A stretch of 64,000 nt of DNA from positions 105,653 through 169,652 of the forward strand of contig DJWB01000001.1 in assembly GCA_002441425.1 (NCBI GenBank), read 5' to 3'. This DNA is from Patescibacteria group bacterium UBA6241 (lineage in GTDB: Bacteria; Patescibacteriota; Minisyncoccia; Phycocordibacterales; Phycocordibacteraceae). Below are positions 1 through 64,000 of this stretch, one piece after another. Position 1 is the stretch's first letter, and every line of letters begins with the position of its first letter. Below the pieces are notes generated by a model that ran no database searches, was not told where the DNA came from, and was given only the letters and a program-made list of their open reading frames with translations. The translations under genes were made by a program, and so were the position numbers.

Positions 1-313
1 GGTACGCTGTAGCAGAAGTGGAGCCCGGCTTCGTCTGAGCCGATGGCGAGCGTGCCGGCCTTGCCGAAGGCACAGGTGTTGTGCGTCCGGCTGAACATGG
101 GGCAGGAAGTGGCCTCCGAAGAGAACTGCCTGGCCGCTTGTCCGGGTCTCGGAGTTGGACGTGCGCCCGGGATGTTGTTGTCGGCGAAGAGCATGAACCC
201 CATCAGGAGCCACACCGCGAACCCTCCGACAAGAACTCCGAGCACGATCCACACCCAAGGGGCGTGTCCGTGATGGTGTTTGTCACCACCTTTTTTAGCA
301 TCTCCGCTCATGG
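1..313 (-). CDS. Partial hypothetical membrane protein (N-terminal part; runs off the window start); high-GC segment
   Basis: ATG is the reverse complement of CAT at 311-313. The minus-strand translation MSGDAKKGGDKHHHGHAPWVWIVLGVLVGGFAVWLLMGF... has one predicted TM helix and a His-rich N-terminus. This 300 bp is about 62% GC, against about 46% for its neighbours. Confidence 0.4.
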
Positions 314-379
314 CGAAATACCCTCACAGTTAAAAGGAACGTGAGGATATTTTATAACTTAATCAAACAAAGTCAAGTG

Positions 380-461
380 TGCTGGGAAGAGGACTTGAAC
401 CTCCACTCCCGAGGGAACCTGCTCCTAAGGCAGGCGCGTCTACCAATTTCGCCATCCCAGC
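380..461 (-). tRNA. tRNA-Leu(TAG), class II with long variable arm
   Basis: Reverse complement GCTGGGATGGCGAAATTGGTAGACGCGCCTGCCTTAGGAGCAGG...GGTTCAAGTCCTCTTCCCAGCA. Acceptor stem 7 bp, anticodon loop CTTAGGA, T-loop GGTTCAAGTCC. Confidence 0.85.
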
Positions 462-502
462 ATTATGGAAACACACGAGCCTGTGCTCGCATGAAATCCG
501 TG

Positions 503-575
503 TCCACCCACCAGGGCTCGAACCTGGGACCCACTGCTTAAGAGGCAGTTGCTCTACCAACTGAGCTATAGGTGG
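503..575 (-). tRNA. tRNA-Lys(CTT)
   Basis: Reverse complement CCACCTATAGCTCAGTTGGTAGAGCAACTGCCTCTTAAGCAGTGGGTCCCAGGTTCGAGCCCTGGTGGGTGGA. The cloverleaf folds; anticodon loop is CTCTTAA. Confidence 0.85.
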
Positions 576-613
576 AATATGCCAATACTATAAGAGAAGT
601 GCTTGGAATTCAA

Positions 614-1768
614 CTATTCCACAATGCGGAGAATGTGTGCGGGTAGATGTGCAAAGAGTACATAGGGAGTTGTGCCAATTTTCTTTGCCATACCCTTCAT
701 TGAATTGGGTGCGCTTGGGTTGTTACTTATAACAGTAACCATGTCTCCTCGCGCCACACCTCTGCAATCAGTTACATCAACTGATGCCATGTTCATAGAC
801 ACTCTACCTGCAAGAGGACACGCAGTGTCTTCAATACAAACAACACCAGTATTTGAAAGGGCACGGTCTAGACCCTCTGCATACCCAACAGGGATCGTTG
901 CAATAACGCTCGGGCGGGTTGCAGTGAACGTAGCGCCGTATCCTACAGATTCTCCGTGCTGAATAGTCCGCAGGGAAGTTATAGTAGTGCGCATAGAAAG
1001 TACTGGCAGCAAGGGAAGTTCGCTCTCAGGAGCTGTGTCGTAGCCAAATAGCCCCATACCTATGCGTACAGCATTCATGGGCGCGTGTGTGCTAAATCTC
1101 GCACCCTTGGTGGCTGAGATATGGGTGTAGGTAAGAGAGGGGAATGCACTATGGAGTTTTGATAAGCCGCGCTCCCAAATACCGAGCTGCGCTACAGAAA
1201 ACCTCGTGTCCGTATTGTCTGCGTCAGCTAAGTGCGAGCAGACTCCGTCTACATGAAGATTCTGGTTCCTTTGGAGTAGTTCAATACATTCTTCTAGATC
1301 AGTCTCCAGAATCCCGTTCCTGTGCATGCCGGTGTCCAGCTTTATATGCAAAAGACTTTCCTTGTCTGCAATTCTTGAAAGCGTACGGAGCTGTTCTAGG
1401 TCTGTAATAGCAAAGGAAACCCTGGATAGGTGATTATGTGCAATGTCTTCGGGTCGCACATATCCCATAACTACAATAGGAGAGCGAACTCCCCCTTCAC
1501 GAAGCTTTCTAGCTTCGTACAAAGAGTCTACGCAAAAGAAGGCAACGCCCTCCTTATCAAGCAGTCTTCCAATTACACAAAGCCCGTGCCCGTATGCATC
1601 GCTCTTAAGCATAGGGGCAATAGCGAGATGCGGGTATGCCTTTTTATATGTTGCAAGGTTATGCAGCAGGCGCTCCTTAGAAATGGAGATGGTTATGAGG
1701 GGTTCGTATCCGTACAGATGCGAATACACCTTAGAAAGTATTCTTCGTAGGTATCGCATGACGATCAT
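614..1768 (-). CDS. alr: Alanine racemase
   Basis: 384-aa ORF with the PLP-lysine region (AIAPMLKSDAYGHGL) and the conserved HIKLDTGMHRNGI motif; the length is typical for Alr. Confidence 0.85.
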   Translation of the reverse strand: MIVMRYLRRILSKVYSHLYGYEPLITISISKERLLHNLATYKKAYPHLAIAPMLKSDAYGHGLCVIGRLLDKEGVAFFCVDSLYEARKLREGGVRSPIVVMGYVRPEDIAHNHLSRVSFAITDLEQLRTLSRIADKESLLHIKLDTGMHRNGILETDLEECIELLQRNQNLHVDGVCSHLADADNTDTRFSVAQLGIWERGLSKLHSAFPSLTYTHISATKGARFSTHAPMNAVRIGMGLFGYDTAPESELPLLPVLSMRTTITSLRTIQHGESVGYGATFTATRPSVIATIPVGYAEGLDRALSNTGVVCIEDTACPLAGRVSMNMASVDVTDCRGVARGDMVTVISNNPSAPNSMKGMAKKIGTTPYVLFAHLPAHILRIVE

Positions 1769-1770
1769 AG

Positions 1771-1853
1771 TACCGGGGGCGGGACTCGAACCCGCACGGC
1801 ATTTCTGCCAGGGGATTTTAAGTCCCCGCTGTCTACCATTCCATCACCCCGGC
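1771..1853 (-). tRNA. tRNA-Leu(TAA), class II
   Basis: Reverse complement GCCGGGGTGATGGAATGGTAGACAGCGGGGACTTAAAATCCCC...GGTTCGAGTCCCGCCCCCGGTA. Anticodon loop is CTTAAAA and a long variable arm is present. Confidence 0.85.
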
Positions 1854-1870
1854 ATGGTTGTACGCACAGG

Positions 1871-1942
1871 AGGCCTGAGTGGGAATCGAACCCACGCATA
1901 ACGGTTTTGCAGACCGTCGTGTTACCACTTCACCATCAGGCC
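1871..1942 (-). tRNA. tRNA-Cys(GCA)
   Basis: Reverse complement GGCCTGATGGTGAAGTGGTAACACGACGGTCTGCAAAACCGTTATGCGTGGGTTCGATTCCCACTCAGGCCT. Anticodon loop is CTGCAAA. Confidence 0.85.
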
Positions 1943-1976
1943 GTATAGGGATAATACCGTGGAGGGCGTCCTGAGG

Positions 1977-2300
1977 CTACACGTCCTTTGAGATATCGTC
2001 TAGGTGCTGACGACTCTTCTCGCCCTGGTCTATTTCAAAGCGAATGAAGGGAAGTCGAGAGAAACGGGTTGTCTTCTTAAGCTCATTACGGAAAATATCC
2101 TTGTGGCGCATAAGGAAGTTAATCGCATGTCCTTCTTCAGCGTCTGGAAATACAGATACAAAAATAGTTGCGTTCTTGCGGTCCTTGGAGAAGTTCGCGC
2201 GTGTAGGGGTGATAAGGGTATCGCGGCCCGCTTCGCGAGAAATATAGCGCCCAGCGCTTTCCAAAAGTATTGATACTGCTCGTTCGTCTCGTGCGCTCAT
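1977..2300 (-). CDS. rbfA: Ribosome-binding factor A
   Basis: 107-aa ORF immediately downstream of infB on the same strand (the classic infB-rbfA order), with a KH-like RbfA sequence pattern. Confidence 0.75.
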   Translation of the reverse strand: MSARDERAVSILLESAGRYISREAGRDTLITPTRANFSKDRKNATIFVSVFPDAEEGHAINFLMRHKDIFRNELKKTTRFSRLPFIRFEIDQGEKSRQHLDDISKDV

Positions 2301-2301
2301 A

Positions 2302-3783
2302 TTATTTTGTTTCCGTCATCTTAAAGGCGATGAGCGTGTCTCCTCCAGCAGCCTCATACCGTCCCTCAATCTGCATACCAAACTCTCCTTCCATTTTAAT
2401 TTCAGATACGTCTGCACGAGCCACCTGAAGGTTTATGAGTTTTGCATTTCCCACATGAATACCACGGCGGTCTATCTTTACGGTGTCTCCTACAGAGAGA
2501 ATTCCAGAGATCCAGCGGCCTCCAAGCACCTGCTTGTTGCCTGATGTGTTAAAAGCCTTAAGCACTTTAGCTTCTCCGAGGATCTCCTCAACGGTTACGC
2601 GAGGAGCGCGTGCCGCAACAAGTCTCTCTACATGTTCCTTAAGCTCATAGATAATTGAGAAAGTACCAATTTCAATTCCTGTGCGCTCTGCGAAGTCTCT
2701 TGCAGCACTGTCTGTGCCCACATTGAAGGCAATAACAGTTCCTCCTGCAGCCTGAGCTGTTTTCATGTCATTCTCTGAAACAGCACCGATACCTTCTTGG
2801 ATGATGCGGACAACTACACGCTCGTGCGTTATCTTCGCGAGCTCATGCTTAATAGCGAGTACACTTCCTGTTACATCTGTTTTAACTATGAGGGGGAGAA
2901 CAACAACGCCATTCTCTGTAGCTTCAACCTGTGCACGGATAGGAGCCTTTCCAGTTTCAGCAGCAAGCTTCTCTGCATCCTTCTTGTTCTTTGCAACACA
3001 GAAGGGAGTTCCTGCAGGAGGGAGTTCGCTCCATCCTGAAATACGGATTGGCTGCGAAGGAGTTGCCGTATCAATACGGCCTCCCGTGAAGTCCTCAATA
3101 AAGCGTACTGGTGCTATAGCATTGCCTGCAACAGCAAATGTGCCAGTAGCAAGACTTCCGTCCTTAACAATGAGTGTTGCAGACATACCCCGCTTTGGGT
3201 CCTGAGAAGACTCAAGAACGTAGCCTGTTGCAAGCTGTGAAGCATCAGCTGAAAGCTCTGCAAGGTCTGCAGTAAGGAGTACGAGATCAAGAAGCTCTGG
3301 AACACCCTCTCCAGATTTTGAAGAAACTCCTGTGTATGAAATAGAACCTCCGAGACCCTCAAGATAAATACCGTGCTCAAGTGCGGACACCTTTGCCTTT
3401 TCAACATCTGCTCCAGCCTTGTCTATCTTGGTGAAGGCAACAACAAACGGAGTACCAGCTTCAGTAATCGCCTCAAACGCCTCAAGCGTCTGTGGCTTCA
3501 CGCCTTCTTCAGCCGCAATAACAAGAATCGCAATATCAGCAGCCTGTGCACCGCGTGCACGAAGTGCTCTGAATGCCTCGTGTCCTGGAGTGTCTAGAAA
3601 GGTGATACGACGGGTCTCTCCCTCGTATTCATGTGCTGCTTCGTACGCAGATACGTGTTGCGTAATACCTCCCGCTTCGTCAGCAGTGACATTGGTTTTG
3701 CGGATATAATCAAGCAGGGAAGACTTTCCATGGTCGATGTGGCCCATAACGGCCACGATTGGTGGTCGGGTAGTTCGCTCCAT
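2302..3783 (-). CDS. infB: Translation initiation factor IF-2 (short form: G domain plus C-terminal domains, lacking the long N-terminal region)
   Basis: G1 motif [28 protein letters not shown]; ends with the IF-2 C-terminal beta-barrel. Only 493 aa. Confidence 0.9.
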
Positions 3784-3843
3784 AACTGGCCTCAGTAGAC
3801 CATTTTACTTGCATAAATGCAATGAAGACTGCACGCTGTACCT

Positions 3844-5004
3844 ATGTTTTCTAAAAGACGCACCTATTTAGACTGGGCAGCTAGTGCTCCCGTCTTGCCA
3901 GATGCACTCCGTGCGTTTAACGCAGCAGTGGTGCTTCCAGGCAATCCCTCTTCTCCTCATGAAGAGGGTCTCAAGGCGCATGAACTTCTGGAAGATGCAC
4001 GCACTCGCATCGCACGGCTCGCCTCAGTTAAAAGCACTGCCGTTATCTTTACGGCTGGTGCTACAGAGGCAAACGCTATTGCCATAGGAGGGTTTGTAGA
4101 GAAAAAGATTCAAGAAGGAGCAGATCCTTCTTCCTTGCACGTGTTGTATTTGCCAACAGCACACGCTTCAACGAGAGGCGCAATTGAATTGCTTCGCGTT
4201 CGCGGAGTTATGTGTGAGGCACTGCCCGTACAAGACTTCGCTCTAGATTTGAACGCAACTAAGAAACTCCTTAAGCCAGAGACAGTACTTATTGCAGTTG
4301 AGCTCGTGTGTGGAGAGACCGGAGTGCGGTTTCCGGTGCGCGATCTGAAGCGTCTCATTGATGCAGCAGGATTAAAGACGCAACTACATGTAGACGCAAG
4401 CCAAGCACCCTTGGAGGAATCAATAGAGCTAACTCGTCTGGGAGCGGACACGCTATCTCTAGACGCACAGAAAGTAGGGGGTGTTCGGGGTATTGGTGTA
4501 CTTATTGCTCCAAAGCTTTCTTCCCTTTCTCCGCTTATCCGAGGAGGAGGGCAGGAGCAGGGACTTCGTCCGGGAACTGAGTCCCCTGCGCTTGCGAGTA
4601 GTTTTGCAACAGCACTGGAAGCGTGCAACTGGAAAGAATTTTCAGAGCAGGCAACAAAGCAACGGAAGAATCTTCTTGCACTTATCTCTGCAGGTATTCC
4701 TGATGTTGTTGCTAACGAAGGAAAGGAAAATGCAGCACACATACTAAACATCTCTCTTCCTGGAGAAGATACTGATTATCTTGTTGCACTTATGAACGAA
4801 GCGGGGATTGCGCTCTCAACAAAGAGCGCGTGCGAGACAGACGAATTGGGATCACGTGTTGTTGAGACTTTTACGAAAGATAGTGCAAGAGCACTCGCAA
4901 CACTCCGTATTTCATGGGGCCCCACAACTAAAGAGAGCGAGCTACAGCGGTGCGCGAAGGAGCTTATTCGCGCAGTTAGATTCGTACGGGGGAACGGGGT
5001 ATAA
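3844..5004 (+). CDS. Class V aminotransferase / cysteine desulfurase-like protein
   Basis: 386-aa ORF with an IscS/NifS-like fold-type I pattern (WAASAPVLP... and a C-terminal ACETDE-like region). Confidence 0.65.
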   Translation: MFSKRRTYLDWAASAPVLPDALRAFNAAVVLPGNPSSPHEEGLKAHELLEDARTRIARLASVKSTAVIFTAGATEANAIAIGGFVEKKIQEGADPSSLHVLYLPTAHASTRGAIELLRVRGVMCEALPVQDFALDLNATKKLLKPETVLIAVELVCGETGVRFPVRDLKRLIDAAGLKTQLHVDASQAPLEESIELTRLGADTLSLDAQKVGGVRGIGVLIAPKLSSLSPLIRGGGQEQGLRPGTESPALASSFATALEACNWKEFSEQATKQRKNLLALISAGIPDVVANEGKENAAHILNISLPGEDTDYLVALMNEAGIALSTKSACETDELGSRVVETFTKDSARALATLRISWGPTTKESELQRCAKELIRAVRFVRGNGV

Positions 5005-5013
5005 TTTTCGTAT

Positions 5014-5760
5014 ATGAATATAGAGGATCTCTCAAAAACACAGCTGCTCCTACTTACCATTCTCGTTAACTTCATAACTGCTATTGCAACAGCAGTTATG
5101 ACGGTGTCCCTTTTGGACCAGGCACCTCCGACAGTTACGCAGACGGTTAACCGTATTGTTGAGAGAACGGTTGAGCAAGCAACTCAGGCGGCGCCTCTTC
5201 CGGGAATCGTAACTAAGGAGACTACAGTTGTTATTAAGAACGAGGATCTCCTTTCTGCAGCTATTGGAGCTGATGCAGCCCGCACGGTGTTGATCCGCAA
5301 AGGAGCAACCTCAACTCCTGTGCTTGCAGTTGGAACGTTCCTTCCGAAGTCACGCGCTGTTGTAACGGCAACCGTCGCAGGACTTCCTAAGGAAGCAACC
5401 ATCTCATTCCCAGACGGAACAAGTGTAGAAGCATCGCTCTCAAAGCCGGGAGCCACGCTAACCGTATACGGATTCTCTGATACTGAGGTTCTCCCAAATG
5501 CACCTGTGCCAGATCTCATTGCTGCAGCAGATCTTAAGCAAGGACAGACACTTATCTCTCTTACTCGCGACAACAGCGCAATAACCGGCATCATCTCTAA
5601 GGTAGACGCAGAGGGAATTCACTCAAATGTAACGGGAGTTCCTGCAGGAGCTGCAGCAGTTAACATCTCAGGAGACATTATCGGTATCGCAACCAGTGTT
5701 CCTGGACTCTTTGCACCAGCAGACAAGATCTCTATCTTGCTCACCTCAGAAGATCTGTAA
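5014..5760 (+). CDS. Hypothetical membrane-anchored protein
   Basis: 248-aa ORF with an N-terminal TM helix (LLLLTILVNFITAIATAVMTVSLL); the rest is Thr/Ala/Val-rich. Confidence 0.5.
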   Translation: MNIEDLSKTQLLLLTILVNFITAIATAVMTVSLLDQAPPTVTQTVNRIVERTVEQATQAAPLPGIVTKETTVVIKNEDLLSAAIGADAARTVLIRKGATSTPVLAVGTFLPKSRAVVTATVAGLPKEATISFPDGTSVEASLSKPGATLTVYGFSDTEVLPNAPVPDLIAAADLKQGQTLISLTRDNSAITGIISKVDAEGIHSNVTGVPAGAAAVNISGDIIGIATSVPGLFAPADKISILLTSEDL

Positions 5761-5806
5761 TAAGATCCTCATCTGATCGTCATTATTAGTATCCTATACA
5801 GCACCT

Positions 5807-8482
5807 ATGCCACCATTCAAGAACTTCACCACCAAAGCAAAGGAAGCAATAAAGAAAGCACATGAGCTGGCTATTGAGCGTGGGCAAAACCATGTGAGTC
5901 CACTGCACCTGCTTACGGCACTCATACATCAGGAGGAGAGCCTCGTGTTCTCTGTGCTTGATCGCTTGGATATAGATACGATTCTGCTTGCAGATACGTT
6001 GCTTGAAGCGCTAGAAATGCCTGAGCCCTCTGCAACCCTTTCTCCTTCATACAATCTGTACCTCACTCCAGACTTGGCTCAAGCAATTGAAGCAGCTGCC
6101 AAGGTTGCTGCACGCATGAATGATTCATTTATTGGAACAGAGCACCTCTTTGTTGCAGTACTTGAGCATCCGGGATCTTCAGCTGACTTGCTTTCTCGTT
6201 TTCGCATTGATGCGGAGGTTGTGCTCGCTACGCTTAAAGAACTTAAGAATGCAAAGGATGGAGAAGTACAGGAGCCTAAGAAGTTCCGCGCACTTGCAAA
6301 GTACACGCGCAATCTTACGAAGCTCGCTTCAGACAATGCACTTGATCCAGTTATTGGAAGAGACCAAGAGATTAGCCGCGTTATTCAGATACTCTCTCGC
6401 CGCACCAAGAACAATCCAGTACTTATTGGAGAGCCCGGAACTGGAAAGACCACTATTGCAGAGGGCCTTGCGTGCCGCATTGCTGCCGGAGAAGTGCCGG
6501 AGTCTCTGAAGGGCAAGGAACTCCTCTCTCTTGATCTTGGTCTCATGATTGCAGGCACGAAGTATCGTGGAGAATTTGAGGAGCGTATGAAGGGCGTTAT
6601 GAAAGAAGTAGAGAAGTCTGACGGAAGAGTCATTCTCTTTGTAGACGAGCTGCATACCATCGTAGGAGCGGGAGCTGCTGAGGGTGCTATGGATGCAAGC
6701 AATATGCTGAAGCCAGCTCTGGCTCGTGGAGAGATTCGTATGATTGGTGCGACAACCATCAAGGAGTACCAGCAGCATATTGAGAAGGACGGTGCACTCA
6801 CCCGCCGCTTCCAGCCAGTATTTGTTGAAGAGCCTTCTATTGAAGACGCTGTTGCCATTTTGCGCGGGTTGCGTGACAAGTACGAGCTCTTCCATGGGGT
6901 GCGTATCACAGACGGGGCAGTTGTCTCTGCTGTTGAATTGTCTTCGCGCTACATAACGGATCGCTATCTTCCAGACAAAGCAGTTGATCTTATTGATGAG
7001 GCTGCATCAGGACTACGCATCGCGCTTGAGAACAAGCCGCCGCAGCTTGAAGAGGCAGATCGCAAGATCCGCCGTCTGGAGATTGAAAAGGAGGCGCTAA
7101 AGAAAGATGAGGAGACAGGACACGCCAAAGATGTGCGAGACCGCCTCAAGGCAATTGATTCAGAAATTGCAGACCTTAAGGAGAAGACTTCTGAACTAGA
7201 ACTTAAGTGGAAGAACGAGAAGGAGGTTCTTGAAGCTATCCGCAAGATTAAGAGCGAGCTAGACAAACTGCGCATGCAGGCTGATAGCGCAGAGGCTATG
7301 GCAGACCTCGGAACTGCTGCAGAGATTAGGTACGGACGTATCCCTGTCCTTGAGAAGGATTTGGAAGCTAAGTCTAAGCGCCTCAAGACACTTCAGAAAT
7401 CTCGTCGCATTCTGCACGAGGAAGTAACTGAGCAAGAGATTGCAGGTGTGGTTGCGCGCTGGACGGGCATCCCTGTATCTAAGATGTTGGAAGAGGAAGC
7501 TGCAAAGCTCTCACGTATGGAAGAAGCACTCAAGGGAGCAGTTATTGGGCAAGACAATGCCGTTAAGATTATCTCTGACGCGGTGAAGCGCTCCCGTGTG
7601 GGTATTTCTGATCCACATCGTCCTATTGGCTCATTCCTCTTCCTCGGACCGACTGGAGTTGGAAAGACAGAGCTCTCACGCAAGCTTGCTGAGTTTATGT
7701 TTAACGACAAGGACTCACTCGTGCGTGTTGATATGAGTGAGTTTATGGAGAAGCACTCTATAGCAAAGCTTATTGGAGCGCCTCCAGGATATGTGGGATA
7801 CGAGGAGGCTGGATCACTCACTGAGCGTATTCGTCATCGCCCGTATGCCGTTATTCTCTTTGACGAGATTGAGAAAGCACACCCAGAAGTGTTCAACATC
7901 CTTCTGCAGGTTCTTGATTCAGGACACCTTACTGATGGAAAGGGACGCAAGGTTAACTTCAAGAACACCATCATTGTGCTCACCTCAAACATTGGTGCTG
8001 AGTACATTGATCGCATGGCGAACATTGGATTCAACATTGATGGAGCTGATGATATTGCGCAGTACGCACAGGTTAAGGAGAAGGTTATGGGCGCTCTCAA
8101 GGACCACTTCCGTCCTGAGTTCCTCAACCGTCTTGATGACATTGTGATGTTTGATGTTCTTGGCAAAGACACGCTTGCCCAGATCATTGAGAATCAAGTG
8201 GCTGAGATTGTGGAGCGCCTTTCAACAAAGCGCATCACGCTTAAGATCGCTCCTGAGGTGCGCGCCTGGCTTGCCGAGAAGGGATATAACCCACAATACG
8301 GTGCACGTCCCCTGAAGCGCGCTATTCAGGACCACATTCTTACCCCTATCGCCACGCTTATGGTTGGCAAGGGCATTATGGAGGGTGGAGCAGTCTCTGT
8401 GACGCTTAAGAATGGGGAGCCTTCCTTTGAGGTAGCTAAAGCCCCGAAGCGGGCTAAGGCCAAAGCTAAGGCCGTTGCATAG
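5807..8482 (+). CDS. clpB: ATP-dependent chaperone ClpB
   Basis: 891 aa with two AAA+ modules (GEPGTGKT; [11 protein letters not shown]), a middle coiled-coil, the Clp N-domain and the sensor-2 region GARPLKR. Confidence 0.92.
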
Positions 8483-8669
8483 CAGGACGTCTACTGCTAT
8501 AGTCCTCCTATCTATGTCACAGGATCGCCTCATCATATTGCGCTCAGCGTCAGGACACGTCCGTCGCTCTCGCAAGAACAAGAAGAAAGTAGAGCGCAAG
8601 ATTGAACTTAAGAAGTTTGATCCAAACACTCGCACCCGCGAAATCTACAAGGAAGTTAAGAAATAAAGA

Positions 8670-8694
8670 AAGCCGCCCGTGAGGGCGGTTTTTC
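8670..8694 (+). terminator. Rho-independent terminator after clpB
   Basis: AAGCCGCCCGTGAGGGCGGTTTTTC: a GC-rich hairpin followed by a T-run. Confidence 0.7.
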
Positions 8695-8726
8695 TAATGA
8701 ACAGCACCCATCAGTGACGGGTGCTG

Positions 8727-8930
8727 TTAGCGGGAGAGCTTCTTGATGCTCAGAATCTTTACGCCGCCGTGCATCATGGTTGAGATGCCGAGTTTGCTGC
8801 AGGCTTCAAGTCGAGCCTTTCTCTTGGCAGCAGGCTCGTCCTCGGCATAGACCTCAACGGTACATTTATCTCCGTGTTCCAACATAAACACGTTACCGAA
8901 CTGGCAGCTAACTTCCCAACGAGAAGTCAT
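8727..8930 (-). CDS. Hypothetical small protein (67 aa)
   Basis: ORF followed (on the minus strand) by a hairpin at 8700-8722. No recognisable motif. Confidence 0.35.
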   Translation of the reverse strand: MTSRWEVSCQFGNVFMLEHGDKCTVEVYAEDEPAAKRKARLEACSKLGISTMMHGGVKILSIKKLSR

Positions 8931-9050
8931 AGTCTCCTCCCAGGTGTTCTAAAGGTGCAGATGCACCCTACATTATTTAGGATTGTTTGTCAGCGACTTT
9001 GTGAGCTGGACACACAGTTAGACTTAATTAAGGAACTATTTTGAAGGCGG

Positions 9051-9080
9051 TTGACAGCTGTATAGCATATCCGCTATACT
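9051..9080 (+). promoter_or_regulatory. Sigma-70-like promoter for the toxin-antitoxin operon
   Basis: TTGACA at 9051-9056, an 18-nt spacer, and TATACT at 9075-9080. The first ATG of the downstream ORF is at 9087, so the transcript is probably leaderless. Confidence 0.55.
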
Positions 9081-9086
9081 TTGCTT

Positions 9087-9509
9087 ATGGGTGATTTATC
9101 CGATAGTTCCTTAGGCACAACGCTTCCCGATCTGTGGACCGTAGACTTTGCGTCTGGTCCTGATGGTATTTGTTATGCAGATAAGGAGTTTTTGGATGGT
9201 CTTCACTCACAGGATCACGTTACTTTTGAAAGAGTTTTTGACCGAATAAACAGGGTGACAGCGTGGGATATTGACTCAGTCTTCCGTTCACACTATTTAA
9301 AGCCAATTGATAATGGCCTTGTAGAACTTAGGCTGAGTGTTGGGAGTGAGGTACGGTTCCTGGGCTTTGTATCTTATGATGCTCCATCACCAATCCTCTA
9401 TATTGTTTGTGGCTTCCGAAAGAAGTCGCAAGCCATTCCTGACCGGCACATACGTCACGCACTGGAACGAAAACAATTGATTGAAAGTATTCGCGGCCCT
9501 ACTAAATAA
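9087..9509 (+). CDS. Type II toxin, HigB / Gp49-like (RelE/ParE superfamily)
   Basis: C-terminal region VELRLSVGSEVRFLGFV...ILYIVCGFRKKSQAIPDRHIRHALERKQ matches the Gp49/HigB killer-protein pattern (YELRI..G.RV.F.....IVLL.GF.K..Q..P..EI..A..R). Confidence 0.7.
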   Translation: MGDLSDSSLGTTLPDLWTVDFASGPDGICYADKEFLDGLHSQDHVTFERVFDRINRVTAWDIDSVFRSHYLKPIDNGLVELRLSVGSEVRFLGFVSYDAPSPILYIVCGFRKKSQAIPDRHIRHALERKQLIESIRGPTK

Positions 9510-9512
9510 CTT

Positions 9513-9965
9513 ATGGACTACAAAGACTACCTTCGGAAAAAAAAGATTAGCTTACCAAAATCAGACCTTTCGTTTGAGCTTAGCAGCCTTATTACCGAAG
9601 CACGTCTTTACGCGGGCCTTTCTCAGGCTGAACTTGCGAAAAAGATGGGGACTACACAGTCCAGTATTGCTAGAGCAGAAGGGGGAGAGATGCATCCAAG
9701 CATTGAATTTCTTGATCGGGTTGCAAAAGCAGTTGGCACTCATCTTGTTTACCCCAAGTTTGGTTTTATGATTGAACGAGAACAGAGAGGTACCCAGAAT
9801 ATGTTTGCTGAAGTTAGAAACAGCAGAATTTTCTCAAAACCCAGTATGAACTTGTGTGCAATTGTTGCGCCTCAACCAAGCTCAGCTGTAAAGTTTACTG
9901 CCTATGTTACGTCTACAGCATCAAAAAATCCGTCAGAATGCCTATTACTAGCAACCCAAAGATAA
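9513..9965 (+). CDS. XRE-family HTH antitoxin (HigA-like)
   Basis: HTH motif LSQAELAKKMGTTQSSIARAEGG; it lies 4 nt downstream of the toxin ORF, the usual HigB-HigA order. Confidence 0.7.
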   Translation: MDYKDYLRKKKISLPKSDLSFELSSLITEARLYAGLSQAELAKKMGTTQSSIARAEGGEMHPSIEFLDRVAKAVGTHLVYPKFGFMIEREQRGTQNMFAEVRNSRIFSKPSMNLCAIVAPQPSSAVKFTAYVTSTASKNPSECLLLATQR

Positions 9966-9977
9966 TTTATGTAATTT

Positions 9978-10466
9978 ATGAAAAAGGAAAACCTCGGAGT
10001 TAGAGTAAATTGGGCAATGCTTTGTGAGAATGCATCTGTTGACCAGAATACAAACACAGTAAGTCTTTTTAACGTTCTAGAAGAGCTCACCTTGAGCCAG
10101 GGGCCACTTTCAGTGGATGATGTAAAAGCAGGCGGGGAGCTTATGGACTTCCCCGAAAAAACACAAGTAAACTCAAAACATGTCTTGGTTGTGCAAGTAG
10201 AAAGAGAGACAGGTGCAAACAAAGATTCAAAGATCCAGATGCAACTAGAGGTTGCTGATCCTAGTGGAGAGGTGTTGCTAAAAAACGAATTTCCAATACT
10301 TTTTGGGGTCAGTGATGTTAGTAGGACAAGAGCTATCATTAGCTTTGACGGTATGCTTGTCACCAAGTCTGGTAAATATACCTATACAATTTCTACTAAG
10401 TCAGTAGGAGCTAAGATTTATACAAAGCAATATTCAGTGATCTTGGATGTAAAGATTAGAAAGTAG
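9978..10466 (+). CDS. Hypothetical protein (162 aa)
   Basis: ORF directly after the toxin-antitoxin pair; no recognisable motif. Confidence 0.4.
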   Translation: MKKENLGVRVNWAMLCENASVDQNTNTVSLFNVLEELTLSQGPLSVDDVKAGGELMDFPEKTQVNSKHVLVVQVERETGANKDSKIQMQLEVADPSGEVLLKNEFPILFGVSDVSRTRAIISFDGMLVTKSGKYTYTISTKSVGAKIYTKQYSVILDVKIRK

Positions 10467-10524
10467 AAGAACCTACTTGCTGTCATCTGAAAGTCTTGAT
10501 GATCCAGATAGCGATTGTTTTATG

Positions 10525-10595
10525 CGGGCCCACGAGGAATCGAACCTCGACCGACGGTTTTGGAGACCGACGTTCTACCATTAAACTATAGGCCC
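10525..10595 (-). tRNA. tRNA-Gly(TCC)
   Basis: Reverse complement GGGCCTATAGTTTAATGGTAGAACGTCGGTCTCCAAAACCGTCGGTCGAGGTTCGATTCCTCGTGGGCCCG. Anticodon loop is TCTCCAA. Confidence 0.85.
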
Positions 10596-10671
10596 TTCGT
10601 TTGACACGATACCAGACTATAGGGTGTGGGAAAAGAAGCAGGAGGTACAACCCTTACGCTACAATGTTTCT

Positions 10672-11703
10672 ATGAACAGGCTGTGGGCCCCCGTGCTTCT
10701 CTTTGTACTCCTTTTGAGTTCAGTTCCTTTCTCTGTTGAGGCAGCAAACCTGCCTCTCTTGGATCCTAATTGGCACATAGTTCCAGACGCTTCAGAACTA
10801 GACCCTGCATGTAAAGAAGGAGCACCGCTTGGGTTTGCGGGAGCGTTGCAGCTTATACAGAACGTGATGAACGCAATGGTGTCTTTGGGCATCGTTGTGT
10901 TTGTGCTCGTGATCATGTTCTCTGGAGTACTTTGGATTCTTACCTCAGCTAATCCGGAAAACCATTCAAAGGCAAAACAAATGCTTACGAATGCTGTTAT
11001 TGGATTCCTGATTATGCTTTCTGGTTGGATTATCGTGGACTTCGTTATGAAGACACTCTATGACGGAGACACAGCAGGCTTCGGTCCTTGGAATACTATT
11101 CTCATTGGAGGAAACTACTGCATAACTGCGCCAGACGAAGCTCCTCCAGGTCTTGCAACAGGCATAACGCAAATACCTGGAAGTGGAGGCGGGTATGCAG
11201 GAGGACCAGCAAGCGTTGGATCAGGAAACTGCTCTCCCTCAACCATACTTTCAGCTGCTGCAGCGGGCGGATACCCAATAACGCAGGCACAAGCAAATAC
11301 TCTTTCTTGTATTGCAAAGCCAGAAAGTTCTTGCGGAACTAACATCTCGGGAGCACGTACTGTGGATGGCAGACCAACAACAGCACACGGTATGTTCCAG
11401 ATTGTTATGGGATACAGCGATACCTGTCACAGCCTTAATATTCCAGTCTGTACTGAAGCAGCGAAGCGTGCAGGGTGGACTGGAACAGGAAATCTCAATT
11501 GCTCAACTGCGTTCAGTGGCGGGCGAGTTAAGGCTGGAAAAGAGGATCTTGCACGTGTGTGTAGAGCTGCCGCAGCTAATCTAACCTGTAACGTGGCAGC
11601 TGCTGCGTGTCTTCTTAAAGAGCGTCCAAGCTTTAGCGACTGGACTGCAGACCCACGCAGCTTTGCGCAGAAAGCATGTGTGGCTCGCTTCTCAGGAGGG
11701 TAA
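10672..11703 (+). CDS. Secreted/membrane protein: signal peptide, then a TrbC/VirB2 pilin-like two-helix module, then a C-terminal lytic-transglycosylase (SLT)-like domain
   Basis: Signal peptide MNRLWAPVLLFVLLLSSVPFSVEA. Two hydrophobic helices separated by SANPENHSKAKQM (LQLIQNVMNAM...IVDFVMKTLYDG). The C-terminus carries ...KPESSCGTN...AHGMFQIVMGYSD..., resembling the SLT catalytic ES...GLMQI signature. It has a paralog at 12289. Confidence 0.6.
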   Translation: MNRLWAPVLLFVLLLSSVPFSVEAANLPLLDPNWHIVPDASELDPACKEGAPLGFAGALQLIQNVMNAMVSLGIVVFVLVIMFSGVLWILTSANPENHSKAKQMLTNAVIGFLIMLSGWIIVDFVMKTLYDGDTAGFGPWNTILIGGNYCITAPDEAPPGLATGITQIPGSGGGYAGGPASVGSGNCSPSTILSAAAAGGYPITQAQANTLSCIAKPESSCGTNISGARTVDGRPTTAHGMFQIVMGYSDTCHSLNIPVCTEAAKRAGWTGTGNLNCSTAFSGGRVKAGKEDLARVCRAAAANLTCNVAAAACLLKERPSFSDWTADPRSFAQKACVARFSGG

Positions 11704-11712
11704 TATGACTAT

Positions 11713-12285
11713 ATGAAAAACCGTACGCTCATCATCATCGCCTCAGTACTTCTCGCATTCACCGTGGTTATTGTGCTTGTGGTCTCTTTTGTACTTCTCA
11801 CTGGCTCTTCAAGCACAGAGTCTCCGGGAGACGATCAGCTCATTCCAACAACAGGACTCTTTCCCTCAGGCTTTGATACTACAGAGACTAGTACGCTCTC
11901 AACTGCAGAGGGGGAGTTGGTTGTTAATGATTTTGTCCATAATGGAGAGACTGTTGCAGACCCAGTGAATCCTGGAAATTATGTACTTGCGGGAGATGTT
12001 GGGTACTGTCTTGCAGACGGAACTTGCCCGCATGGAGCAGATAGTGAGCGGTACTCAATATCCTATGACGATCAGAAGCAGTTCTTCACCGTGATTCTAC
12101 TCAAAGAACCACTTAACGAGTCTAGGCTTGCTGCAGAGACTTTCCTTATTGAACGCCTTGGAATCTCAAGAGAGGAACTCTGTCTTCTTAATTCTTATGT
12201 TGGGATTCCGTACTGGGTGAATGATCGCTTTGCAGACGGAACAGTTGGCTTCAGTGCTTGCCCGCAATCAGTTAGACTTCCTTAA
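11713..12285 (+). CDS. Hypothetical membrane-anchored protein (190 aa)
   Basis: N-terminal TM helix IIIASVLLAFTVVIVLVVSFVLL; it sits between the two pilin-like paralogs. Confidence 0.45.
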   Translation: MKNRTLIIIASVLLAFTVVIVLVVSFVLLTGSSSTESPGDDQLIPTTGLFPSGFDTTETSTLSTAEGELVVNDFVHNGETVADPVNPGNYVLAGDVGYCLADGTCPHGADSERYSISYDDQKQFFTVILLKEPLNESRLAAETFLIERLGISREELCLLNSYVGIPYWVNDRFADGTVGFSACPQSVRLP

Positions 12286-12288
12286 TAC

Positions 12289-13197
12289 ATGAAATACTTC
12301 TTCCTTCCGCTTCTCGTACTCGCTTTCATAACCACGCCGCTCTCAGCATTTGCAGCACAAGCATCTTTCTTTGGCCCTATTGTTCCTGAGATTTGTAACG
12401 CGTGTCCCTGCGGATTCGGCGGAGTGATGCAGCTCATACAGAACGTGATGAATATCATGATCTCGTTCTCCATTATCTTCGCAACCATCATAATTGCGTG
12501 GGGTGGCGCATTGTACATCTTCTCCTCAGCAAACCCAGAGAGCAGAAGTACTGCAAACAAAATGCTCATAAATGCGGCCGTGGGCATCATGATTGTGCTC
12601 TCTGCATGGCTTATCGTGGACTTCGTTATGAAAACGCTCTACGGAGGTCAATTTGGGCCTTGGAACACTATCCTTACGGGCACCGGAGAGGACTGTATAA
12701 CCAAAAAGGAAACTCAACCTTTATTCGGAGGATCTATAACAACAGTTCCTGGAACAGGTGGCGGTGGAGGAGGCTCAGGAACTCCTGGAACTATGACACA
12801 CGCTGCCGCTGCAGCAATACTCCAAGCTGCAGGGATTAGTGTCTCTTCTTCAGGAAACTGTTCAGACAAAACTAATTCCAGTTGTACCTCGCTAGATGGA
12901 ATGCATGAGAGCACAATACGGCAGGTTGTTGCCGTTAAGGAGAATTGCAACTGTTCAGTTGTGGTAACCGGAGGAACTGAGACTGGACACTCCTCAGGAC
13001 ACTCAAATGGATACAAGATTGATATCCGCACCGGAAGCGACATAAATACTTTCCTTCAAGGATTGCGGTCTTTAGGTGCCTCAAGTCAGGGCTATCCTAG
13101 ATATGCGGACAAATGTGGAAACGTATATATGCACGAAAGCAACCCAGACCACTGGGACATCAATGTAACGCAGGGATTGTGTAGCCCGCTTAGGTAG
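12289..13197 (+). CDS. Paralogous pilin-like membrane protein with a C-terminal Cys-rich, peptidase M15 (VanY)-like domain
   Basis: Shares the module GGVMQLIQNVMNIM...SANPESRSTANKMLINA...IVDFVMKTLYGG with the 10672 gene. C-terminal ...TGHSSGHSNGYKIDIRTG... and ...NPDHWDINV resemble the SxHxxGxAxD and EPWHW zinc-ligand motifs of M15 D,D-carboxypeptidases (tentative). Confidence 0.5.
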   Translation: MKYFFLPLLVLAFITTPLSAFAAQASFFGPIVPEICNACPCGFGGVMQLIQNVMNIMISFSIIFATIIIAWGGALYIFSSANPESRSTANKMLINAAVGIMIVLSAWLIVDFVMKTLYGGQFGPWNTILTGTGEDCITKKETQPLFGGSITTVPGTGGGGGGSGTPGTMTHAAAAAILQAAGISVSSSGNCSDKTNSSCTSLDGMHESTIRQVVAVKENCNCSVVVTGGTETGHSSGHSNGYKIDIRTGSDINTFLQGLRSLGASSQGYPRYADKCGNVYMHESNPDHWDINVTQGLCSPLR

Positions 13198-14092
13198 CAA
13201 GTGTACGTAGCCAGTTTCTTTGGTGTCTTGCGTAGTGCCAAAGTTTTGAAGAGAGGCTTGGGAGGAGCGAAGTTTCGCTGCGCTCGTCTCGCAAGTATTC
13301 TCCTATAATCTTGTATTCAAGACCAAGCTCATTCAGTCGCTCGTCTCCAACGTGCGCACGCACGGTCCGTACCTCTTCAATGAGTCCACGATCAAATGCA
13401 GACTGGAGCCGTGCAACAATTCTCTCGCGCAATACATCACGTTCAGGATTGCAGATCTCCCATATAATCTCATGCTTAGGTTCCGTACGCTCTCGCTCAG
13501 GAACTGATCCTTTGTCATAAATAATCTCAAGTGCACGTACTATTCTTCTTTTGTTTTGTGGATCTAGACGACTCGCGCGACGAGGATCTAGACGTTCTAC
13601 TTCTTCCATAAGCTCAGGAAGGGAACGTGCTTCCAAATCCTTCCGAAGCTCTTCGTTTCGCGGAGTTCCTTCAGGGAGTCCATACAAAAGTGCATCAAAA
13701 TAAAAGTGTGTGCCACCTGCGAGTATGGGACGCTTTCCTCGCGCACGTATGTCTGCAATAAGCTTTTCCGCGTCACGCACTAAATCTCCTGCGCTGTATA
13801 CCTCGCGAGGATCCAGTACGTCTATAAGATGATGCGGGACACCCAGCATCTCTTCTTTTGAGATCTTCTCAGTCCCAATATCAAGCCCAATATATACTTG
13901 TCTGGAATCAACAGAGATAACCTCTCCATCAAGTTCCAGCGCAAGTTCTATTGCCTTGGTAGACTTTCCTGAGGCAGTTGGGCCTATAACACCTATGAGG
14001 GGCAGAGGGTCAGTGGTCACGGTACGTAGGCGGATGGTATCATTACTGAAACGTAACGAAAAGATAAGTATGGCTAAAGAACAAAAGAGCAA
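13190..14092 (-). CDS. miaA: tRNA dimethylallyltransferase
   Basis: P-loop GPTASGKST, DSRQVYIGLDIGTEK and the HHLID motif. Confidence 0.85.
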   Translation of the reverse strand: MLFCSLAILIFSLRFSNDTIRLRTVTTDPLPLIGVIGPTASGKSTKAIELALELDGEVISVDSRQVYIGLDIGTEKISKEEMLGVPHHLIDVLDPREVYSAGDLVRDAEKLIADIRARGKRPILAGGTHFYFDALLYGLPEGTPRNEELRKDLEARSLPELMEEVERLDPRRASRLDPQNKRRIVRALEIIYDKGSVPERERTEPKHEIIWEICNPERDVLRERIVARLQSAFDRGLIEEVRTVRAHVGDERLNELGLEYKIIGEYLRDERSETSLLPSLSSKLWHYARHQRNWLRTLAT

Positions 14093-14732
14093 CTATTGCG
14101 AATATTGTGGAGACTTTCATGATCCATTCCGGGAATATCATTCAAGTGTCCGTGTAGGCGAGACGGTCCCAGACTACGAGTTTGAGACATTCTACAGAAA
14201 CGATACACAGACCATGAAGTTCTCAGACTTCAGAGGGAAGTGGCTTGTGGTTATGTTTTACCCAGCAGACTTCACCTTTGTCTGTCCTACAGAGCTTGAG
14301 GAGATGGCACTCTTGTATCCAAAGCTTCAGAAGATTAATGCTGAGGTAGTCTCGTTCTCAACAGACACCGTATTCGTGCACAAGGCGTGGCACGACACCT
14401 CTGAAGCAATTAAGAAGATTGAGTTTCCTATGGGTGCTGATCCGTCAGGAAAGATTGCTGATGCGTTTGGTGTACTCGTTGAGGGAGGAGATCTTCCGTT
14501 TGTACCAGACGAGGGACTCGCCCTTCGCGGTACTTTCATCATTGATCCCTCTGGAACCCTGCGCTCAATGGAGGTTAATGACAACAGCATCGGCCGCGCT
14601 GCAAAGGAAACATTCCGCAAGCTTCAGGCAGCTCAGTTTGTTGAGAGCAACCATGGCCAAGTGTGTCCTGCTTCATGGGAACCGGGAGATGATACCTTGG
14701 AACCAGGCATGGATCTGGTCGGAAAGATTTAA
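14070..14732 (+). CDS. Peroxiredoxin (AhpC/TSA family)
   Basis: ATG at 14070 (MAKEQK...). Peroxidatic Cys context FTFVCPTE and resolving Cys GQVCPASW near the C-terminus. Confidence 0.85.
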   Translation: MAKEQKSNYCEYCGDFHDPFREYHSSVRVGETVPDYEFETFYRNDTQTMKFSDFRGKWLVVMFYPADFTFVCPTELEEMALLYPKLQKINAEVVSFSTDTVFVHKAWHDTSEAIKKIEFPMGADPSGKIADAFGVLVEGGDLPFVPDEGLALRGTFIIDPSGTLRSMEVNDNSIGRAAKETFRKLQAAQFVESNHGQVCPASWEPGDDTLEPGMDLVGKI

Positions 14733-14742
14733 TGACAAAATA

Positions 14743-14776
14743 AAACAGACCGGAATACATTTCGGTCTGTTTTATT
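14743..14776. terminator. Bidirectional rho-independent terminator
   Basis: AAACAGACCGGAATACATTTCGGTCTGTTTTATT: a perfect 10-bp stem with A-runs and T-runs on both sides, between convergent genes. Confidence 0.7.
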
Positions 14777-14791
14777 ATTTCCACCCTAAAC

Positions 14792-15367
14792 TTAGCTCTT
14801 ATGAAGTCCGATTGTCTGCAGCAGGCGAGCTACTTCAACCGTTCGGGATACTTTTACCGTGTATTTAATTTTCCCAGATGATAGTTTAAGCAAGTTAAAC
14901 TTTGGACGGTAACCTAATTCACTAAGCATGTCTCGTGTGTCTTCAGCAAGAAGACGGGAATTATTTACAAAATTAACCATTTGGTACCCACGATCCTTGT
15001 ATATACATCCGTCAGTCTGAATAAGACCGCGCAAACATTCTTCCGTGTATAACTGATTCTTGCGTATCCATACTGGAACTCTAGCCTCCTGCTTTGCCTT
15101 TGACCCTTGTCCTACTTTCCAAGGCATCCATTCGTCTAAAGCTTTTGAATAAACACTTATATCAAAACAATTTTGGTGCTTTCGCCTAACAATTGAAACT
15201 TTATTATGAGGTAAGAGTTGCTTAAGAGCTGTAATAATTTCCTCGGCAATTGCTGGATAGCGCTCATCGCAAGAAATGCGTAAGCGGGTTACCCGCTTAT
15301 TAGGACTAGACAGGTTTCCATCTCCAAGAGCTATGCCAACAATGTAAGCAAGTACTTTCTTATCAAT
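14792..15367 (-). CDS. LAGLIDADG-family homing endonuclease (two-motif, single-chain type); start codon uncertain
   Basis: Two dodecapeptide motifs, LAYIVGIALGDGNLS and LRGLIQTDGCIY, about 100 aa apart. There is no canonical start between the tRNA 3' end and the first motif. The ORF frame continues without a stop through the upstream tRNA-Leu, with an in-frame ATG at 15452-15454. Confidence 0.65.
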   Translation of the reverse strand: MDKKVLAYIVGIALGDGNLSSPNKRVTRLRISCDERYPAIAEEIITALKQLLPHNKVSIVRRKHQNCFDISVYSKALDEWMPWKVGQGSKAKQEARVPVWIRKNQLYTEECLRGLIQTDGCIYKDRGYQMVNFVNNSRLLAEDTRDMLSELGYRPKFNLLKLSSGKIKYTVKVSRTVEVARLLQTIGLHKS

Positions 15368-15368
15368 A

Positions 15369-15452
15369 GCTTTTATTTGTGCCGCAGGCGGGACTTGAAC
15401 CCGCACGCCGTTTCCGACAGGGGATTTTGAGACCCCTATGTCTACCAATTCC
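15369..15452 (-). tRNA. tRNA-Leu(CAA), class II
   Basis: Reverse complement GCCGCGGTGATGGAATTGGTAGACATAGGGGTCTCAAAATCCCCTGTCGGAAACGGCGTGCGGGTTCAAGTCCCGCCTGCGGCA. The cloverleaf is contiguous; anticodon loop CTCAAAA. Confidence 0.8.
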
Positions 15453-15565
15453 ATCACCGCGGCATTGACGTTACTATATTTCACTAGGTAAATAATAACA
15501 AATATGAAGATACTGCACAGGCAATACTCTCGTAAAGGAGGGACGCGATGCTACAATAGCGTGTA

Positions 15566-16600
15566 ATGAGCATGTTTGGAAATGATTCAAAGGAGCCAGC
15601 AAAGTTTGCTGAGCCTACAAAGTACGACTCAGTATTCTGGGTTGAGGTTGATCGCATTCAACCAAACCCCTATCAGCCACGTCTTGAATTTGACGAAGAC
15701 AGACTCAAGGCACTCGCTGAGTCCATTCGCCAGTATGGCGTTCTGCAGCCGCTTGTTGTTACGAGAAGCGAAGTAGAGAAGGCAGGAGGAGGAATACAAG
15801 CCGCCTATGAACTTATCGCTGGAGAGCGTCGTTTGCGCGCATCTAAACTCATTGGTCTTAAAGAGATTCCCGTTGTTATTCGTGCGGGCGAGCAGTCCGA
15901 CAAAATGAAGTTGGAGCTCGCTATTATTGAAAACCTGCAACGAGAAGATTTAAATGCTATAGATCGTGCAAAGGCACTCGCGCAACTTGCTGAGACGTTC
16001 TCTCTTTCAATGGTTGAAATTGGTGCGAAGATCGGACGCAGTCGCGAGTACGTATCAAACTCAATACGTCTTCTGCAACTTCCTGAAGCAATTCAGCAAG
16101 CAGTGGTAAACAAAGAGCTTTCGGAAGGACACGCGCGTGCACTTCTCATGCTTAACGATAGACCTGACGAGCGAGACACGCTCTTTAAGGAGATTGTTTT
16201 AAAGAAGACCTCAGTGCGCATGGTTGAACAAATGGCGCGCAGACTCGCCCAAGACAAGATTCGCAAGCATGACAAAACTCCAGAGATTATGGCGCTTGAG
16301 AAGTCTCTCACCGAGACACTCGGTACCCGTGTGCTTATTGAGAACCGTCCGCAAGGAGGCAGACTCCTCATTGAATTCTTCTCTCCAGAAGATCTCTCAC
16401 ACATAACGGCAATGCTCGCGCTCCGCGAAGAAGGCCAGGAGCATGAGTTTACGCCAGTACCAGAGACTCCAGTTGCAGCTGAACCAACTCTGTATCCAAA
16501 CACAACCCAACTAGACGAACTTCCAAAGGTTGAAAAAAGAGAAGAACCAAAGCCGGAACCAGAAGAAAATCTCTATTCAATCAGCAACTTTACGGTTTAG
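15566..16600 (+). CDS. parB: Chromosome partitioning protein ParB/Spo0J
   Basis: ParB box GERRLRASKL, an HTH region, and N-terminal V.VD.I.PNP.QPR. Confidence 0.85.
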   Translation: MSMFGNDSKEPAKFAEPTKYDSVFWVEVDRIQPNPYQPRLEFDEDRLKALAESIRQYGVLQPLVVTRSEVEKAGGGIQAAYELIAGERRLRASKLIGLKEIPVVIRAGEQSDKMKLELAIIENLQREDLNAIDRAKALAQLAETFSLSMVEIGAKIGRSREYVSNSIRLLQLPEAIQQAVVNKELSEGHARALLMLNDRPDERDTLFKEIVLKKTSVRMVEQMARRLAQDKIRKHDKTPEIMALEKSLTETLGTRVLIENRPQGGRLLIEFFSPEDLSHITAMLALREEGQEHEFTPVPETPVAAEPTLYPNTTQLDELPKVEKREEPKPEPEENLYSISNFTV

Positions 16601-18185
16601 TTTTCTTTGCTTTCTTTTTAGCCTTTAAGTCTTGGGTACGCATTGATTTCTCTCTCGCTTCAAGCGCATTTCTAATGTGCCTGCGTGCCATTGAAGTACG
16701 TGCATACTCAATCCAACGAGCTGTTGGATGTGCAGATTTTGATTTAAGGATTTCTATAATGTCTCCGTTCCCAAGCTTTGAATCAAAAGAAACAAGCTTG
16801 CCGTTTACTTTTGCTCCTTGCATATGATTTCCAAGGTCAGAATGTATGGCGTACGCAAAATCAACGGGTGTTGATTGTGTAGGCAGGTCTATAACGTCTC
16901 CAATAGGAGTGAACACAAAGATTCTGTGAGAGAAGAAGTCGCTCTTAAGTCCCTCTACAAACTCGTCTGCACCAACTTCAATGTGTGCTTCTTTGAGCTC
17001 TGTGAGCCATAGCGGCACATCAGGAGAATTTGTTGCGCCCTTGAGGGGAACATGTACAGGAGCCTTCTTAAGATTAAGGAGGGCAGGCACAAGATCGCGA
17101 ATCCAGGGGAATGAAATTCTTTGGAATGCATTCTTTCCTGCAGTCTTTGCGAGTGCCTTGTATGACATGTGTGAAGCAATACCGAACTGTGCACGCTGGT
17201 GCATGTCTTTGGTGCGCACCTGCATCTCAACAATGCCTGCCTCCGCCGTTACAACCGTAGTGTGTAGAGACTGGTATCCGTTAGGCTTTGGAAACGATAT
17301 GTAGTCCTTAAACTCTCCCGGGAGCGGTTTCCAGAGCGCATGAATAACTCCGAGTGCGGTATAACAATCATCAACTGTAGGAACAACAACACGCAGTGCA
17401 GCAATGTCATGAATGCGCGTAATATCGTCTCCTTTGCGCTTTAGCTTTTGATGCAAACTCCAAAGACCCTTCATACGAATGGATGTAGAGAAGTCTTTCA
17501 CACCCTTGCGAACGAGGGCATGCTGCAATTCCTTTTGCACGCGTGCGAGACCAACCTCAGTCTCTTTGTTCTTTAATTTGCGAACTTCAATGGCATGCTG
17601 GTACGCGTCTGGATCAATAGCAGGGAACGCCAAGTCTTCCAGTTCCTTCTTCAGACTTCCCATACCAAGCCGGTCTGCAATAGGTGCAAAGATTTCAAGT
17701 GTCTCAAGTGCAATACGCTTTCGCTTTGCTTCAGGCACATGCTCAAGCGTAGTCATGTTGTGGTACCGATCTGCCAACTTGATGATAAGCACTCTAATAT
17801 CGGCAGACGTTGCAACCAGAAGGCGTCTCAGACTCTCTGCGTGGCGCTCTCCGCCCTGATATTTGTGCTTGCCGAGCTTCGTAACCCCTTCGACTAAAAA
17901 CAGCACCTCAGAGCCAAATAGAGTCTCAACCTCTTCAGGAGTTGCCATCGCATCTTCAATTGCGTCATGCAAAAGGGCAGCCGCAATAGTGCGTGAGTCC
18001 ATGCCAAGTTCTGCAAGATGCTTTGCAACTGCAGAGGGGTGTATGAAATAAGGCTCGCCCGAATATCGCGTATGTCCCTCGTGTGCCTTTTTAGCAAACT
18101 CGTATGCTTTCTCAATTAGGGCCGTATCTTCAGGAGACGGGTTCTGAACCTGAGCTAAAATTTCCTTAACCGTCGTCATAGGCAA
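16590..18185 (-). CDS. rel: Bifunctional (p)ppGpp synthetase/hydrolase Rel (HD, synthetase and TGS domains; no ACT)
   Basis: HD motif HDAIED, a RelA/SpoT synthetase region, and TGS (FTPIGDVIDLP...GAKVNGKLVS). 531 aa. Confidence 0.85.
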   Translation of the reverse strand: MPMTTVKEILAQVQNPSPEDTALIEKAYEFAKKAHEGHTRYSGEPYFIHPSAVAKHLAELGMDSRTIAAALLHDAIEDAMATPEEVETLFGSEVLFLVEGVTKLGKHKYQGGERHAESLRRLLVATSADIRVLIIKLADRYHNMTTLEHVPEAKRKRIALETLEIFAPIADRLGMGSLKKELEDLAFPAIDPDAYQHAIEVRKLKNKETEVGLARVQKELQHALVRKGVKDFSTSIRMKGLWSLHQKLKRKGDDITRIHDIAALRVVVPTVDDCYTALGVIHALWKPLPGEFKDYISFPKPNGYQSLHTTVVTAEAGIVEMQVRTKDMHQRAQFGIASHMSYKALAKTAGKNAFQRISFPWIRDLVPALLNLKKAPVHVPLKGATNSPDVPLWLTELKEAHIEVGADEFVEGLKSDFFSHRIFVFTPIGDVIDLPTQSTPVDFAYAIHSDLGNHMQGAKVNGKLVSFDSKLGNGDIIEILKSKSAHPTARWIEYARTSMARRHIRNALEAREKSMRTQDLKAKKKAKKTKP

Positions 18186-18217
18186 AGGATACTCGCTCGC
18201 AGGCTGCGTGGCAAAGC

Positions 18218-20593
18218 CTATTTCAGATACTCAGCAGCTTCAAGCGGAGTAAGCTCATCTGCCTTTTGGCTTTCAGGCAGGTATATACGACGCAATCCTT
18301 TCTTAAGGAAGAGTCCAGCTTTAGACTTGTACAACACTATTTGCTTCCCAGTCTTTGGGTGTTTGCCAACTTCGCGCACGATATCAACGCCCTTAGGAGG
18401 ACGCTTAGGTTCTGCGAGCACCTCAACTGCTCGGTCTAGCGTTACAGTGTATGGATCGTCAGCACCTTTAAGTGAACGGAACTCTCCATCATGTCCAACA
18501 TAGGGACCAAAGCGTCCGATATTAGCAACAACAGGCTTTCCAGTGCCTGGATGCATGCCGAGTTCACGTGGAAGAGAAAGATAATGTAGAGCATCAGCCA
18601 GAGAAACTGCTGAGAGGTCAGTACCTGCAGGAATGCTTGCACGCTTTAGTGCTTTCTTTGGGCGACCCTTCGCCTTCTTTGGTTTTCCAGCTTTCGTGAG
18701 TTCAACAGGTGCTTCAACTTCAGGAAGTTCCATCTCAACATATGGACCGTATCTCCCAGTCTTAACAAATATAGGAGCACCTGTTGCAGGGTCTGTTCCA
18801 ATGGGTTCGTCGCTTTTAAGTTCTGTCCCGTCTTCCTGGCGTGCTCCTTCACATTCAGGATAGCGAGTACAGCTCATAAAGATGCCGCCACGTCCAAGCT
18901 TAAACTCCATAACTGCTCCACAAAGAGGACAGACAAACTCTTCTGGTACAGGACCAAGAGATGTTGCTTTCGGAAGATCTTCCTTTGACAGCACTGCCTT
19001 TGAGAATGGTTTATAAAACTCTGAAAGAGTAGCCTCGTATCCACGCTCTCCGCGCGCAATCTCGTCTAGCTCGTCTTCCATCTCTGCCGTAAAGGAATCA
19101 GATACGTAGTGCGCAAAATGCTCTTCAAGCCATCCAGATACAACCATACCTGTTGCAGTTGGCATGAGGGTGCGTCCAGTCTTTTCAACATACCCACGAT
19201 CCTGAATGGTCTTCATGGTGCTTGCGTACGTAGATGGGCGTCCAATACCTCGCTTCTCAAGCTCTTTAATGAGGCCTGCTTCTGTGTAGCGGTTGGGCGG
19301 CTCTGTCTGCTTTTCTAGGGAACCGAGTGAAAGCAGGGTAAGGGACTCTCCTTCAGAAAGTTTTGGAAGTTCAACATCCTCTCCCCGCGCTTTCGTGTCG
19401 CAGGCGAGCCAGCCTGGGAAAATAAGACGGGAACCATTTGCAGAGAACAAAGGAATCTCTGCAGATGCCTTTGCTTTAACACTGGTACGCAGCATCTTTG
19501 CTGCTGACATCTGAGAAGAAAGTGTGCGGTTGCGTATGAGTTCGTACACTGCAGTCTCGTCTCCTGTTGCACCCGCTGTTTTTTTTGCCGGGTCTGTTGG
19601 ACGCACAGCCTCGTGTGCTTCCTGTGCATTCTTGCTCGTTGTCTTATAGGCACGTACTTCTACGTACTCCTTTCCGTATTCTTTCTCGGCAACAGCAGCA
19701 AGCTTTTCAACAGCCTCTTTTCCAAGGGATACGGAGTCCGTACGCATATAGGTTATGTGCCCAGCTTCATACAGTTTCTGTGCAGCACGCATCGTGCGTG
19801 AAGGAGAGAATCCAAGACGTGTAGACGCTGCCTGCTGCAACGTTGAAGTTGTAAACGGTGGTTTAGGATTTCTTTCCTCAGCGCGCTCTTTAACTTCTGC
19901 AACGGTCCATGATGCAACACGACCTTCTTCAACAATGCGAGAAGCTTCCTTTGGATCATTCGGCTCCTCAGTACACTTGGCAGGGAATTCGCCTCCAGTT
20001 GCTTTGAATTGAGCGTCTAGAGTGTAATAGGTTTCCGGAACAAACGCCTTAATCTCTCGCTCTCGTTCAGCAAGAATACGAAGCGCAGGGGATTGTACGC
20101 GTCCTGCAGAAAGTCCGTACCGTACCTTCTTCCAGATAAGTCCGGATAGGTCGTACCCAACAATGCGATCAAGTACACGCCTCGCTTCTTGTGCCTGGCG
20201 CAAGTTCTCATCAATAGCTCGCGGATGCTGGAGTGCTTCCTCTACGGCAGTCTTTGTAATCTCATGAAATACAACACGCTGAGGCTTCTTAAGCCCAACT
20301 GCCTCCTTTACGTGCCAGGCAATAGCCTCTCCTTCGCGGTCGGGGTCAGTTGCAAGGAAGACCTCCTCAGCTTTTGCAGCTGCAGTCTTAATTTTCTCAA
20401 TAACCTCTCGCTTATCTGGAGAAACTACATAACGAGGCACAAAGCCATCTTCAATATCAACAGCGTCCTTATTGGACTTAGGGAGGTCACGCACATGACC
20501 AACAGAGGCAAGCACCTCGTACTCTTTTCCGAGGTACTGCTGTATGGTGCGCGCCTTTGCAGGGGACTCAACAATTAAAAGTCTCTTTGCCAT
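18218..20593 (-). CDS. topA: DNA topoisomerase I
   Basis: N-terminal Toprim region MAKRLLIVESPAKA..., the catalytic Tyr region, and C-terminal zinc-ribbon/KR-rich tail. The ATG at 20593 is preferred over the ORF-track start. Confidence 0.9.
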   Translation of the reverse strand: MAKRLLIVESPAKARTIQQYLGKEYEVLASVGHVRDLPKSNKDAVDIEDGFVPRYVVSPDKREVIEKIKTAAAKAEEVFLATDPDREGEAIAWHVKEAVGLKKPQRVVFHEITKTAVEEALQHPRAIDENLRQAQEARRVLDRIVGYDLSGLIWKKVRYGLSAGRVQSPALRILAEREREIKAFVPETYYTLDAQFKATGGEFPAKCTEEPNDPKEASRIVEEGRVASWTVAEVKERAEERNPKPPFTTSTLQQAASTRLGFSPSRTMRAAQKLYEAGHITYMRTDSVSLGKEAVEKLAAVAEKEYGKEYVEVRAYKTTSKNAQEAHEAVRPTDPAKKTAGATGDETAVYELIRNRTLSSQMSAAKMLRTSVKAKASAEIPLFSANGSRLIFPGWLACDTKARGEDVELPKLSEGESLTLLSLGSLEKQTEPPNRYTEAGLIKELEKRGIGRPSTYASTMKTIQDRGYVEKTGRTLMPTATGMVVSGWLEEHFAHYVSDSFTAEMEDELDEIARGERGYEATLSEFYKPFSKAVLSKEDLPKATSLGPVPEEFVCPLCGAVMEFKLGRGGIFMSCTRYPECEGARQEDGTELKSDEPIGTDPATGAPIFVKTGRYGPYVEMELPEVEAPVELTKAGKPKKAKGRPKKALKRASIPAGTDLSAVSLADALHYLSLPRELGMHPGTGKPVVANIGRFGPYVGHDGEFRSLKGADDPYTVTLDRAVEVLAEPKRPPKGVDIVREVGKHPKTGKQIVLYKSKAGLFLKKGLRRIYLPESQKADELTPLEAAEYLK

Positions 20594-20703
20594 GTGTGCT
20601 AACACATACCGCGCATACCTATATATGGTCAAGTTTTGAAAGTGCGCGGGAAATGAAAAAGCCTACGAAAAACGCAGGCTTTGCCTGGAAGAAGGACGCG
20701 CCG

Positions 20704-20997
20704 CTAGGCGTGTCTCTCGTGATACCAGACGAAGAAAAGGGTGATGAGGCCGAACGTCGCGTAGAAGATGCAGGCGACGATGAGCGGCAGGGCATTGATC
20801 CAGTGCCACTTGAATTGGTCCATGGGATCAACCAGGAACCACGCACTGGCAATGACAGCCGCCTTGATCGCCGCCGCTAAAACGCCGACGAAAACCCCAG
20901 GCCAGATGATTCTGATCGCTGGCCAACACCCCGGGTGGACCCAGAAGTAATATGGCCACGCCAGCCACTTTAAGAAAAGACCAGAAGTCCCAGACAT
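20704..20997 (-). CDS. Hypothetical small membrane protein (97 aa), high-GC segment
   Basis: 2-3 TM helices and Trp-rich. About 57% GC across 20650-20990, against about 46% for the flanks. Confidence 0.4.
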   Translation of the reverse strand: MSGTSGLFLKWLAWPYYFWVHPGCWPAIRIIWPGVFVGVLAAAIKAAVIASAWFLVDPMDQFKWHWINALPLIVACIFYATFGLITLFFVWYHERHA

Positions 20998-21053
20998 GTG
21001 TTCTCTCCAGTTGCTACACAGTCAAAAGAACCCTACACCTATATTATAAAAAC

Positions 21054-21713
21054 TCAATCAAGCCCAAGTGCTTCAAGTATATGAAGGGGTTCAGTTACGA
21101 GTTCAGCGCCAAGCCGAATAAACTGATTCGCGCCAACACCATTAGGGTCTCCAATGCGGTGCGGGACACATAAAAGGTCTCTATCATATTCAGCAGTGAG
21201 TCTTGCTGTTATAAGTGTGCCTGAGCGCTCTCCCGCCTCAATAACAAGAACGGCATCAGACATGCCAACCATAAGACGATTGCGTGAAGGGAAGTCTGAG
21301 GGAAATGGAGTATGAAGAGGCTCTTGTTCTGAAAGAAGTCCCCCGCCCTGTGCAAGAATTTCTTGAGCGAGTCCTAGATTTGTTCTGGGAGCAATAACAG
21401 AATCATCAAGCCCTGACCCGGGTACGGCAAGTGTGTGAAGTCCTACGTTTAGTGCGGCCTCATGCGCACACGCGTCAGCACCAAGAGCAAGTCCGGAAAC
21501 TATGCTTATAGGGTACCCAGAAAGACCTTGTATAAGCATCTCGCAGATCTGCTTTCCATAGGGTGTGAGAGAGCGTGAACCTACTACTGCAAGAAGCTTG
21601 TGACCCTCTGGTGGCAGTGTTCCGCGAAGCCACAAGTGCTTTGGGGGATTGGGTATTTCGTTCAGAGACTTAGGGTAGTCCCGGGGAGTGAGTTGTCTCA
21701 TGTCCGTCGTCAT
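21054..21713 (-). CDS. dprA: DNA processing protein DprA/Smf
   Basis: Rossmann-like region VVGSRSLTPYGK...VSGLALGADACAH...LVIEAGERSGTLITA. Confidence 0.85.
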   Translation of the reverse strand: MTTDMRQLTPRDYPKSLNEIPNPPKHLWLRGTLPPEGHKLLAVVGSRSLTPYGKQICEMLIQGLSGYPISIVSGLALGADACAHEAALNVGLHTLAVPGSGLDDSVIAPRTNLGLAQEILAQGGGLLSEQEPLHTPFPSDFPSRNRLMVGMSDAVLVIEAGERSGTLITARLTAEYDRDLLCVPHRIGDPNGVGANQFIRLGAELVTEPLHILEALGLD

Positions 21714-21738
21714 ACTATGCTTTCCTTATTATAGTCCT

Positions 21739-23010
21739 ATGTTAGACATACATTTCATTCGCGAGAACGCAGACCTGGTGAAAGCCGGAGCGGCAAAGAA
21801 GAATATCCAAGTAGATATTGATCGTCTGCTTGCGGTTGATGACGAGCGCAAACAACTGCGTCAGCAGCTAGACGATAAGAAAGCTGAGCAGAACCGCGCA
21901 AGCAAAACTATTGCACTCGCTAAAGATGAAGAGCGAGATCGTCTGCTTGAAGCAATGCGGTTCCTGAAGGAAGGAATGGGAGAGCTTGAGGAGAAGTACA
22001 AGGCTGCATTTGAAGAGTGGCAGAAGCTGATGCTGCTTGTGCCTAACTTGCCTGACATGACTGTGCCTGAAGGTGCAAGTGATGCAGATAACGTTGAGAC
22101 ACGTGTGTGGGGAGAGAAACCGTCTTTCCTATTTACACCAAAGACACACGTGGAGCTTATGGTGAATGCAGGGATGGCAGACTTTGAGCGGGGCGCTAAA
22201 GTTGCGGGATTCCGCGGATACTTCCTTAAGGGAGATGGTGCACTTCTTTCATACGCTATTTGGAGATTCCTTTCAGATCACTTTATACAAAAGGGAGGCT
22301 TCACTCCTATGATTGTGCCGTCTTTGGTGCGTCGTGAAGGATTCCTCGGTACGGGATATCTTCCACAAAGCGAAGAGGATCTATACAAAACACAAGATGG
22401 GGAATATCTCTCAGGAACTGCAGAGGTTGCAACCATGGCGTACCACCTGGACGAAGTGCTTGAGCGAAGTGCCTTCCCTATTAAGTATTTCTCTTTCTCC
22501 CCATGTTTTAGACGAGAAGTTGGTGCGCATGGAAAAGATACGAAAGGCCTCGTACGTGTGCATGAGTTTTATAAGTTTGAGCAAGTAGTACTCTGTGAAG
22601 CTTCACACGAGGAATCAGTGCGTCTGCATGAGGAACTTACCAAGAATGCAGAAGAAGCAATCCAGCTTCTCGGAATTCCATACCATGTCGTTATTAACTG
22701 CGGAGGAGACTTGGGTCTTGGACAGGTTAAGAAATACGATATTGAGTGCTGGATGCCTGGAGAGAATCAGTACCGCGAAACACATTCCTCTTCATACTTC
22801 CATGACTTCCAAACACGCAGACTAAACATTCGGTATCGTGACGAGGAAGGGAACATGCGTTTTGCACACTCTCTAAACAACACTGCGCTTGCAACTCCTC
22901 GCTTCCTTGCAGTTCTCGTAGAGAATTATCAGCAAGCTGATGGAACTATTCGTGTTCCAGAAGTACTCGTCCCGTATGTCGGCAAAGAAATCCTGGGACA
23001 TAGCGCCTAG
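21739..23010 (+). CDS. serS: Seryl-tRNA synthetase
   Basis: N-terminal coiled-coil MLDIHFIREN..., class II motifs and the C-terminal core. ATG at 21739. Confidence 0.88.
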   Translation: MLDIHFIRENADLVKAGAAKKNIQVDIDRLLAVDDERKQLRQQLDDKKAEQNRASKTIALAKDEERDRLLEAMRFLKEGMGELEEKYKAAFEEWQKLMLLVPNLPDMTVPEGASDADNVETRVWGEKPSFLFTPKTHVELMVNAGMADFERGAKVAGFRGYFLKGDGALLSYAIWRFLSDHFIQKGGFTPMIVPSLVRREGFLGTGYLPQSEEDLYKTQDGEYLSGTAEVATMAYHLDEVLERSAFPIKYFSFSPCFRREVGAHGKDTKGLVRVHEFYKFEQVVLCEASHEESVRLHEELTKNAEEAIQLLGIPYHVVINCGGDLGLGQVKKYDIECWMPGENQYRETHSSSYFHDFQTRRLNIRYRDEEGNMRFAHSLNNTALATPRFLAVLVENYQQADGTIRVPEVLVPYVGKEILGHSA

Positions 23011-23941
23011 AGCACGTTCTGCGGCTGCAAAGCCTGCAGCTCGCTCTATGCACGATATTCAAGCGAAGCCTAAGGCTGCAACTATAGTTCCTGCCAGTAC
23101 ACGCAATGTAACTATCGCGCGTGGGAAGCAAGCAAAGAAAGAAAAGAGAACACCTTTAAAGAAGCAACGCAGCAAGAAGCGAAAGTTCTTTCTGATTGCG
23201 CTAGGGGTGCTGCTTGTTGTATTGCTTACCGTTGCTCTGTATGTCTTGTGGCTTCCTGTATTCCGCATGCATGAAGTGCGTGTAACTGGAGCACATCAGG
23301 AGGAGATTAAAGCAATCGCAGAACAGCAACTTGCAGGGAGTCACCTATTTATAGTGCCTCGCAACTCTCTATTCTTTATTCCTGAAAGCGAGATACGAAA
23401 TGCAGTTCTTAATGCGTATCCAGATATTGAAGCACTTTCTATTTCAGCAGACGGTCTCACCACACTTACCCTAAATGCAGTGAGTCGTGCGGAAGCATTT
23501 CTCTGGTGCGGAGAAACGCCAGACACGCCGAGCGATCCTTGCTACGAGGCAAATGCTGAGGGACTCATATTTGCAGCATCTGAAGCTCAAGCCTCAACCA
23601 CTCCTATACTTAAGGTATACGCAGCTCTTGAAGGAGTACAAGGAGAAACACCGCTCCGTGCACATGTTAGCTATGCTTCCCGAATTCCCGATGCGCTTAA
23701 GTTTGTAAAAGCCATGCAGCAGCTTCAGGCGAGTGTAGTTTCTGTTGCTATACGTAATGATGAAGCTGATTTGTACACTGCTTCAGGAACTCGCATAACG
23801 TATGTGCTTGGACATGAACAAGAAGCAGCTATAACTGCTGCAAGTATCTTCCCTCAACTAAATCTCAATGATGGAAGTGTTGAATACGTAGACCTTAGGT
23901 TCCCAGGGAAGGGATACTTTAAGAGAAGAGGAGACATATAA
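22976..23941 (+). CDS. FtsQ/DivIB-like cell-division protein (basic N-terminus, one TM, POTRA-like region); start uncertain (22976 or 23048)
   Basis: A Lys/Arg-rich cytoplasmic tail, then a TM helix FFLIALGVLLVVLLTVALYVLW, then EVRVTG (POTRA-like). It overlaps the serS 3' end. Confidence 0.5.
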   Translation: MSAKKSWDIAPRARSAAAKPAARSMHDIQAKPKAATIVPASTRNVTIARGKQAKKEKRTPLKKQRSKKRKFFLIALGVLLVVLLTVALYVLWLPVFRMHEVRVTGAHQEEIKAIAEQQLAGSHLFIVPRNSLFFIPESEIRNAVLNAYPDIEALSISADGLTTLTLNAVSRAEAFLWCGETPDTPSDPCYEANAEGLIFAASEAQASTTPILKVYAALEGVQGETPLRAHVSYASRIPDALKFVKAMQQLQASVVSVAIRNDEADLYTASGTRITYVLGHEQEAAITAASIFPQLNLNDGSVEYVDLRFPGKGYFKRRGDI

Positions 23942-23958
23942 ATGAAAACACGCGGGGG

Positions 23959-24399
23959 TTAGACCGCGTGTCGTGCTGACTTGTAGAGATCAAGATCAAT
24001 GAGAGTCAGCATATCGTTTGTGTTGAAATCAATGCCTGTCATGTCGTCAAACCACACTTCCTTGAGCCTGCCCACCGCCTGAAGAGGCGGAGAAAGGTTC
24101 CCAACGATGTGTGTGTCTGAAAGACAAACGCGCGCCAAGACACTCAGTCTCTTTGGCTTGCGCTTTTTGTTGACGGACTTGCTTCTGACGACCTTGAGAT
24201 TGATGTGGTGTCCCGGGCGTGATGGAATGCCCGTGAACTTCTCTAGGCCCTCAGTAGCAATGTTCTTCCAGTCGCTTTCAGAAACTCCAGTCCCAGTGAA
24301 GTGCAAAAACCCCCAGAGACCATCATGTTCCTGAGCGAGGATTCCTCGCTGTGTGCCTACGATGAGGCGAACAGAAATCTTCATCAGACGCCCCTCCAA
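23959..24399 (-). CDS. Hypothetical protein (146 aa)
   Basis: ORF with coding-like composition; no recognisable motif. Confidence 0.4.
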   Translation of the reverse strand: MEGRLMKISVRLIVGTQRGILAQEHDGLWGFLHFTGTGVSESDWKNIATEGLEKFTGIPSRPGHHINLKVVRSKSVNKKRKPKRLSVLARVCLSDTHIVGNLSPPLQAVGRLKEVWFDDMTGIDFNTNDMLTLIDLDLYKSARHAV

Positions 24400-24493
24400 T
24401 GCCTTGTCACAGGATTGTGACTAAAGCTCTGCAGGCACTCTACGTGAGCTCACCTGGATTGTCTAATTCAGAGGCTCCCAGTAGGATGGCCAC

Positions 24494-25465
24494 ATGGAAT
24501 CATTCTGGCAAAAGCTGAATAAACCCTTACTTGTACTCGCTCCCATGGCGGACGTAACTGATCCTGCGTACCGCAGGCTTATCGCTGAACACGCGGCCCC
24601 TTCAGTTATGTGGACAGAGTTTGTGTCAGCAGATGGTCTGTACCACACACGAGAGAAGGCAGGCATGAAAGACGAGGAGAATCCGCTTATGCGAGACTTG
24701 CAGTTTGGGGAGCGCGAGCGACCTATTGTTGCGCAGTTGTTTTCGTCCAAGCCCGAGATGATGTCATACGCTGCAAAGCTCTGTGTTGAACTTGGCTTTG
24801 ACGGAATTGATATCAATATGGGATGCCCAGATCGCTCCATTGAAAAGCAGGGATGTGGTGCGGCGATGATTAAGGACCCTGAGAATGCAAAGGCAATTAT
24901 TCGTGCAGCTCGTGAGTCAGGTCTCCCGGTTTCAGTGAAGACACGTATTGGCTACAATCAGGAGAGTATTGATACCTGGATTCCTGAATTACTCTCAGAA
25001 GCACCCGAAGCGCTTACGGTTCATTTGCGTACACGCAAAGAGATGTCAGCAGTCCCTGCGCACTGGGAGTTCATGGAGCGAGTTGTAGCGCTTAGGGATA
25101 CTCATAGTCCCGAAACACTGGTGCTTGGTAATGGAGATGTTAAGTCTCTGGAAGAAGCAAAGCAGAAGGTTAAGGAGACCGGATGCGACGGTGTTATGTT
25201 GGGACGTGCCATCTTCGGAAACCCCTGGCTTTTTACCGGCAGAGACTTCGCTGAAATTTCTCCCGAGGAACGCATTCAGGCACTTCGCACGCTGGCTGAA
25301 TACTTTAGCGAGCTAACGCCTGCAAAGCATTTTCATATTCTTAAAAAGCACTTTAAGGCTTTTATACAGGGCTGGCCTGGTGCTGCAGAGTTACGTTCTG
25401 AACTTATGCAAACAGGAAGCAGGGAAGAGTTGGAGGCAGTGTTGGAGCAACACGGCCTGGTATAA
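24494..25465 (+). CDS. dus: tRNA-dihydrouridine synthase
   Basis: LAPMADVTDPAYR, NMGCP and a TIM-barrel Dus pattern. Confidence 0.88.
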   Translation: MESFWQKLNKPLLVLAPMADVTDPAYRRLIAEHAAPSVMWTEFVSADGLYHTREKAGMKDEENPLMRDLQFGERERPIVAQLFSSKPEMMSYAAKLCVELGFDGIDINMGCPDRSIEKQGCGAAMIKDPENAKAIIRAARESGLPVSVKTRIGYNQESIDTWIPELLSEAPEALTVHLRTRKEMSAVPAHWEFMERVVALRDTHSPETLVLGNGDVKSLEEAKQKVKETGCDGVMLGRAIFGNPWLFTGRDFAEISPEERIQALRTLAEYFSELTPAKHFHILKKHFKAFIQGWPGAAELRSELMQTGSREELEAVLEQHGLV

Positions 25466-25473
25466 TCTTTGGC

Positions 25474-26508
25474 ATGAGACATCAATCTTTGTATAGAGCG
25501 TATAGGCCACAGGCCTTTAAGGAGGTGGTGGGACAGGACGAAGTCGTGCAGCCGCTCCTTACACAGATTGCAGGAAAGAAAGTAGGGCATGCCTATTTGT
25601 TTGCAGGATCACGAGGTCTTGGAAAGACATCTATCGCACGCATCTTTGCAAAGGAGCTTAACGTGCATGAACGAGATGTATATGAGCTTGATGCAGCTTC
25701 GCATAACGGAGTGGATGAGGTGCGTAGTTTGAATGACAGCATTTACACGCTGCCCTTTGCATCCGAATACAAGGTATACATTCTGGACGAGGCACACATG
25801 CTCTCTAAGGGTGCATGGAATGCGCTCCTAAAGACTCTTGAAGAGCCTCCCCAGCACGTCATTATTATTCTTGCTACTACGGAGCTAGAGAAAGTGCCTG
25901 AGACGGTACGTTCTCGCTGCCAGGTCTTTACGTTTAAGAAGCCTTCACGCTCTGGACTCGCAAAGCTCGTACAGGATGTTGCAAAGAAGGAGGGAGTTAA
26001 AATTGAACCTGCTGCAGCAGAGCTCATAGCACTTCTTGGAGACGGCTCATACAGAGACGCGCTTTCAGTGCTTGAGAAGGCACTGTCTGCAGGAGACGGA
26101 AAGGTGCTTTCAAGAGAGCAGACGGAGCAGGCAACAGGAGCTCCGCGACATGCGCTCGTACACGGACTTGCAGAAGCTGTCTCAACAGGAGATACAGGTA
26201 CTGCACTTAAGACTATTCATGCTGCGCAAGAGGGAAATATTGATATGCAGTTGTATCTAATGCTAGTGCTTGAATACTTCAGACAAATTCTGCTTATACG
26301 GCACGCACCAGAGCTTCAGAAAGAGATACAGGAGGAGTTGGGAGAAGACGCATACAAGGATGCAAAGGTGCTCTCTGATGCAAAAGATTCTTTACTTACA
26401 CATCAAGCTCTGGGCACTTTCCTAGACGCTGCATCTCGTATCAGGTTCTCCCCAGTACCTAGTCTTCCGCTAGAACTTGCAGTGCTCGCCATTTCCAGGC
26501 AGGATTAG
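25474..26508 (+). CDS. dnaX: DNA polymerase III subunit gamma/tau (short, 344 aa; domains I-III only)
   Basis: YRPQAFKEVVGQ, Walker A GSRGLGKTS, DEAHMLS and the SRC motif VRSRCQ. Confidence 0.88.
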   Translation: MRHQSLYRAYRPQAFKEVVGQDEVVQPLLTQIAGKKVGHAYLFAGSRGLGKTSIARIFAKELNVHERDVYELDAASHNGVDEVRSLNDSIYTLPFASEYKVYILDEAHMLSKGAWNALLKTLEEPPQHVIIILATTELEKVPETVRSRCQVFTFKKPSRSGLAKLVQDVAKKEGVKIEPAAAELIALLGDGSYRDALSVLEKALSAGDGKVLSREQTEQATGAPRHALVHGLAEAVSTGDTGTALKTIHAAQEGNIDMQLYLMLVLEYFRQILLIRHAPELQKEIQEELGEDAYKDAKVLSDAKDSLLTHQALGTFLDAASRIRFSPVPSLPLELAVLAISRQD

Positions 26509-26513
26509 GGAAT

Positions 26514-26584
26514 TGGGAGATCGTCTAATGGTAGGACAGCGGCCTTTGAAGCCGTGAATCTAGGTTCGATCCCTAGTCTCCCAG
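26514..26584 (+). tRNA. tRNA-Gln(TTG)
   Basis: TGGGAGATCGTCTAATGGTAGGACAGCGGCCTTTGAAGCCGTGAATCTAGGTTCGATCCCTAGTCTCCCAG. Anticodon loop CTTTGAA. Confidence 0.85.
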
Positions 26585-26683
26585 CAATAAGAAAGCTCAA
26601 ATAACAAAGCCCCACAACCGCATGATTGGGGGCTCCCGTGACGAAATCGGGCTACGTCTGCTTTTCTTACAGGGATTGAGGAC

Positions 26684-27169
26684 TCAGATGATCCCGTTGA
26701 GAATCTTTACGAGCTGGTCGATCGCTTCTCGCTGTTGGGCATCGTGAGTAACTTCGCAGAGGTCCAGCAAACTATCACAGCCTTCATCACATTGATGTGC
26801 TGAAAGGAACGCCTGACCGATGGCCTGCTTGCCACCGCTAATGCAAATCATGAAGTCACGAATCGGTTCGGAAACGTGGCTCATGACGTGAAGGCTGTAT
26901 CCGAAGGAATCCAGCAACTCTTCTGTGTTGATCGTGACCTCCGTGCCCATTTGCCTGCCAGCATTCTTAGCGGCTGCACCGATTGCATTCTTTACTCTGC
27001 CGACCACGTTCTGAATCAGTCTGGCTTGCTTATGTGCCAAACGTTCTTCATGTGACATCGAAAAAACCATTTCGAGATGAATATCAAGCAACATCGTAAC
27101 GTCCTTGGGAATGAGTTCAGCATCCCTACTGACTGCAGAAGTTGAACACTGCAGTTTGTCCGTGTGCAA
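26684..27169 (-). CDS. Hypothetical protein (161 aa), divergent from the cassette array
   Basis: ORF between tRNA-Gln and the first array repeat. No tyrosine-recombinase motifs are recognisable. Somewhat elevated GC. Confidence 0.4.
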   Translation of the reverse strand: MHTDKLQCSTSAVSRDAELIPKDVTMLLDIHLEMVFSMSHEERLAHKQARLIQNVVGRVKNAIGAAAKNAGRQMGTEVTINTEELLDSFGYSLHVMSHVSEPIRDFMICISGGKQAIGQAFLSAHQCDEGCDSLLDLCEVTHDAQQREAIDQLVKILNGII

Positions 27170-27233
27170 TATGCTTTATTTATATAGATATGTCAAGTAT
27201 AAAAGTTCCAACATCGTCCCATACCCCCAGCCA

Positions 27234-27578
27234 ATGTATACTCGTGGTATGCCAACAGCTAACATCTATTTCAGTGGTCAGGATAATGTTGAGGCACTTC
27301 AGGCTCTTATTCCTGACCTTAAGACGTATCTCGCACAGGAACTTTCTTGCAGCGACATTTCCCTCACATCAGAAGAGATTAGCATTCGATTTATTACAAA
27401 TACCGGCCCCAATATGATTGGCGATGTAGAGGTTCAGATATCGGCCCATTCATTCCCAGAACGCATTCAAAAGCAGGATCAAGTATGTCTCGACGTAATG
27501 AAATGGCTCCAAGATCGAACTGAGGTAAAGAACATTAAGGTCTGGCTTCAGCTCTCTAAGCTAGGACATAGTTGGTAG
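27234..27578 (+). CDS. Cassette ORF, hypothetical (about 114 aa)
   Basis: ATG 2 nt after repeat copy 1 (27204-27232); coding-like composition. Confidence 0.45.
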   Translation: MYTRGMPTANIYFSGQDNVEALQALIPDLKTYLAQELSCSDISLTSEEISIRFITNTGPNMIGDVEVQISAHSFPERIQKQDQVCLDVMKWLQDRTEVKNIKVWLQLSKLGHSW

Positions 27579-27654
27579 GTTCGTTAATCTTAAGCAGTTT
27601 CGTGCAGATTTGACATAGTAAGTTTTAGTGATAAAAATCATTCGGAGGTGCGAA

Positions 27655-28020
27655 ATGGCAACAATCCTTATTGTCGAAGATACGCCGCTATACCAGCGAG
27701 GGTATCAAAGGGAGCTCGCAGAGCATACCTTGATCATCGCAGGGACTTCGGCTGTCGCCCGGGCTGAATTCGCCCGAATGCAGCATACGATCGATATCAT
27801 CATCCTCGATGGTGAGCTCGCTTCGATGGACCCCGAACGGGACACTGTCGATATGGCGAGCGACTTCCGTGCCGCAGGCTTTACGGGTCCGATGATCGCT
27901 GCGAGCAGCAACCCGTACATCATGAACCAGCTCATGGAGAAGAATCGGTGCTCGCACCGAGCCAGCCCCAAGTCTGATGTCCAAGACCTGGTCAACCAGA
28001 TCCTCGAGAACCGCCCTTAA
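27655..28020 (+). CDS. Cassette ORF, CheY-like receiver-domain protein (stand-alone), high GC
   Basis: SD GGAGG 5 nt upstream of the ATG at 27655. MATILIVEDTPL...IIILDGEL shows the receiver-domain beta1/beta3 pattern. About 58% GC. Confidence 0.5.
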   Translation: MATILIVEDTPLYQRGYQRELAEHTLIIAGTSAVARAEFARMQHTIDIIILDGELASMDPERDTVDMASDFRAAGFTGPMIAASSNPYIMNQLMEKNRCSHRASPKSDVQDLVNQILENRP

Positions 28021-28104
28021 CCGAGCGGTTTTTCATTTACCGAAAGACTCAGAAGGGTTCCAACATCGTCCCAGACTGCCAGCAACTTTGGTACACTTAT
28101 TTGT

Positions 28105-28521
28105 ATGGAGAAAATAGACGAGCAAATTCTACTCACAGAGAGCTTTGATGTGCATCAGGATTGGGAAACCCCAATACCAGGATTTTATATAGTCGCATCG
28201 AGAGATCTCTCCAAAAAGTCTGTCGCAGATTTTACTGACGCTGAATCAGTTGAACTAGCGCTCCTTCTTAAGCGAGTAAGAAAAGCGATGAGTGAAGCTC
28301 TGGGTATAGAGGTTGTGTACTTTTTTGAGAACGAAGATACGGAGCATAGTTTTCATTTCTGGATGTTTCCACGACATGCATGGATGAATCAGTTTGGACC
28401 AAAGGTTCAGTCAATACGGCCAATTATTGAATTCGCTCGACAAACTATGGCAACTCAAGAAACTCTGGCTGAGGTTAAGGAGGCGGCAGAAAAGATGCGA
28501 CTTGTCCTAAAGGAGGGATAA
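28105..28521 (+). CDS. Cassette ORF, hypothetical (138 aa)
   Basis: Starts 22 nt after repeat copy 2; the stop codon abuts repeat copy 3. Confidence 0.45.
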   Translation: MEKIDEQILLTESFDVHQDWETPIPGFYIVASRDLSKKSVADFTDAESVELALLLKRVRKAMSEALGIEVVYFFENEDTEHSFHFWMFPRHAWMNQFGPKVQSIRPIIEFARQTMATQETLAEVKEAAEKMRLVLKEG

Positions 28522-28706
28522 AATAGGTTCCAACATCGTCCCACACAGCCAGCATTATTGACAAGCATGTTTATTGTTTGTATTGTACAAACTTAGTTCT
28601 TTGAACACGTTCGCCACAACGCAGGGCACCCTATTTTTAGGATTCTGTGCGCTGTGGCGAATCTGAGATCAGGTTTGTTTGAACGGCGCTGTAAAACCAC
28701 TCAGCA

Positions 28707-29165
28707 ATGGAGTTTCCTATGAGTGAACAACAGTCCTTCCGCGGTCAGGTGGATCGCATGCTGGGACAAATCGTCACCCACGGTCGCCATCTCGAAGGAT
28801 GGACGTCTGAGGATCGGCAGTGGGTGATCGAATATCCGGTTCCGGCCCTCATACTCTTCGCGAAGGCGGTCAGAGAGCGGGATTCAATTCGGGAACCAAA
28901 GCCCGGTGCGGTCGACCTCCTGATCAAGGACGTCTTCACTGTTGAGAAGGCGGGACAGATTGGATCCACGAGTAATGCCAACGCTCGGGTTCTCAATCTG
29001 ACGGAAGAACGTCCGCTCGGTGCCCTTGGGCCGATCAAGACACTCGGCGAGCTAGCCGGGTACCGAGAGAACGTTTTGAGACACGAGCCTAATATGGGAG
29101 ACCAGACCATCTCCTACATCAAGGCCGTCTTGGCAGAGCATGGTCTCAGTTTAAGTTCGCAATAA
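28707..29165 (+). CDS. Cassette ORF, hypothetical (152 aa), high GC
   Basis: About 57% GC; preceded by a long imperfect inverted repeat at about 28610-28662. Confidence 0.45.
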   Translation: MEFPMSEQQSFRGQVDRMLGQIVTHGRHLEGWTSEDRQWVIEYPVPALILFAKAVRERDSIREPKPGAVDLLIKDVFTVEKAGQIGSTSNANARVLNLTEERPLGALGPIKTLGELAGYRENVLRHEPNMGDQTISYIKAVLAEHGLSLSSQ

Positions 29166-29284
29166 GATCATCATGGGCTGTCTGTTTCCGAAAGGGAATG
29201 GCGGCCCTTTTACTTAATAAAAGTTCCAACATCGTCCCACACACCCAGCTATAAAAAAACCGCCCACGGCTCTTGAGGCGGTTG

Positions 29285-29626
29285 TTACGGCTTGGTCAGT
29301 TCTTCAAGAACGATATCGAGGACCGTTGTTCTCAGCCATTTCTCGAAAGTGGCTGGGTTAAAAAGGTAAGTCGGTTCTATATTGCCGGGCTCGATCTTCC
29401 TTGAAATGGTTGTTCGTGTCCAGATACCCATCATGCCGTTGGCAGGGAAGTAAACCAGAGATAAACAGAACCAAGGATGTCCTTCCCTTGTTCCCTCTAT
29501 GTCATACCGGAGGTAGTACTTTTCCTTTTCGTTACCGGACTCTATCTCAACATCGCAACATAGAGGCTCTGCGAAGTGAGACAAAATAGTCAGAAGCGAG
29601 TCAGGACCTTCAAGATCTGTCGTCAT
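29285..29626 (-). CDS. Inverted cassette ORF, hypothetical (about 113 aa from MTTDLEG), with its own terminator
   Basis: Minus-strand ORF between repeat copies 4 and 5. Perfect minus-strand terminator AACCGCCTCAAGAGCCGTGGGCGGTTTTTTTA at 29253-29284. Confidence 0.45.
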   Translation of the reverse strand: MTTDLEGPDSLLTILSHFAEPLCCDVEIESGNEKEKYYLRYDIEGTREGHPWFCLSLVYFPANGMMGIWTRTTISRKIEPGNIEPTYLFNPATFEKWLRTTVLDIVLEELTKP

Positions 29627-29724
29627 GTGCGACTCCTGTAGCGAATCTAGACAGAACCTACCACATGCTGAAGAAAGGTTCCAACATCGTCCCACACAGC
29701 CAGCAGAGGTTGTATAATAGTTGC

Positions 29725-30120
29725 ATGAAGAATTCTTTTGGAATGAGGCCTCCTGCTAGGAACGAGCGCCCAGTTTCTGAAGCAAGAGAAATAACCCCAG
29801 CCCAGGTTCCTGATTTCGTTAAATCAGAGTTTAAGAGACTGAGAGATCAAATACTCCAAGAATCCGATGGCGCAGAACTGAAGGATAAGAAAGGATTGGT
29901 GGAGAATCTAGAAGATGGGGTCGAGCGTTATATTTTAGTTAATGAATTGCGAGACTCAGATACCCGGGCACATACTCAAGCCAGCCCATTTATGAATTTG
30001 ACTCCAAGCGGAACGTATAAGGAAATACACATGATTGTGGACGTAAAGAACGGAACTATAACTAAGTCCGAAATGAATAGAAACCCCGATCCCTCATGGT
30101 TCTCTATGAGGTATAGCTAA
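29725..30120 (+). CDS. Cassette ORF, hypothetical (131 aa)
   Basis: ATG at 29725, 21 nt after repeat copy 5; the stop abuts copy 6. Confidence 0.45.
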   Translation: MKNSFGMRPPARNERPVSEAREITPAQVPDFVKSEFKRLRDQILQESDGAELKDKKGLVENLEDGVERYILVNELRDSDTRAHTQASPFMNLTPSGTYKEIHMIVDVKNGTITKSEMNRNPDPSWFSMRYS

Positions 30121-30172
30121 GAAGGTTCCAACATCGTCCCACACAGCCAGCAACGAATGCTACACTTTTGTC

Positions 30173-30631
30173 ATGCGAACTGTTGAACGAGAGATCGCCT
30201 CTGCGCTCATCTTCTCAAAAGACGGGAAGCTCCTGCAGGTTAAGAATGCTGAACCTGTGCACGGAGTGTATGGAGAATGTTGGGTTATACCTGGCGGCGG
30301 TCTCGAAGAGGGAGAGACAGTGGAAGAGGCCGTGGTACGCGAAGTGATGGAGGAAGTCGGTCTAGATATCTCTTCTTCTCCGAAGGAATTAGTATGGACA
30401 GGCAACGGGGAATCGACCCGGATCCTCAAAGATACGGGCGAGGAGGTGCTCGTAAAGATGCGCTTCAACAACTTTAAAGTTCAGCTTGAAGAGAACGCAG
30501 AAGATATCCAGCTTACGTTTGGTGACGAACACCATGTGCATATATGGACCGATGTATCTGAGCTGAAGAACATGAGCCTCTCTCGACCATCTATAGAATG
30601 CCTGACTGAGCTTGGTTATTTACCGAGCTGA
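30173..30631 (+). CDS. Cassette ORF, NUDIX hydrolase
   Basis: NUDIX box GGGLEEGETVEEAVVREVMEEVGL (G-x5-E-x7-REUxEExGU). Confidence 0.8.
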   Translation: MRTVEREIASALIFSKDGKLLQVKNAEPVHGVYGECWVIPGGGLEEGETVEEAVVREVMEEVGLDISSSPKELVWTGNGESTRILKDTGEEVLVKMRFNNFKVQLEENAEDIQLTFGDEHHVHIWTDVSELKNMSLSRPSIECLTELGYLPS

Positions 30632-30685
30632 TTCTGGTTCCAACATCGTCCCAGACTGCCAGCCATCTATGTTAGGATTGGTTGA

Positions 30686-31018
30686 ATGAATAAGAATGGA
30701 TCGACTCGAGCTTGGTTCGTCATGTTTAGTCTGACAGCTATTGCTCTTGCAATCCCTCTCACAAATCTCAGCCTCTTACTTTCTGGAATATATAACGAGC
30801 CCGGGTATTCAGATGGAACTGTTTCGAGCCCAACCGAGATAGCATTCCTAACTGTTGCCATACTCGTGCCAATTGGAGTGACGGTTAGTGTGATTATGAC
30901 TCAGTGGAAGCGCTCTGTGGCATGGGGTGTGCTTGGTGTAATGATCTCATTTGCTCCTGTGCTTCTAGCAGCAATTATTGCGGCCGCTGCTATCATCTCT
31001 CGGGCTCTGTTCTCTTGA
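30686..31018 (+). CDS. Cassette ORF, small membrane protein (110 aa)
   Basis: Three predicted TM helices; terminates with TGA at 31016-31018, directly before repeat copy 8. Confidence 0.5.
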   Translation: MNKNGSTRAWFVMFSLTAIALAIPLTNLSLLLSGIYNEPGYSDGTVSSPTEIAFLTVAILVPIGVTVSVIMTQWKRSVAWGVLGVMISFAPVLLAAIIAAAAIISRALFS

Positions 31019-31119
31019 GTGTAAGGGTTTCAACATCGTCCCACACCCCCAGCCTGTAAGAGAAAACCCGCCAACAACTAAGAGACGGGAATCTCATTGT
31101 TGCAGCGGGTCGCGTTTGT

Positions 31120-31503
31120 TTAGTAGATATGAGGTGCGACGAAATAGCGGATGGACACGCGGCCTTGCTCGCCCGGTTCGTCGATCGTGATGATGACGTT
31201 GTCTTTCCAGACAGAGCGCAGCACCTCAACTGCTGCCGCAACCTGTTTGTAGTTGCGGAGGCCAGGGAGGTTGTAGCCGTAGCGGTCTGAGTACTTTCCG
31301 TACATCAAAAGCACCTCGATGACCTGCTGCTCCCTGACGAATCGGCGCAGGCTGGTGTTCTCTGGAGGAATGGCCTCCAGAAGGGCAGTTGCGAGTCTCG
31401 CTTCAGCCTCAGCCTGATCTTGTCGTTGTCGCTCGAACTCAGAGAGAGTGCGGATTCGATCGCTCAGCGCTGACGCTAAACGAAAAGGATCGAGATTGTT
31501 CAC
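31120..31503 (-). CDS. Inverted cassette ORF, hypothetical (127 aa), elevated GC
   Basis: Minus-strand ORF between repeat copies 8 and 9. Confidence 0.4.
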   Translation of the reverse strand: MNNLDPFRLASALSDRIRTLSEFERQRQDQAEAEARLATALLEAIPPENTSLRRFVREQQVIEVLLMYGKYSDRYGYNLPGLRNYKQVAAAVEVLRSVWKDNVIITIDEPGEQGRVSIRYFVAPHIY

Positions 31504-31627
31504 GGTTCTTCTCCCAATAACCTAGTGAGGAATATACTATTTAAATTCTATTTAGTCAACAGATCCTGCAGAAAGGTTCCAACATCGTCCCAGACAGCAA
31601 ACACTAAAGAATGCCATAATCAGTAAT

Positions 31628-32077
31628 ATGTATTACATATACAAAGAAATGCAGCCAGGCGAACAAGAAATAGTTCGTGGGATGATACATAGTTTTTACG
31701 CAACCGATCCAGATATGGGCGCAATAACAGACGAGAAGATTAATCGTACTTTTAGTGAGTTTTCAAAGCATCCAGAGAAAGGTTTTGTATATGTAATAAA
31801 GGACGACCAACAGATTGTTGGCTACAGCATACTTGTGAACTTTTGGAGCAATGAGGCGGGAGGAAATATCATTGATATTGACGAGTTGTTCGTAGAAGAG
31901 AGCGAGCGAGGAAAGGGAGTGGGAACAAATTTCATTAAGCACATTATAGAAAGTCGTCTGAACGAATGTGTCGCTGTTGAACTAGGGGTCATAGCAGGGA
32001 ATGACAGAGCACAAAGACTTTATGAGCGAATAGGGTTTAGGCTCTCCACTAACCGTCGCCTAATATATGATTTCTAA
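31628..32077 (+). CDS. Cassette ORF, GNAT family N-acetyltransferase
   Basis: Acetyl-CoA binding motif ...ELFVEESERGKGVGTNFIKHII...; 149 aa. Confidence 0.75.
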   Translation: MYYIYKEMQPGEQEIVRGMIHSFYATDPDMGAITDEKINRTFSEFSKHPEKGFVYVIKDDQQIVGYSILVNFWSNEAGGNIIDIDELFVEESERGKGVGTNFIKHIIESRLNECVAVELGVIAGNDRAQRLYERIGFRLSTNRRLIYDF

Positions 32078-32135
32078 CCTGACTAGGTTTCTAACAACGT
32101 CTCAGACTGCCAGCTAATTTTGATACACTTCTTGC

Positions 32136-32810
32136 ATGAATTCTGTACTTATAACTGGAGCAGGCAGAGGAATAGGCAAAGAACTGTCTCTGAGATTTCT
32201 CGGTGCTGGGTATCGGGTGTGGGGAACTACAACATCGGGAGATGCTGATTTCTCGCACGAGAATCTTCAAATGCTACAGCTCGATCTCCGTTCACCAGAG
32301 AGCATAAAGACATGCGTGCAGGAATTAATTAGTTCCGGCGAACGATTCGATATTGCAGTTAACAATGCAGGGGCGCTCCTTGATGAGAACGAAAAGACCC
32401 TCAAGACAGATCTCCTACGCCAAACACTAGAGATAAACCTTATTGGAACTTCGGATTTTACAGAGCAAGTTTTACCTCTTGTGAATAAAGGAGGGCACAT
32501 TGTTATGGTGTCGTCTTCTGCTGGATCAGTTGGAAGGACTGGCAATGTAGTAAGCCGATATCCATCACAGTATCCCGCGTACAAGATCTCAAAGGCTGCA
32601 CTTAACATGTATATGCGTACACTTGCCGTTCGATTGAAGGATAAGGACATTACGGTGTCTTCTGTCCATCCTGGATGGGCCAGGACTGATATGGGAGGTG
32701 AAGAGGCATCAATCTCAGCGGAGGAAGCTGCCGACACTGTTTACAAGGTAGCCATATCTAGACCAGAGACTGGTCACTTCTGGTATTCAGAAGGAGAATT
32801 GCCTTGGTAG
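32136..32810 (+). CDS. Cassette ORF, short-chain dehydrogenase/reductase (SDR)
   Basis: ITGAGRGIGKEL (TGxxxGxG) and the catalytic YPAYKISKAAL (YxxxK). Confidence 0.8.
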   Translation: MNSVLITGAGRGIGKELSLRFLGAGYRVWGTTTSGDADFSHENLQMLQLDLRSPESIKTCVQELISSGERFDIAVNNAGALLDENEKTLKTDLLRQTLEINLIGTSDFTEQVLPLVNKGGHIVMVSSSAGSVGRTGNVVSRYPSQYPAYKISKAALNMYMRTLAVRLKDKDITVSSVHPGWARTDMGGEEASISAEEAADTVYKVAISRPETGHFWYSEGELPW

Positions 32811-32867
32811 AAAGTTCCAACGTCGTTCTAGGCCGTCAGCTCATAAAATTCATGCTAAATTTCTCTC

Positions 32868-33413
32868 ATGATTAAAATCACTTACTTTGTCCACGGAACA
32901 ACTGTAGACAATCAGAATGAGATCTCCTCCGGCTGGTCTGACGCCCCTCTATCCGAGTTAGGTATTCAGCAGTCAAAAGATCTTAAGGAGCAAACTAAGG
33001 ATAAGCATTTTGATGTAGTGTTTTGTTCTGACCTGCAACGCGCTCGCATGTCTGCAGAACTTGCTTGGGGCAGTATGTACGAGATTATTCCCGATGCTCG
33101 TCTTCGTGAATGTAACTATGGCGAGCTGAATGGAAGAGCATCTGAAATTGTAGAGCCGCTGCAAGAGAAGGAAATGCATTTCAAGGCATTTCCGGGTGGG
33201 GAGAGTTATGAGGATGTGAAGAATCGTGTTGCTGACTTCCTTGATTTCCTCAAAGAAAATTATGATGGCAAGCACGTAGCGCTAGTGGGTCATAAGGCAC
33301 CCCAGCTTGCACTTGATGTCCTTATCAAAGGAGTAACCTGGGACGAGGCTCTCGCGAATGATTGGCGTAAGACTAAGTCTTGGAAACCAGGCTGGGAATA
33401 CCAACTAATCTAG
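32868..33413 (+). CDS. Cassette ORF, histidine phosphatase superfamily (PGM-like) protein
   Basis: N-terminal ITYFVHGTT... and an internal VALVGHKAP region; tentative. Confidence 0.5.
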   Translation: MIKITYFVHGTTVDNQNEISSGWSDAPLSELGIQQSKDLKEQTKDKHFDVVFCSDLQRARMSAELAWGSMYEIIPDARLRECNYGELNGRASEIVEPLQEKEMHFKAFPGGESYEDVKNRVADFLDFLKENYDGKHVALVGHKAPQLALDVLIKGVTWDEALANDWRKTKSWKPGWEYQLI

Positions 33414-33472
33414 TTAAACAGGTTCCAACATCGTCCCACACCCCCAGCCAATAAAATTGTTATAGTTTATGT

Positions 33473-34042
33473 ATGACTTATATTCTTCATGGAGGATTTG
33501 AACGGGAAGATAACGAGTTAAATAGAAGCTTCTATCAAGAAGTTCTGAAAGGCGTTTCTGATAATGGAACACTTCTTCTTGTTCACTTTGCTTCAACTCA
33601 CTCTCCAGAAGAGGTGAAAGAAACACACGAACTCCAGGAGAAAAGGATGCAAAGCCTTACGAACAAACATATAAATGTTGAGTTCGCGACCGAAGAAGAT
33701 TTCTTAAATCAAGTGGAGCACGCGGATGCAATTCACATGCGAGGAGGACATACACCGAAATTGCTTTCAGTCCTGAAAAACTATCCGGAACTTGCAGCTA
33801 TGTTCTCAAACAAAACTATTTCTGGATCTTCAGCCGGAGCTTATGCATTGGCAAAATATGGACCCGGGCATTCAGAAGAGGGAATACGTGAAGGTTTGGG
33901 TCTTGTTCCTATTAGATTGGCCTGTCATTACGAAAGTCTAGAGTTACCTCCTGATTCTGAGTCACTTACTGAACTTAAAGCTATGGCGACAGAACTGGAA
34001 CTTGTAACATTGAGAGATTTTGAGTGGCGCGTATTCAATTAA
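33473..34042 (+). CDS. Cassette ORF, peptidase S51 (dipeptidase E)-like protein
   Basis: Nucleophile motif ISGSSAGAYAL (GxSAG) and a flavodoxin-like fold pattern. Confidence 0.5.
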   Translation: MTYILHGGFEREDNELNRSFYQEVLKGVSDNGTLLLVHFASTHSPEEVKETHELQEKRMQSLTNKHINVEFATEEDFLNQVEHADAIHMRGGHTPKLLSVLKNYPELAAMFSNKTISGSSAGAYALAKYGPGHSEEGIREGLGLVPIRLACHYESLELPPDSESLTELKAMATELELVTLRDFEWRVFN

Positions 34043-34093
34043 GGTTCCAACGTCATCTCACACCGCCAACAACTTCATGCTACGGTACTGAGT

Positions 34094-34546
34094 ATGAGAA
34101 GAGTTTCAGTAAGAGGTATCGCCCTACACGAAGGGAAACTTCTGTGCGTTAAATTGAAGCCGTATAACAAGATGGCTGCATCAGGAGGTGATTGGCGATG
34201 TCTTCCGGGAGGAACAGTTGAAGAAGGAGAATCATTGAATGTAGCTCTTATGCGGGAGATGTACGAGGAGACTGGCGTAAGTCCGGAAATAGGGAAACTA
34301 TTGTATGTTCATCAGTTTCTATTTGAGGAAAGTGACCAGCTTGAATTTTTCTTTCATATTGCTAATCCGGGTGACTATCTAGAAATAGACCTAGAGAACA
34401 CAACGCACGGATTACATGAGATCGAGAGTATTGATTTCGTAGACCCAAAAGAAACATTTATTCTCCCTATATTTCTTTCTCAGGAGACTTTAAAGAACCA
34501 AATCGAATCAAATGCACCGGTTAAAATATTTTCCTTTGCAAAGTAG
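34094..34546 (+). CDS. Cassette ORF, NUDIX hydrolase
   Basis: NUDIX box GGTVEEGESLNVALMREMYEETGV. Confidence 0.8.
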   Translation: MRRVSVRGIALHEGKLLCVKLKPYNKMAASGGDWRCLPGGTVEEGESLNVALMREMYEETGVSPEIGKLLYVHQFLFEESDQLEFFFHIANPGDYLEIDLENTTHGLHEIESIDFVDPKETFILPIFLSQETLKNQIESNAPVKIFSFAK

Positions 34547-34589
34547 GTCAGAGGATGGTTAATAAAAAGTTCCAACATCGTCCCAGACT

Positions 34590-34628
34590 GGCAACAAATA
34601 AAAACTGCCTAAAACCTTTCGGTCTTCG
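34590..34628 (+). terminator. Hairpin terminator-like element at the end of the array
   Basis: AAACTGCCTAAAACCTTTCGGTCTTCGGCAGTTTGAG immediately after the last repeat copy. Confidence 0.45.
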
Positions 34629-34958
34629 GCAGTTTGAGAGTTCATTCAGAATTGGCTGCGTCAGCTCTGCGTCGCTCGTCAGTCAATTCATCAAAATTTT
34701 TTGAGCTGAGTCGCCGATAGAGCGCATGCCGCTCATGTGGGTCTCTGTCTACATTGTTGGGGTGATCCAGAATTTCTTCAAGAGTTCTGAATCCTGAAGA
34801 TTGCTCGTGCATGAGATAGGTCTCCCTTCTGGACAGAACCTAACACGGACTGCATATACGTTCGAGCGTCGCCCAATACTACTAGACATGAAAATGGACA
34901 AGGAGCTATTTTATTGTATGGTGCTAGCAGAGAGACAATTAGCCAGGAGGGCTAGCAG

Positions 34959-35708
34959 ATGTACCAACCAACACAGCCGCTACTGTTCTCCTGGATTCAT
35001 GAAGGTGAATACCCGGGAGGAGACTACACCTTTTTACACAGTAATGGCTCATATGTACGAATTGAGGACTGGAAGAAACGGTATAAGGACACAAAGGAGA
35101 AACCGGCTATCCCATTCAGATTCACCGTGCGTGACCGCACATTCATTGGCCACATAACCGACGAATGTCTGGTATCGCGCATAACTGAGTATCTGCAGGA
35201 TTACTACGGTAAGCGTTACACCAACTGCTCCGCGTTCGCTCACTTCCTGACTACCGGCACGTTTATAGAGTGCGACGAAGAACAGAGCCTCGTTGTGCTT
35301 ACGCAGGACATGGCTCAGTACCGAGGCGAGACTATTCGTGTCGGGGATATGCTTTGCGTAATCTATGCGAATGATCGCCTTTGGCGGTCTCGCAAGGTGT
35401 CGCACCGCAAAAGTTACTTGCGTGCCAAGAAGAAACGGAGAGGTACGCACGAGTTCACTCACGGGTTACCTCCAAGAAAGAGGATTCTCTCCGCGAAGGG
35501 TATCCGGGAACTCTGCGCGAGTGTTCTCGCTGATGATTATCACTTTCTTGTCTGCGTCGCTAAAGACGCCGCCGGGCCGGTATGGCTTGCTCAAGGTGGA
35601 CGCTACGCACCGGGTGACGAACCTAGTCCGCTGGTGTTCACGGTGGGGAACAATGATGGATACGATAATGTAGTACCTCTCCTTGCGCTCCTTAAAAGAC
35701 GTAGATGA
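34959..35708 (+). CDS. Hypothetical protein (249 aa) with a basic KKKRRG stretch
   Basis: Coding-like ORF. The overlapping 34801-35157 ORF looks spurious. Confidence 0.4.
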   Translation: MYQPTQPLLFSWIHEGEYPGGDYTFLHSNGSYVRIEDWKKRYKDTKEKPAIPFRFTVRDRTFIGHITDECLVSRITEYLQDYYGKRYTNCSAFAHFLTTGTFIECDEEQSLVVLTQDMAQYRGETIRVGDMLCVIYANDRLWRSRKVSHRKSYLRAKKKRRGTHEFTHGLPPRKRILSAKGIRELCASVLADDYHFLVCVAKDAAGPVWLAQGGRYAPGDEPSPLVFTVGNNDGYDNVVPLLALLKRRR

Positions 35709-35811
35709 TCCCGGCTCTACACTTCAACGCCCGCGGCATTTATGTCGTGGGTGTTTCATTTTAAGTTCAGCATCGCTCCAGGCGGTCAGTTTATGGGTAT
35801 ATACTCTGCAT

Positions 35812-36816
35812 ATGTCAGCAATAGAACTTGTAAGAGTCTCTACTCCGGAAGATTGGGAGCAATATCACAGCATTAGAGAAAAAGTTTTATTTGAGAACAA
35901 GAACCGGTCTTATGATCGGACTCATGCTGATGAACACCGGCCTAACAATGTGCCATTTCTGCTAAAGAAGGACGGACTAGGTATAGCGACCACAAGACTA
36001 GATCTTCGTCCTGACACCCAAGCGGCTATTATCCGTCTAGTTGCTGTAGTTGAGTCTGAGCAACGAAAAGGGTATGGACGTGCTCTACAAGCAAAAATAG
36101 ATGAATATGCACGTTCTCAAGGCGTAAAAAGGCTTCTCGTTAATGCTGCCCCCGATGCTATTGGTTTCTATAAAAAGATCGGTTTTGTGCCGGAATCGTG
36201 GGACCCAGAAGAACTCACAGGAATATCTAAGGATTCCGTTCAGTTGTCTAAAGCATTGTTACCCATGACTGAAAAGGAAATACTTGAGCTAATCAAGAAC
36301 GACGAGTGGATGATGTCTATTCTTAGGGTAGCTCGTAGCCTTAATCTGCCGGATTGGATAATTGGTGCAGGATTCGTAAGAAACAAAGTTTGGGATCATC
36401 TACACGGGTATACGGAACGCACCCCTTTAGCTGATATAGATTTGATTTACTTTGATCCAGCTCATATAGATGAGTCACAAGAAAAAGAGTATGACCAAAG
36501 GCTACATCAATTAGTTGATGTTCAATGGTCTACAAAGAATCAAGCACGCATGCATGTAATAAATGGAAACGCACCATTTACCTCTGCAGAAGACGGATTG
36601 GCGCATTGGATTGAAACTCCAACATGTACTGGAGTAACGTTGCTAGACAACGACACTCTGCAATTAATTGCACCCTACGGGATAGAGGACCTTGTGCACT
36701 TGCGAGTGAGACCAGTTAACCCAGAGAAAGATATTACGCTTTATAGAGAGCGGGTAACAAAAAAGAAATGGAAGGAAACTTGGCCAAGACTAGAAATCTT
36801 AGAGACCAGAGCATAA
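35812..36816 (+). CDS. GNAT acetyltransferase fused to a nucleotidyltransferase-family (NTP_transf_6/DUF925-like) domain
   Basis: N-terminal GNAT (VESEQRKGYGRALQ...GFYKKIGF); C-terminal WIIGAGFVRNKVWDHLHG...DIDLIYFD. ATG at 35812. Confidence 0.55.
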   Translation: MSAIELVRVSTPEDWEQYHSIREKVLFENKNRSYDRTHADEHRPNNVPFLLKKDGLGIATTRLDLRPDTQAAIIRLVAVVESEQRKGYGRALQAKIDEYARSQGVKRLLVNAAPDAIGFYKKIGFVPESWDPEELTGISKDSVQLSKALLPMTEKEILELIKNDEWMMSILRVARSLNLPDWIIGAGFVRNKVWDHLHGYTERTPLADIDLIYFDPAHIDESQEKEYDQRLHQLVDVQWSTKNQARMHVINGNAPFTSAEDGLAHWIETPTCTGVTLLDNDTLQLIAPYGIEDLVHLRVRPVNPEKDITLYRERVTKKKWKETWPRLEILETRA

Positions 36817-36832
36817 TCAGCGAGAACAAACT

Positions 36833-37132
36833 CTACTGCATACTTACTAGTATGAGCATGCTGATTGTTAGCACAGCAAATACCCCTAGTGTCTTTAAAA
36901 AGTAGGACACGGCTTCAGCTCTCCTATTTTCTATAAGCAGTGCAACTGGTTGATAGAAAAACAGGAAGGCCATAACAGCTACAGAGAGCACCAGCAGAGA
37001 AATTACTCCCACGCCGTCTAGAAATGTGTCTGGTGTGTCGTGACGAAGTGATTCAATAAACTGCATAAACAGCGCTATGGCGCTTATATACAGGGCTGCT
37101 GCTACTGCATTCAATACGGGATTCCATTTCAT
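36833..37132 (-). CDS. Small membrane protein (99 aa)
   Basis: Three TM helices. Confidence 0.45.
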   Translation of the reverse strand: MKWNPVLNAVAAALYISAIALFMQFIESLRHDTPDTFLDGVGVISLLVLSVAVMAFLFFYQPVALLIENRRAEAVSYFLKTLGVFAVLTISMLILVSMQ

Positions 37133-37198
37133 ATAACTAGTATAACGGCGCAGCGCCTACCTTAGTTGCTTGCTGCTTGGCCGCGATATACTACACGC

Positions 37199-37630
37199 AT
37201 GAAAAAGGGAGAGGATTATGTGGGCGTTACCCTAAGCTTCTTCTGCCATGATGGAAAAGGAAACTTTATACTATCTAAACGCAGTGCAAATTGTCGTGAC
37301 GAGCACGGACGATGGGATTTCGGAGGAGGGGGATTAGATCTGCACGAGACAGTAGAAAATCAGCTACGCAGGGAAATAAAGGAGGAACTCTGTACGGATG
37401 TACTTGAATACGAGTTTCTCGGATATCGGGATGTGCACCGAGAGCATGAAGGAAAGAAGACACACTGGGTATCTTTGGACTTTAAAGTACTGATAGATCC
37501 TTCTCAGGTTAAGAATGGAGAGCCACACAAGTTTGATGAAATAGCATGGTTTAGACTGGACGCTCTTCCTGAGCCACTACATTCTCAGGCTCCTTTGGAG
37601 GTCGCCCTGTATAAGGCACAGCTTTCATAA
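37199..37630 (+). CDS. NUDIX hydrolase
   Basis: NUDIX box GGGGLDLHETVENQLRREIKEELC. ATG at 37199. Confidence 0.75.
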   Translation: MKKGEDYVGVTLSFFCHDGKGNFILSKRSANCRDEHGRWDFGGGGLDLHETVENQLRREIKEELCTDVLEYEFLGYRDVHREHEGKKTHWVSLDFKVLIDPSQVKNGEPHKFDEIAWFRLDALPEPLHSQAPLEVALYKAQLS

Positions 37631-37706
37631 GAGAATCTTGCAGAAATTGACTTTAATTTCTGCATCTATATAGTCAAAAAACCTAAAACACCGAGTCGGA
37701 GGGTTA

Positions 37707-38030
37707 ATGGTAGATGCTCTTTTAGTACTGGTGTATCTGGGCTTTGCGACCTCTGCGATATCAGTAACGCTTACGAGATCGGATATTACTCGCGAGCCGC
37801 GTCAGTGGCTCAAAGAGAAAGTCCCGTCTCTCGCAGGCCTTATTCATTGCCCATACTGCACTAGCCACTGGGTCGCCATGGTGCTTGTCCTGTTCTACAA
37901 GCCCGTTGTGGTTGACCTGTTTCTCCCCATTGATCTCGCCGTCTCCGTTATGGGCGTCGTAGGGATTGCCGGGGTCGTCTCAGGGATCTTGATTACAAAG
38001 ATCCCCTCGCTTGGAAGGAAGGAAGACTGA
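37707..38030 (+). CDS. Small membrane protein (107 aa)
   Basis: Three TM helices and a CPYC motif. Confidence 0.45.
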   Translation: MVDALLVLVYLGFATSAISVTLTRSDITREPRQWLKEKVPSLAGLIHCPYCTSHWVAMVLVLFYKPVVVDLFLPIDLAVSVMGVVGIAGVVSGILITKIPSLGRKED

Positions 38031-38150
38031 AATGCCGAAATGGGTTCCGAGATGCCCGATCTTTTGGATGCTGGTCATCATCATCGCCGTGAGCATCGGC
38101 GTGTGGCGGTGTAGTTCCGGATAAGGGATAACTTCCCACGAATACTTTTT

Positions 38151-38178
38151 AAGCCGCCGGAAGAATTGGCGGCTTTTT
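38151..38178 (+). terminator. Rho-independent terminator
   Basis: AAGCCGCCGGAAGAATTGGCGGCTTTTT. Confidence 0.6.
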
Positions 38179-38232
38179 ACTTTGTGAACACAAATAAATC
38201 TTGCCGTTTAGTATGCGATATACTTTATTCAT

Positions 38233-38571
38233 ATGAAATTCTTTGTAACCTACCAAATGCCCCATACGGGAATGGACGAGTGGATGAAAATCCCAGAAGA
38301 AGAGCGAAAAGTACAAGAACAGCAAATGCAGTCTGAATGGAATGCGTGGATGGGAGACCACAAGGACTCGCTAACTGAAAGTGCTGGTGTTGGAAAACCA
38401 AAGCGAATCACCGCAAAGGGAACTGAAGACGCTCGCAACGACATTATGATGTACTCATTTGTTGAGGCCACTACGCTTGAAGAGGCAGCAGAGATATTTA
38501 AAGATCATCCACACTTTGGCATTCCAGGTGCGTGGATAGAAGTGATGTCCGTAAATAAGAATATCGGCTAA
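38233..38571 (+). CDS. Hypothetical protein (112 aa)
   Basis: Coding-like ORF; no motif recognised. Confidence 0.4.
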   Translation: MKFFVTYQMPHTGMDEWMKIPEEERKVQEQQMQSEWNAWMGDHKDSLTESAGVGKPKRITAKGTEDARNDIMMYSFVEATTLEEAAEIFKDHPHFGIPGAWIEVMSVNKNIG

Positions 38572-38587
38572 GTAGTAGCAGATACGC

Positions 38588-38935
38588 ATGTCCTACAAGT
38601 TAACGAAGTCTGCGGATCTTCCAAAGAAGGAGAAGTACGAAATGGAGATCCGTATCTTGCCTGAGATTGGGAATTGCAATGTCATTACCGCTGAAACAGA
38701 AACCGGACACAATCAGGAGTTTTATGACACTGAATCAACCTTCCACTACATCATAGTGAGCGGGTCCGGAAGCTTTTTCCTTGATGATAAGGAAGTCCCT
38801 GTTTCTGAAGGCGACTATCTTTCGATAGAACCAAAGACAAGAATCTATTACAAAGGCCGTATGCGTCTTGTGCTAATAACAAATCCTCCCTGGCGGCAGG
38901 AGAATGAGGTTGAGACAAGATCCAAGATTTGGTAA
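38588..38935 (+). CDS. Cupin-domain protein
   Basis: Double-stranded beta-helix pattern around HNQEF...HYIIVSGSGSF...GDYLSIEP. Confidence 0.5.
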   Translation: MSYKLTKSADLPKKEKYEMEIRILPEIGNCNVITAETETGHNQEFYDTESTFHYIIVSGSGSFFLDDKEVPVSEGDYLSIEPKTRIYYKGRMRLVLITNPPWRQENEVETRSKIW

Positions 38936-38942
38936 ACGGCGT

Positions 38943-39347
38943 ATGCAAAAACTACCCACAGAACTCGCTGCTCTACTAAGAAAGAATAAAGAGACTCAAG
39001 CAAGCTGGAGTTCACTTACTCCTATTGCCCAAAGAGATTTCATTACATGGATTAATTCTGCAAAGCAGGAGACAACTAGGATAAAGAGAGCTGAACGAGT
39101 TCCTGATATGTTGCGCTCAGGAAAGCGCCGCCCCTGCTGCTACGCAGTGGTGCCCATGGATCTTTATAGAGAACTAGGAGCAAATCCCAAGGCGAAAGCT
39201 ACATGGAAGACTCTCTCAGCCACAGAACGCAGAGACTTTAGCGATTGGGTAAGTACAGCTAGCAGTAAAGAGGATACCGAGCAAAGAGTTGAAAAAGTGA
39301 AGAAGCTTCTTATGCAAGGCAAAAAGAGCCTTGGAAGCAAGAAGTAG
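38943..39347 (+). CDS. YdeI/OmpD-associated family protein
   Basis: LPTELAALLRKN...WSSLTPIAQRDFITWINSAKQETTRIKR pattern. ATG at 38943. Confidence 0.55.
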   Translation: MQKLPTELAALLRKNKETQASWSSLTPIAQRDFITWINSAKQETTRIKRAERVPDMLRSGKRRPCCYAVVPMDLYRELGANPKAKATWKTLSATERRDFSDWVSTASSKEDTEQRVEKVKKLLMQGKKSLGSKK

Positions 39348-39398
39348 CGCCTCTCAACAGACTCCTCATACCCACTTCACAAGGCGCATGAGATAGTT

Positions 39399-40061
39399 AT
39401 GAGACGTATGCAAACAAACCAAAGAAACATCCTGATTATAGGCGCTGTAGTTGCTGCTCTCATCCTTATCGGAGGGGGATGGTATCTAATTTCTAATGTA
39501 AACCCTCCTCCTTCAACAGATACCTCAACATTTAAGAGTAAGGCATTCTGGTTTGACTACCCAAGAATATTTGATGTACGTGAGTTTGAAACAGGTGCAG
39601 TACTCGTAGGCTCTCAAGAACGAAAGGAATTTGTCCCGTTGGTTCAAGTTATGGAGTACAAGAGTGATCCTGATTCACCACTACCCGCAAGCTACGAGGA
39701 GTTTGTAACGCAGCAAGCACTTGAACTTTGTGGGTCAGACAACTCGGAAGAGAGTGTTGAGTGTAGTACTCCTGTAGTTGAGCCGTTCACAAGCCTTAAT
39801 GCATTTGAGGGACTTAAAGTTACGCTTACTCTCACACGGACTAATCTAGAGACACAGGAATCTGTCGCATCAACCTTTGGTCCAATCTATGCATTTGATG
39901 TAACGAAGCCTGCAACAGCAGAGGATCCATTAAGATACACATCAATATTTGTGAACCCAACTCTTCAGGCAACTCTCTCAGGCACTGAAGTAACAGAGTT
40001 GCTTGATGCTGTTGTTGCAAGACTTGTTATAAGTAATGAAGACTCACAACTTCCACTCTAA
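39399..40061 (+). CDS. Hypothetical membrane-anchored protein (220 aa)
   Basis: N-terminal TM helix ILIIGAVVAALILIGGGWYLI. Confidence 0.45.
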   Translation: MRRMQTNQRNILIIGAVVAALILIGGGWYLISNVNPPPSTDTSTFKSKAFWFDYPRIFDVREFETGAVLVGSQERKEFVPLVQVMEYKSDPDSPLPASYEEFVTQQALELCGSDNSEESVECSTPVVEPFTSLNAFEGLKVTLTLTRTNLETQESVASTFGPIYAFDVTKPATAEDPLRYTSIFVNPTLQATLSGTEVTELLDAVVARLVISNEDSQLPL

Positions 40062-40063
40062 CT

Positions 40064-40474
40064 ATGAAAGGATTCGTAACTAATATTGAGCACGAGACAG
40101 AGGAGAATAATAACTTTAGAAAGGTGCTCTACACTGCGCAGCATTGCCAGCTCGTTGTGATGTCAATTCCAGTATCAGAAGATATTGGAGCAGAAATACA
40201 CGATGTAGATCAGTTCATTCGTATTGAAGAAGGGGAAGGTACGAGCATACTAGACGGTGTTGAACGATCTCTCACCAAGGGCTCTGCGGTAGTTATTCCT
40301 GCAGGTGTACAGCACAACATCATAAATACTTCAGACACCAATGCACTCAAGCTATATAGCGTATATGCTCCCGCACATCATGAAGATGGAGTGATCCACA
40401 AAACAAAAGCTGAGGCACTTAAAGATGATGAACACTTTGACGGACACACTACTGATGCGCTAGAACAAGAGTAA
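40064..40474 (+). CDS. Cupin-domain protein
   Basis: [17 protein letters not shown]...[11 protein letters not shown] is a cupin motif pair. Confidence 0.5.
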
Positions 40475-40959
40475 TGACATCTAAAGCCATTCTTGCTGGA
40501 GGCTGTTTCTGGGGCCTTGAGGAGCTGTTTAGGAGCCGTACAGGGGTGCTTGCTACCGAAGCCGGCTATACCGGAGGAGAGAATGAGAACCCTACATATG
40601 AGAACCACCCAGGCCATGCAGAGGCTCTGGAAATTACGTATGACCCTGAGCAGACCTCTTTCATAGAACTTTTGGATTTCTTTTTCTGCGTACACAATCC
40701 AACGACACTAAATCAACAAGGAAATGACATGGGAACCTCATACCGGTCTGCTATTTTCTATCAGAACGAAAAGGAGAAGAGAGAGGCAGCTGAGTTTATA
40801 CAAAGAGTAGATAACTCAGGAAGATGGGAGGATCCTGTAGTTACTACATTGGAACCATTCACCAAGTTCTATCCTGCAGAAGAGCCTCACCAGGACTACC
40901 TACAAAAGAATCCAGGAGGCTATACCTGCCATGCAGTGTATTTTGATTCATACCTGTAA
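40474..40959 (+). CDS. msrA: Peptide methionine sulfoxide reductase MsrA
   Basis: Active-site GGCFWG at the N-terminus, and a C-terminal EPHQDY. Confidence 0.88.
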
Positions 40960-40962
40960 CGT

Positions 40963-42198
40963 ATGGCTATGTACGATGTAATTGTTATAGGAGGTGGAGC
41001 CTCAGGAATGATGGCTGCTGGACGCGCTGCTGAGCGCGGGAGGAAAGTACTTCTTATAGAGAAGCAGAGAAAGCTTGGAGAGAAGCTCCGTATAACAGGA
41101 GGAACCAGATGCAATATAACGAATGCTGAGGAGGACACAGGTGTACTTCTCAAAAAGTATGGAAGTGCTGCTGACTTCCTACACTCTCCTTTCTCCAAGT
41201 TCGGAGTGCAGGACACATTTAAATTCTTTGAAGAAAGAGGGCTTCCTTTAAAAGTAGAAGCGAACAAGCGTGCATTTCCAAAGACAGAGAAGGCAGAGGA
41301 TGTGTGTGCAGTACTGGAGAAATACTTGAAGGACACCTCCGTAGAAGTTAAGAGGGGTCTACCAGTTACCGCAATAGAAAAAACAAAGGAGGGAATCACG
41401 GGAGTTATTCTTGGAGGCACTACCTATACTGCTGAGTCATACATACTAGCAACGGGAGGAGTGTCTCATCCTGAAACTGGGTCAACGGGAGATGGGTTCG
41501 GGTGGTTAAAGCAGCTTGGACATACTGTGCAAGATCCAACACCAACTATTGTTCCTCTTCGCACAAAGGAGAAATGGTCCAAGCAACTCTCCGGAGTTTC
41601 TTTAAAGAACATAAAGATAACGTTCTTTGCTGGAGGGAAAAAAGGTTTCTCTAAAAAAGGAAACGTATTGCTTACGCACTTTGGAATTTCAGGACCACTC
41701 ATACTGAACAGTGCACACCAAGTAGCAGATTTGCTCCACGAGGAGCAAGTAACTGCAACGATTGATACGTATCCTGAAATGGACTTGGGAATTTTGGACA
41801 AACATATAAGTACTGTATTTGATGCACACAAAAACAAGCTCCTTAAGAACGTATTTAAGGAACTAGCACCAGAGGGAACTACAGACGTACTCCTCTCATT
41901 AGTGCCCTCCATTAGTCCTGAAACAAAAATTCATAGCGTTACGAAGGCAGAGCGAAGACAGCTCGCAGAACTATTAAAGGCTCTCCCTTTAACTATTACA
42001 GGTCTTATGGGGCTAGACCGAGCGGTTATTGCAGACGGCGGAGTTGATCTTGTTGAGATAGATACACGGACCATGAGATCACGCAGATGCAGTAATTTAT
42101 TTGTTACGGGGGACCTTCTCCATATCGTGCGCCCCTCAGGAGGATACTCACTGCAATTGTGCTGGACTACAGGGTATCTCGCAGGAAGCAGCGCGTAA
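40963..42198 (+). CDS. HI0933/BaiN-like FAD-dependent oxidoreductase
   Basis: Dinucleotide-binding YDVIVIGGGASGMMAA; 411 aa, typical of the YhiN/HI0933 family. Confidence 0.7.
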   Translation: MAMYDVIVIGGGASGMMAAGRAAERGRKVLLIEKQRKLGEKLRITGGTRCNITNAEEDTGVLLKKYGSAADFLHSPFSKFGVQDTFKFFEERGLPLKVEANKRAFPKTEKAEDVCAVLEKYLKDTSVEVKRGLPVTAIEKTKEGITGVILGGTTYTAESYILATGGVSHPETGSTGDGFGWLKQLGHTVQDPTPTIVPLRTKEKWSKQLSGVSLKNIKITFFAGGKKGFSKKGNVLLTHFGISGPLILNSAHQVADLLHEEQVTATIDTYPEMDLGILDKHISTVFDAHKNKLLKNVFKELAPEGTTDVLLSLVPSISPETKIHSVTKAERRQLAELLKALPLTITGLMGLDRAVIADGGVDLVEIDTRTMRSRRCSNLFVTGDLLHIVRPSGGYSLQLCWTTGYLAGSSA

Positions 42199-42230
42199 CT
42201 CTTATCAAGATGCCCTAAATGCGTTAGGGT

Positions 42231-43724
42231 ATGAGTGTGGCAAAGAACACCCCATCAGGAGGAGCCCCTCAAGGACCGCAGAATGCGGTTTTACGCTTTG
42301 AGGACCTCTCCTTTAATTACGGACATAATCACCCGATTCTGGACTCGGTAGACTTCTCTATACGCAGAGGAATGAAGATGACTCTCATGGGTCAAAACGG
42401 AGCGGGCAAAAGTACACTCTTTAAACTCATAACTGGAGCACTACAACCAGAGTCAGGAAAGATAGTAGCAGCACCAAAGCTAACCATCGCGCTTTCACAT
42501 CAAGTTGTTACCCCTGAAGAGAGGGAACTAACCGTGCGTGCTTTCTTTGAAAAGCGTTTTGCTGAAAAGGTGTACGACATAGATCCGCGCATTGAATCTA
42601 TTCTGGAGGTTGTAAATTTACATGCACCATTAGATCGCATCGTTAAATCTTTCTCAGGAGGACAGCAAGCTCGCTTGCTCCTTGCTTCAGCCCTCATTCA
42701 AGACCCAGACCTCCTGCTTTTAGACGAGCCAACCAACAACCTAGACACTGCTGGAATTGAACACCTTACGGAATTTCTCAAAGACTACAAAAAGACCTGT
42801 ATCGTTATTTCCCACGATGCAGAATTCCTGAACTCATTCACACAGGGAGTGTTGTACTTAGATGTACACACAAGAAAGCTTGAGCAGTACACAGGAAACT
42901 ACTTTGATCTCCTCAAGGAAATATCTGCTCGTATTGAGCGAGAGAATCGCAAGAATGCACAGCTTGCTAAGAAGATTCAGGACAACAAAGACAAAGCTAA
43001 CTTCTTTGCGCAAAAGGGAGGGAAAATGCGTGTAGTTGCAAAGAAGATGCGTACGGAAATTGAGGAGATGGAGGAAGAGAAAGTTGATGTGCGTAAGGAA
43101 GACAAAACAATTCGTCCGTTCGTTATCCCAGTACAAGATATTGGGGGAGAAATTCTCACGATCTCTTCGGTTTCAACAATGGATCCAAAGAAGCACACCC
43201 CAAAGATTAAGAAGGTGTCCATTGTTCTTAAGAAGAGAATGCATCTTCAGCTAAAGGGTCCAAACGGAATTGGCAAAACAACTCTTCTGGAGTCTCTCGC
43301 AAATGGCACTACTGAAGGAGCACAGATTGCAGCTGGAGTTCGTGTTGGATATTACCGACAGGACTTCTCAACACTTAACTTTGAACACACGGTACGCCAG
43401 TCTCTTATGGCCATCATGGATAAGCCAAATGAGGAGAAGATGCGTGCTACTGCCGCAAGCTTCCTTCTTACCTCCGAGCACATAGATAAGAAGATTGGAG
43501 GATTGTCTGAAGGGCAAAAAGGATTGGTTGCGTTTGCACGACTCGTTCTTATGCAGCCTGGTCTTCTTATTCTAGACGAGCCTACAAACCACATTAACTT
43601 CAGACACATCCCAGTTATTGCAAAAGCACTAGATAGTTATGAGGGAGCAATGGTGCTGGTGAGTCACGTGCCAGAGTTTGTTGAGCAGATACGCATTGAT
43701 GAGGTCTTAGACCTAGAGAAGTAG
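42231..43724 (+). CDS. ABC-F family ATPase (tandem ABC domains, no TM domain)
   Basis: Two Walker A motifs (GQNGAGKST; GPNGIGKTT), two signature motifs (SGGQQARL; SEGQKGLV) and an inter-domain linker. Confidence 0.82.
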   Translation: MSVAKNTPSGGAPQGPQNAVLRFEDLSFNYGHNHPILDSVDFSIRRGMKMTLMGQNGAGKSTLFKLITGALQPESGKIVAAPKLTIALSHQVVTPEERELTVRAFFEKRFAEKVYDIDPRIESILEVVNLHAPLDRIVKSFSGGQQARLLLASALIQDPDLLLLDEPTNNLDTAGIEHLTEFLKDYKKTCIVISHDAEFLNSFTQGVLYLDVHTRKLEQYTGNYFDLLKEISARIERENRKNAQLAKKIQDNKDKANFFAQKGGKMRVVAKKMRTEIEEMEEEKVDVRKEDKTIRPFVIPVQDIGGEILTISSVSTMDPKKHTPKIKKVSIVLKKRMHLQLKGPNGIGKTTLLESLANGTTEGAQIAAGVRVGYYRQDFSTLNFEHTVRQSLMAIMDKPNEEKMRATAASFLLTSEHIDKKIGGLSEGQKGLVAFARLVLMQPGLLILDEPTNHINFRHIPVIAKALDSYEGAMVLVSHVPEFVEQIRIDEVLDLEK

Positions 43725-43730
43725 TCTCAT

Positions 43731-43973
43731 ATGAAATGGCACGTATACATGCTTACGTGCGCTGACGGGACTTTGTATACAGGTATCACTACTGATACAG
43801 ATCGCAGAATCAAAGAGCATAATCAGAGTCAAAAGGGAGCAAAGTATACGCATGCAAGGCGACCTGTTACGCTCACATACTCCGAATCATACGAAACTAG
43901 GAGCGAAGCATCCAAAAGGGAGGCTGCACTAAAAAAGCTGTCACGAGAGGAAAAACTGAAGCTTGCTGGTTAG
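43731..43973 (+). CDS. GIY-YIG domain protein (UPF0213-like, 80 aa)
   Basis: WHVYMLTCADGTLYTGITTDTDRRIKEHN matches the GIY-x10-YIG core. Confidence 0.7.
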   Translation: MKWHVYMLTCADGTLYTGITTDTDRRIKEHNQSQKGAKYTHARRPVTLTYSESYETRSEASKREAALKKLSREEKLKLAG

Positions 43974-44053
43974 TATTGTGCACTGTACCCAGTTGTCAGC
44001 TTCATGAAGCGGGCTACTATTATCTATACGTTATTCATCACAAACGATTATCT

Positions 44054-44476
44054 ATGCGTTCATTCTTAATTGGTACATATCCTGCGCAGCTCCAGAGCTT
44101 CGCTCCTCTTGTACTGCGTGTTGTTGTTGGACTTGTGTTCGCGCTTCACGGGTACCAGAAGTTAGAGATGGGGATTCCTGGTGTTGCAGGATTCCTTACG
44201 GGTCTTGGCTTCCCAATGCCTGAGCTGTTCGCAGTACTCTTGATTGCAGCTGAACTGCTCGGAGGTATCTTGCTTATTCTTGGTCTGTTCACGTACTGGA
44301 ACACCCGTATCCTCGGTATCGTTGCAGTTGTAGCACTCCTAACCGTGCATGTAACAAAGGGATTCTTTCTTGCGAGCGGAGGGTATGAATATATTCTGCT
44401 CATCCTTGCCGCAACGATCTCTCTTATGATCACTGGTCCAGGAAAATGGTCTCTGGATAAAATGATGTGGAAGTAA
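44054..44476 (+). CDS. DoxX-family membrane protein
   Basis: LVLRVVVGLVFALHGYQKL plus four TM helices. It is followed by a hairpin at 44491-44526. Confidence 0.6.
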   Translation: MRSFLIGTYPAQLQSFAPLVLRVVVGLVFALHGYQKLEMGIPGVAGFLTGLGFPMPELFAVLLIAAELLGGILLILGLFTYWNTRILGIVAVVALLTVHVTKGFFLASGGYEYILLILAATISLMITGPGKWSLDKMMWK

Positions 44477-44606
44477 CACCATCATGACTTCATGAAGAAA
44501 GGACCGCACGGGTCCTTTCTTCATGTAAGAGCGAACACACTCCATCGTCTACTTTTGTAACTGCCTGCTCAATTACATACGGCAGCACTCACACAAAACT
44601 ACACAC

Positions 44607-45308
44607 ATGAGTACATTCACACACCCGGCACGGGCGCTGGTTTTTCTAGCGCTCATTATGCTGCCACTTATACCGCTTCAAGCTGATGCGGCTACAAGAA
44701 CATATAGATTTAACAGAGAAGTTTCCTCACAAGAAGGAAGTACTTATTCACAGAGATATTCTTCAAGGGATCGTTATTCAAGTGCCATACAAAGAGAAAT
44801 TAAAAAACTTGATGACGATATAGTTGAGGATCTTCCGATTCCTATTGTGCTCGGGCTTTCACGAAACCAGATTAGTTCTGACTTTGGAGATGCTCGGGAC
44901 GGCGGAGCACGCTCACATGAAGGACAAGACCTTATTGCACCTCGTGGAGCATTTATCGCTTCGCCTACAGATGCTGTTGTAACTAAGACCGGAGAAGGAG
45001 GAAGTGCGGGTGTATACGTCTACACTGCAAATCCAGGCGGAGAAACCTTCGTATATATGCACCTGGATAGCATTGCAGACGGAGTTAAGGCAGGAACTGT
45101 GCTTGAGGCCGGAGACCTTATTGGATATGTAGGCGACTCAGGAAATGCAAAAGGGGGAGTCCCGCACCTTCACTTTGAGATTCGTGAAGGAAGAGAGGCA
45201 ATAGACCCGTATCCTCGTCTCACAGAAGAGTTCACGCTTGAACAAAAGATCAGCGTACTTAAGAAAATACTTGCAGAGCTACTAGATAGGCAAAAGAAAC
45301 TTAGTTAA
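44607..45308 (+). CDS. M23-family metallopeptidase
   Basis: HEGQDLIAP and GDSGNAKGGVPHLHFEI (HxxxD ... HxH zinc ligands); N-terminal signal peptide. Confidence 0.8.
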   Translation: MSTFTHPARALVFLALIMLPLIPLQADAATRTYRFNREVSSQEGSTYSQRYSSRDRYSSAIQREIKKLDDDIVEDLPIPIVLGLSRNQISSDFGDARDGGARSHEGQDLIAPRGAFIASPTDAVVTKTGEGGSAGVYVYTANPGGETFVYMHLDSIADGVKAGTVLEAGDLIGYVGDSGNAKGGVPHLHFEIREGREAIDPYPRLTEEFTLEQKISVLKKILAELLDRQKKLS

Positions 45309-45735
45309 CTTTCTGAACCCGCCATGTCCCGGCGGGTTCTTTGATATAGAGCATATGCACAGGCTCATCCCACGTGTTACGCACGAGGGGTGTGCTTGTA
45401 TAGTTTTCTTCTTTGCACACACCTATACGCACCCACTCATCAGGGAGGACAGAGAGGAACCGATCGTACCACCCATGTCCGCGTCCATGTCTGGTTCCAA
45501 AAGCATCAAATGCTTGACCAGGCACAAGTACGCCTAACTTCTTTCCCTGAAATTTCTTTGCAAGGTCATGAGCGAAAGAAAAGGGATCAGTATTCTTATC
45601 CTTAGAAACAGTATCTAGTATAGAAAGAGCACGTAGCTCTGAAATCTCCTTCCAGTCTGCCTCAGAAGGGTATGGTTCGTATGCAACAAGTCCATCCAAG
45701 ATACTAAGCATGTTCCATGTGCATAAGTACTTCAC
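45301..45735 (-). CDS. 5-formyltetrahydrofolate cyclo-ligase family protein (short)
   Basis: GTRHGRGHGWYDR matches the G-x-G-x-G-YYDR motif. Confidence 0.6.
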   Translation of the reverse strand: MKYLCTWNMLSILDGLVAYEPYPSEADWKEISELRALSILDTVSKDKNTDPFSFAHDLAKKFQGKKLGVLVPGQAFDAFGTRHGRGHGWYDRFLSVLPDEWVRIGVCKEENYTSTPLVRNTWDEPVHMLYIKEPAGTWRVQKVN

Positions 45736-46708
45736 GGTATAGCGCTTCTACAATCTTCTCCTGAGCAGCTCCGCTCTTAACGTAGTGATCAAGACCAGGA
45801 GCTGAGTTAATCTCAAGCACCCAGTACTTTTTAGGCTCCTCTGAGATATTCCCTTCAATCATAAAATCTACTCCGCACAGACGCAGGCCCATATAGGAAG
45901 TGATGGTGCGCGCAATATCCTTGAATGCAGGATGCATTGAGTCAGTCACGTCCACTGAATCTCCTCCTGTTGAGAGATTTGCGTTATCACGCAGGAATAC
46001 CTGTTCGCCTTTAGCGAGGATAGATTCAAAATCGTACCCCTTCTTCTTAAGAGCACGTAGAAGCGCAGCATCTTCAAAATTAATACGCGTATCTCTTCCT
46101 GCGCGTATAAATAACTTTTGCTTTCTTGTGAGCAGAGTATGTATAGTGCTTCGTCCGTCCCCAGTAACATTTAGAGGAATACGTTCATACGCGGATATAA
46201 CGTTTCCGTCCAAAACAACAACACGATAATCCTTTCCAACGATTCTTTTCTGAACAAGCGCAACACGATCTACTTTGTAGATTTCTCGCATCGCTGCGTA
46301 AAACTCTTTCTTGGTATGCACTAGGGTAACGAGCATTCCCTGACTCCCTGAGTTTGGCTTAACAATTACAGGGAAGCCTAGAGAACACGCATATGCATAT
46401 GCCGCATCAATATTCTGTGTTGAACTAATCGCTTCGCTCCAAGAATTTGAAAAGAATGGCTTGCCTGCAGGAATAGGAAATCCTCCTTGCTTCAGGAAGA
46501 AAGCCGCAAAGTCTTTATCCTTAGAGATCTCTGAAGCTCCCAAGGTATTGATATCAAGCGTGTTGTATCTAAAATATCTCCGTCTGCCATTTTTGAAGGT
46601 TATCTGGCCTGCAAATCCCCATTTAGGTTCAAGAAGCACAGATGCTCCAATTTCAGGGGCAAGACGCAGCAGTAGCTGGCCAAGATACGGCTTTGGATGC
46701 TTCTTCAT
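45704..46708 (-). CDS. ATP-grasp domain protein (RimK/cyanophycin-synthetase-like ligase)
   Basis: C-terminal ...CGVDFMIEG...YWVLEINSAPGL ATP-grasp signature; 334 aa. Confidence 0.5.
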   Translation of the reverse strand: MKKHPKPYLGQLLLRLAPEIGASVLLEPKWGFAGQITFKNGRRRYFRYNTLDINTLGASEISKDKDFAAFFLKQGGFPIPAGKPFFSNSWSEAISSTQNIDAAYAYACSLGFPVIVKPNSGSQGMLVTLVHTKKEFYAAMREIYKVDRVALVQKRIVGKDYRVVVLDGNVISAYERIPLNVTGDGRSTIHTLLTRKQKLFIRAGRDTRINFEDAALLRALKKKGYDFESILAKGEQVFLRDNANLSTGGDSVDVTDSMHPAFKDIARTITSYMGLRLCGVDFMIEGNISEEPKKYWVLEINSAPGLDHYVKSGAAQEKIVEALYREVLMHMEHA

Positions 46709-46763
46709 GGGTGCATAGTATCTGGCTTTTACCCCTCAGGAAAGCAGGGTATCCTAAAGGTAT

Positions 46764-47072
46764 ATGGCGTCACCCTTCACAGAAACTGTATACAAAGCAA
46801 CGAGACAAATTCCAAAGGGTAAGGTTGCAACGTATGCGCAGCTTGCGCGCATGTGTGGGAACCCAAAGGCAGCAAGAGCTGTAGGTGCTGCAATGCGCAC
46901 TAATCCTGATATTCCTAAAACGCCCTGTCACAGAGTTGTTGCCTCGGATGGGTCGCTAACTGGGTACAGTGCAGGATTTGGAATTAAGACAAAGCGAGAG
47001 ATGCTGCTCGCTGAAGGAGTCTCCTTTAAGGGAACTAAGGTTAATTTGGCTGTATCTCAGTGGCAGAAGTAG
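46764..47072 (+). CDS. ogt: Methylated-DNA-protein-cysteine methyltransferase, DNA-binding domain (Ogt/MGMT family)
   Basis: Active-site PCHRVV and an HTH TYAQLARMCGNPKAARAVG. Confidence 0.82.
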   Translation: MASPFTETVYKATRQIPKGKVATYAQLARMCGNPKAARAVGAAMRTNPDIPKTPCHRVVASDGSLTGYSAGFGIKTKREMLLAEGVSFKGTKVNLAVSQWQK

Positions 47073-47865
47073 TATCCGCTCCAAGTCCAAGCAATCGTAA
47101 GAAGGTAGTCAGCTCTTTTCCTTCAATCTGACGGTATCCGCCAGATTTAACCGGCCCCATCTTAATGTTCATAATGCCAATACGCTTTAGGTCTGTAACT
47201 TCGTTAAAGAGGGCAACAACCATTCGTCTAATCTGGTGCGTCTTTCCTTCAGTGAGTGTTATGCGGAAGCGATTCTCTCCCAGAACCTCAACGTTCGCAG
47301 GCTTAGTAACGTAGCCTTCAATTGAAACTCCTGCTTCCATTTTCTCCTTAAAGCTCGTGCGTAGAGGAAGCTTTGTGCGAACCTCATAGGTTTTTTCGTG
47401 CGCGTGTTTTGGGTTTAGGAGTCGGTCTGTAATTCTCCCATCATTCGTTATGAGGAGAAGTCCGTGCGAAGCCTTATCCAGTCTGCCAACAGGAAAAGGA
47501 GAGAGTCTCTTTAGGTCTGCAGGAAGACTGTCTAGAACATTCTTTTCTCCCGTTGCCTCGCGGTGTGTATCCATTCCCGCAGGTTTGTTAAAGGCCAAAT
47601 ATATATATGCCTTAGGTCTTCCGTGTCCGCGAACCTCAACGGTGTCCATCTCGCGCACTTTGTCTCCTAGCTGCGCTACCGTGCCGTTCACATACACTTT
47701 CTTCTTCTCAATAAGAAGATCTGCATCCCGCCTCGTTGCGTGCCCCTTGAGCGCGAGATACTTGTTCAGACGCATAGGGTACAGAGATCCTGTTGGTGCA
47801 GGAGTTGGAACTGGACGTGCACGCTTCTTTGGAGATGGTCTTTTCATGCGTATACGATAGCGCAC
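47041..47865 (-). CDS. Pseudouridine synthase (RsuA/RluB family); likely true start at MRLNKYL (47775)
   Basis: S4 domain MRLNKYLALKGHATRRDA and the catalytic GRLDKASHGLLLITNDG. Confidence 0.82.
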   Translation of the reverse strand: MRYRIRMKRPSPKKRARPVPTPAPTGSLYPMRLNKYLALKGHATRRDADLLIEKKKVYVNGTVAQLGDKVREMDTVEVRGHGRPKAYIYLAFNKPAGMDTHREATGEKNVLDSLPADLKRLSPFPVGRLDKASHGLLLITNDGRITDRLLNPKHAHEKTYEVRTKLPLRTSFKEKMEAGVSIEGYVTKPANVEVLGENRFRITLTEGKTHQIRRMVVALFNEVTDLKRIGIMNIKMGPVKSGGYRQIEGKELTTFLRLLGLGADTTSATEIQPN

Positions 47866-47890
47866 ATGAGAGAGTTGGTATACTTACCGT

Positions 47891-48130
47891 ATGGAACACA
47901 AGTCCTTAAAGGGAATCTACACACACTTCAAAGACTCCGCTAAAGAGTATGAAGTGCTCGGCACTGCACTTCATACAGAGACTGAGGAAATCATGGTGGT
48001 GTACAGGCCGCTCTATGAAGGAGCAATTGCGGAGCTATTTGTGCGACCAGTGTCCATGTTCCTGGAACAGGTTGAGAAACCCGAGCTCGGGTACTCTGGC
48101 CCTCGCTTCATACGCGTTCGTGACGCGTAA
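47891..48130 (+). CDS. Small DUF1653-like protein (79 aa)
   Basis: GIYTHFK...YEVLG...VVYRPLY pattern. Confidence 0.45.
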   Translation: MEHKSLKGIYTHFKDSAKEYEVLGTALHTETEEIMVVYRPLYEGAIAELFVRPVSMFLEQVEKPELGYSGPRFIRVRDA

Positions 48131-48144
48131 ATCCCCATCCACAG

Positions 48145-48474
48145 GTGGCGCTTTTTGAGGGGCAGGCTACCATACACATACGGATGGATGACTTCCTCAA
48201 GATGGATATCTTTTTTGTCGTAGCGACTGCTGCGGCTATTATTCTGTCTGTCCTCTTGGTGCTAGTGCTCATCCGGGTGTTGCGCGTTCTTAAGAACATA
48301 GAGGAAGTCACCGACATTGTTGTTGAGGAAAGCGAGCAAATCCGAGATGATATCCGGGAAGTGCGTGAGCGGGTTAAGAAAGAAGGTCATCGGTTTGGAC
48401 AGCTTCTGTCTCTTATTGGTGGCTTCGCAAAGCCTAAGCGTCGTACGAGAAAGGCAACATCTAACAAAGAGTAA
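48145..48474 (+). CDS. Small membrane-anchored protein (109 aa)
   Basis: One TM helix (FFVVATAAAIILSVLLVLVLI) followed by a charged tail. Confidence 0.45.
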   Translation: MALFEGQATIHIRMDDFLKMDIFFVVATAAAIILSVLLVLVLIRVLRVLKNIEEVTDIVVEESEQIRDDIREVRERVKKEGHRFGQLLSLIGGFAKPKRRTRKATSNKE

Positions 48475-48483
48475 TTTCACATC

Positions 48484-48930
48484 ATGGCAACGAAAAAAGC
48501 GGGAGCAAAGAAGGCAACAGGAAAAAAGAAGATGACACGGCTTGAGGCTGTAGAAATTGGAGCAGGAGTACTTGCTGCAGTAGCCGCAGCTGGTGCAGCA
48601 GGATATTACTTCTACGGAACTAAGAATGCCAAGAAGCATCGTCAGGCAACAGCAAAATGGGCAACAGGTCTAAAGAAAGATGTAATTAAGGAAGCAAAGA
48701 AAATTAAGAAGCTAGACGAGGCTGCGCTTGCATCAATCGTTGATAATGCAGCAAAGGCATACAAAGGAATGCAAGAGGTAACTCCTGCAGAGCTTAAAGC
48801 AGCAGTAGCTGAACTTAAGGGCAACTGGACAAAGCTTAAGAAAGAGATGGCGCCAAGTCCTGCAGCTAAAAAAGCTGTGAAGAAAGTGGTAAAGAAGACT
48901 GTTAAGAAGGCAACAAAGAAGTCTAAGTAA
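48484..48930 (+). CDS. Lys/Ala-rich histone H1-like protein with an N-terminal hydrophobic segment
   Basis: KKAGAKKATGKKK..., one hydrophobic helix, then a KKAVKKVVKKTVKKATKKSK tail. A clean terminator follows. Confidence 0.55.
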   Translation: MATKKAGAKKATGKKKMTRLEAVEIGAGVLAAVAAAGAAGYYFYGTKNAKKHRQATAKWATGLKKDVIKEAKKIKKLDEAALASIVDNAAKAYKGMQEVTPAELKAAVAELKGNWTKLKKEMAPSPAAKKAVKKVVKKTVKKATKKSK

Positions 48931-48943
48931 TAGACGAAATGCT

Positions 48944-48969
48944 AAAACCGCACGATCTTCGTGCGGTTT
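48944..48969 (+). terminator. Rho-independent terminator
   Basis: AAAACCGCACGATCTTCGTGCGGTTTT followed by AGTATTT. Confidence 0.7.
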
Positions 48970-49061
48970 TAGTATTTCTGCGTAGCTTCATGTCTACTTC
49001 CATGACATTATCTATGAACATGTGTGCTGATAAGAGTTAGCGCTCCAGTACGTCATTATCT

Positions 49062-49577
49062 ATGGACCAAGAAGATAGTAAGGCATATTTCCTGCAAATA
49101 TATGATGCATACGCTGACGATATATATCGTTTCTGCTTTTTGAAAGTAAGCTCTCGCGAACTTGCTGAAGATCTCACGCAGGAAGTGTTCACACGATTCT
49201 GGCAAGCAGTACGTGAAGGAACGCATATGCGAAGCGAGCGAGCGCTCCTCTATACCATTGCGCGGAATCTCGTTATTGATTGGTATCGCAAGAAGAAGGA
49301 ACAGTCTCTGGATGTACTCACCGAAAAAGGGATTGAATTCAAAGGAGAGGATCATCACGAAGTTGAACACACTGCGCAGATGCAAGAAACACTCTCAGTT
49401 ATCAACCAACTAGACGATGTCTCCAAGGAAGCTCTCCTTATGCGCTATGTTGAAGGACTTTCTCCTAGGGATATCGCAGGCATAACGGGAGACACAGCAA
49501 ATGCAGTATCAGTTAGAATAAACAGAGCACTCAAGAAAGTTCGTGCAATTATGCACACAGATGAAGTCCATGAATAA
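49062..49577 (+). CDS. ECF-type RNA polymerase sigma-70 factor
   Basis: Region 2 (DIYRFCFLKV...EDLTQEVF) and region 4 (LSPRDIAGITGDTANAVSVRINRAL); 171 aa. Confidence 0.82.
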   Translation: MDQEDSKAYFLQIYDAYADDIYRFCFLKVSSRELAEDLTQEVFTRFWQAVREGTHMRSERALLYTIARNLVIDWYRKKKEQSLDVLTEKGIEFKGEDHHEVEHTAQMQETLSVINQLDDVSKEALLMRYVEGLSPRDIAGITGDTANAVSVRINRALKKVRAIMHTDEVHE

Positions 49578-50478
49578 GCAAAAAAACATAAAAGAATACT
49601 TGCATACACTTTCCCGCATTACGCTCGGCGAGGGAGCTCGTACACGAATGCGTGTTGCTTTGTCTGAGTATGCAGAGCTCCATGAAGTGCGCGCAGACCA
49701 GAAAGCATCTTCAACCCCATTCCTTTCCTTTTTCTCATACTTCCGTACACGTACGGCAGCAATTTCTGCATTTGCATTTGTACTCGTTGTTGCAACAGGA
49801 ACTCAGGCAACGCTTGCATCAGAGAAGGCACTTCCTGGAGATTTGCTCTATCCAGTTAAAGTCTCCGTGCGCGAGCCTATTGAGCTTGCACTTGCAGCTG
49901 ATGGGGAAGAAAAGGCACAGGTAGCAACCAAGCTTGCGTCAAAACGTGTAGAAGAAATGTCTACGCTTGCAGCAAAAGGAACACTTGATCAGAAAACTGC
50001 CAAATCCCTTGCAAGTCGCTTTGATTCTCATGTGGCCGTTATTGATACAGAAGCAGATTCAATTGAAGCTACCGGAAAGGTGTCTACAGCACTCGCAGTA
50101 CGCACTCTTGCAGAGGCTGATCTAACAGTACGCACTGAAGAGCTTCTGGAAACCGAAGACGAAGAGTTTCGTGCACATGTAGTTGAAAAGACTCGTACGT
50201 TTGGCGCTGAACGCGCGCGTCTTGCGTCTGCGCTCTCAGTGTCTATTGCCTCAACTACAGACCTGAATGAGGTTGCTGATTCAGAGGAAGAGATTGATAT
50301 AGCTATGAGCTTGTCAGCTCACTCAAAGGAGCAGGCAACTACTTCAACGTCAACAGCAACAACGTCCAGTCCAAAGGATTCTGCAGGACAACGAATATTC
50401 AAGGCCTTCTTCTTTAAGGAAAGAGCAGGAACAGAGGATTCAACACAATTCATAAAGAACACAGAGGTCGGGTGGTAA
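49561..50478 (+). CDS. Putative anti-sigma factor / membrane protein, translationally coupled to the ECF sigma gene
   Basis: Start codons at 49561 and 49570 overlap the sigma gene stop at 49575-49577. One TM helix (AAISAFAFVLVVATG) and a long coiled-coil-like Ala/Glu-rich periplasmic part. Confidence 0.5.
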   Translation: MKSMNKQKNIKEYLHTLSRITLGEGARTRMRVALSEYAELHEVRADQKASSTPFLSFFSYFRTRTAAISAFAFVLVVATGTQATLASEKALPGDLLYPVKVSVREPIELALAADGEEKAQVATKLASKRVEEMSTLAAKGTLDQKTAKSLASRFDSHVAVIDTEADSIEATGKVSTALAVRTLAEADLTVRTEELLETEDEEFRAHVVEKTRTFGAERARLASALSVSIASTTDLNEVADSEEEIDIAMSLSAHSKEQATTSTSTATTSSPKDSAGQRIFKAFFFKERAGTEDSTQFIKNTEVGW

Positions 50479-50491
50479 GGTCCAAGTTCAT

Positions 50492-50932
50492 ATGGGAATT
50501 CTAATTAAACTGATTTCAGTAGTGCTTGTATTGGCTGCGGGCTATGTATGGATCACCGGACGAATTACAGAAAATCCTGCACCCGTAGTGGTTATACCGA
50601 GCTCCTCTCTTTCTGCGGGCGCCATGCTTTCGCTTGAGCCTGACACAGGTGTGTTTGATGAGCAGGGCACCGTGCTCATAGACACAAGTCAGGGGCTTCC
50701 TGGGAGACCCTTTCTTCTCTACACCACATACACTGAGGGAGGAAAGCCACAGGTTAAAACTAAGCGGCTTGTGTTTGAGAACCAAGACTCATGTGCACAA
50801 GAGAATCTCCCATGTTCAACTCAGCAACCAGCAGCCCCTGTTGTAGCTGAGGAAGAAATACGCGTAGTAGGTATTCGGGATGGAGATACCGTAAAGGTAG
50901 AGCGTATATATAGAAATCCCTCTTCTCAATAG
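50492..50932 (+). CDS. Hypothetical membrane-anchored protein (146 aa)
   Basis: N-terminal TM helix. Confidence 0.45.
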   Translation: MGILIKLISVVLVLAAGYVWITGRITENPAPVVVIPSSSLSAGAMLSLEPDTGVFDEQGTVLIDTSQGLPGRPFLLYTTYTEGGKPQVKTKRLVFENQDSCAQENLPCSTQQPAAPVVAEEEIRVVGIRDGDTVKVERIYRNPSSQ

Positions 50933-50964
50933 AACCTTGAATCAGTATCGCGTATACTAGGCGT

Positions 50965-51645
50965 ATGAATAAGACGTCCTTCATAGTTTTTCTCATTCTC
51001 ATCTTGGGTATTGCAGGAGGAGTTGTATGGTATCTCGTTGATACAAGTTCAAAGTCTTTGGGCACCGAGAACACAGTAGTAGTCTCTGTACCAACTCTGA
51101 ATGAAAGTAAAGCCATTTATACAAATGGTATTTATGGATTTACACTCTTGTATCCAGAAGATTCTGTAGTTAACTACGAGTTTAGTACTTCCTATCACTT
51201 GCCTGCACAGTGGCGCGCAAACGCTGATCCTGCAGTTTCAGGAAAGCATATTGTTGAAGTAGTTCCCTATAGCACTGAAAGTGATCACTCATACCCGCGA
51301 CACTACACTGCATTAGTGCGCATTGGTGCAAGCAATGATCCTGAGACTGTAAAGACATGTCTCCAAGCTTCAAAGGATCAGGGAGAAGTTGAGCTCGCTG
51401 ATGTGGAGCTCAATGGAACTACCTTTAAAGCATTTTCATTCCAGAATGCTGGCATGATGCAGTATGTGGAGGGAGTTTCCTACAGAACAGTGCACGAAGA
51501 TCAGTGTATTGCTCTTGAGAAGATTCGTACGGGATCAAGCTATCGTGACGACGCAGAAAGTCCTGATGATGTACCACAGGAGACGCTAGATGCTATGTAT
51601 GCAAGCCTTGATGAGATAGTGCAGAGCTTCAGGTTTGCGCGGTAG
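50965..51645 (+). CDS. Hypothetical membrane-anchored protein (226 aa)
   Basis: N-terminal TM helix. Confidence 0.45.
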   Translation: MNKTSFIVFLILILGIAGGVVWYLVDTSSKSLGTENTVVVSVPTLNESKAIYTNGIYGFTLLYPEDSVVNYEFSTSYHLPAQWRANADPAVSGKHIVEVVPYSTESDHSYPRHYTALVRIGASNDPETVKTCLQASKDQGEVELADVELNGTTFKAFSFQNAGMMQYVEGVSYRTVHEDQCIALEKIRTGSSYRDDAESPDDVPQETLDAMYASLDEIVQSFRFAR

Positions 51646-51687
51646 GAGCCCCTTGACTTTTCCTGCATATAGTTATATTATATATAG

Positions 51688-52632
51688 GTGGAACGGATTC
51701 ATACAATTGTTCTGCCAACAAGACCGCAGCCAGACACATTGGTGGCGATTTTCCTGTTGCGTACCTTTGGAAAGGCTCAGTTTGAGGGTATTGAGACTGC
51801 AGCGCTTAAGATAGACCCTACGCCGCAAGCGCAGAGTTTTGAGGAGGCGCGCAACTCAGGACTTCTCCTTATTGATATCGGGGGAGGCCCTCTAGACCAT
51901 CACGGGTCTGATACGTGTGCTTCAGAGCTCGTTGCCAAGTTGCTTGCCATTGAAACAGATCCTTCTATCAAGAAGCTTCTTGCGTACGCAAAGCGAGATG
52001 ATTCAGAAGGAAAGGGAACTCTCTCAACTGATCCTCTAGATAGGGCTTTCGGCTTGTCTGGACTTATCTCTTCACTTAACAAGCAGTATCCAAAGGATGC
52101 TCAGAAGATTAGTGAAATAGTTATGCCACTCCTTGAGGCACACTATGTTGCTGCTCGTGAGCACCATGTTGAACTTCCACAGGATGTTGAGGAGAAAAAG
52201 AAGAAGGGAGAGTATACAGAGGAAACAATTCGCCAGGGAACAAAAAAGTTGAAGATTGTATTCGTTGTTTCAGATAAGCCTTCAATGCCAACATACCTGC
52301 GCTCATGGAATGGAGCTCGCGCTGACGTAGTTGTGCAGAAGGCAGAGAATTCGTCTCGCACCTGTGTCATTACAAAGCAGGATACTCATGTAGATCTGAC
52401 TGCTGTTGCTGCACTCGTGCGCATGCGTGAAGCAGAACTTCGTGGAATTACACTCACTGCTTCAGAGAATGATCTCTTCTCTACAGGAAGAGTAGATGAA
52501 CTTTCCAACTGGTATTTGGATCCTGCCACAAACTCACTCCTAAATACTGGGAATGAGCAGGACAATACCCACATTCAGTGGGGAGAGTTTATGCAGATTG
52601 TGCGCAAGGGTCTCGGACTACAGTTCTCGTAG
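51688..52632 (+). CDS. Hypothetical protein (314 aa)
   Basis: Coding-like ORF; the LLIDIGGGPLDHHG motif is of unknown significance. Confidence 0.45.
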   Translation: MERIHTIVLPTRPQPDTLVAIFLLRTFGKAQFEGIETAALKIDPTPQAQSFEEARNSGLLLIDIGGGPLDHHGSDTCASELVAKLLAIETDPSIKKLLAYAKRDDSEGKGTLSTDPLDRAFGLSGLISSLNKQYPKDAQKISEIVMPLLEAHYVAAREHHVELPQDVEEKKKKGEYTEETIRQGTKKLKIVFVVSDKPSMPTYLRSWNGARADVVVQKAENSSRTCVITKQDTHVDLTAVAALVRMREAELRGITLTASENDLFSTGRVDELSNWYLDPATNSLLNTGNEQDNTHIQWGEFMQIVRKGLGLQFS

Positions 52633-52745
52633 TGATTCGCCTATTGAACTTAACTTCGGTTGAGTTTGATAATTCGGACCACTGCTCTTTTCAGCAGCAT
52701 AGTTTAACTTAGGTGGGCCAAAAGCGCCCAAGAAGGAGACTGAAG

Positions 52746-53897
52746 ATGCGTGCTCAACAAAAAGTTGCCCTGTCGGACAACACCTATTCGCGTGTTTTCC
52801 CGACCAACTGCGGACTGGACCTGTGTTTTTCGGTTCAGATTCGCATCGGCGAGGAAGATGACGGCAGGAACTGGAAATCCTGCTCCATCAACAACGAGAC
52901 CGGCCTGATCAACATTCCCGCTGAACACCTCTGGGGTTCGGTGGAGAGCGTCGGCCAGGCCCATCGCCGAAAGGATCGTCTGGTGACTGCGCTGCGGGCG
53001 AGCGTTCGTTTCAAGCGTACGCCCGGCCGCCAGGTGCTCGTCACCCAACGACCCGGGAACAAGGAGTACAAGGTGATCCGCTACGAATCGTCGCGAGACG
53101 AATCGTTCCGCATCTGCAAGCTCCCTGCGACTGACGTTCGCTTCACGTCGCGGGGCAAGGGCATGCAGATCGCAGAACAGCGCGGACCCGTGGCGGTCAT
53201 GACGGCGAATAACCGTCATGAAGGCCTCGGAACCAACCGCACTGACATCTGGATCGCCGACAAGCACGGCAAACTGCAGCTGGTGCAACTGATCATCCTC
53301 ACTGATGACGACGGCAAGAGCTTCCGGCTCGTCGCTCTGAATCGGTGGGCCGGCCAGGTGCACCGCCTGCAAGAAGCTGCGCCGTACGAAGCGCAGATGT
53401 ACGAGGAAGTGTTCAAGCTTCCCGAAGTCATGGAGCTGGCGGAAAGGGTGACCTTTGTGCCGGCGGATAACCATCCGGGTTTTGACGTCAGAGCGCAAGC
53501 TCTGGAGCTCAGCACCCTCCGCAACTACCTGCGGGCCAATCTGGAGGAATTTCCTTCGGCCGACGGCAAGAAGCGCAACTATCCGGTTCGCCGGAATGTG
53601 GGCTTCGGCATGACGGGCGGCGGCGGCATCGTGGCTTTCTATGCTCCCGACATCGGGTGCGGAGGCTGGGGTCTCGTTGAACAACCGCAGGACGACGGAA
53701 CGGCGAAGAAGTTCCAGATTCGGCAGAGCTGCATTTCCAAGTTCGGAATCATCGACGGCCAGGAGAGCAGTCTCCTCACCGACGATGGAATCCTGGACAT
53801 CCAGATGGGTGACATCGTCACCTGGACGGACGTCAAGGATATGGGACCGGATCATCCGCCTCTCATTCTGGACGCCAAGATCGCCTACGCTGCCTAA
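52746..53897 (+). CDS. High-GC hypothetical protein (about 383 aa), probably horizontally acquired
   Basis: SD AAGGAG at 52733-52738, 7 nt before the ATG at 52746. About 60% GC, against about 46% in the flanks. Own terminator at 53917-53960. The plus-strand protein has a balanced composition; the 441-aa minus-strand ORF looks like an antisense shadow. Confidence 0.55.
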   Translation: MRAQQKVALSDNTYSRVFPTNCGLDLCFSVQIRIGEEDDGRNWKSCSINNETGLINIPAEHLWGSVESVGQAHRRKDRLVTALRASVRFKRTPGRQVLVTQRPGNKEYKVIRYESSRDESFRICKLPATDVRFTSRGKGMQIAEQRGPVAVMTANNRHEGLGTNRTDIWIADKHGKLQLVQLIILTDDDGKSFRLVALNRWAGQVHRLQEAAPYEAQMYEEVFKLPEVMELAERVTFVPADNHPGFDVRAQALELSTLRNYLRANLEEFPSADGKKRNYPVRRNVGFGMTGGGGIVAFYAPDIGCGGWGLVEQPQDDGTAKKFQIRQSCISKFGIIDGQESSLLTDDGILDIQMGDIVTWTDVKDMGPDHPPLILDAKIAYAA

Positions 53898-53916
53898 GAA
53901 ACTATGCTCAAACTTG

Positions 53917-53960
53917 CCCCGCGTGACCTGTAACAAGGTTCCGCGGGGTATTTTTTTATG
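53917..53960 (+). terminator. Rho-independent terminator after the high-GC gene
   Basis: CCCCGCGTGACCTGTAACAAGGTTCCGCGGGGTATTTTTTT. Confidence 0.65.
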
Positions 53961-53970
53961 CACTGTATTC

Positions 53971-54360
53971 ATGAACAGTTCATATAAAAGAGGTATGCTT
54001 AGAGTGTTACAGATAAGACCAAACCTCATGACACTATTTCACTGGCTTATAACCGCACTTGCTATAGGAATTGCCGCCTACCTTATTCCTGGTATTCAGG
54101 TAACACCTATCGGTGCTCTCGTTCTCGCTATTGTGCTTGCAGTTATTAACATCTTCTTTAAGCCGATTATTGGTCTGCTTACGCTTCCAATTAACATCGT
54201 TACACTCGGTCTCTTCTCCCTTGTTGTAAACGCACTTCTCATCATGCTCGCAGGAGTAATTGTTCCTGGTTTTGTAGTCTCAGGATTCTGGGCTGCGTTC
54301 TTCTTCTCCATTGTTGTTTCGCTTGTCACCGCACTCTTTGGTTCATTAAAGAAAGATTAG
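53971..54360 (+). CDS. Phage-holin-family (PF04020-like) small membrane protein
   Basis: Four TM helices with the LIPGIQV...FKPIIGLLTLP pattern; 129 aa from the ATG at 53971. Confidence 0.5.
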   Translation: MNSSYKRGMLRVLQIRPNLMTLFHWLITALAIGIAAYLIPGIQVTPIGALVLAIVLAVINIFFKPIIGLLTLPINIVTLGLFSLVVNALLIMLAGVIVPGFVVSGFWAAFFFSIVVSLVTALFGSLKKD

Positions 54361-54421
54361 TTCTTTCTTTATCCTCTATAAAATCAACAACACGTAGTGT
54401 AGTGCCGTATACTACTAAGTA

Positions 54422-57160
54422 ATGGAGGGTCCAATACGTCACGTAGCAAGTCCCGAGGACGAGCTGGAATATCTGCGTGCGCAAATCGCCGCAAAGGAGG
54501 CTGAACTGGAGTCTCTTAAAAAAGATCGTCCCCGAGAAGAAATTGCACATGAGCGAATCTTGCACCATCGCATGAGCGATGGTGAGCAGGTGCTTGCCCC
54601 GCACTACAAACTTAGTGAGAGCGAAGCACAAAAGCATGCGGAGGCTTTGGTGCTCAATCTAGATCCAGAAGAAAATGACGCAACTATTAGTGAGTTGCGA
54701 GGCGTAATGGAGGAAAAGGGAATCCATAATGCCTTTACAATCCTTTCAAAGCTCAACAATCCGCACCTGGACGACGATTTCCATAGATTCTTAGTGCAAT
54801 ACCTTGTTGCAGGCATGCAACCAAAAGGGCTCTCAGATAAGCAACCTGAGTGGAAAGCACTCAGAATGACACTGTATGAGGTAGCACTTCCAGAACCTGA
54901 GAAAGATACTGATTCTCGTGCTCGTTCACTCAAAGAGCTTATCTCCTCAATGGAGCAGTTTTATTCGGGAATGCTTGGCGTTGAACACGCGGGCATGGGA
55001 GAGCCTGCATACTTTACCGTTGAGCTTGCAGTCCCTGTTGATGCCTCGCACCTCATGTTTTATGCAGCAGTGCCAAACACACGCAAAGACCTGTTTGAAA
55101 AACAGCTCCTCGCTATTTTCCCTGATGCAGTTATCGCGACTCAGCCTAATGACTACAATGTCTTTACAGAAGGAGGCTCAGCTCTTGCAAGTGTCGCTAC
55201 CTTTAAAGATAAAGCGATGCTCCCACTCAAGGACTATCAGGACTTTGATTACGATCCATTGAATTCAATTTTGAATGCCTTTGCAAAGATTGCCCCAGAA
55301 GATGAAGGAGCAGCGATTCAGATAATCTTTAAACCAGAAGGAAACAAGTACGTTGAGCACTACAAGCGAATATTGCATGCTCTCAGACAAGGAGAACACC
55401 GCTCTCGCGCATTTACGCTTCCTGAAACATTTGTAGGGGATTTGGCACGCGAGGCTGCGGGACTCTTTATAACTCCAAAGAAGCAAGGAAAAACTGAACC
55501 TGTAGATCAGACTGCAGTTGAGATGGTTGAGAAGAAGATCAGTGCTTCTATAGTTGCTACCAATATACGAATTGCAGCATCTTCTCAAAGCGAAGCCAGA
55601 ACACAGCAGATATTGAGTGAGCTTGAAGCTGCATTTAATCAGTTTGACTTGCCTACAGGAAATAGGCTTGAGTTCTTGCGACCAAACCGAGCAGGACAAA
55701 AGCAGCTTTTGAGAGACTACTCTTTCAGGCTGTACAGAACGGCAACAACACTTCCTCTCTCTTTGCGAGAGCTAACTTCCCTGTATCACTTCCCGCCTCA
55801 AGGCATAGAATCTTCTCCGCACCTCAAGCAGTCTCGCTTTGCATCTGCTGCAGCGCCTGTGGGACTTCCTAAAGAGGGTATTTCTCTTGGTACTAATTCA
55901 TACAGAGGACAAGCAACAGACGTCCGCCTTTCAGACGAGGATAGATTGAGACACTTGTACGTTATTGGACAGACAGGAACAGGAAAGACTGGCTTCCTAA
56001 AGACCCTTATTGAGCAAGACATTCGTGATGGAAAGGGTGTGTGCTTTATTGATCCTCACGGAAACGACATTCTGGATGTACTCGCTATGATTCCTCCAGA
56101 GCGATACGAGGATGTTATTTACTTTGACCCGGCGTACATAGATCGTCCGGTTGGACTCAATCTTCTTGAGTACGATCCCGCACATCCTGAGCAAAAGACA
56201 TTTATCGTAAATGAGATTCTCGCTATCTTTAGACGTCTGTATGGAGATGTACCGGAGTCCATGGGCCCTGCCTTTGAGCAGTACTTTAGAAATGCAACGC
56301 TCCTTATTATGGAAGACCCTGCATCAGGCTCAACATTGCTTGATATTGCACGCGTGCTTTCTAACCAGGAGTTTAGAAACTTGAAGCTTGCGAGAAGCAA
56401 CAATCCTGTGGTGAATCAATTCTGGCAGGAGATTGCGACTAAGGCAGAGGGTGAAGCAAGTCTTCAGAATATTGTTCCGTATATCACTAACAAGTTTGAT
56501 GACTTCAGTGCAAATGACTTTATGCGCCCTATTGTAGGACAGCAGCATAGCTCCTTTAACTTTAGGGAGATCATGGATAATAAGAAGATCTTGCTTGTGA
56601 ATCTCTCAAAGGGACGACTTGGCGAGCGCAATGCAAACCTGCTTGGACTCATTATTATCGGGAAGCTCTTCATGGCAGCGCTTTCTCGTGCAGATGATCC
56701 GCGCGGAAACTTCCCTCCGTTCTATCTATATGTTGATGAGTTCCAGAACATCACCACCGATTCAATTCCAGGCATTCTCTCTGAAGCTCGCAAGTACAAA
56801 CTGTCTATGACTATGGCGCACCAGTTCCTCGCGCAGGTTGATGACAAGATACGAGATGCAGTGTTTGGAAACGTTGGATCTATGGCAGTATTCCGTGTTG
56901 GACAGGAAGATGGGGAATTCTTTGAGAAGTTATTTGACCCAACCTTCACAGCTCTTGATTTCACCAATATAGAAAACAGAAATGCGTATCTGAAACTCCT
57001 TGCGAATGGAGTCCCACAAAAGCCATTCAATATAAAAACTAGGAATCTTGAGGAGGGCAACCTCGCCCAGGTAGATGACTTACGAGAACTCTCGTATCTT
57101 ACCTATGGACGAGAGCGTGCTACAGTTGAAGATACTATTAGAGCCCGATACCTGTCATAA
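54422..57160 (+). CDS. Large P-loop ATPase with a C-terminal VirB4/TraG/HerA-like (DUF87-type) NTPase domain
   Basis: Walker A VIGQTGTGKTG and Walker B LYVDEFQNI in the C-terminal half of a 912-aa protein; the N-terminal about 500 aa are of unknown function. Confidence 0.6.
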   Translation: MEGPIRHVASPEDELEYLRAQIAAKEAELESLKKDRPREEIAHERILHHRMSDGEQVLAPHYKLSESEAQKHAEALVLNLDPEENDATISELRGVMEEKGIHNAFTILSKLNNPHLDDDFHRFLVQYLVAGMQPKGLSDKQPEWKALRMTLYEVALPEPEKDTDSRARSLKELISSMEQFYSGMLGVEHAGMGEPAYFTVELAVPVDASHLMFYAAVPNTRKDLFEKQLLAIFPDAVIATQPNDYNVFTEGGSALASVATFKDKAMLPLKDYQDFDYDPLNSILNAFAKIAPEDEGAAIQIIFKPEGNKYVEHYKRILHALRQGEHRSRAFTLPETFVGDLAREAAGLFITPKKQGKTEPVDQTAVEMVEKKISASIVATNIRIAASSQSEARTQQILSELEAAFNQFDLPTGNRLEFLRPNRAGQKQLLRDYSFRLYRTATTLPLSLRELTSLYHFPPQGIESSPHLKQSRFASAAAPVGLPKEGISLGTNSYRGQATDVRLSDEDRLRHLYVIGQTGTGKTGFLKTLIEQDIRDGKGVCFIDPHGNDILDVLAMIPPERYEDVIYFDPAYIDRPVGLNLLEYDPAHPEQKTFIVNEILAIFRRLYGDVPESMGPAFEQYFRNATLLIMEDPASGSTLLDIARVLSNQEFRNLKLARSNNPVVNQFWQEIATKAEGEASLQNIVPYITNKFDDFSANDFMRPIVGQQHSSFNFREIMDNKKILLVNLSKGRLGERNANLLGLIIIGKLFMAALSRADDPRGNFPPFYLYVDEFQNITTDSIPGILSEARKYKLSMTMAHQFLAQVDDKIRDAVFGNVGSMAVFRVGQEDGEFFEKLFDPTFTALDFTNIENRNAYLKLLANGVPQKPFNIKTRNLEEGNLAQVDDLRELSYLTYGRERATVEDTIRARYLS

Positions 57161-57171
57161 CTAACCTTTAT

Positions 57172-59760
57172 ATGACCGCTGAAAAACCGCCACGTTCAAG
57201 TGCTTCAAGTGAGGATAGAGAGAAGGAGCTTCGCTCTAAGCTGGATCGTCTTGAGGACGAAGGTCAGCGCTCTTCAGAGGGCTCATATCGCGGCGCAAGC
57301 AGAGAGCGAGGCGGCTTGGAGAATGAGGCGGTAGAGGCAGAACAAGAGCTCAGAGCACTTGAGACAACAAGGCATACAGAAGGAAGGAAACAAGAGATTA
57401 GGGCAAAGCTTGCACGTCTTGAAAACGAAGGGCAAAGATCTTCTGACTCTAAGTACCGTGGCGCAAGCAGAGAGCGTTCAGGTCTTGAAGGAGAAGTTCT
57501 GGAACTTGAGGATGAACTACGTACCCTTGAGGGAGGAAAGCCTCGTGCAGACAAAACTGCAGCTGAGCTCCGCGAAGAGCTAAAGGCTGGAGTTGAAGAG
57601 TTGAGTGCCATAAGCAGCGAGACGCCAGAGAAGACTGAAACTCCTAAGGAAGTTGAAAAGGCTCCAGAAGCTGCAGCTGCTCCGCAACCTGAAGCAACTA
57701 AATCTTCAATTGAAGATCAGCAGGCGCGTATTCGCGCTCTCGCGCTTGGAAACCGTGGTCCTGAGGCTATGGATAGAATGGAGAAAGAGCTTGGTGTAGG
57801 ACTTCGTACCAGCAAAGAATTTTATAAGCACAGTGCTCCTTTGGCTGAGAAGATGCTTACGAGCGAGAAGGCTTTCCTTGATGCGCTCCGCGCACAGCAA
57901 AAATCAAGAAATACGCTTGGCGTCATGGGAGATAATATTCTTGGACAAAGAAACCATCCTCCTGAGATTCAAGCACTTCGTGATGCATGGGTTAAGGATC
58001 GCGCAGATTACGCGAGATATCTAAATGCTTCAGCAGAAGTTCGTCACCACGATCGCGGCATTGATAACCCAAAGAGAAAGAAGTTTGATCGCGACGAGGT
58101 ACTCGCTCGCTATCAGCGACGCTTCACTGCACGAGAAGTTGTACTCGGTGCTGAAGAGGCAGAGGTACGCGCACGAAAAGAAGGATTGGATAGTAGGGAA
58201 AAGGGTTGGCTCGGCAAAGCATTTGATGGATACAAGAGTAAGGCACAGTGGGTTCGTGTACTTACTTCATCAGCGCTCCTTACAGGAAGCATCATTGCAG
58301 TTGCGGGAGGCGCAACAATAGGGCTTCCTCTTGTACTCGGTGCAGCATCAGTACTTACCGCAGCAGCAGCACTTAGAGCAAAGAGCGGCAGTAAGAGTGA
58401 AGCGTTCTTTGCAGGAGCTTCAATTGCCGGAGTATTCGGACTTGTTGGAGACAAGGCTGTTCGTGGAGCACACTGGCTCTTTGGTACGCAGAAGAAAGCA
58501 GACGCAAAGATTGCGCAAAGAGCAGGTCTCGGCAACCTTGGAGATGTCTCCAATCTTGGAGCTGTATCAGTAGGCCGAAGACATGCGCTAAACACACAGT
58601 CCCGCATTGATTTGCAGGCTCGCTATGCTCGTCTTGGTGCAGCAATAGTTGGAGGAATGGAGGCAGGACACATGCTCGCAGAGCATGGCCCGCAGCTTGG
58701 AGGACATGAGAATGCAGCTGTATCTGGAGTGGCACCTACTCCAGAAGTTAAGGATGTAACTCTTGCTGTAGGCGGAGACATCAATAATGCAGACCAGCTT
58801 GTTGGTCACTTTGGAAGGGATCTCTTGCAGGAGTATCCGGACGCTGATACTGCTCCTCCTGCAGTACAAACTTTATATCGCATGCTCGGAGAGAAAGACG
58901 GACACATTAATCTTATGACCGGAGAGGATCCTGCTACTCTTGAGTTTGGGTTCCAAGATCCTGATCAGTACAGCACGATTATGCATAATGGAAACGAGAT
59001 TAGATTTCATGATGGATTAATTCAATACAAAGAGTTCAATGAAAGTGAGTGGAGAACGCTAGTTCGTGAAGACGGTGAATTAAATGTAGGAGCGGTTGAT
59101 GATTTGGACAAGATGAATTTGCAAGGAGAAATCAGGGACGGTTCTCCGGTTGAGTCTGAACCTATTGTAAACGAGGAACCAGTACCTGCTCAGCCAACAG
59201 AAACAGTTAGAGCTGAAACTGAAACCGCGACCCAGGAACCACGTGCTGAGGTCCGCGCTGAGACACCACCTGCGGAATCTACACCAACAGAAAATGCTTC
59301 AACTCCTGAGCAGACTAACGTAAGAACTGTTGAGGAAGAGAATGAGATCACAAGGAATGCAAATCTCGCTCAAGCTGAGAGTGCTGCACAAGCAAATGCT
59401 GCAATTGCACATGAGCAGGCACTACGAGAAGCAGCTAACTCAACTCCTGCTGCGTCTGCTGTTGAAGCCTCTGCTTCAGCCCCAGACCTAGTTGAGGCCC
59501 ATGTATATGGAGTGCCAAATGAAAACTTCTATCAGGCATATGGAGGAACATTTGAGGAGTTACAGAAGACTGCACAGGATCTTGCTTTGGATTCAGGAAG
59601 AACCGTATTCATTGATGCGTCATACCAAGATTCACTTGGGGAGACAGTTGTGCGTTCTCTTGGCTTTGAACCAGATGGCACGGGAGGTGTACGTATGATT
59701 GTTACTGAAGACCCGAGGTTCGCAGTGCGTCCTGACAACTTTACAAGCGTCATTCGCTAA
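57172..59760 (+). CDS. Large hypothetical membrane protein with N-terminal tandem ~57-aa repeats
   Basis: Repeats KLDRLEDEGQRSSEGSYRGASRERGGLENE... and KLARLENEGQRSSDSKYRGASRERSGLEGE..., nucleotide period about 172 bp (57232-57362 and 57404-57534). Central TM helices; Glu/Thr/Ala-rich C-terminus. Confidence 0.5.
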   Translation: MTAEKPPRSSASSEDREKELRSKLDRLEDEGQRSSEGSYRGASRERGGLENEAVEAEQELRALETTRHTEGRKQEIRAKLARLENEGQRSSDSKYRGASRERSGLEGEVLELEDELRTLEGGKPRADKTAAELREELKAGVEELSAISSETPEKTETPKEVEKAPEAAAAPQPEATKSSIEDQQARIRALALGNRGPEAMDRMEKELGVGLRTSKEFYKHSAPLAEKMLTSEKAFLDALRAQQKSRNTLGVMGDNILGQRNHPPEIQALRDAWVKDRADYARYLNASAEVRHHDRGIDNPKRKKFDRDEVLARYQRRFTAREVVLGAEEAEVRARKEGLDSREKGWLGKAFDGYKSKAQWVRVLTSSALLTGSIIAVAGGATIGLPLVLGAASVLTAAAALRAKSGSKSEAFFAGASIAGVFGLVGDKAVRGAHWLFGTQKKADAKIAQRAGLGNLGDVSNLGAVSVGRRHALNTQSRIDLQARYARLGAAIVGGMEAGHMLAEHGPQLGGHENAAVSGVAPTPEVKDVTLAVGGDINNADQLVGHFGRDLLQEYPDADTAPPAVQTLYRMLGEKDGHINLMTGEDPATLEFGFQDPDQYSTIMHNGNEIRFHDGLIQYKEFNESEWRTLVREDGELNVGAVDDLDKMNLQGEIRDGSPVESEPIVNEEPVPAQPTETVRAETETATQEPRAEVRAETPPAESTPTENASTPEQTNVRTVEEENEITRNANLAQAESAAQANAAIAHEQALREAANSTPAASAVEASASAPDLVEAHVYGVPNENFYQAYGGTFEELQKTAQDLALDSGRTVFIDASYQDSLGETVVRSLGFEPDGTGGVRMIVTEDPRFAVRPDNFTSVIR

Positions 59761-59769
59761 TCAGACTAT

Positions 59770-60084
59770 ATGGACACTACAATGACACCACTAGAAAAGA
59801 TTATTGACGCGCTTGAGCTAGATCAGCTTCCGGCTGCAGAACAAGAAGAGATCATGAGCGATGTTGGATCTATTATCTTTCAGTCGTACATGATTAAGCT
59901 TATGCAGGTAATGGATCCTGCAACGAAGGAGCAATTTGGAAAGCTTGTTGAGGGAGACGCTTCTGAGGAGGAAGTAAGCGAGTTTGTATCAAAGAATGTT
60001 CCAGAATCTGGTGCACTCATTCAATCCACAATTGATGAAATGGTGGATGATATACTGGCTGTAACTGGCTCAGCGGCTGCATAA
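59770..60084 (+). CDS. Small acidic hypothetical protein (104 aa)
   Basis: ORF with coding-like composition. Confidence 0.4.
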   Translation: MDTTMTPLEKIIDALELDQLPAAEQEEIMSDVGSIIFQSYMIKLMQVMDPATKEQFGKLVEGDASEEEVSEFVSKNVPESGALIQSTIDEMVDDILAVTGSAAA

Positions 60085-60086
60085 AT

Positions 60087-60581
60087 ATGAACATAACTGG
60101 AACTGGAGTAGCGATTGCATTAGCGGTAGCGCTTGCGCTCGCATTTCTGCTTTATGGATCACAGATATACCAACCATTTACGCAGAATGTGCCAGAAGGA
60201 GCTATGTTAGACGTTAATGCAGAAAATATAAATACTATGAATCCAGAAGAATTGCCGACCGAACTTACCGTTGCTGACCTTGTTGAAGGAACAGGACCCG
60301 AAGCAAAAGCAGGAGATACAGTCTCAGTTAACTACGTAGGAGCACTTCCTGACGGAACTGTTTTTGATGCTTCAGCAAACCACGGAGGACCCTTTAGCTT
60401 TACGCTTGGAGGAGGACAAGTTATTTCCGGATGGGACCAAGGACTTGTTGGTATGAAAGTAGGAGGAAAGCGAAGTCTTATTATCCCGCCAGATATGGCA
60501 TATGGAAATCAGGCAGTTGGAGATGTTATTCCAGCGAACGCAACTCTTATATTTGAGGTTGAGCTTGTAGGAATTCAGTAA
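60087..60581 (+). CDS. FKBP-type peptidyl-prolyl cis-trans isomerase (membrane-anchored)
   Basis: FKBP core VNYVGALPDGTVFD...FSFTLGGGQVISGWDQGLVGMKVGGKR with an N-terminal TM helix. Confidence 0.85.
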   Translation: MNITGTGVAIALAVALALAFLLYGSQIYQPFTQNVPEGAMLDVNAENINTMNPEELPTELTVADLVEGTGPEAKAGDTVSVNYVGALPDGTVFDASANHGGPFSFTLGGGQVISGWDQGLVGMKVGGKRSLIIPPDMAYGNQAVGDVIPANATLIFEVELVGIQ

Positions 60582-60604
60582 ACCAAACTTGTAAGTAAAT
60601 GAAA

Positions 60605-60640
60605 TCCCCCGGAGCCTTTCGGTCCCGGGGGTTTTCAATC
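60605..60640 (+). terminator. Rho-independent terminator
   Basis: CCCCCGGAGCCTTTCGGTCCCGGGGGTTTTC. Confidence 0.65.
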
Positions 60641-60658
60641 TATTGGCGGCTGTAGTAT

Positions 60659-61300
60659 TTAGCCGCCGGGCATCATGGGCGTCGGACGACGCGATCCATC
60701 CGTGTTGGGGTTCGCGCCCCGCGACATCGGATCGGTCGGCGAACTGGTCGGACTCGGGAGCGTGGTGCGCCCGGAGCCCGTCCACGGGATGATGGCGATG
60801 CCTTGCAGCGCGCCGTCCCGTTCGCTCGCCATCCACGCGAAGGTGGCCGTGCAGTACGCCTGGGCGTACCGTTCGGCGGTGCGGTGCCGATCGTTGCCGT
60901 AGAAGGCTCCGGACCCGGCGCCCGATCCGGCTCCGTAGGCGAGGTAGTCGAGGACTTCCACACCCGCGAAGCCGAGTTCGGCGCCGGTGGCGACACCGAT
61001 CGCGGTGAAGATGGCGTTCTCGCCGCCGTTCTGCAGGATGCTCTGCAGACGGCCGGGAAGTTGGCCCTTCAGCTGCGTGCGGCACGCCTGGTCCAGCTCC
61101 AGAACCTGGTTGATCTCGGTCTGCGAGAAGCGCGCGGGAGTGGATCCCACGACGTCAGACAGGCCGGGATAGTGGACGAGAGCGTAAGCTCCGGAGAATC
61201 CGGTGTCCGCCGCTTGGTTGCCGCCGCAGGCCGCGAGGCTCATGGCGATGGCGGAAGCGAGGGCGATTCCCCCGATCCGCCGCTTGATCATGGTCTTCAT
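60659..61300 (-). CDS. High-GC lipoprotein with a glycine-zipper segment (213 aa), probably horizontally acquired
   Basis: Signal peptide plus lipobox LAAC, then GVATGAELGFAGVEVLDYLAYGAGSGAGSGAF; about 66% GC. Confidence 0.55.
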   Translation of the reverse strand: MKTMIKRRIGGIALASAIAMSLAACGGNQAADTGFSGAYALVHYPGLSDVVGSTPARFSQTEINQVLELDQACRTQLKGQLPGRLQSILQNGGENAIFTAIGVATGAELGFAGVEVLDYLAYGAGSGAGSGAFYGNDRHRTAERYAQAYCTATFAWMASERDGALQGIAIIPWTGSGRTTLPSPTSSPTDPMSRGANPNTDGSRRPTPMMPGG

Positions 61301-61458
61301 AGGGGTTTCCCCTCCAGAGAGATTGATGGGCAGCCCTTGCCGTATAGATTGGAAAGAACTGTATTTATAGTATATACCTTAAGATTGTCTGTTGTCAAGG
61401 GCTATCTAAGCCCATATTGCTTGCTCAAATAGCCTCTGGCCCGTACCGTAAGAGGTAC

Positions 61459-62682
61459 ATGCGGCCAATTAGTTTCAAGAAGGATTCAAATGAAGGCTCG
61501 GCAAGAGCCGGTATTCTTTCAACACCTCACGGAGATATTCAAACTCCGGCTTTTGTACCTGTGGGAACTAAGGCTGGAGTAAAAGGAATACTCCCCGAGC
61601 AGCTACATACGGTAGGAGCGCAAGTAGTTCTTGCGAATACGTACCACCTATATCTGCAGCCAGGAGAAGAGACAGTGAAGCAGGGTGGTGGCCTTGGAAA
61701 ATTCATGGGCTGGGAGGGACCAACCATGACAGACTCTGGAGGGTTCCAGGTCTTCTCTCTGGGTGCAGCATTCGGCAGAACTATAACTAAAATAGCCAAG
61801 GGAGAAGAGAACACGGAAATACAGGGAGTGTCTGTGTATGACGAAGATGTGCAGAGCCAGCATGGACAACTTGCAGTTATAGACGATCAGGGAGTTACCT
61901 TCACATCTCATCTTGATGGTTCGCTTCACCGGTTTACGCCTGAGCGATCAATAGAGATCCAGCATGCACTGGGTGCAGATATGTTCTTTGCATTTGATGA
62001 ATGCACATCGCCCACAGAGCCGTATGAGTATCAAAAGGAAGCAATGGATAGGACGCATCGGTGGGCAGAGCGATCTCTGAGAGCTCACAGACAGAACTTG
62101 TCTGCCAATAAGGCACAAGGAATTTTTGGAATAGTGCAGGGCGGAAGATATGAGGACCTAAGAACAGAAAGTGCGAAAGAGATTGCATCAATGGACTTTG
62201 ATGGGTTTGGCATTGGCGGGTCCTTTAGCAAAGAGGACATGATGGGTGCTTTGCAGGCAGCGGTAAGACATCTCCCTGAGGACAAGCCGAGGCACTTTTT
62301 AGGTATTGGAGAGCCAGGAGACCTTTTGCTTGGAATTGCTGAGGGTATGGATACCTTTGATTGCGTTGCGGCAACACGTCTTGGAAGACACGGAACTATA
62401 TATACAAAACGGGGCCCCGTACATTTGAAATCCGAGAAGCACAGAAGCGAACACGAGCCACTAGATTCAGAAACTGTTGTGTCAGGAACTGAGCTATTTA
62501 CACGTGCGTATGTTTCTCATCTCCTTCGCTCTGGAGAGATGTTGGGACAGATAATTGCCTCACAGCATAACCTTGGCTTCATTATTCAATTGGTAGACCA
62601 GGCAAGAGAGGCTATACGGGCTGGTAATTTTGACGAGTATCGGAGAAACTTCATATACACCTACTATGGCAAGTCCATTTAA
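61459..62682 (+). CDS. tgt: Queuine tRNA-ribosyltransferase
   Basis: TPAFVPVGT, LANTYHLYL and DSGGFQV motifs. ATG at 61459. Confidence 0.88.
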   Translation: MRPISFKKDSNEGSARAGILSTPHGDIQTPAFVPVGTKAGVKGILPEQLHTVGAQVVLANTYHLYLQPGEETVKQGGGLGKFMGWEGPTMTDSGGFQVFSLGAAFGRTITKIAKGEENTEIQGVSVYDEDVQSQHGQLAVIDDQGVTFTSHLDGSLHRFTPERSIEIQHALGADMFFAFDECTSPTEPYEYQKEAMDRTHRWAERSLRAHRQNLSANKAQGIFGIVQGGRYEDLRTESAKEIASMDFDGFGIGGSFSKEDMMGALQAAVRHLPEDKPRHFLGIGEPGDLLLGIAEGMDTFDCVAATRLGRHGTIYTKRGPVHLKSEKHRSEHEPLDSETVVSGTELFTRAYVSHLLRSGEMLGQIIASQHNLGFIIQLVDQAREAIRAGNFDEYRRNFIYTYYGKSI

Positions 62683-64000
62683 GATGCACAGTCCATTTCC
62701 TCCGGCAGGCGATCAGCCGAAGGCTATTGCCATGCTTACTGAAGGAATTGAGAAGGGATTGCATCACCAAACTCTGCTTGGTGTTACAGGTTCAGGAAAG
62801 ACGTATAGCATCGCGAACGTTATTCAGAACGTAGGGAAGCCAACACTCGTGCTCGCACATAACAAAACACTTGCTGCGCAGCTCGCTCAAGAGTACAAAG
62901 AATTCTTTCCTGAAAATGCAGTTCACTATTTTGTTTCGTACTACGATTACTATCAGCCAGAAGCGTATATTGCACATTCTGATACGTACATTGAGAAGGA
63001 GGCCCAGATCAACGCAGAGATAGATAGACTGCGACACGCAGCTACTCAAGCACTCCTTACAAGGAAAGATGTAATTATTGTTGCGTCTGTTTCAGCTATT
63101 TATGGTCTTGGTTCCCCTGCTGAATATGAAAAGAAACATGTGAAGCTTCTCGTTGGTGGAGAGGAGAATCGTGCTGCACTCATTCGCAAATTCATAGGTA
63201 TATATTTTGAGCGAACCAATGCGGATCTGGAACCTGGAAAGTTACGAGCCGTAGGAAATACAGTTGAACTCATGCCTGTAAATGAGCGAGTTATTTATCG
63301 CATTCTTTTTGATGACAACGTGATTTCCAAGATTGAGTGTCTTGATCCTGTATCTCGCGCGAAGACTGGAGAGCCAGACTCTCTCTTCGTATTCCCTGCA
63401 AAGCACTTTGTAACGAGCGAAGATGATCGCGCACGAGCTATAGAGGACATACAGAGAGAGTTGGATGAGCGCCTTGCGCAGTTAAAGAGAGAAGAAAAGA
63501 TTCTGGAGCATGAGCGCTTAAAGCGCCGTACTCAGCATGATCTCGCACTTATCAGAGAGATTGGATATACCACTGGTATTGAGAACTATTCTCGGCACTT
63601 TGATGGACGAGCTCCGGGGGAAGCGCCACATACGCTCCTTTCCTATTTCCCAAAGAAGAAGGATGGAACTCCAGATTTTCTTACGGTTATTGATGAGTCA
63701 CACGTAACAGTGACGCAAATCGGAGGAATGTATGCAGGGGATCGCTCTCGCAAGGATGTACTTGTAGAGCATGGATTCCGTCTGCCTTCTGCAAGGGATA
63801 ACCGTCCATTGCAGTTCGCTGAATTTGAAGAGCGAGTTGGACAAGTAATCTACACATCAGCGACTCCAGGAAAGTACGAAAAGGAGAAATCTGTTCCTCC
63901 AGACGGACAAGTAGCTGAACAGATTATTCGTCCAACTGGTCTTATTGATCCAGAGCTTGTTATTAAGCCAATTGTTGAGACAGCCACTAACAAAGGACAA
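62666..64000 (+). CDS. uvrB: Excinuclease ABC subunit B (N-terminal about 445 aa; continues beyond the window)
   Basis: ATG at 62666 overlaps the tgt stop. PAGDQPKAI, Walker A GVTGSGKT, a helicase-like domain and the YYDYYQPEAY motif. The open frame has no stop before 64000, so it is absent from the ORF track. Confidence 0.88.
   Translation, partial: MASPFKMHSPFPPAGDQPKAIAMLTEGIEKGLHHQTLLGVTGSGKTYSIANVIQNVGKPTLVLAHNKTLAAQLAQEYKEFFPENAVHYFVSYYDYYQPEAYIAHSDTYIEKEAQINAEIDRLRHAATQALLTRKDVIIVASVSAIYGLGSPAEYEKKHVKLLVGGEENRAALIRKFIGIYFERTNADLEPGKLRAVGNTVELMPVNERVIYRILFDDNVISKIECLDPVSRAKTGEPDSLFVFPAKHFVTSEDDRARAIEDIQRELDERLAQLKREEKILEHERLKRRTQHDLALIREIGYTTGIENYSRHFDGRAPGEAPHTLLSYFPKKKDGTPDFLTVIDESHVTVTQIGGMYAGDRSRKDVLVEHGFRLPSARDNRPLQFAEFEERVGQVIYTSATPGKYEKEKSVPPDGQVAEQIIRPTGLIDPELVIKPIVETATNKGQ

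Follow-up and report, generated by a model that had tools for sequence, protein, structure and literature searches.

A putative LAGLIDADG homing endonuclease gene abutting tRNA-Leu(CAA) in Patescibacteria, and its possible spread with a tRNA allele

In a genome of the Patescibacteria, an open reading frame (ORF) for a LAGLIDADG protein lies directly 3' of the tRNA-Leu(CAA) gene, and its frame continues through the entire tRNA. This raises the questions of what the protein is, how it could be expressed, and why its gene sits beside this particular tRNA. We analysed a window of 64,000 nucleotides (the whole stretch of DNA under study) together with related loci, which are designated by L-numbers; WIN is the window locus, and HE+ and HE- denote loci with and without the endonuclease. 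The arrangement described in the initial annotation was confirmed in its coordinates by ARAGORN, Rfam and the open frame itself, which spans 15484-14792 (-), corresponds to 230 aa and crosses the tRNA in frame. The features of the locus are listed in Table 1.

Table 1. Features identified at the tRNA-Leu(CAA) locus of the window
Feature	Position	Strand	Basis and remarks
CCTGTGCAGTA, last stretch colinear with the HE- sister L086; left junction of the putative cassette	15511..15521	-	Upstream comparison
47-nt leader of the putative cassette	15464..15510	-	Promoter scan and comparison; promoter-like site with -35 TTGTTA 15501-15496, -10 TATAGT 15478-15473
tRNA-Leu(CAA), type A allele, no encoded CCA	15380..15463	-	ARAGORN and Rfam, 49.7 bits
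Junction CAA ATA	15374..15379	-	Junction comparison; start-codon census
ORF of the putative LAGLIDADG homing endonuclease, single-chain	14792..15376	-	~194-195 aa if ATA is the start; Pfam, motifs, AlphaFold2, Foldseek, dN/dS
14-bp hairpin (-17.7 kcal/mol) with T-run on the minus strand	14737..14773	unassigned	Sequence and fold

Identity of the protein and its link to tRNA-Leu(CAA)

The ORF is intact and ends with a TAA stop codon at 14794-14792 (-). The two LAGLIDADG motifs that had been proposed are both present, namely LAYIVGIALGDGNLS (..GIALGDGNL.., 15352-15308 (-)) and LRGLIQTDGCIY (..GLIQTDGCI.., 15034-14999 (-)), the first of which begins 27 nt past the discriminator base of the tRNA and not 17 nt, as initially given. 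Each motif contributes one catalytic aspartate, D20 and D123, and both are invariant in 47 sequences. In the Pfam search, the protein matched LAGLIDADG_3 (PF14528; 5.8e-11) and, weakly, LAGLIDADG_WhiA (PF14527; 1.3e-5), and no intein domains were found. NCBIfam gave weak matches only, to intein endonuclease domains, and a sequence search of the PDB gave nothing useful. The AlphaFold2 model of the post-tRNA form (~194-195 aa) is complete, with a pLDDT of 96.4, and exhibits a pseudo-symmetric fold with two alpha-beta-beta-alpha-beta-beta-alpha halves. Its top Foldseek match is I-DmoI (E 6.5e-10), and WhiA is also among the fold matches. According to Pfam and the model, the protein ends right after the second LAGLIDADG domain and has no C-terminal helix-turn-helix.

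The endonuclease family is a compact, separate group, with 14 clusters at E<=1e-30 and a steep fall-off beyond. No pseudogenes were seen among the 81 loci, each of which has an intact ORF, and the dN/dS of 0.04-0.19, obtained without the window's own clade, where synonymous sites are saturated, indicates purifying selection. The best reading of these features is that the protein is an I-DmoI-like, free-standing LAGLIDADG homing endonuclease that is predicted to cleave DNA.

Comparison of related loci showed that the adjacency is not incidental. In 72 of the 80 Patescibacteria loci of the family, tRNA-Leu(CAA) lies directly upstream of the endonuclease on the same strand; four others end at a contig edge and three have tRNA-Leu(CAA) immediately downstream. 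This adjacency is far above chance. The contiguous cloverleaf noted in the window recurs in all 72 loci with an upstream tRNA. The distribution of the endonuclease is nevertheless very patchy among 166 species representatives, and the gene is absent from five of the seven genomes examined in the window's inner ParB clade. A scan of IMG/VR for family members yielded none, with two weak partial matches only, and phage as the vector was rejected on this basis. A literature search of incomplete coverage returned no description of an endonuclease abutting the 3' end of tRNA-Leu(CAA).

Expression from the tRNA transcript

The endonuclease ORF has neither a promoter nor a Shine-Dalgarno sequence of its own, and a separate promoter would not fit in. 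The hairpin with its T-run is situated between the stop codons of the endonuclease and of the convergent peroxiredoxin gene (the latter at 14732), and is likely the terminator of a tRNA-endonuclease transcript. As there is no space for a promoter and a terminator follows the endonuclease, the latter is probably transcribed from the tRNA precursor. The suggestion in the initial annotation that the endonuclease is expressed from this precursor would therefore hold for transcription; it is not supported for translation through the tRNA, as discussed below. CCA is not encoded in any of the seven tRNA genes of the window, for which reason an RNase Z-type enzyme is expected to cut directly behind the discriminator base; an RNase Z gene was not located within the 64-kb window. 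The ORF would form the 3' trailer of the tRNA in the transcript, and the mRNA released by the cut would have its start codon 1-6 nt from the 5' end.

The census of start codons is consistent with this. The start lies 1-6 nt past the discriminator base in 38 of the 73 loci with an upstream tRNA (ATG in 27, TTG in 8, GTG in 3). It is more than 15 nt away in 18 loci, at least 10 of which have a TATAAT/TACAAT box 5-11 nt before the start. Given these proximal starts and the boxes before the distant ones, the endonuclease gene looks like one expressed from a leaderless mRNA, probably freed by tRNA 3' processing. Within the window, a TANNNT box is found 5-10 nt before 20.9% of start candidates, compared with 5.7% of internal start-like codons, and no enrichment of Shine-Dalgarno motifs is seen. 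Leaderless genes seem to predominate in the genome overall.

In the window, as the initial annotation stated, ATG, GTG and TTG are all absent between the tRNA end and motif 1, and a canonical start is also absent from ~15 further proteins of the window's clade. The in-frame near-cognate codons, previously placed at 15352-15362, are in fact ATA at 15376-15374 and ATT at 15367-15365. The ATA is a candidate near-cognate start codon: it lies 3 nt past the discriminator base, at the position of the ATG in loci with the same junction (gap 54/48 nt, phase 0). The ATT is a second candidate. Sister clades sharing the junction have ATG where the window's clade has ATA/ATT, and this AT[A/T] codon is conserved in the clade while the neighbouring codons vary. 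In L037 and L049, which are also without a canonical start, one of the first two post-tRNA codons is ATT or ATA. The ATA/ATT in the window's clade is most likely a weak near-cognate start. Leaderless mRNAs beginning with AUA or AUU are poorly initiated in those bacteria that have been examined to date.

Two other accounts of this start region have to be weighed. Translation of the unprocessed precursor from the D-arm ATG, which is indeed present at 15454-15452 (-), would give the protein a 28-residue tRNA-encoded N-terminal extension. In its favour, the window's clade (WIN, L001, L003, L008, L081, L083/L087) lacks a canonical post-tRNA start, all its members carry the in-frame D-arm ATG, and gene callers picked this start (P0001). 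We nevertheless consider such translation very unlikely. The frame is open through the tRNA in 35 of the 67 abutting loci, compared with 36.0 expected under random phase, and all three phases are seen, so the open frame, to which the initial annotation had attached significance along with the ATG, is a coincidence; in the tRNA of the window, two of the three frames are stop-free. The ATG and the open frame belong to the tRNA itself, as both also occur in the endonuclease-less L082, whose tRNA is identical to that of an HE+ locus (L003). Moreover, an ATG lies 3 nt past the discriminator base in L005, L007, L009, L013 and L018, whose junction and phase are the same as here, and the nearest relative, L098 (67% identical), reads 'C ATG' right after a type A tRNA. 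The D-arm ATG is within the D-stem, ~10 nt from the predicted transcript start, has no Shine-Dalgarno sequence, and is dispensable for a complete structural model. The products of 215-245 aa obtained when gene callers run these ORFs into the tRNA are best regarded as annotation errors. It also appears unlikely that the window copy is a decaying or silent gene, untranslated since the loss of its ATG and at a late stage of the homing cycle. The missing canonical start before motif 1 and the ATG kept by L098 would fit such decay, but the whole clade lacks a canonical start, and yet all its ORFs are intact, with only 55-61% identity among the endonucleases compared within it. The conservation of AT[A/T] amid varying codons, and the ATT/ATA of L037 and L049, also argue against decay.

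A putative cassette and its tRNA allele

The tRNA and the endonuclease together occupy the conserved place of tRNA-Leu(CAA), between parB and the peroxiredoxin and miaA genes. Among the relatives of the window, the same gene order is found without the endonuclease in L082, L086, L088, L089, L090 and L091, and in a second group in L092-L095. L091 is a clean empty site, in which the tRNA is followed by CAATAAAAAG and then by a hairpin. Upstream of the tRNA, the colinearity between WIN and L086 ends within the resident tRNA promoter motif CTGTG[AC]AGTA[CG]GAT, which contains the last stretch common to both. Beyond it, WIN has the L087-type 47-nt leader, which is common to the HE+ loci L087 and L083 and absent from the HE- sisters.

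The tRNA itself differs in the same way. The window tRNA is 93-95% identical to the tRNAs of the other HE+ genomes of the clade (type A), but only 68-70% identical to the type B tRNA of its nearest HE- sisters, L086 and L091. The types are interleaved in the ParB tree, which alone serves as the host tree and is based on the gene adjacent to the cassette: WIN (type A, HE+) groups with L086 (type B, HE-) with 85% bootstrap, and L008 (type A, HE+) with L091 (type B, HE-) with 100%. In a second clade, L004 (HE+) and L092 (HE-) have ParB proteins that are 88% identical and yet carry different tRNA-Leu(CAA) alleles. These differ in three compensated acceptor-stem pairs, one compensated T-stem pair, one D-stem pair and two T-loop bases, whereas the anticodon and variable arms are identical. 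Compensated acceptor- and T-stem changes separate the HE-linked from the sister alleles. In the two ParB-anchored clades, the tRNA allele appears to follow the endonuclease rather than the host. As type A also occurs without the endonuclease (L082/L084, with the tRNA of L003), the tRNA sequence alone is no marker of the endonuclease.

Based on these comparisons, we favour, with moderate confidence, the view that ~15510-14792 (-) is a selfish cassette of ~0.72 kb, comprising promoter, type A tRNA and endonuclease, that replaced a resident type B tRNA. Neither a type B tRNA nor a fragment of one was found elsewhere in the window. The tRNA does not always travel along, since similar endonucleases can lie behind dissimilar tRNAs: L027 and L039 have endonucleases with 82% identity and unrelated flanks, and the similarity between them ceases 5 nt past the stop codon. 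Across the family, endonuclease and tRNA similarity are decoupled (Spearman 0.19). L027/L039 would suggest the bare ORF as the sole mobile unit, but this was rejected in view of the two clades in which the allele co-occurs with the endonuclease; both transfer modes, bare ORF and ORF with tRNA allele, seem to exist. Identity in the window's clade is 93-99% among the type A tRNAs but only 55-67% among the endonucleases, which indicates that the transfers are not recent. Alternatively, the pattern may reflect long vertical co-inheritance with repeated allele replacement.

Traces of displaced tRNA genes were sought behind the ORF with a weight matrix and with the best alignment to all tRNAs, each with control segments. 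In 11 of 79 loci, the 100 nt past the stop codon gave a better tRNA-Leu match than any of 324 control segments. Two of these loci contain complete tRNAs, eight contain fragments corresponding to the last 14-26 nt of tRNA-Leu, and the remaining one, L055, aligns to a D-arm segment. Most fragments begin within or beside the T-loop, and behind some of them come a trailer and terminator of the usual kind. At 16 of 18 positions, the L018 fragment agrees with the allele type found in HE- genomes. Searches with the tRNA of the locus itself mostly failed, as did nhmmer, as these fragments are short and in many cases come from another allele. Displaced tRNA 3'-end fragments thus appear to follow the ORF in ~10% of loci.

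Among the origins suggested in the initial annotation, a free-standing endonuclease homing beside a conserved tRNA is the one that agrees with the family-wide linkage, with presence and absence at the same gene order and with the co-travelling allele. The remnant of an excised or degenerated intron had also been proposed; this would be a group I intron or other self-splicing element that was once inside tRNA-Leu(CAA) and has lost its ribozyme, with the ORF left behind 3' of the gene. Group I introns occur in tRNA genes of Patescibacteria (PMC13011429), LAGLIDADG enzymes are usually intron- or intein-encoded, and the partial tRNA 3' ends past the ORF superficially resemble a 3' exon. This origin is nonetheless extremely improbable, as the tRNA is uninterrupted throughout and the ORF begins 1-6 nt past its end, which leaves no room for a ribozyme. 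An Rfam search of the region and of five related loci gave no intron, and tRNAs only, apart from a MicC match at chance level (E 0.95) over the terminator hairpin; the published survey has no LAGLIDADG-bearing tRNA intron in Patescibacteria (PMC13011429). A domesticated LAGLIDADG protein, i.e. a WhiA-like regulator or a tRNA/RNA maturase that is inherited vertically with tRNA-Leu(CAA), often lost and not mobile, would account for the strong purifying selection, the absence of pseudogenes and the deep divergence (45-67% identity) at a fixed position. The WhiA fold match and the WhiA annotation of relatives in some sources point the same way, although we regard that label as an annotation error. 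Domestication is, in our view, improbable: both catalytic aspartates are invariant, the helix-turn-helix domain is missing, and the distribution is very patchy, down to the five endonuclease-less genomes of the inner ParB clade. Furthermore, endonuclease similarity is decoupled from tRNA and host similarity, and fragments of displaced tRNA genes flank the ORF.

Proposed homing mechanism and comparison with known systems

Our best reading, by analogy with the 'intronless homing' of phage T4 SegB, is a free-standing endonuclease linked to a putatively resistant allele of its target tRNA. The enzyme would cut an endonuclease-less tRNA-Leu(CAA) gene, probably within the segment that encodes the T-arm and the 3' acceptor strand. 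Repair of the break from a cassette-bearing copy would then bring in both the endonuclease and the linked tRNA allele. Because of the compensated base changes in its stems, the linked allele is predicted to escape cutting. We tentatively extend this to a two-part gene drive on an essential single-copy tRNA, in which the ORF is expressed via a tRNA-punctuated leaderless mRNA, with an AUA/AUU start in the window's clade. The nuclease would destroy sensitive alleles, the linked allele would act as the antidote, and the endonuclease would keep rewriting the tRNA sequence across Patescibacteria.

If this is correct, the sequence of an essential tRNA is under the influence of a selfish nuclease in a very large bacterial phylum, and this would account for the marked differences, with compensated changes in the stems, between the tRNA-Leu(CAA) alleles of close genomes. 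The family would also offer naturally occurring I-DmoI-like enzymes, for each of which a target that is putatively sensitive and one that is putatively resistant are available, and such a paired set could be useful for studying the evolution of specificity and for endonuclease engineering. With regard to expression, the architecture predicts mRNAs made leaderless by tRNA processing in Patescibacteria, some of them starting with AUA/AUU, which fits the window-wide signal of leaderless initiation. Both tRNA punctuation and leaderless initiation at a near-cognate codon would then be found together in a bacterium.

The locus shares features with several known systems. As in integrase-borne tRNA islands, an intact tRNA lies on one side and a partial tRNA 3' end on the other; however, there is no integrase here, and the element is only ~0.6-0.7 kb. 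In many cases, the sequence of the partial copy is not that of the intact tRNA, which fits displaced resident genes rather than att-site duplications. WhiA has the LAGLIDADG fold in common with the protein, which is reflected in the weak PF14527 match, but its catalytic residues have been lost and a helix-turn-helix is present at its C-terminus, whereas the protein described here keeps both aspartates and has no such domain. The best fold matches, I-DmoI and I-Tsp061I (TM 0.68-0.75), are similar in size (~190 aa) and in having two LAGLIDADG motifs that each supply an acidic catalytic residue. They are archaeal, reside in rRNA introns and show ~20% identity, whereas the present enzyme is bacterial and intron-free, with a tRNA gene rather than rDNA as its presumed target. 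Expression recalls the mitochondrial tRNA punctuation with leaderless mRNAs reportedly described by Ojala et al. in 1981: the mRNA 5' end would arise from tRNA excision, the start lies within a few nucleotides, and AUA/AUU occur beside AUG. In contrast to mitochondria, a single selfish gene on a bacterial chromosome would be concerned, with a putative processing enzyme and start codon.

LAGLIDADG endonucleases of CPR/Patescibacteria have been described in rRNA insertion sequences and introns (PMC11270868). They share with the present family the phylum, the enzyme superfamily, a presumably selfish lifestyle and very small host genomes, but are located inside rRNA genes, and tRNA is not mentioned in that work (PMC11270868). 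The closest parallel is SegB of phage T4, a free-standing GIY-YIG homing endonuclease encoded in a tRNA gene cluster, whose homing takes neighbouring tRNA genes along and erases the markers of the recipient (PMC2330249). The present enzyme differs in being a LAGLIDADG protein on a Patescibacteria chromosome, in having one specific single-copy tRNA gene as its presumed target, and in its ORF, which abuts the tRNA 3' end and apparently needs tRNA processing for its expression. As with SegB, the endonuclease gene lies beside tRNA genes and outside any intron, a neighbouring marker, here the tRNA allele, co-occurs with it, and the tRNA fragments mostly begin at or near the T-loop.

The tRNA-Leu(CAA) locus and the enzyme encoded behind it

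In the window, ARAGORN, Rfam and the reading of the ORF bore out the adjacency of the tRNA-Leu(CAA) gene and the LAGLIDADG endonuclease ORF, as well as the in-frame run of the ORF through the tRNA. The hairpin behind the ORF ends just short of the stop (14732) of the convergent peroxiredoxin gene. From the discriminator base (15380) to motif 1, the intervening codons read CAA ATA AAA GCT ATT GAT AAG AAA GTA, with no ATG, GTG or TTG among them, as initially annotated. The distance from the tRNA to motif 1 is 27 nt and not 17 nt, and the in-frame ATA and ATT, previously placed at 15352-15362, are present at 15376-15374 and 15367-15365, respectively. None of the seven tRNA genes of the window (379, 502, 1770, 1869, 10524, 15380, 26514) encodes CCA, and all seven exhibit a C directly after the discriminator base. 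The tRNA-Leu(CAA) allele of the window, type A, is 83% identical to the tRNA-Leu(UAA) of the same genome (1770-1853, minus strand), from which it may derive through an anticodon change.

Features of the window locus and conserved elements at related loci (L numbers, loci from other genomes in their own coordinates)
Feature	Locus	Position	Strand	Evidence or value
tRNA-Leu(CAA), contiguous	window	15463-15380	minus	ARAGORN and Rfam, 49.7 bits
Endonuclease ORF, 230 aa, in frame through tRNA	window	15484-14792	minus	ORF reading
Motif 1 of endonuclease	window	15352-15308	minus	
Promoter-like site TTGTTA, 17 nt, TATAGT, directly upstream of tRNA	window	15501-15473	minus	
14-bp hairpin and T-run, after ORF stop	window	14773-14737		-17.7 kcal/mol
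~100-nt element	L019	2709-2809, 4722-4796		
~100-nt element	L034	2838-2926		
~100-nt element	L088	2638-2735	minus	
~100-nt element	L051	4736-4814	minus	
~100-nt element, weaker	L005, L029, L030, L052, L015, L011, L016			

With regard to the protein, its LAGLIDADG identity was supported by Pfam, which matched LAGLIDADG_3 (5.8e-11) and a WhiA-type LAGLIDADG domain (1.3e-5). The aspartates ending the two motifs, D20 and D123, are invariant in an alignment of 47 relatives. The AlphaFold2 model (pLDDT 96.4) exhibits two alpha-beta-beta-alpha-beta-beta-alpha halves; the solved structures that it resembles most are I-DmoI (E 6.5e-10, TM 0.68-0.75), I-Tsp061I and the PI-SceI endonuclease domain, with WhiA ranking below these three, and no additional domain was found in the endonuclease. 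Between pairs of relatives, dN/dS is 0.04-0.19; the 81 copies examined vary little in length, and every one of them is intact. On this evidence, the protein is probably an active single-chain LAGLIDADG enzyme of the I-DmoI type. At the endonuclease 5' end of L080 (~727-790), an A-run frameshift relative to a TTG 1 nt past the discriminator base is followed by an in-frame stop; this reflects either decay of the copy or a fault in the assembly. In some sources, relatives are called "DNA-binding transcriptional regulator WhiA", a name based solely on fold similarity; this naming and the extension of the ORF into the tRNA look like systematic annotation errors.

Linkage to tRNA-Leu(CAA) and probable mode of expression

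A protein search returned 159 relatives of the endonuclease, whose lengths form two groups: ~190 aa with their own start codon, and 215-245 aa. The N-terminal extension of the longer group is translated tRNA-Leu(CAA), the anticodon loop CTCAAAA being readable in the peptides; gene callers ran the ORF into the tRNA in P0001 and ~40 other database proteins. A one-genome-per-species scan gave 166 relatives, and the loci of the best 80, mostly in bins labelled as Patescibacteria-type with a few labelled otherwise, were taken. Among these best 80, 72 exhibit tRNA-Leu(CAA) directly upstream on the same strand. Four of the remaining eight end at a contig edge, in two (L029, L068) an intact tRNA-Leu(CAA) begins 1-2 nt after the ORF stop, in L059 the tRNA follows closely but on the opposite strand, and L073 alone of the 80 has none beside the ORF. 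The family is compact, with 14 clusters (50% identity) at E<=1e-30 before a sharp drop, and is absent from IMG/VR viral contigs. The order parB, tRNA-Leu(CAA), miaA (tRNA isopentenyltransferase) recurs in the loci examined in the clades of the window and of L004, and the miaA start directly follows, or overlaps, the endonuclease stop in L002, L004, L006, L007, L019-L021, L025, L061, L062, L070 and L078; in these loci, the endonuclease lies within an apparent tRNA-miaA transcription unit.

The initial annotation had raised translation through the tRNA from an ATG in its D-arm. The 67 abutting loci include all three tRNA-ORF phases (14, 35 and 18 loci), and most of their tRNAs are free of stops in one or two frames. 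In 35 of the 67, no stop interrupts the endonuclease frame within the tRNA, compared with 36.0 expected at random phase. L082, which has no endonuclease behind its tRNA, carries a tRNA identical to the one in the endonuclease-bearing L003, D-arm ATG and open frame included; both are features of the tRNA and not adaptations to the ORF. The open frame is a coincidence, and translation through the tRNA is unlikely.

Among the 73 loci with a tRNA upstream, 38 exhibit a canonical start 1-6 nt past the discriminator base (27 ATG, 8 TTG, 3 GTG), 10 at 7-15 nt and 18 farther away. In at least 10 of the farther-start loci, a TATAAT/TACAAT box lies 5-11 nt before the start, so that the transcript would begin at or next to the start codon. 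In abutting loci, the space between tRNA and ORF is too small for a promoter or a Shine-Dalgarno sequence, and cutting the tRNA off the transcript would be the only plausible source of the 5' end of the endonuclease mRNA. We infer that the common theme of these junctions is a leaderless mRNA. Precursors of CCA-less tRNAs undergo an RNase Z-type endonucleolytic cut after the discriminator base, which leaves a 5'-phosphate on the trailer; such a cut would be expected here, as no window tRNA gene encodes CCA. Across all long ORFs of the window, TANNNT boxes lie 5-10 nt upstream of 20.9% of N-terminal start candidates versus 5.7% of internal start-like codons (3.7-fold), and Shine-Dalgarno-like motifs are not enriched at the window's start candidates (15.7% versus 21.9%). 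By these signals, the genome looks dominated by leaderless mRNAs; the TANNNT excess and the lack of encoded CCA fit a leaderless mRNA generated by tRNA cleavage. At parB (15566), a TACAAT lies 8 nt ahead of the ATG.

The window's clade (the window, L001, L003, L008, L081, L083/L087 and ~15 further proteins) exhibits no canonical start, with ATA or ATT 3 nt past the discriminator base; L005, L007, L009, L013 and L018, which share this junction (gap 54 or 48 nt, phase 0), have ATG at the same position. L037 and L049 likewise lack a canonical start and have ATT or ATA in the first two codons past the tRNA. In L098, which harbours the nearest relative of the window enzyme (67% identical, same gene order), the type A tRNA is followed by "C ATG". 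The ATA of the window is most likely the start codon, and a likely weak one; to our knowledge, AUA or AUU initiation on leaderless mRNA is unusual for bacteria. Of the origins initially considered, a free-standing endonuclease holds, and expression from the tRNA precursor transcript is probably right for co-transcription and unlikely for translation through the tRNA.

Probable allele replacement and tRNA fragments

A metagenome scan with a 29-mer of the window tRNA found loci with (L081, L083) and without the endonuclease (L082, L084); L082 has the gene order of the window, relA, parB, tRNA, then peroxiredoxin and miaA. When the genomic context of the closest relatives of ParB, encoded next to the tRNA, was examined, the endonuclease was present in L087 and absent from L086, L088, L089, L090 and L091. 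In L091 the site is cleanly empty, the tRNA being followed by CAATAAAAAG, a terminator hairpin and the peroxiredoxin stop. The L082 trailer, "C ATG TAT ATA AAA GGGTGG" (~11095-11070, minus strand), is similar both to the L098 junction ("C ATG") and to the AGGGTGG after the window endonuclease stop, and may, as a weak suggestion, be the footprint of an endonuclease deletion.

All endonuclease-bearing genomes of the window's clade carry type A (GCCGCGGTGATGGAAT...GGGGTCTCAAAATCCCC...). Sisters lacking the endonuclease carry type B (GCCGGGGTGGCGGAGTTGGTATACGCGGCGGATTCAAAACCCGC...), which in the two nearest, L086 and L091, is only 68-70% identical to type A. The two states are intermixed in a neighbour-joining tree of ParB: the window (type A, with endonuclease) pairs with L086 (type B, without; 85% bootstrap), and L008 (type A, with) with L091 (type B, without; 100%). 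This host tree is ParB alone, encoded adjacent to the cassette of leader, type A tRNA and ORF, so co-conversion of parB would blur the interleaving and not create it. The window and L086 are colinear from parB to CCTGTGCAGTA, inside the motif CTGTG[AC]AGTA[CG]GAT, which lies 10 nt before the tRNA in L086, L089 and L091; past CCTGTGCAGTA comes, in the window, a 47-nt leader that includes a putative promoter of its own and is also present in L087. The comparison sets the direction of change in these lineages, a type A cassette having entered a type B locus. Type A was also seen at loci that lack the endonuclease (L082/L084). Within the clade, endonucleases are only 55-67% identical versus 93-99% for type A tRNAs, which points to old events or diverse donors; long co-inheritance of endonuclease and tRNA, with repeated allele replacement, is a possible explanation.

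The same pattern recurs in a second clade, that of L004 (relA, parB, tRNA, endonuclease, miaA): the closest ParB relatives of L004, namely L092 (88%), L093, L094 and L095, all lack the endonuclease. The L004 and L092 tRNAs share 86% identity, and their anticodon and variable arms do not differ at all. The acceptor stem has three compensated pair changes, the D-stem one changed pair, the T-stem one compensated pair change and the T-loop two changed bases; seven of the differences lie within the last ~22 nt of the gene. The L002 tRNA is identical to that of L004, with a parB region only ~71% identical (DNA). By these comparisons, the tRNA allele tracks the endonuclease and not the host, as in the window's clade.

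Endonuclease identity hardly correlates with tRNA identity (Spearman 0.19). L027 and L039 share 82% identity in the endonuclease and 72% in the tRNA, their flanks are unrelated and the similarity block ends 5 nt past the stop codon, a pattern indicating that a bare ORF can also switch tRNA background. Directly past the stop codon, 11 of 79 loci beat all 324 control segments in tRNA-Leu match, with two complete tRNAs, eight fragments (last 14-26 nt) and one D-arm alignment (L055); in a weight-matrix scan, 9 of 79 exceed the controls' 99th percentile versus 0.8 expected. A normal trailer and terminator follow several fragments (e.g. L050, L076), and fragments are often unlike the adjoining intact tRNA (L042, 9/18 positions; L041, 11/18); that of L018 scores 16/18 against L094, which has the allele type of genomes without the endonuclease, and 13/18 against its own tRNA. 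In L019 and L034, such a fragment directly precedes the endonuclease and the intact tRNA is located farther upstream, and L027 keeps the 5' half of a tRNA upstream of the intact one. We read these fragments as probable pieces of displaced resident tRNA genes. Most 3' fragments begin inside the T-loop or beside it, a hint as to the location of the putative DNA cut.

Other elements were seen at related loci. In Patescibacteria loci, a conserved ~100-nt element (GTGCCGGGGGAGCAAGC...GCGTAGGGACTTGAAAGCCGGAGCGATG...) is located 25-120 nt behind genes for tRNA-Leu, -Trp, -Tyr and -Pro; it folds as two hairpins, backed by compensatory changes, matches no Rfam family and is absent from the window. Just downstream of the L054 endonuclease and adjoining tRNA-Thr, ARAGORN called four head-to-tail 92-nt "tRNA-Ser(ACT)" units with 2-nt overlaps (3605-3963, minus strand), an odd tRNA-like tandem array; L047 has a single 92-nt unit of this type (3907-3998, minus strand).

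Proposed homing and comparison with known systems

We favour, with moderate confidence, a free-standing homing endonuclease with tRNA-Leu(CAA) genes as its target and, linked to it, a tRNA variant that it leaves uncut: the enzyme would cut tRNA-Leu(CAA) genes, and the linked variant would escape cutting. An endonuclease behind a tRNA is undescribed in the Patescibacteria surveys of tRNA introns (PMC13011429) and rRNA insertion sequences (PMC11270868), and was not found in further literature searching of incomplete coverage. The proposed logic, drawn here from sequence comparison, is that shown experimentally for phage T4 SegB, which is located in a tRNA gene cluster, recognises 27 bp including T-psi-C stem-loop sequence, and carries adjacent tRNA genes along into the recipient (PMC2330249). 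In contrast to SegB, the present family is LAGLIDADG and I-DmoI-like, resides on cellular chromosomes of Patescibacteria, is strictly tied to one isoacceptor, and apparently depends on tRNA transcription and processing for expression of its ORF.

Follow-up and report, generated by a model that had tools for sequence, protein, structure and literature searches.

Results

As listed in Table 1, a row of at least 15 cassettes lies directly 3' of a tRNA-Gln gene in a CPR/Patescibacteria bacterium with a tiny genome. We analysed this locus in a 64-kb window, the whole stretch of DNA under study, and all positions are counted from its first letter. The dus-dnaX-tRNA-Gln backbone that the original prediction had placed to the left of the array is real: dus (24494-25465) and dnaX (25474-26508) were identified with Pfam, and a DprA gene is located 4 kb upstream in the source genome.

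In order to delimit the array we used L004, the nearest non-identical relative (DnaX 88% identical), which has both flanks in common with the window at 77% and 85% nucleotide identity and carries none of the cassettes. By blastn, homology to L004 stopped precisely at 26585, the 3' end of the tRNA, and picked up again at 34890. The variable block between these points (26586-34889) measures 8.3 kb and consists of 15 cassettes of 0.3-0.9 kb, mostly with a single ORF; inside it only the repeats matched L004, and GC content did not drop. The array was also present in the assemblies L121, L122 and L123, which represent the same clone (100% identity across the 14-21 kb compared); it is fully spanned in L121 and L122, and L123 stops at repeat R5. 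In L062, a more distant relative, everything up to 40960 was absent, and a single cassette was directly followed by the HI0933-like gene found at 40963-42198 in the window. An accessory, horizontally variable island starting at the 3' end of tRNA-Gln, as had been proposed, is thus confirmed by the comparison with L004, and gene content after this tRNA also varied between the close strains L197 and L198. Accessory genes do extend beyond the tRNA as predicted, but the suggested limit near 37630 is arbitrary, and the sharply variable block ends earlier. Similarly, the right boundary, previously regarded as undefined, now lies at 34889/34890 relative to L004, although decayed cassettes run on past it to at least about 36.8 kb.

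Table 1. Features of the tRNA-Gln cassette array and adjoining genes
Feature	Position	Strand	Support or cassette-end site
tRNA-Gln(UUG), array anchor	26514-26585	+	ARAGORN; Rfam 63.8 bits; end of L004 homology
tRNA 3' terminus CCCAGC, standing in for a 'site 0' (attB/attI-like insertion point)	26580-26585	+	
Cassette 1, tRNA-proximal: ORFan 26684-27091/27169	26586-27231	-	R1 27204-27231
Cassette 2, two ORFs: 27249-27578, 27655-28020	27232-28083	+	R2 28056-28083
Cassette 3: ORFan 28105-28521	28084-28553	+	R3 28526-28553
Cassette 4: ORFan 28707-29165	28554-29249	+	R4 29222-29249
Cassette 5, inverted gene: ORFan 29285-29626	29250-29704	-	R5 29677-29704 (site +)
Cassette 6: ORFan 29725-30120	29705-30151	+	R6 30124-30151
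Cassette 7: NUDIX hydrolase 30173-30631	30152-30663	+	Pfam; R7 30636-30663
Cassette 8: hydrophobic protein 30686-31018, no family match	30664-31053	+	R8 31026-31053
Cassette 9, inverted gene: ORFan 31120-31503	31054-31602	-	R9 31575-31602
Cassette 10: GNAT acetyltransferase 31628-32077	31603-32114	+	R10 32087-32114, degenerate
Cassette 11: short-chain dehydrogenase 32136-32810	32115-32840	+	R11 32813-32840, degenerate
Cassette 12: histidine phosphatase 32868-33413	32841-33448	+	R12 33421-33448
Cassette 13: peptidase S51-like protein 33473-34042	33449-34070	+	R13 34043-34070, degenerate
Cassette 14: NUDIX hydrolase 34094-34546	34071-34595	+	R14 34568-34595
Cassette 15: small inverted ORF, 56 aa, ~34642-34812	34596-34889	-	Gene call in L121
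R15, terminal, very degenerate site of cassette 15	34859-34886 (PWM copy at 34852)	+	PWM 9.9
Fossil cassette: 249-aa ORF 34959-35708	34890-35790	+	Decayed site 35763-35790
Fossil cassette: GNAT-NTP_transf_6 fusion 35683/35812-36816	35791-36830	+	Pfam
Further small accessory genes	36833-40960	.	Absent at the same position in L062

The gene content of the region largely agreed with what had been anticipated. The divergent hypothetical ORF next to the tRNA is the gene of cassette 1, presumably the newest in the array, and had no Pfam or NCBIfam match. All three NUDIX genes were recovered (cassettes 7 and 14, and 37166/37199-37630), as was the GNAT-nucleotidyltransferase fusion, whose translation probably starts from the ATG at 35812, with TATACT and 6 nt in front of it; of the three GNAT-type genes expected, however, Pfam found only two in 26.6-38 kb, in cassette 10 and in the fusion. 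The first ORF of cassette 2 encodes 109 aa with an N-terminal Met-Pro, and the second gave a weak match, below cutoff, to the response-regulator receiver domain. Cassette 4 has a long leader containing an inverted repeat (28610-28661), and the product of cassette 8 is probably a membrane protein. Cassette 15, the last unit of the block that differs from L004, shows similarity (D3) to the R5 region. Beyond the block, the 249-aa ORF cassette is conserved in L004, and its homologue in L197 lies inside an array and is followed by more sites; its decayed site matches at 21 of 26 positions with one gap. No recognisable site was found after the fusion gene, and none was detected within 36833-40960. 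This last segment, whose genes may be older, fully decayed cassettes, contains a 99-aa hydrophobic ORF on the minus strand (probably a membrane protein), the third NUDIX gene, DUF1360, OmdA/YdeI and MsrA genes, a clear cupin gene (40064-40474) and a second, weak cupin match that falls below the cutoff (38588-38935).

Each cassette ends at its 3' side in one copy of a direct repeat of ~30 nt, (A/G)GTTCCAACATCGTCCCA-N5-CCAGC. Within it, an invariant arm (GTTCCAACATCGTCCCA and about 5 nt more) is followed by a core of 6-8 nt, here CCAGC[A]. The array noted in the original prediction is supported statistically, with 13 matches to GTTCCAACATCGTCCCA at up to 3 mismatches against 0.08 expected, and with 14 copies scoring 27-55 bits in a PWM scan, against a shuffle maximum of 15, plus the weak terminal copy. 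The family is limited to 27197-34886, with no copies elsewhere in the 64 kb. All sites lie on the plus strand independently of gene orientation, including those of four inverted cassettes, and the repeat had no inverted copy in the window. When 11 sites with 50-nt flanks were folded as bottom-strand DNA, no hairpin was detected (z -1.3 to +1.4). By inspection, the consensus AAAGGTTCCAACATCGTCCCAGACNGCCAGCA lacks dyad symmetry, and hence only one recombinase-binding arm is apparent. Pooled across loci, the consensus spans about 33 nt, and its flanks are not conserved. The farther a site in the window lies from the tRNA, the lower was its quality (Spearman -0.77, p = 4e-4); this gradient was inconsistent in 8 other loci, which are incomplete.

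The cassettes bring their own putative -10 promoters, and these predict leaderless mRNAs. A -10 box, usually of the extended form TGnTAnnnT, lies 6-7 nt before the ATG in 10 of the 11 plus-strand cassettes of the window, a spacing from which the absence of leaders is predicted. Across loci, TGnTAnnnT was present in 36 of 88 cassette leaders (41%, versus 4.6% of shuffles) and ended exactly 6 nt from the ATG in 23 of these 36; a Shine-Dalgarno motif was found in 9 of the 88.

We then scanned a genome collection with an exact 17-mer from the repeat as seed, so that the scan is biased to arrays having that 17-mer. It occurred in at least 120 genome stretches, of which at least 66 had two copies or more on one strand at spacings of 300-1500 nt, and these arrays belong to MAGs labelled as many different CPR phyla. 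The cargo was wholly different between phyla and the site was the same. Apart from the housekeeping genes dnaX, dus, ftsE and ftsX, no conserved protein cluster was associated with the arrays.

In about 30 loci a tRNA-Gln gene on the plus strand lies upstream of the first repeat, in most of them at 340-1200 nt, with one or two unrelated ORFs in between. In these loci, as in the window, the tRNA gene is intact and insertion lies exactly at its 3' end. The first cassette begins 3-32 nt past the tRNA end (23 loci), and no repeat copy separates the two. The gene 5' of this tRNA is either dnaX or ftsX, which indicates that the anchor is the tRNA and not its neighbourhood. Moreover, the final 6-8 nt of the site match the 3' end of the tRNA on which the given array is anchored. 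In the window, the last 5-7 nt of the tRNA (CCAGC[A]) close nearly every cassette repeat. Across loci the core was CCAGC with tRNA-Gln carrying G73, CCAACA or CCCGAACA with tRNA-Gln carrying A73, CCCGACA with a Pro anchor, CTCTCCGC with a Ser anchor and GTACT with a Glu anchor. After shuffling the pairing of tRNAs and arrays, none of 5000 permutations reached the observed core match. About 22 arrays had no tRNA within 1.5 kb upstream, and in L017, L024 and L064 a nearby tRNA was present whose end did not match the site. The earlier failure to see a direct repeat of the tRNA 3' end was correct: a 22-mer search with up to 3 mismatches gave no second copy in 64 kb. A repeat of 15-25 nt is absent since the tRNA end and the sites have only the 6-8-nt core in common.

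As a separate observation, 55-nt partial duplications of tRNA-Gln, footprints of other integrations, were present in L158, L178, L010, L095, L168 and L189, and a tRNA-3'-like remnant in L201.

Turnover was observed at the first position. Strains L197 and L198 of a further relative (97-99% identical, flanks 97-98.7%) differ in their arrays solely in the tRNA-proximal cassette, and identity resumes within the first site, past core position 9. They also differ in a divergent tract upstream of the tRNA, and homologous recombination could have replaced a larger segment. End-preferred insertion, when tested, was supported by this one strain pair and one decay gradient. Individual cassettes also have homologues in other arrays. 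The NUDIX cassette at position 7 is 85% identical in amino acids to the first cassette of L201, with nucleotide homology running from just past the upstream core to within the downstream site, and the histidine phosphatase of cassette 12 has a homologue in the L098 array (86% aa). Neither a circular intermediate nor, at nucleotide resolution, a pair of empty and filled sites was observed.

No recombinase is linked to the arrays. Probes with approximate XerD and Hin sequences revealed neither a tyrosine nor a serine recombinase within the 64 kb, and Pfam, applied to 40 of the larger ORFs in the segment 26.6-62.7 kb, revealed no integrase. A phmmer search with the XerD probe against all ORFs of 100 aa or more in the window and 120 loci found Xer-like genes near only two of about 66 arrays (L033 and L067); both are downstream and convergent, and in both loci the xerD-like gene directly adjoins a mini-array. 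Likewise, searches covering 120 genome loci, 39 metagenome loci and IMG/VR gave no master element that combines this site with an integrase.

Discussion

We consider it likely that the array captures genes in an integron-like manner: insertion would take place at the 3' end of a tRNA gene, by means of a candidate recombinase encoded at an unlinked locus. In such a system, the enzyme would join the core of a circular cassette to the identical core at the tRNA-Gln end. The cassette would enter directly 3' of the tRNA, which would stay intact, and older cassettes would be displaced outward, after which their sites would decay. To excise a cassette, the enzyme would run this reaction backwards, on a pair of sites or on one site and the tRNA end. 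Since a stretch of 6-8 bp must match, the capture enzyme is probably a tyrosine recombinase.

An exchange that needs no dedicated recombinase is unlikely, yet it is the strongest of the alternatives. Here the repeats and the conserved tRNA would serve as portable homology arms with which RecA swaps DNA taken up by hosts assumed to be naturally competent. The lack of a linked recombinase at any array, the DprA gene nearby and the unusual conservation of the repeat sequence between phyla suit this idea, as does the L197/L198 tract, which may stretch from a gene 5' of the tRNA as far as the first repeat. However, it leaves unexplained why the end of the site (6-8 nt) tracks the terminus of each array's anchor tRNA, why the first cassette abuts the tRNA without an intervening repeat, and how new cassettes acquire a site. 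In addition, about 30 bp is at the lower length limit for RecA-dependent exchange.

The capture system proposed here resembles integrons, above all the sedentary chromosomal type, and CALINs (attC clusters without an integrase) in its mostly single-ORF cassettes with a 3' site, the single direction of these sites, the presence of some inverted genes, turnover at one end (the attI equivalent) with decay of distal sites, and crossover points that bound the cassette unit. In cargo, too, the two agree: ORFans and small enzymes, GNAT and NUDIX proteins among them, make up most of it, as is known from the Vibrio superintegrons. Nevertheless, it is very improbable that the array is a true integron remnant recombined by an IntI encoded elsewhere. 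The adjacent, divergent IntI gene of integrons is not in the 64 kb, and RYYYAAC...GTTRRRY boxes are absent. Whereas attC is a hairpin conserved in structure, the sites here are ~30 bp long, non-palindromic, of a double-strand type and conserved across phyla in sequence, without imperfect palindromes in folding or an inverted copy. Integron cassettes, which consist of a single, usually promoterless ORF and a 3' site, depend on Pc for expression, in contrast to cassettes with their own putative -10 promoters. Finally, the anchor is a tRNA end with a core of 6-8 nt in common with the cassette site, and not an attI beside intI.

There is similarly little chance that the repeat acts in regulation or at the RNA level, as an operator, promoter part, terminator or processing signal punctuating stress-related genes. 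Its position just past stop codons, 15-30 nt before the next start and beside -10 boxes, would agree with such a function, as would the failure to find a recombinase. But its orientation is constant despite four inverted cassettes, it forms no stable structure, the genes between repeats are unrelated and variable between relatives with conserved flanks, the core covaries with the anchor tRNA, and homology of shared cassettes stops at the sites.

Least credible of all is a classical tRNA-integrated island or prophage remnant, integrated once by its own integrase and since degraded, with incidental repeats: insertion precisely at the tRNA 3' end and the other footprints at tRNA-Gln (55-nt duplications, L201 remnant) would fit, but the 64 kb hold neither an integrase nor a distal copy of the tRNA 3' end, GC content does not drop, and this reading is already contradicted by an internal structure in which single, unrelated genes alternate with 15 evenly spaced sites, by close strains that differ only in the first unit, and by the same site occurring across phyla with entirely different cargo. 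Rather than one integrated element that brought an integrase and left a tRNA direct repeat, the locus is made of independently acquired single-gene cassettes.

The proposed capture system also has features in common with other mobile elements. Like tRNA-targeting islands and tycheposons, the array inserts at a tRNA 3' end that is preserved, its units accrue downstream of the tRNA, and it is hypervariable between close relatives; the cargo-only units of tycheposons also use a recombinase in trans, as is proposed here. Prochlorococcus tycheposons with cargo-only satellites were reportedly described by Hackl et al. in 2023. These elements, however, are multi-kb in size and not 0.3-0.9-kb single-gene units, and islands repeat the 3' part of the tRNA, whereas the array site combines a conserved 22-nt arm with a core of 6-8 nt, the only part that it has in common with the tRNA. 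No island-type integrase was found beside the tRNA, where the intervals hold unrelated small ORFs. IMEX and the pdif modules of Acinetobacter plasmids likewise combine small cargo and short (~28-bp) sites. They are moved by a housekeeping recombinase encoded elsewhere, a part that the host's XerC/XerD may play here, as hinted by the xerD-like genes beside 2 of about 66 arrays. In dif-type sites, however, a 6-bp spacer separates two inverted 11-bp arms, and pdif sites come in alternating orientations, whereas the array sites lack dyad symmetry, all face the same way and are associated with tRNA 3' ends. Direct repeats of ~30 nt and a variable unit at one end are also seen in CRISPR arrays and casposons, and some casposons target tRNA 3' ends; the units here are whole genes of 300-800 bp. 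The missing repeat between tRNA and first unit gives no sign of repeat duplication upon insertion, and neither cas1-like nor other conserved neighbour genes were found at the arrays.

Full-text literature searches found no published account of such a cassette array. Read as a capture system, the array works like a sedentary integron, differently built.

Results

A repeat search of the window revealed a family of direct repeats 3' of tRNA-Gln, with GTTCCAACATCGTCCCA as the repeat core. Copies with at most three mismatches numbered 13 (0.08 expected), all of them on the + strand and all within 27205-34585. A position weight matrix (PWM) of the site, which consists of a ~22-nt arm and a 6-8-nt core, was trained on 215 copies from other genomes. 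It scored 14 window copies at 27-55 bits, against a maximum of 15 over 20 shuffled windows; the terminal copy, at 34852, is weak (9.9 bits). No comparable match was detected elsewhere in the 64 kb on either strand. The sites delimit 15 units, or cassettes, of 0.29-0.85 kb, each with one ORF except unit 2, which has two. Genes are on the + strand in 11 units and on the - strand in four; site orientation is always +. GC content is unchanged across the region, and Rfam at its gathering threshold returned only tRNAs in the window. According to Pfam and NCBIfam, the cargo includes two NUDIX hydrolases, one GNAT acetyltransferase, a short-chain dehydrogenase, a histidine phosphatase and an S51-like peptidase, together with a weak, below-cutoff match to a response-regulator receiver domain. 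The remaining genes are ORFans, for which the NCBIfam search gave nothing useful. The original prediction had placed a third NUDIX gene and a GNAT-NTP_transf_6 fusion further downstream, and both are indeed present beyond the array; of the three GNAT-type genes it counted, only two were found. The unusually long leader of cassette 4 contains a 24-nt inverted repeat (4-nt loop, 79% complementary), which could be a terminator or a regulatory hairpin.

Features of the window and of the compared stretches (L numbers)
Feature	Location	Strand	Remark
dus	window 24494-25465		Pfam; upstream of dnaX and tRNA-Gln
dnaX	window 25474-26508		Pfam; tRNA-Gln directly after
tRNA-Gln(UUG)	window 26514-26585	+	ARAGORN, Rfam
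Inverted repeat	window 28610-28661		leader of cassette 4
Third NUDIX gene	window 37166-37630		beyond the array
GC peak with two overlapping ORFs	window 52704-54029	-/+	441 aa (-), 394 aa (+)
Two very large ORFs	window 54422-59760		912 and 862 aa
IS element	L197 9099-9860; L198 5642-6403; L199 1929-2810		rve-family transposase
~224-aa protein gene	L197 5394-6068; L198 1634-2308		also in L172, L046, L181, L177
tRNA-Gln with partial duplicate	L158 7773-7943; L178 12215-12369; L010 1408-1590; L095 7040-7200; L168 52-235; L189 2923-3100
Perfect 162-nt duplication	L110 2608-2770 and 3667-3830		after tRNA-Glu 3' end and after single site
Mini-array beside xerC/xerD-like gene	L033 3783-5142; L067 4495-6840		no tRNA

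We compared the window with other genome and metagenome stretches. Three assemblies from other samples have an identical DnaX, and the 14-21 kb fetched from them match the window at 100% identity; they are hence the same clone. As these assemblies are one clone, they offer no within-species variation for this lineage, and two strains of a related species, L197 and L198, were used instead. A first metagenome scan with the dnaX/tRNA junction found no closer relatives. The nearest different genome, L004 (JAHJZL010000054; DnaX 88% identical), aligned with window positions 22336-26585 at 77% nucleotide identity, ending exactly at the tRNA 3' end, and the alignment restarted at 34890 (85%). Positions 26586-34889 are therefore a sharply variable block. 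Between these flanks L004 carries ~3.2 kb with six sites and unrelated genes, and the sites alone match the window. The first cassette decides whether the genome encodes the CCA end of the tRNA, since it is the inserted DNA that supplies the bases following C74 (...CCCAG-CAA at window 26585-26588 vs ...CCCAG-CCA at L004 4267-4270).

Beyond 34889 the array extends in decayed form. The best PWM match outside the array, at 35756, lies directly after a 249-aa gene and agrees at 21 of 26 site positions with one gap. Next come TATACT, 6 nt and ATG 35812, which is likely the true start of the GNAT-NTP_transf_6 gene. In L197 the gene for a 69% identical copy of the 249-aa protein lies within the array, with two more sites downstream. 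In L062 (DnaX 69%) only one cassette and one site separate the tRNA from the HI0933-like flavoprotein gene found at window position 40963, so that all that the window carries between the tRNA and 40960 is dispensable at this evolutionary distance. The 249-aa family was rejected as a marker of the right flank, because a distant homologue (P0005) occurs in an unrelated context without sites. An IS element is present inside the array just 5' of the 249-aa cassette in L197, L198 and L199. Further along the window, the first of two very large ORFs has HerA/DUF87 and TraG/TraD C-terminal matches, and the pair may be a DNA-translocation or conjugation-like ATPase module. The overlapping ORFs on opposite strands coincide with a local GC peak of 0.58 vs ~0.46, and the longer one has no Pfam match.

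The wider survey covered 8-kb tiles seeded with the exact 17-mer, the invariant sequence of the arm, a design that misses divergent arrays; loci were oriented with the repeats on the + strand, and tRNAs were called with ARAGORN. A + strand tRNA-Gln (UUG or CUG) was found upstream of the first repeat in ~30 loci, mostly 340-1200 nt away. Within this interval lie one or two unrelated ORFs, beginning 3-32 nt past the tRNA, with the same spacing as after a site, and the tRNA end thus takes the position of a "site 0". Lineages differ in the gene upstream of the tRNA (dnaX or ftsX), which argues that the anchor is the tRNA and not its neighbourhood. Among metagenome contigs with the same tRNA-Gln 3' end, 14 of 39 carried arrays, and several of the 39, with 3-11 kb of downstream sequence, had none.

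The last 6-8 nt of the site match the 3' terminus of the local anchor tRNA. In the window and most other loci, tRNA-Gln with G73 is paired with the core CCAGC; tRNA-Gln with A73 goes with CCAACA or CCCGAACA (L032, L103, L043, L021, L099), tRNA-Pro with CCCGACA (L100, L113), tRNA-Ser with CTCTCCGC (L086) and tRNA-Glu with GTACT (L110). When the tRNA-array pairing was permuted 5000 times, the observed match of 0.67 was never reached (mean 0.43, maximum 0.59); L017, L024 and L064 are exceptions to the match. Derivation of the whole repeat from the tRNA 3' end was rejected, as two alternative alignments need indels of 2-5 nt, and the 6-8-nt core alone was taken as shared. In one MAG, RS_3_34, both tRNA-Gln isoacceptors (UUG, CUG) are followed by a site with an identical core and the same downstream cassette start. 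Six loci show a full tRNA-Gln, a ~27-nt spacer (CAGCACATTTCACTCACTCGCTTGCCGG) kept across lineages, and then a ~55-nt partial duplicate of the 3' part of the tRNA. Cassettes begin after the second copy in L158 and L189, the loci with interpretable downstream sequence. The arrangement resembles the trace left when a different event, with a long duplication, used this same tRNA for integration. The perfect duplication in L110, whose second copy follows a single site 1 kb downstream, is not predicted by a simple insertion model and may record cassette formation or duplication.

The exact 17-mer occurred in at least 120 stretches of a collection of species-representative genomes, and among the matches listed 66 stretches had two or more same-strand copies 300-1500 nt apart. 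Hosts are almost entirely MAGs labelled Saccharibacteria, Parcubacteria/Paceibacterota, Kaiser-, Nomura-, Wolfe-, Moranii-, Levyi-, Berkelbacteria or WWE3, that is, Patescibacteria (CPR). Pooling 283 copies gave the consensus t.AaAAAgGTTCCAACATCGTCCCAgAC.gCCAGCaaa, and neither flank is conserved. Some genomes carry several arrays: LFCR01 (L017, L019, L087), JAGLJF01 (L021, L099) and JAUPKX01 (L033, L101, L118). The 17-mer was also seen on contigs labelled Gammaproteobacteria (L005, L027, L052, L065, L068, L080, L088, L111/L116), Woesearchaeota (L098) and Bdellovibrionales (L114); L005, L068, L088, L098, L111 and L114 have multi-copy arrays and the rest a single copy. Mis-binning of CPR contigs is the probable explanation, and arrays under Gammaproteobacteria or Woesearchaeota labels call for caution in binning. 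Single hits in Proteobacteria (L012, L029, L051, L076, L097, L104) and all 34 IMG/VR hits (L124-L157) were discarded as unrelated, lying within prophage C5-methylase coding sequence; the IMG/VR scan thus gave no related phage or plasmid carrier. There the reverse complement of the 17-mer with ~7 flanking nt codes VWDDVGTF of a C5 DNA methylase in high-GC alphaproteobacterial prophages. The match is probably coincidence (~70 chance 17-mer hits are expected in 596 Gb), and the extra flanking identity is slightly odd.

Turnover was visible between L197 and L198, whose flanks are 97-98.7% identical. They differ in the tRNA-proximal cassette only, a nucleoside deoxyribosyltransferase in one and a 232-aa ORF in the other, and the seven downstream cassettes are the same. 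Within the first site, core position 9 is polymorphic and identity restarts behind it. The NUDIX cassette at position 7 in the window has a homologue (85% amino acid identity) at the first position in L201, beside a tRNA-3'-like remnant, and nucleotide homology runs from right after the upstream CCAGC/CCTGC to within the downstream site, after ...CCCAGAC. Taken together, these limits place the crossover within the N-G-CCAGC segment. Site quality falls with distance from the tRNA in the window (Spearman -0.77, p = 4e-4), and the last site is the weakest in L004, L010 and L017, where the array end was captured; the other arrays, incomplete in 8-kb tiles, gave no consistent trend. Immediately 5' of tRNA-Gln, six loci encode a ~224-aa protein with an N-terminal resolvase-type or homeodomain-like HTH and an unassigned C-terminal part with the motif LYWAEGSK. 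Between strains 97-99% identical its N-terminus is identical and its C-terminal two thirds strongly divergent; a selfish gene of the homing-endonuclease kind is one possible reading, a link to the array another.

Every site is separated from the following ATG by a stretch that holds a -10 box. Among the window's plus-strand cassettes this box, TAnnnT or CATAAT, stops 6-7 nt short of the ATG in 10 of 11, and TGn usually precedes it. Across loci, TGnTAnnnT was found in 36 of 88 leaders, as compared with 4.6% of shuffles, and in 23 of these its distance to the ATG is exactly 6 nt; a Shine-Dalgarno motif is present in only nine of the 88. Judged from these leader sequences, the cassettes seem to carry an extended -10 promoter of their own, and their translation seems to use leaderless mRNAs. 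TATACT also stands 6-8 nt before the ATG of non-array genes in the window (35812, 37199, 38233), so leaderless expression may be a genome-wide habit and not specific to cassettes.

No linked recombinase was detected by Pfam among 40 window ORFs, and all-against-all comparison of 2598 ORFs from 120 loci yielded only housekeeping neighbours as array-linked clusters. Pfam and probes for XerD and Hin (approximate sequences) detected no IntI or other tyrosine or serine recombinase in the 64 kb. Across the loci, the probes matched only in L033 and L067, both Xer-like. In each, a mini-array of one or two cassettes abuts a convergent xerC/xerD-like gene at its 3' end. No other recombinase was seen near an array, and these two genes are the sole hint to the enzyme; by a rough estimate such an occurrence has a chance probability of ~3%.

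Discussion

The overlap region of tyrosine recombinases is 6-8 nt long, and serine recombinases need only 2 nt. Because the covarying identical segment has this length of 6-8 nt, we propose conservative site-specific recombination of the tyrosine type. A circular cassette, carrying arm and core, would recombine with the tRNA 3' end in a reaction catalysed in trans. This would regenerate the tRNA, and each insertion would leave the newcomer's arm and core immediately 5' of the cassette that had been first. Insertion at the tRNA end would account for the direct array, for the lack of a site between tRNA and cassette 1, and for first cassettes that turn over while distal sites decay.

In the main competing model, DNA is taken up and then exchanged by RecA through the repeats. 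This model fits the absence of a linked enzyme and the extended replacement tract between L197 and L198, but leaves the covariation of core and tRNA unexplained. An integron was rejected, as there is no IntI in the 64 kb, no hairpin and no inverted copy of the repeat; attC-like folding of 11 sites gave z-scores of -1.3 to +1.4, no structure beyond shuffles. A classical island would bring an integrase and a distal tRNA repeat, neither of which is present: a 22-nt search of the window for the tRNA-Gln 3' end recovered only the tRNA itself, just as the original prediction had recognised no direct repeat further downstream by eye, and a 15-mer search gave chance-level hits. A dif-like module is at odds with a site that has no dyad symmetry. 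A regulatory or RNA element is dismissed, since site orientation is constant whatever the gene orientation, the flanks are unrelated, and the site is the limit of homology between shared cassettes.

Functionally, the array is an integron analogue combined with tRNA-site integration, and it fails the defining tests of both families. We give about an even chance to the reading that it represents an undescribed CPR-wide gene-capture system, distinct from integrons, in which self-expressed single-gene cassettes at tRNA 3' ends are inserted by a trans-acting recombinase through a universal 22-nt arm and a core of 6-8 nt re-targetable among Gln, Pro, Ser and Glu tRNAs. Whether it is a distinct system with its own recombinase we hold to be evenly balanced. 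A full-text literature search, which included the 17-mer itself, found no description; its coverage leaves out most subscription-journal papers, and an earlier account is possible.

Patescibacteria have genomes of ~0.5-1 Mb and are thought to be streamlined episymbionts; to our knowledge, how they gain accessory functions is poorly understood. If the proposed system is real, it would be a main route of accessory gene gain and shuffling in these ultra-small genomes, and its recombinase would amount to a compact system for site-specific integration, directed to its target by a short core. With its apparently modular specificity, a fixed arm and a tRNA-matched core, the recombinase would be a candidate genetics tool for CPR, and GTTCCAACATCGTCCCA offers a sequence handle for mining their mobile gene pool in metagenomes. 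Integron-like capture would then have had an origin independent of IntI and attC hairpins. An array present in many CPR phyla with one universal site would mark a dedicated acquisition hotspot and a cassette pool shared across the radiation.

Follow-up and report, generated by a model that had tools for sequence, protein, structure and literature searches.

In a 64-kb window from Patescibacteria group bacterium UBA6241 (the whole stretch of DNA analysed, 64,000 nucleotides), we identified an array of small gene cassettes that starts at the 3' end of a tRNA-Gln gene and in which each cassette owns a conserved repeat, R, at its right end. The reading that we favour, by a modest margin, is that of an integron-like cassette system that uses tRNA-Gln-derived sites and a site-specific recombinase encoded in trans, which remains unidentified. 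An earlier note, made from the sequence alone, had suggested that R might be a distinct, undescribed cassette-junction or recombination site, and this held, as no description of such an attachment site or system was found in the literature searched.

A pattern search of the window allowing up to three mismatches recovered 11 copies of R, all on the plus strand, where 100 shuffles gave an expectation of 0. With a profile made from 196 copies of other genomes, 14 copies were recovered, again all on the plus strand, between positions 27197 and 34599, and no further match with E<1 was found elsewhere in the 64-kb window. R10, R11 and R13 were degenerate (13–22 bits, versus 30–47 for the other copies), and a near-erased fifteenth copy, R15, places the whole set within 27.2–34.9 kb. 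The consensus was AnAAA-GGTTCCAACATCGTCCCAsACwsCCAGCAA, also read as AnAAA-GGTTCCAACATCGTCCCAGACTGCCAGCAA. Across genomes, conservation was sharp from −5 to +30 and absent beyond, defining a unit of 31–35 nt that lacks dyad symmetry, with hardly any conservation to the right of ...CAGCAA.

The tRNA-Gln(UUG) gene lies immediately upstream of the array on the same, plus, strand (26514–26585; ARAGORN; Rfam RF00005, 63.8 bits), and the array starts at its 3' part, the head site H (AGGTTCGATCCCTAGTCTCCCAGCAA, ~26560–26587, plus strand). Between the head and R1 lies a first unit (26588–27198, minus strand) with a 161-aa ORF of no known family (26684–27169) and its own promoter, TTGACA-17-CATATT, at 27196–27168 on the minus strand. 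The features that follow are on the plus strand unless stated, and the coordinates of R1 to R14 begin at the first G of GGTTCC. R1 (27204–27233, 36.6 bits) is followed by cassette 1 (27249–28020), with an ORF of unknown function at 27249–27578 (109 aa) and a weak Response_reg match at 27628–28020, and by R2 (28056–28085, 46.6 bits), which agrees with the global consensus ...CAGACTGCCAGCAA. Cassette 2 (28105–28521) encodes a 138-aa ORF of the leaderless type (TGGTACACT, 7 nt, ATG) and is followed by R3 (28526–28555, 42.3 bits), while cassette 3 (28558–29165) has a sigma-70-like promoter (TTGACA-17-TATTGT), a leader of ~120 nt and the ORF 28707–29165 (152 aa), with R4 at 29222–29251 (38.8 bits). 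Cassette 4 (29253–29676, minus strand) comprises a terminator hairpin at ~29258–29284, the ORF 29285–29626 (113 aa) and, as read from the sequence, a conserved leftward promoter module, TCTAGACAGAACCTAcCAcAtgcTGaAgAAA, at 29646–29676; R5 (29677–29706, 42.6 bits) comes directly after it. Next are cassette 5 (29725–30120; 131-aa ORF; TATAAT, 6 nt, ATG), R6 (30124–30153, 42.0 bits), cassette 6 (30173–30631), a NUDIX hydrolase (PF00293, 2.7e-15), R7 (30636–30665, 41.1 bits), cassette 7 (30686–31018), a probable membrane protein of 110 aa, and R8 (31026–31055, 30.3 bits). Cassette 8 is again reversed (31056–31574, minus strand), with the ORF 31120–31503 (127 aa) and the promoter TTGACT-17-TATATT at 31559–31531.

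The distal part of the array continues with R9 (31575–31604, 37.8 bits), cassette 9 (31628–32077), a GNAT acetyltransferase (PF00583, 1.9e-15), R10 (32087–32116, 16.1 bits), cassette 10 (32136–32810), a short-chain dehydrogenase (PF00106, 4.9e-32), and R11 (32813–32842, 12.7 bits). Cassette 11 (32844–33453) encodes a histidine phosphatase (His_Phos_1, ORF 32868–33413) and includes R12 (33421–33450); it is followed by cassette 12 (33473–34042), a Peptidase_S51 (PF03575, 1.2e-9), R13 (34043–34072, 22.4 bits), cassette 13 (34094–34546), a second NUDIX hydrolase (PF00293, 3.7e-14), and R14 (34568–34597, 35.2 bits). The reversed cassette 14 (34598–34858, minus strand) carries a terminator, the ORF 34642–34812 (56 aa) and a promoter module, TCTGGACAGAACCTA, at 34828–34842; the vestigial R15 (CGTTCGAGCGTCGCCCAATAC..., 34859–34888, 14/21 core matches) lies at the canonical 17 nt past this module, and a terminal unit (34890–35764) with the ORF 34959–35708 (249 aa) closes the array. 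Measured against this structure, the earlier note was right about 14 co-oriented copies, to which the vestigial one is now added, about the spacing of 390–852 bp between repeats, and about the cargo (two NUDIX proteins, GNAT, SDR, phosphatase, peptidase and a receiver domain), which Pfam supported, only weakly for the receiver. It was wrong in giving the repeat 29 bp and in counting two units with an opposite-strand ORF, as there are four, and only partly right in placing the repeat end ~20–55 nt before the next start, the distance being 17–45 nt in most units and ~150 nt before 28707. The tRNA-Gln gene, which is key to the structure, had been missed.

The remaining cassette ORFs of the window matched no family, and the cargo consists of small enzymes and mainly unknowns, without mobility genes. 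Across arrays the units are single-gene, with a median size of 567 bp (5–95% range 298–1319 bp), and ~40% of cassettes are reversed. We evaluated whether R could be a regulatory or structural DNA or RNA signal (a silencer or activator site, a factor-dependent terminator or a promoter element), with the borders reflecting co-regulation. In its favour, R comes directly after stop codons, and conserved promoters that point away from R adjoin it on either side at some junctions: a leftward-reading module precedes 30 of 283 repeats in other genomes, always 17 nt away (on the minus strand, TTGGAA inside R, 18 nt from TGnTAGGTT), and a rightward TGnTACACT, 8–9 nt past R, drives leaderless starts. Against it, R had a single orientation whether the neighbouring genes ran forward (93) or in reverse (65), the next promoter downstream lay anywhere from 0 to 95 nt past it, no copy was found at other genes in the 64 kb, and units that one relative has and another lacks are bounded exactly by R. 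A purely regulatory R is thus very improbable, although such a role could coexist with recombination. Since most cassettes carry their own promoter, a single Pc-driven transcript, which the earlier note had raised, is also unlikely.

The same head was found in other arrays. H is either the tRNA-Gln 3' end or a conserved 26-nt mimic, AGGTTCGATaCCTAGTCTGCCAGCAA, and the order is fixed, head first and then (cassette-R)n. In 39 of the 47 arrays with a visible left end, one or the other lay upstream of the first R on the same strand, and 65 of the 74 H matches that did not overlap an R occupied the head position. H and R are homologous: 18 of H's 26 positions align with R, with one 6-nt indel, the two having in common a left box AGGTTC, an internal GTC and a right box TGCCAGCAA (~6 + 3 + 9 nt), while their middles differ. 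The conserved middle of R, CAACATCGTCCCAGAC, is identical across classes with differing tRNA-Gln acceptor stems, and we regard R as a diverged derivative of the tRNA-Gln 3' end and not as a copy of the resident tRNA end. Unrelated core genes carry the mimics at their 3' ends, and how the mimics got there is not explained by the cassette-system reading.

An array at a tRNA gene could also consist of serial scars of tRNA-Gln-targeting elements, each leaving a partial tRNA copy and one surviving gene after loss of its integrase. Stacked elements with partial tRNAs have been described in Prochlorococcus islands (Hackl et al., 10.1101/2020.12.28.424599), and partial tRNA-Gln copies lie near three of the arrays (L004, L055 and L065). 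Such tycheposons resemble the present arrays in that flexible genes lie beside a tRNA gene, direct repeats are related to the tRNA 3' end and, by inference for the arrays, newer units push older ones outward (10.1101/2020.12.28.424599). In contrast, tycheposons are kb-scale, encode their own tyrosine recombinase, often carry replication genes and have true partial tRNA repeats, whereas the arrays consist of single genes of ~0.3–1.3 kb without mobility genes, and their diverged repeat has its own core, common to classes and not copied from the resident tRNA. The units are, moreover, uniformly small, and no integrase fragment was found among 141 cassette ORFs, so we consider serial scars very unlikely.

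The array system is common to several Patescibacteria classes, and the suggestion of a lineage-specific site therefore failed. The same 20-mer was present in at least 118 genome loci, and ~60 of the first 80 were labelled as Patescibacteria, including Saccharibacteria, Paceibacterota/Parcubacteria, Nomura-, Wolfe-, Kaiser- and Berkelbacteria. At least 60 loci of genomes so labelled, which belong to the ultra-small CPR bacteria, hold co-oriented arrays of R. Copies often numbered 2–7 per locus, 300–900 bp apart, and 283 of 284 profile hits in 118 other loci were on the majority strand of their own locus. Because R itself was the query for every locus, the set gives no estimate of prevalence. 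An occurrence of the repeat upstream of core genes, which the earlier note had named as grounds for refutation, was found neither elsewhere in the window nor in the flanks of the 118 other loci.

Arrays were patchily distributed among relatives, and synteny broke exactly at tRNA-Gln. Two relatives, L236 and L002, have a DnaX 86–88% identical to that of the window. In all three, gene order upstream is conserved as far as ...CCCAGC(A/C)A in the tRNA, directly after which they diverge. A terminal unit is shared with L236 (83.5%) and L002 (85%), after a different decayed R in each, and between it and the tRNA there are 15 units in the window, ~11 in L236 and 6 in L002, almost all different; in a further locus, L074, its homologue is the first cassette after tRNA-Gln. 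Cassette 11 and R12 are shared with L236 at 85% identity, the homology running from the first base after R11 to just after R12. The left R of this His_Phos cassette differs between the genomes, as do its neighbours on both sides, while its right R has a shared odd ending, CAGCCAAT, and travels with the cassette. Two further DNA-level cassette pairs had the same boundaries. R therefore belongs to the cassette on its left, and the point at which homology is lost is exactly behind the ...CAGCAA box, whether in the tRNA or in R. Same-strain contigs carried identical arrays, and neither a circular cassette nor an empty-site variant was observed, which weighs against the cassette-system reading.

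These comparisons bear out the gain and loss at the repeat that had been proposed as a check, since relatives with shared flanks show cassette turnover bounded by R. From the shared His_Phos unit to the terminal unit, the window and L236 have different cassettes; insertion at the head alone is therefore insufficient, and insertion at an internal R or differential loss is needed. Over 36 nt, R copies differed at 6.3 positions within an array, compared with 7.3 against copies from other genomes, and as they are nearly as divergent within one array as between genomes, R arrives with its cassette and is not copied from a resident repeat. Decay is polar: scores fell from a mean of 38.5 bits for the first R to 23.8 for the last (Mann-Whitney p=1.2e-4), and rank and score were negatively related in eight of nine complete arrays.

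Polar acquisition of a CRISPR-like or casposase-like kind, with an integrase that adds gene-sized DNA at the head and copies the resident repeat in the process, would account for ~30-nt repeats, strict co-orientation, a leader-like head and degenerate distal repeats, features that CRISPR arrays share. However, the repeats of an array are non-identical and not mutual copies, their variants being common to other genomes, and the right-hand R travels with its cassette. The 'spacers' here are expressed genes of 0.3–2.8 kb, tidy promoter-gene modules instead of random fragments, and no cas or Cas1-like gene was found among the Pfam-scanned ORFs of the window or the top families of array-flanking ORFs. 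This alternative is all but ruled out.

No recombinase was identified within −37/+29 kb of the array, neither in the window nor in the 10 kb upstream of it, and the 149 ORFs that flank arrays showed no enrichment of recombinases. When 3,486 ORFs from the retrieved loci, mostly CPR and without the 33 viral ones, were scanned for motifs, only one Xer-family gene came up; it adjoins an array in L020 and is the sole recombinase beside any array. DprA is encoded just upstream, in the window. Missing enzyme apart, R lacks dyad symmetry and has a poorly conserved right side, unlike the core sites of classical tyrosine and serine recombinases, and both points count against the cassette-system reading.

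The main rival is homologous recombination, in which R and H are mere portable blocks of homology and RecA swaps, deletes or inserts cassettes after natural transformation, without a dedicated recombinase, a model already put forward for the PeSL repeats described below. The lack of a recombinase near ~50 arrays and of recombinase-core symmetry in R fits this reading; a length of 31–35 bp is near the minimum for RecA-mediated exchange, and CPR bacteria have competence genes, which with DprA nearby is a further point in its favour. On the other hand, the stretch common to H and R is too short, yet H is conserved and positioned; where comparisons were informative, homology ended at the right-hand margin of R or of the tRNA rather than within R; the copies of one array are not homogenised; and neither polar decay nor strict co-orientation is predicted. 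By inference, a 30-nt sequence would also hardly stay near-identical across CPR classes without a protein to read it. We consequently regard homologous recombination as unlikely.

Returning to the cassette-system reading, its closest analogue is the integron, and the earlier description of an integron-like cassette array that is neither a textbook integron nor CRISPR held, as shared cassettes end exactly at the repeat. Both have co-oriented, mostly single-gene cassettes, each owning a site at its 3' or right end, a distinct head site, units inferred to be younger near the head, a cargo of small enzymes and unknowns, and cassettes common to otherwise different arrays. A canonical integron array (a CALIN, or the distal part of a sedentary chromosomal integron) with an unusually short attC would fit these features, and CALINs likewise lack an integrase nearby. 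However, R is conserved in sequence and has no hairpin, while attC is conserved in structure, variable in sequence and 57–141 bp long. The proposed check for an attC-like hairpin gave no fold: the mean DNA-folding z was ~ −1, explained by flanking terminators, core bases were paired in ~50% of copies without pattern, and R was no more complementary to its ±130-nt flanks than in shuffled controls (best run 6.06 versus 6.03). The head is a tRNA-Gln 3' end or mimic and not attI beside intI, no IntI was found, and most cassettes have their own promoters in place of Pc. A canonical integron is thus practically excluded, and 'CALIN-type' stands only as an analogy.

Two other systems were compared. 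Xer-dependent modules, such as those at pdif on Acinetobacter plasmids and IMEX at dif, carry small cargo, use short sites of ~28 bp and depend on housekeeping Xer encoded elsewhere, to which the small modules, short sites and remote recombinase proposed here correspond; dif-like sites, however, have a 6-bp spacer between two inverted 11-bp arms, and neighbouring pdif sites face opposite ways, whereas R has no dyad and is co-oriented. PeSL (promoter-early stem-loop) repeats, which carry promoters and have a presumed role in modular shuffling, flank small accessory ORFs in the hyperplastic regions of T4-type phages. They are likewise short, conserved and intergenic, but are promoter and stem-loop units that act through homologous recombination in phage genomes, whereas R has no stem-loop, is not itself a promoter and follows a tRNA-derived head.

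In the cassette system that we propose, the array would begin at H, here the tRNA-Gln 3' end and elsewhere often the mimic, and a cassette would be a small module, mostly of a single gene under its own promoter, with R on its right. A free circular cassette would enter when a recombinase whose gene lies elsewhere in the genome recombines the cassette's R with H or, less often, with a different R. This enzyme would most likely be one of the tyrosine recombinases that target the 3' ends of tRNA genes, and strands would be exchanged within the ...CCAGCAA box common to both sites or directly behind it. The enzyme, the circular form of the cassette, the precise point of crossover and the preference for the head are all inferred and not shown. 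The tRNA would stay intact, the newcomer would adjoin the head, and older cassettes would be pushed outward while their R sites decay.

The repeat pattern that the earlier note had proposed from the sequence alone gave 11 matches in the window at up to three mismatches, all on the forward strand, compared with none in 100 shuffles, and a repeat finder additionally recovered degenerate copies. When we searched with a profile of the repeat (R) built from 196 copies of other genomes, 14 copies were obtained between positions 27197 and 34599, all on the forward strand, and at E<1 none was detected outside the array in the 64 kb. A nearly erased fifteenth copy lies at about 34859–34888; it is one of the weak copies, together with numbers 10, 11 and 13. 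The existence of the repeat, far beyond chance by the shuffles and the profile search, thus held, as did the list of cargo in the earlier note: Pfam analysis supported two NUDIX proteins, GNAT, SDR, His_Phos_1, Peptidase_S51 and a weak receiver domain, the remainder being unknown. A tRNA-Gln gene at 26514–26585, on the same strand and one unit upstream of the first repeat, had been overlooked. The claim that the array is not CRISPR was also upheld, and we refuse such membership. CRISPR arrays have near-identical repeats of 23–47 nt, spacers of 26–72 nt and usually cas genes, whereas here the spacing is 390–852 bp, the intervals contain ORFs (taken as expressed), the repeats differ from one another and no cas domain was found among the Pfam-scanned window ORFs.

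The earlier note had further raised the possibility of a site specific to this lineage, and this part failed, since R is present in several groups of the Candidate Phyla Radiation (CPR, Patescibacteria). The search of related genomes, run with the invariant 20-mer of R, GTTCCAACATCGTCCCASAC, on a species-representative genome collection, matched at least 118 loci. Among the first 80, some 60 bear labels, in the deposited MAG records, of Saccharibacteria, Paceibacterota/Parcubacteria, Nomura-, Wolfe-, Kaiser- or Berkelbacteria or 'Patescibacteria group', and the loci often carry two to seven co-oriented copies 300–900 bp apart. Comparison loci (L followed by a number) were retrieved via R or DnaX, so that neither the prevalence nor the full taxonomic range of the arrays can be derived from these counts. 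Across 230 copies, the conserved span reads A-n-A-A-A-[G/a]GTTCCAACATCGTCCCA[G/c]AC[w][G/c]CCA[G/a]CAA; information content is zero beyond positions −5 to +30, and positions to the right of ...CAGCAA do not exceed 0.2 bit. Co-orientation within a locus was observed for 283 of 284 copies, R is not palindromic, and dyad symmetry is absent from the conserved span of R and of H, the head site of the arrays. Repeats of the REP/BIME/MITE type are dispersed genome-wide, in both orientations, and are often palindromic, unlike R; these elements and DNA uptake sequences are excluded by the confinement of R to the array within the 64 kb, its co-orientation and the lack of a palindrome.

Fifteen single 20-mer matches in Proteobacteria, mostly Rhodobacterales, proved to be high-GC coding sequence. 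R had no match in PLSDB or INPHARED and the H pattern gave 0 matches in IMG/VR; candidate carriers of R in IMG/VR were rejected, all 33 matches being unrelated high-GC coding sequence of the Rhodobacterales type. An exact 22-nt stretch, GGTTCCAACATCGTCCCAGACA, is common to the CPR repeat and conserved high-GC coding sequence (L005, L017, L031 and other non-CPR genome loci, and L202–L234, the 33 viral or prophage contigs of IMG/VR). The rest of R is absent there, and the sharing looks like a coincidence. Rfam 15, searched over 26–36 kb of the window at E≤1, matched only the tRNA, and not R. The literature searched, an incomplete collection, yielded no account of the motif or of arrays like these, and a 16-mer of R was absent from its text; prior work is not excluded. 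Within that limit, the R arrays are likely to be site-bounded gene-cassette arrays with a motif not found described.

Unit length across loci had a median of 567 bp (5–95 % range 298–1319, n=165 units), and the longest ORF was forward in 93 units, reverse in 65 and absent in seven. Forward ORFs end 0–10 nt before R. A −10 box was present 4–9 nt before the start codon in 47 % of forward cassettes and TGn in 31 %, with an SD sequence in only 13 %, so that forward ORFs look leaderless; a subset of forward units has TGnTACACT at a fixed 8–9 nt after R. Reverse ORFs, 59 % of which have an SD, are associated with the conserved module TCTRGACAGAACCTAnCATAnnTTGCAnAAA, found with exactly 17 nt spacing before R at 30 of 283 junctions (units 4 and 14 in the window), which on the minus strand reads TTGGAA (inside R), 18 nt and then TGnTAGGTT. 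Both fixed spacings, from stop codon to R and from promoter module to R, concern the R to the right of the gene. These statements are based on direct reading and on junction and start-codon context statistics, not on a generic promoter/terminator scan, which showed no excess over shuffled background. Cassette 3 has, at 28558–28706, a perfect TTGACA-17-TATTGT promoter, unlike its leaderless neighbours; the ORF at 28707 follows a leader of some 120 nt that contains a strong hairpin and had no Rfam match. The first unit of the array at L020 (3500–3781) contains no ORF and has a minus-strand TTGACA promoter and a GC-rich, possibly structured sequence; without an Rfam match, it might be a non-coding RNA cassette, an inference from sequence alone.

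Orthologous loci were compared between species-level relatives, and their cassette differences were bounded by R. Contigs with identical DnaX carry identical arrays and show no strain-level variation, so only species-level comparisons were possible. The upstream synteny ParB–RelA/SpoT–TopA–DprA–SerRS–Dus–DnaX–tRNA-Gln was kept in every relative found (DnaX 43–79 % identical) and terminates at the tRNA-Gln. The majority of these relatives have no R or one R, indicating a patchy distribution, and no alternative repeat family was found in those without R. Two loci, L126 and L127, carry the tRNA-Gln, one cassette and one R, and their gene about 1.2 kb past the tRNA (78–84 % aa identity) is the one that the window has 11.6 kb downstream of its tRNA. 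In the closest relatives, L002 (DnaX 88 %) and L236 (86 %), gene order upstream of the tRNA is identical, and identity among the three genomes ends exactly after ...GTCTCCCAGC(A/C)A. The terminal unit (window 34890–35764) is common to all three, with a different decayed R before each; the interval between it and the head holds 15 units in the window (8.3 kb), about 11 in L236 (6.3 kb) and six in L002 (3.2 kb), and almost no cassette in these intervals is shared.

Homology of the His_Phos cassette between the window and L236 (85 %) starts with the base that immediately follows the left R, spans the ORF and the right R, and ends immediately after the latter. The left R sites differ and the left neighbours are SDR and NUDIX; the right R sites both end in the unusual CAGCCAAT and are followed by an S51 peptidase and a methyltransferase. 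Cassette pairs in L010/L105 (88 %) and L002/L101 (79 %) have the same limits and unrelated neighbours, and at the protein level several window genes recur elsewhere as R-flanked cassettes. The homology limits of common cassettes thus define the cassette as a promoter, a gene and an R at its right end. As inferred from these limits, exchange likely takes place at the right-hand limit of R and, in the case of the head, at the extreme end of the tRNA. Cassettes between the His_Phos and terminal units differ between relatives, which indicates that insertion is not confined to the head unless differential loss has occurred. No circular cassette contigs were found.

Past the last repeat, window 34890–40959 holds further accessory-type genes without R sites: a 249-aa ORF in the terminal unit, a GNAT+NTP_transf_6 fusion, NUDIX, DUF1360, two cupins, OmdA and MsrA. 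For several of them, homologues occur in other genomes as R-flanked cassettes. The gene order is different in L236, and these genes are likely fossil cassettes.

In most cases, a head element lies 200–900 bp upstream of the first R of a genome locus, on the same strand. This was a complete tRNA-Gln gene in 11 of the 51 arrays with a visible left end, and in 25 of the 51 a fragment of about 26 nt whose match to tRNA-Gln is confined to the T-arm and the 3′ part of the acceptor. H is a conserved element in its own right, AGGTTCGATaCCTAGTCTGCCAGCAA, and its fragments lie directly after, often overlapping, the stop codons of unrelated core genes (ychF-like, HI0933-like). An H-specific profile located a head in 39 of 47 arrays, which is a lower bound because L020, scored headless, shows H on inspection. 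Among the 74 H matches that do not overlap R, 65 occupied the head position, two lay within arrays, five after arrays and two on the other strand. In a block alignment, H reads AGGTTC, GATACCTA, GTC, a six-position gap and TGCCAGCAA; R reads AGGTTC, CAACATC, GTC, CCAGAC and TGCCAGCAA; and tRNA-Gln reads AGGTTC, GATCCCTA, GTC, the same gap and TCCCAGCAA. By this alignment, R derives from the 3′ end of tRNA-Gln and has diverged from it. The differences between R and tRNA-Gln are themselves conserved, no R equals the tRNA of its own genome, and no co-variation of R with the resident tRNA-Gln acceptor stem was found.

H directly follows an HI0933-like gene in L065, L037 and L083 and a ychF-like gene in L061, L081 and L088, the stop codon TAG of these core genes being the first bases of H (TAGGTTCGAT...). 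It is likely that H replaced the native 3′ end of these genes, seeding secondary arrays there; how H mimics arrived at core-gene ends is left without explanation by a reading based on site-specific capture. In two loci labelled as different CPR groups (Saccharibacteria and Parcubacteria), L004 (oriented 1408–1718) and L055 (7040–7193), the tRNA-Gln is followed by the same 28-nt linker, ACAGCACATTTCACTCRCTCRCTTG, and then by a second, 5′-truncated tRNA-Gln copy, which in L055 ends in H-type TCTGGCAGCAA and has a tRNA score of 33.9 bits.

Pfam analysis of 141 cassette ORFs matched only 54 families in total, among them HAD and alpha/beta hydrolases, methyltransferases and NUDIX; no mobility genes were found in this set, nor among the larger in-array ORFs. 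The 149 array-flanking ORFs showed no recombinase enrichment by Pfam, with only two RVT_1 matches. A motif scan of 3,486 ORFs returned one tyrosine recombinase, an Xer-family gene in L020 (4198–5190, minus strand), whose 3′ end directly abuts the last R of the array and which is the only recombinase adjoining any array. The statement in the earlier note that the window holds no intI was borne out: the window includes 27 kb of sequence left of the array and 29 kb right of it, and neither a Phage_integrase or other recombinase domain among its Pfam-scanned ORFs nor a recombinase motif in any of its ORFs of at least 120 aa was detected. A further 10 kb upstream of the window likewise contained no recombinase. 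These negative results are limited to arrays, flanks, the window and that 10 kb, and do not cover whole genomes. Between the two divergent arrays of L112, Pfam identified YebC, RuvC, PBP and DnaN and no recombinase. The 249-aa terminal-unit protein has no similarity in PDB, Pfam or NCBIfam; that it is a hidden recombinase is possible, being neither supported nor excluded.

Other genes were observed at or near these loci. At the distal array end of L003 (1932–3206, minus strand), an RVT_1 reverse transcriptase is fused to a DnaG-type CHC2 zinc ribbon; a group II intron was considered at this locus and rejected, as intron RNA was not detected. A LAGLIDADG_3/WhiA-like ORF at window 14792–15484 (minus strand) abuts or overlaps tRNA-Leu(caa) at 15379–15463, and a cluster of many small T4SS_pilin-domain paralogues occurs at window 10624–13197 and L235 11981–13917, two in the window and five just upstream.

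Over 36 nt, R copies differed by 6.3 positions within an array and 7.3 between genomes, and the copies in the window are a mix of variants common elsewhere. From this divergence within arrays, near the between-genome level, we conclude that R enters together with its cassette rather than being duplicated from a repeat already in place. The arrays are also polar: head-proximal R copies scored a mean of 38.5 bits compared with 23.8 for distal ones (Mann–Whitney p=1.2e-4), and rank was negatively related to score in eight of nine complete arrays (pooled rho −0.37, p=1.6e-6). The main rival to site-specific capture is RecA-mediated exchange, with R acting as portable homology. It accounts for the missing recombinase, but leaves unexplained the relationship between H and R, the location of breakpoints at the edges, the lack of R homogenization and the polarity of the arrays, and we consider it unlikely.

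To our knowledge, no well-understood system besides integrons assembles single-gene cassette arrays. At the level of function, and by analogy rather than membership, the R arrays behave like integron cassette arrays, with discrete cassettes bearing a 3′ site, unit-wise gain and loss, co-orientation and a head site. The attC sites and IntI are the defining parts of integrons. A complete integron has its own intI, with the IntI-specific additional domain, beside the array, whereas none was found in the scanned window and 10 kb upstream; its head is attI, next to intI, with Pc driving promoterless cassettes, whereas here the head is the tRNA-Gln 3′ end and most cassettes have their own promoters. 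The attC of integrons and CALINs is an imperfect palindrome (R″-L″...L′-R′) that folds in single-stranded form and is conserved in structure, whereas R is conserved in sequence over 35 nt. DNA folding of 120 R copies with flanks, a check for an attC-like hairpin, revealed no consistent core pairing: the mean z was about −1, a value attributable to the terminators of adjacent reverse genes, and each core base was paired in about half of the copies, without pattern. Complementarity of R to its ±130-nt flanks gave a best run of 6.06, compared with 6.03 for a shuffled core (n=201). Folding and complementarity, without attC covariance-model scoring, thus rule out R as an attC-like hairpin. With both the attC-structure and the IntI/attI tests failed, the array should not be filed as an integron or, as the earlier note had it, a CALIN.

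Tycheposons have tRNA anchoring and outward stacking in common with the R arrays; however, these and other tRNA-targeting elements have their own tyrosine (or serine) recombinase, kb-scale units and exact partial-tRNA repeats, all of which are absent here. Xer/dif modules (pdif, IMEX) use a 28–31-bp site with two inverted recombinase-binding arms and a 6–8-bp centre, a dyad that R lacks. With its right flank also nearly unconserved, R does not meet the definition of an Xer/dif-type site, although Xer may still act on R.

Taken together, we favour an integron-like capture system as the best-supported reading, by a modest margin. A trans-encoded site-specific recombinase would join the R of a free cassette to H, or sometimes to another R, with the crossover in or just after the common ...CCAGCAA box; the tRNA would stay intact, new cassettes would lie next to the head and older ones would decay distally. 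None of the enzyme, the circular intermediate or the crossover point has been shown; all three are inferred. Against this reading, no recombinase has been identified and R has no dyad symmetry. Elements that insert at the extreme 3′ end of tRNA genes rely on tyrosine recombinases (Williams 2002), which makes an enzyme of this kind the natural guess; the sole recombinase beside an array is Xer-like. A bolder reading, for and against which we see the balance as roughly equal when its parts are taken jointly, is that CPR bacteria have their own integron-equivalent, with a phylum-wide pool of single-gene cassettes bearing tRNA-Gln-derived 31-bp tags, inserted at tRNA-Gln or at portable 26-nt mimics by an unrecognized recombinase, perhaps a housekeeping Xer-family enzyme or a new family.

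If true, a second system for capturing cassettes would have evolved independently, following the logic of integrons with other parts: a sequence-defined, tRNA-derived site, a tRNA or mimic head and self-expressed cassettes. Confirmation would mean that cassette capture evolved more than once, would explain the hypervariable locus downstream of Dus–DnaX–tRNA-Gln in these genomes, would make the 20-mer a simple sequence handle for extracting the CPR flexible gene pool from metagenomes, and would make a new site-specific recombinase, acting on an asymmetric site of 31 bp and of potential use in genome engineering, a concrete target to look for. The arrays are spread through several classes of the CPR, a major and poorly understood radiation. 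CPR genomes are roughly 1 Mb, and these organisms have few recognized mobile elements. Gene exchange in the CPR becomes a testable question with a defined 31-bp handle, and the arrays, if the bolder reading is true, would be a main channel for genes to pass between ultra-small symbiotic bacteria in which mobile elements otherwise appear scarce.
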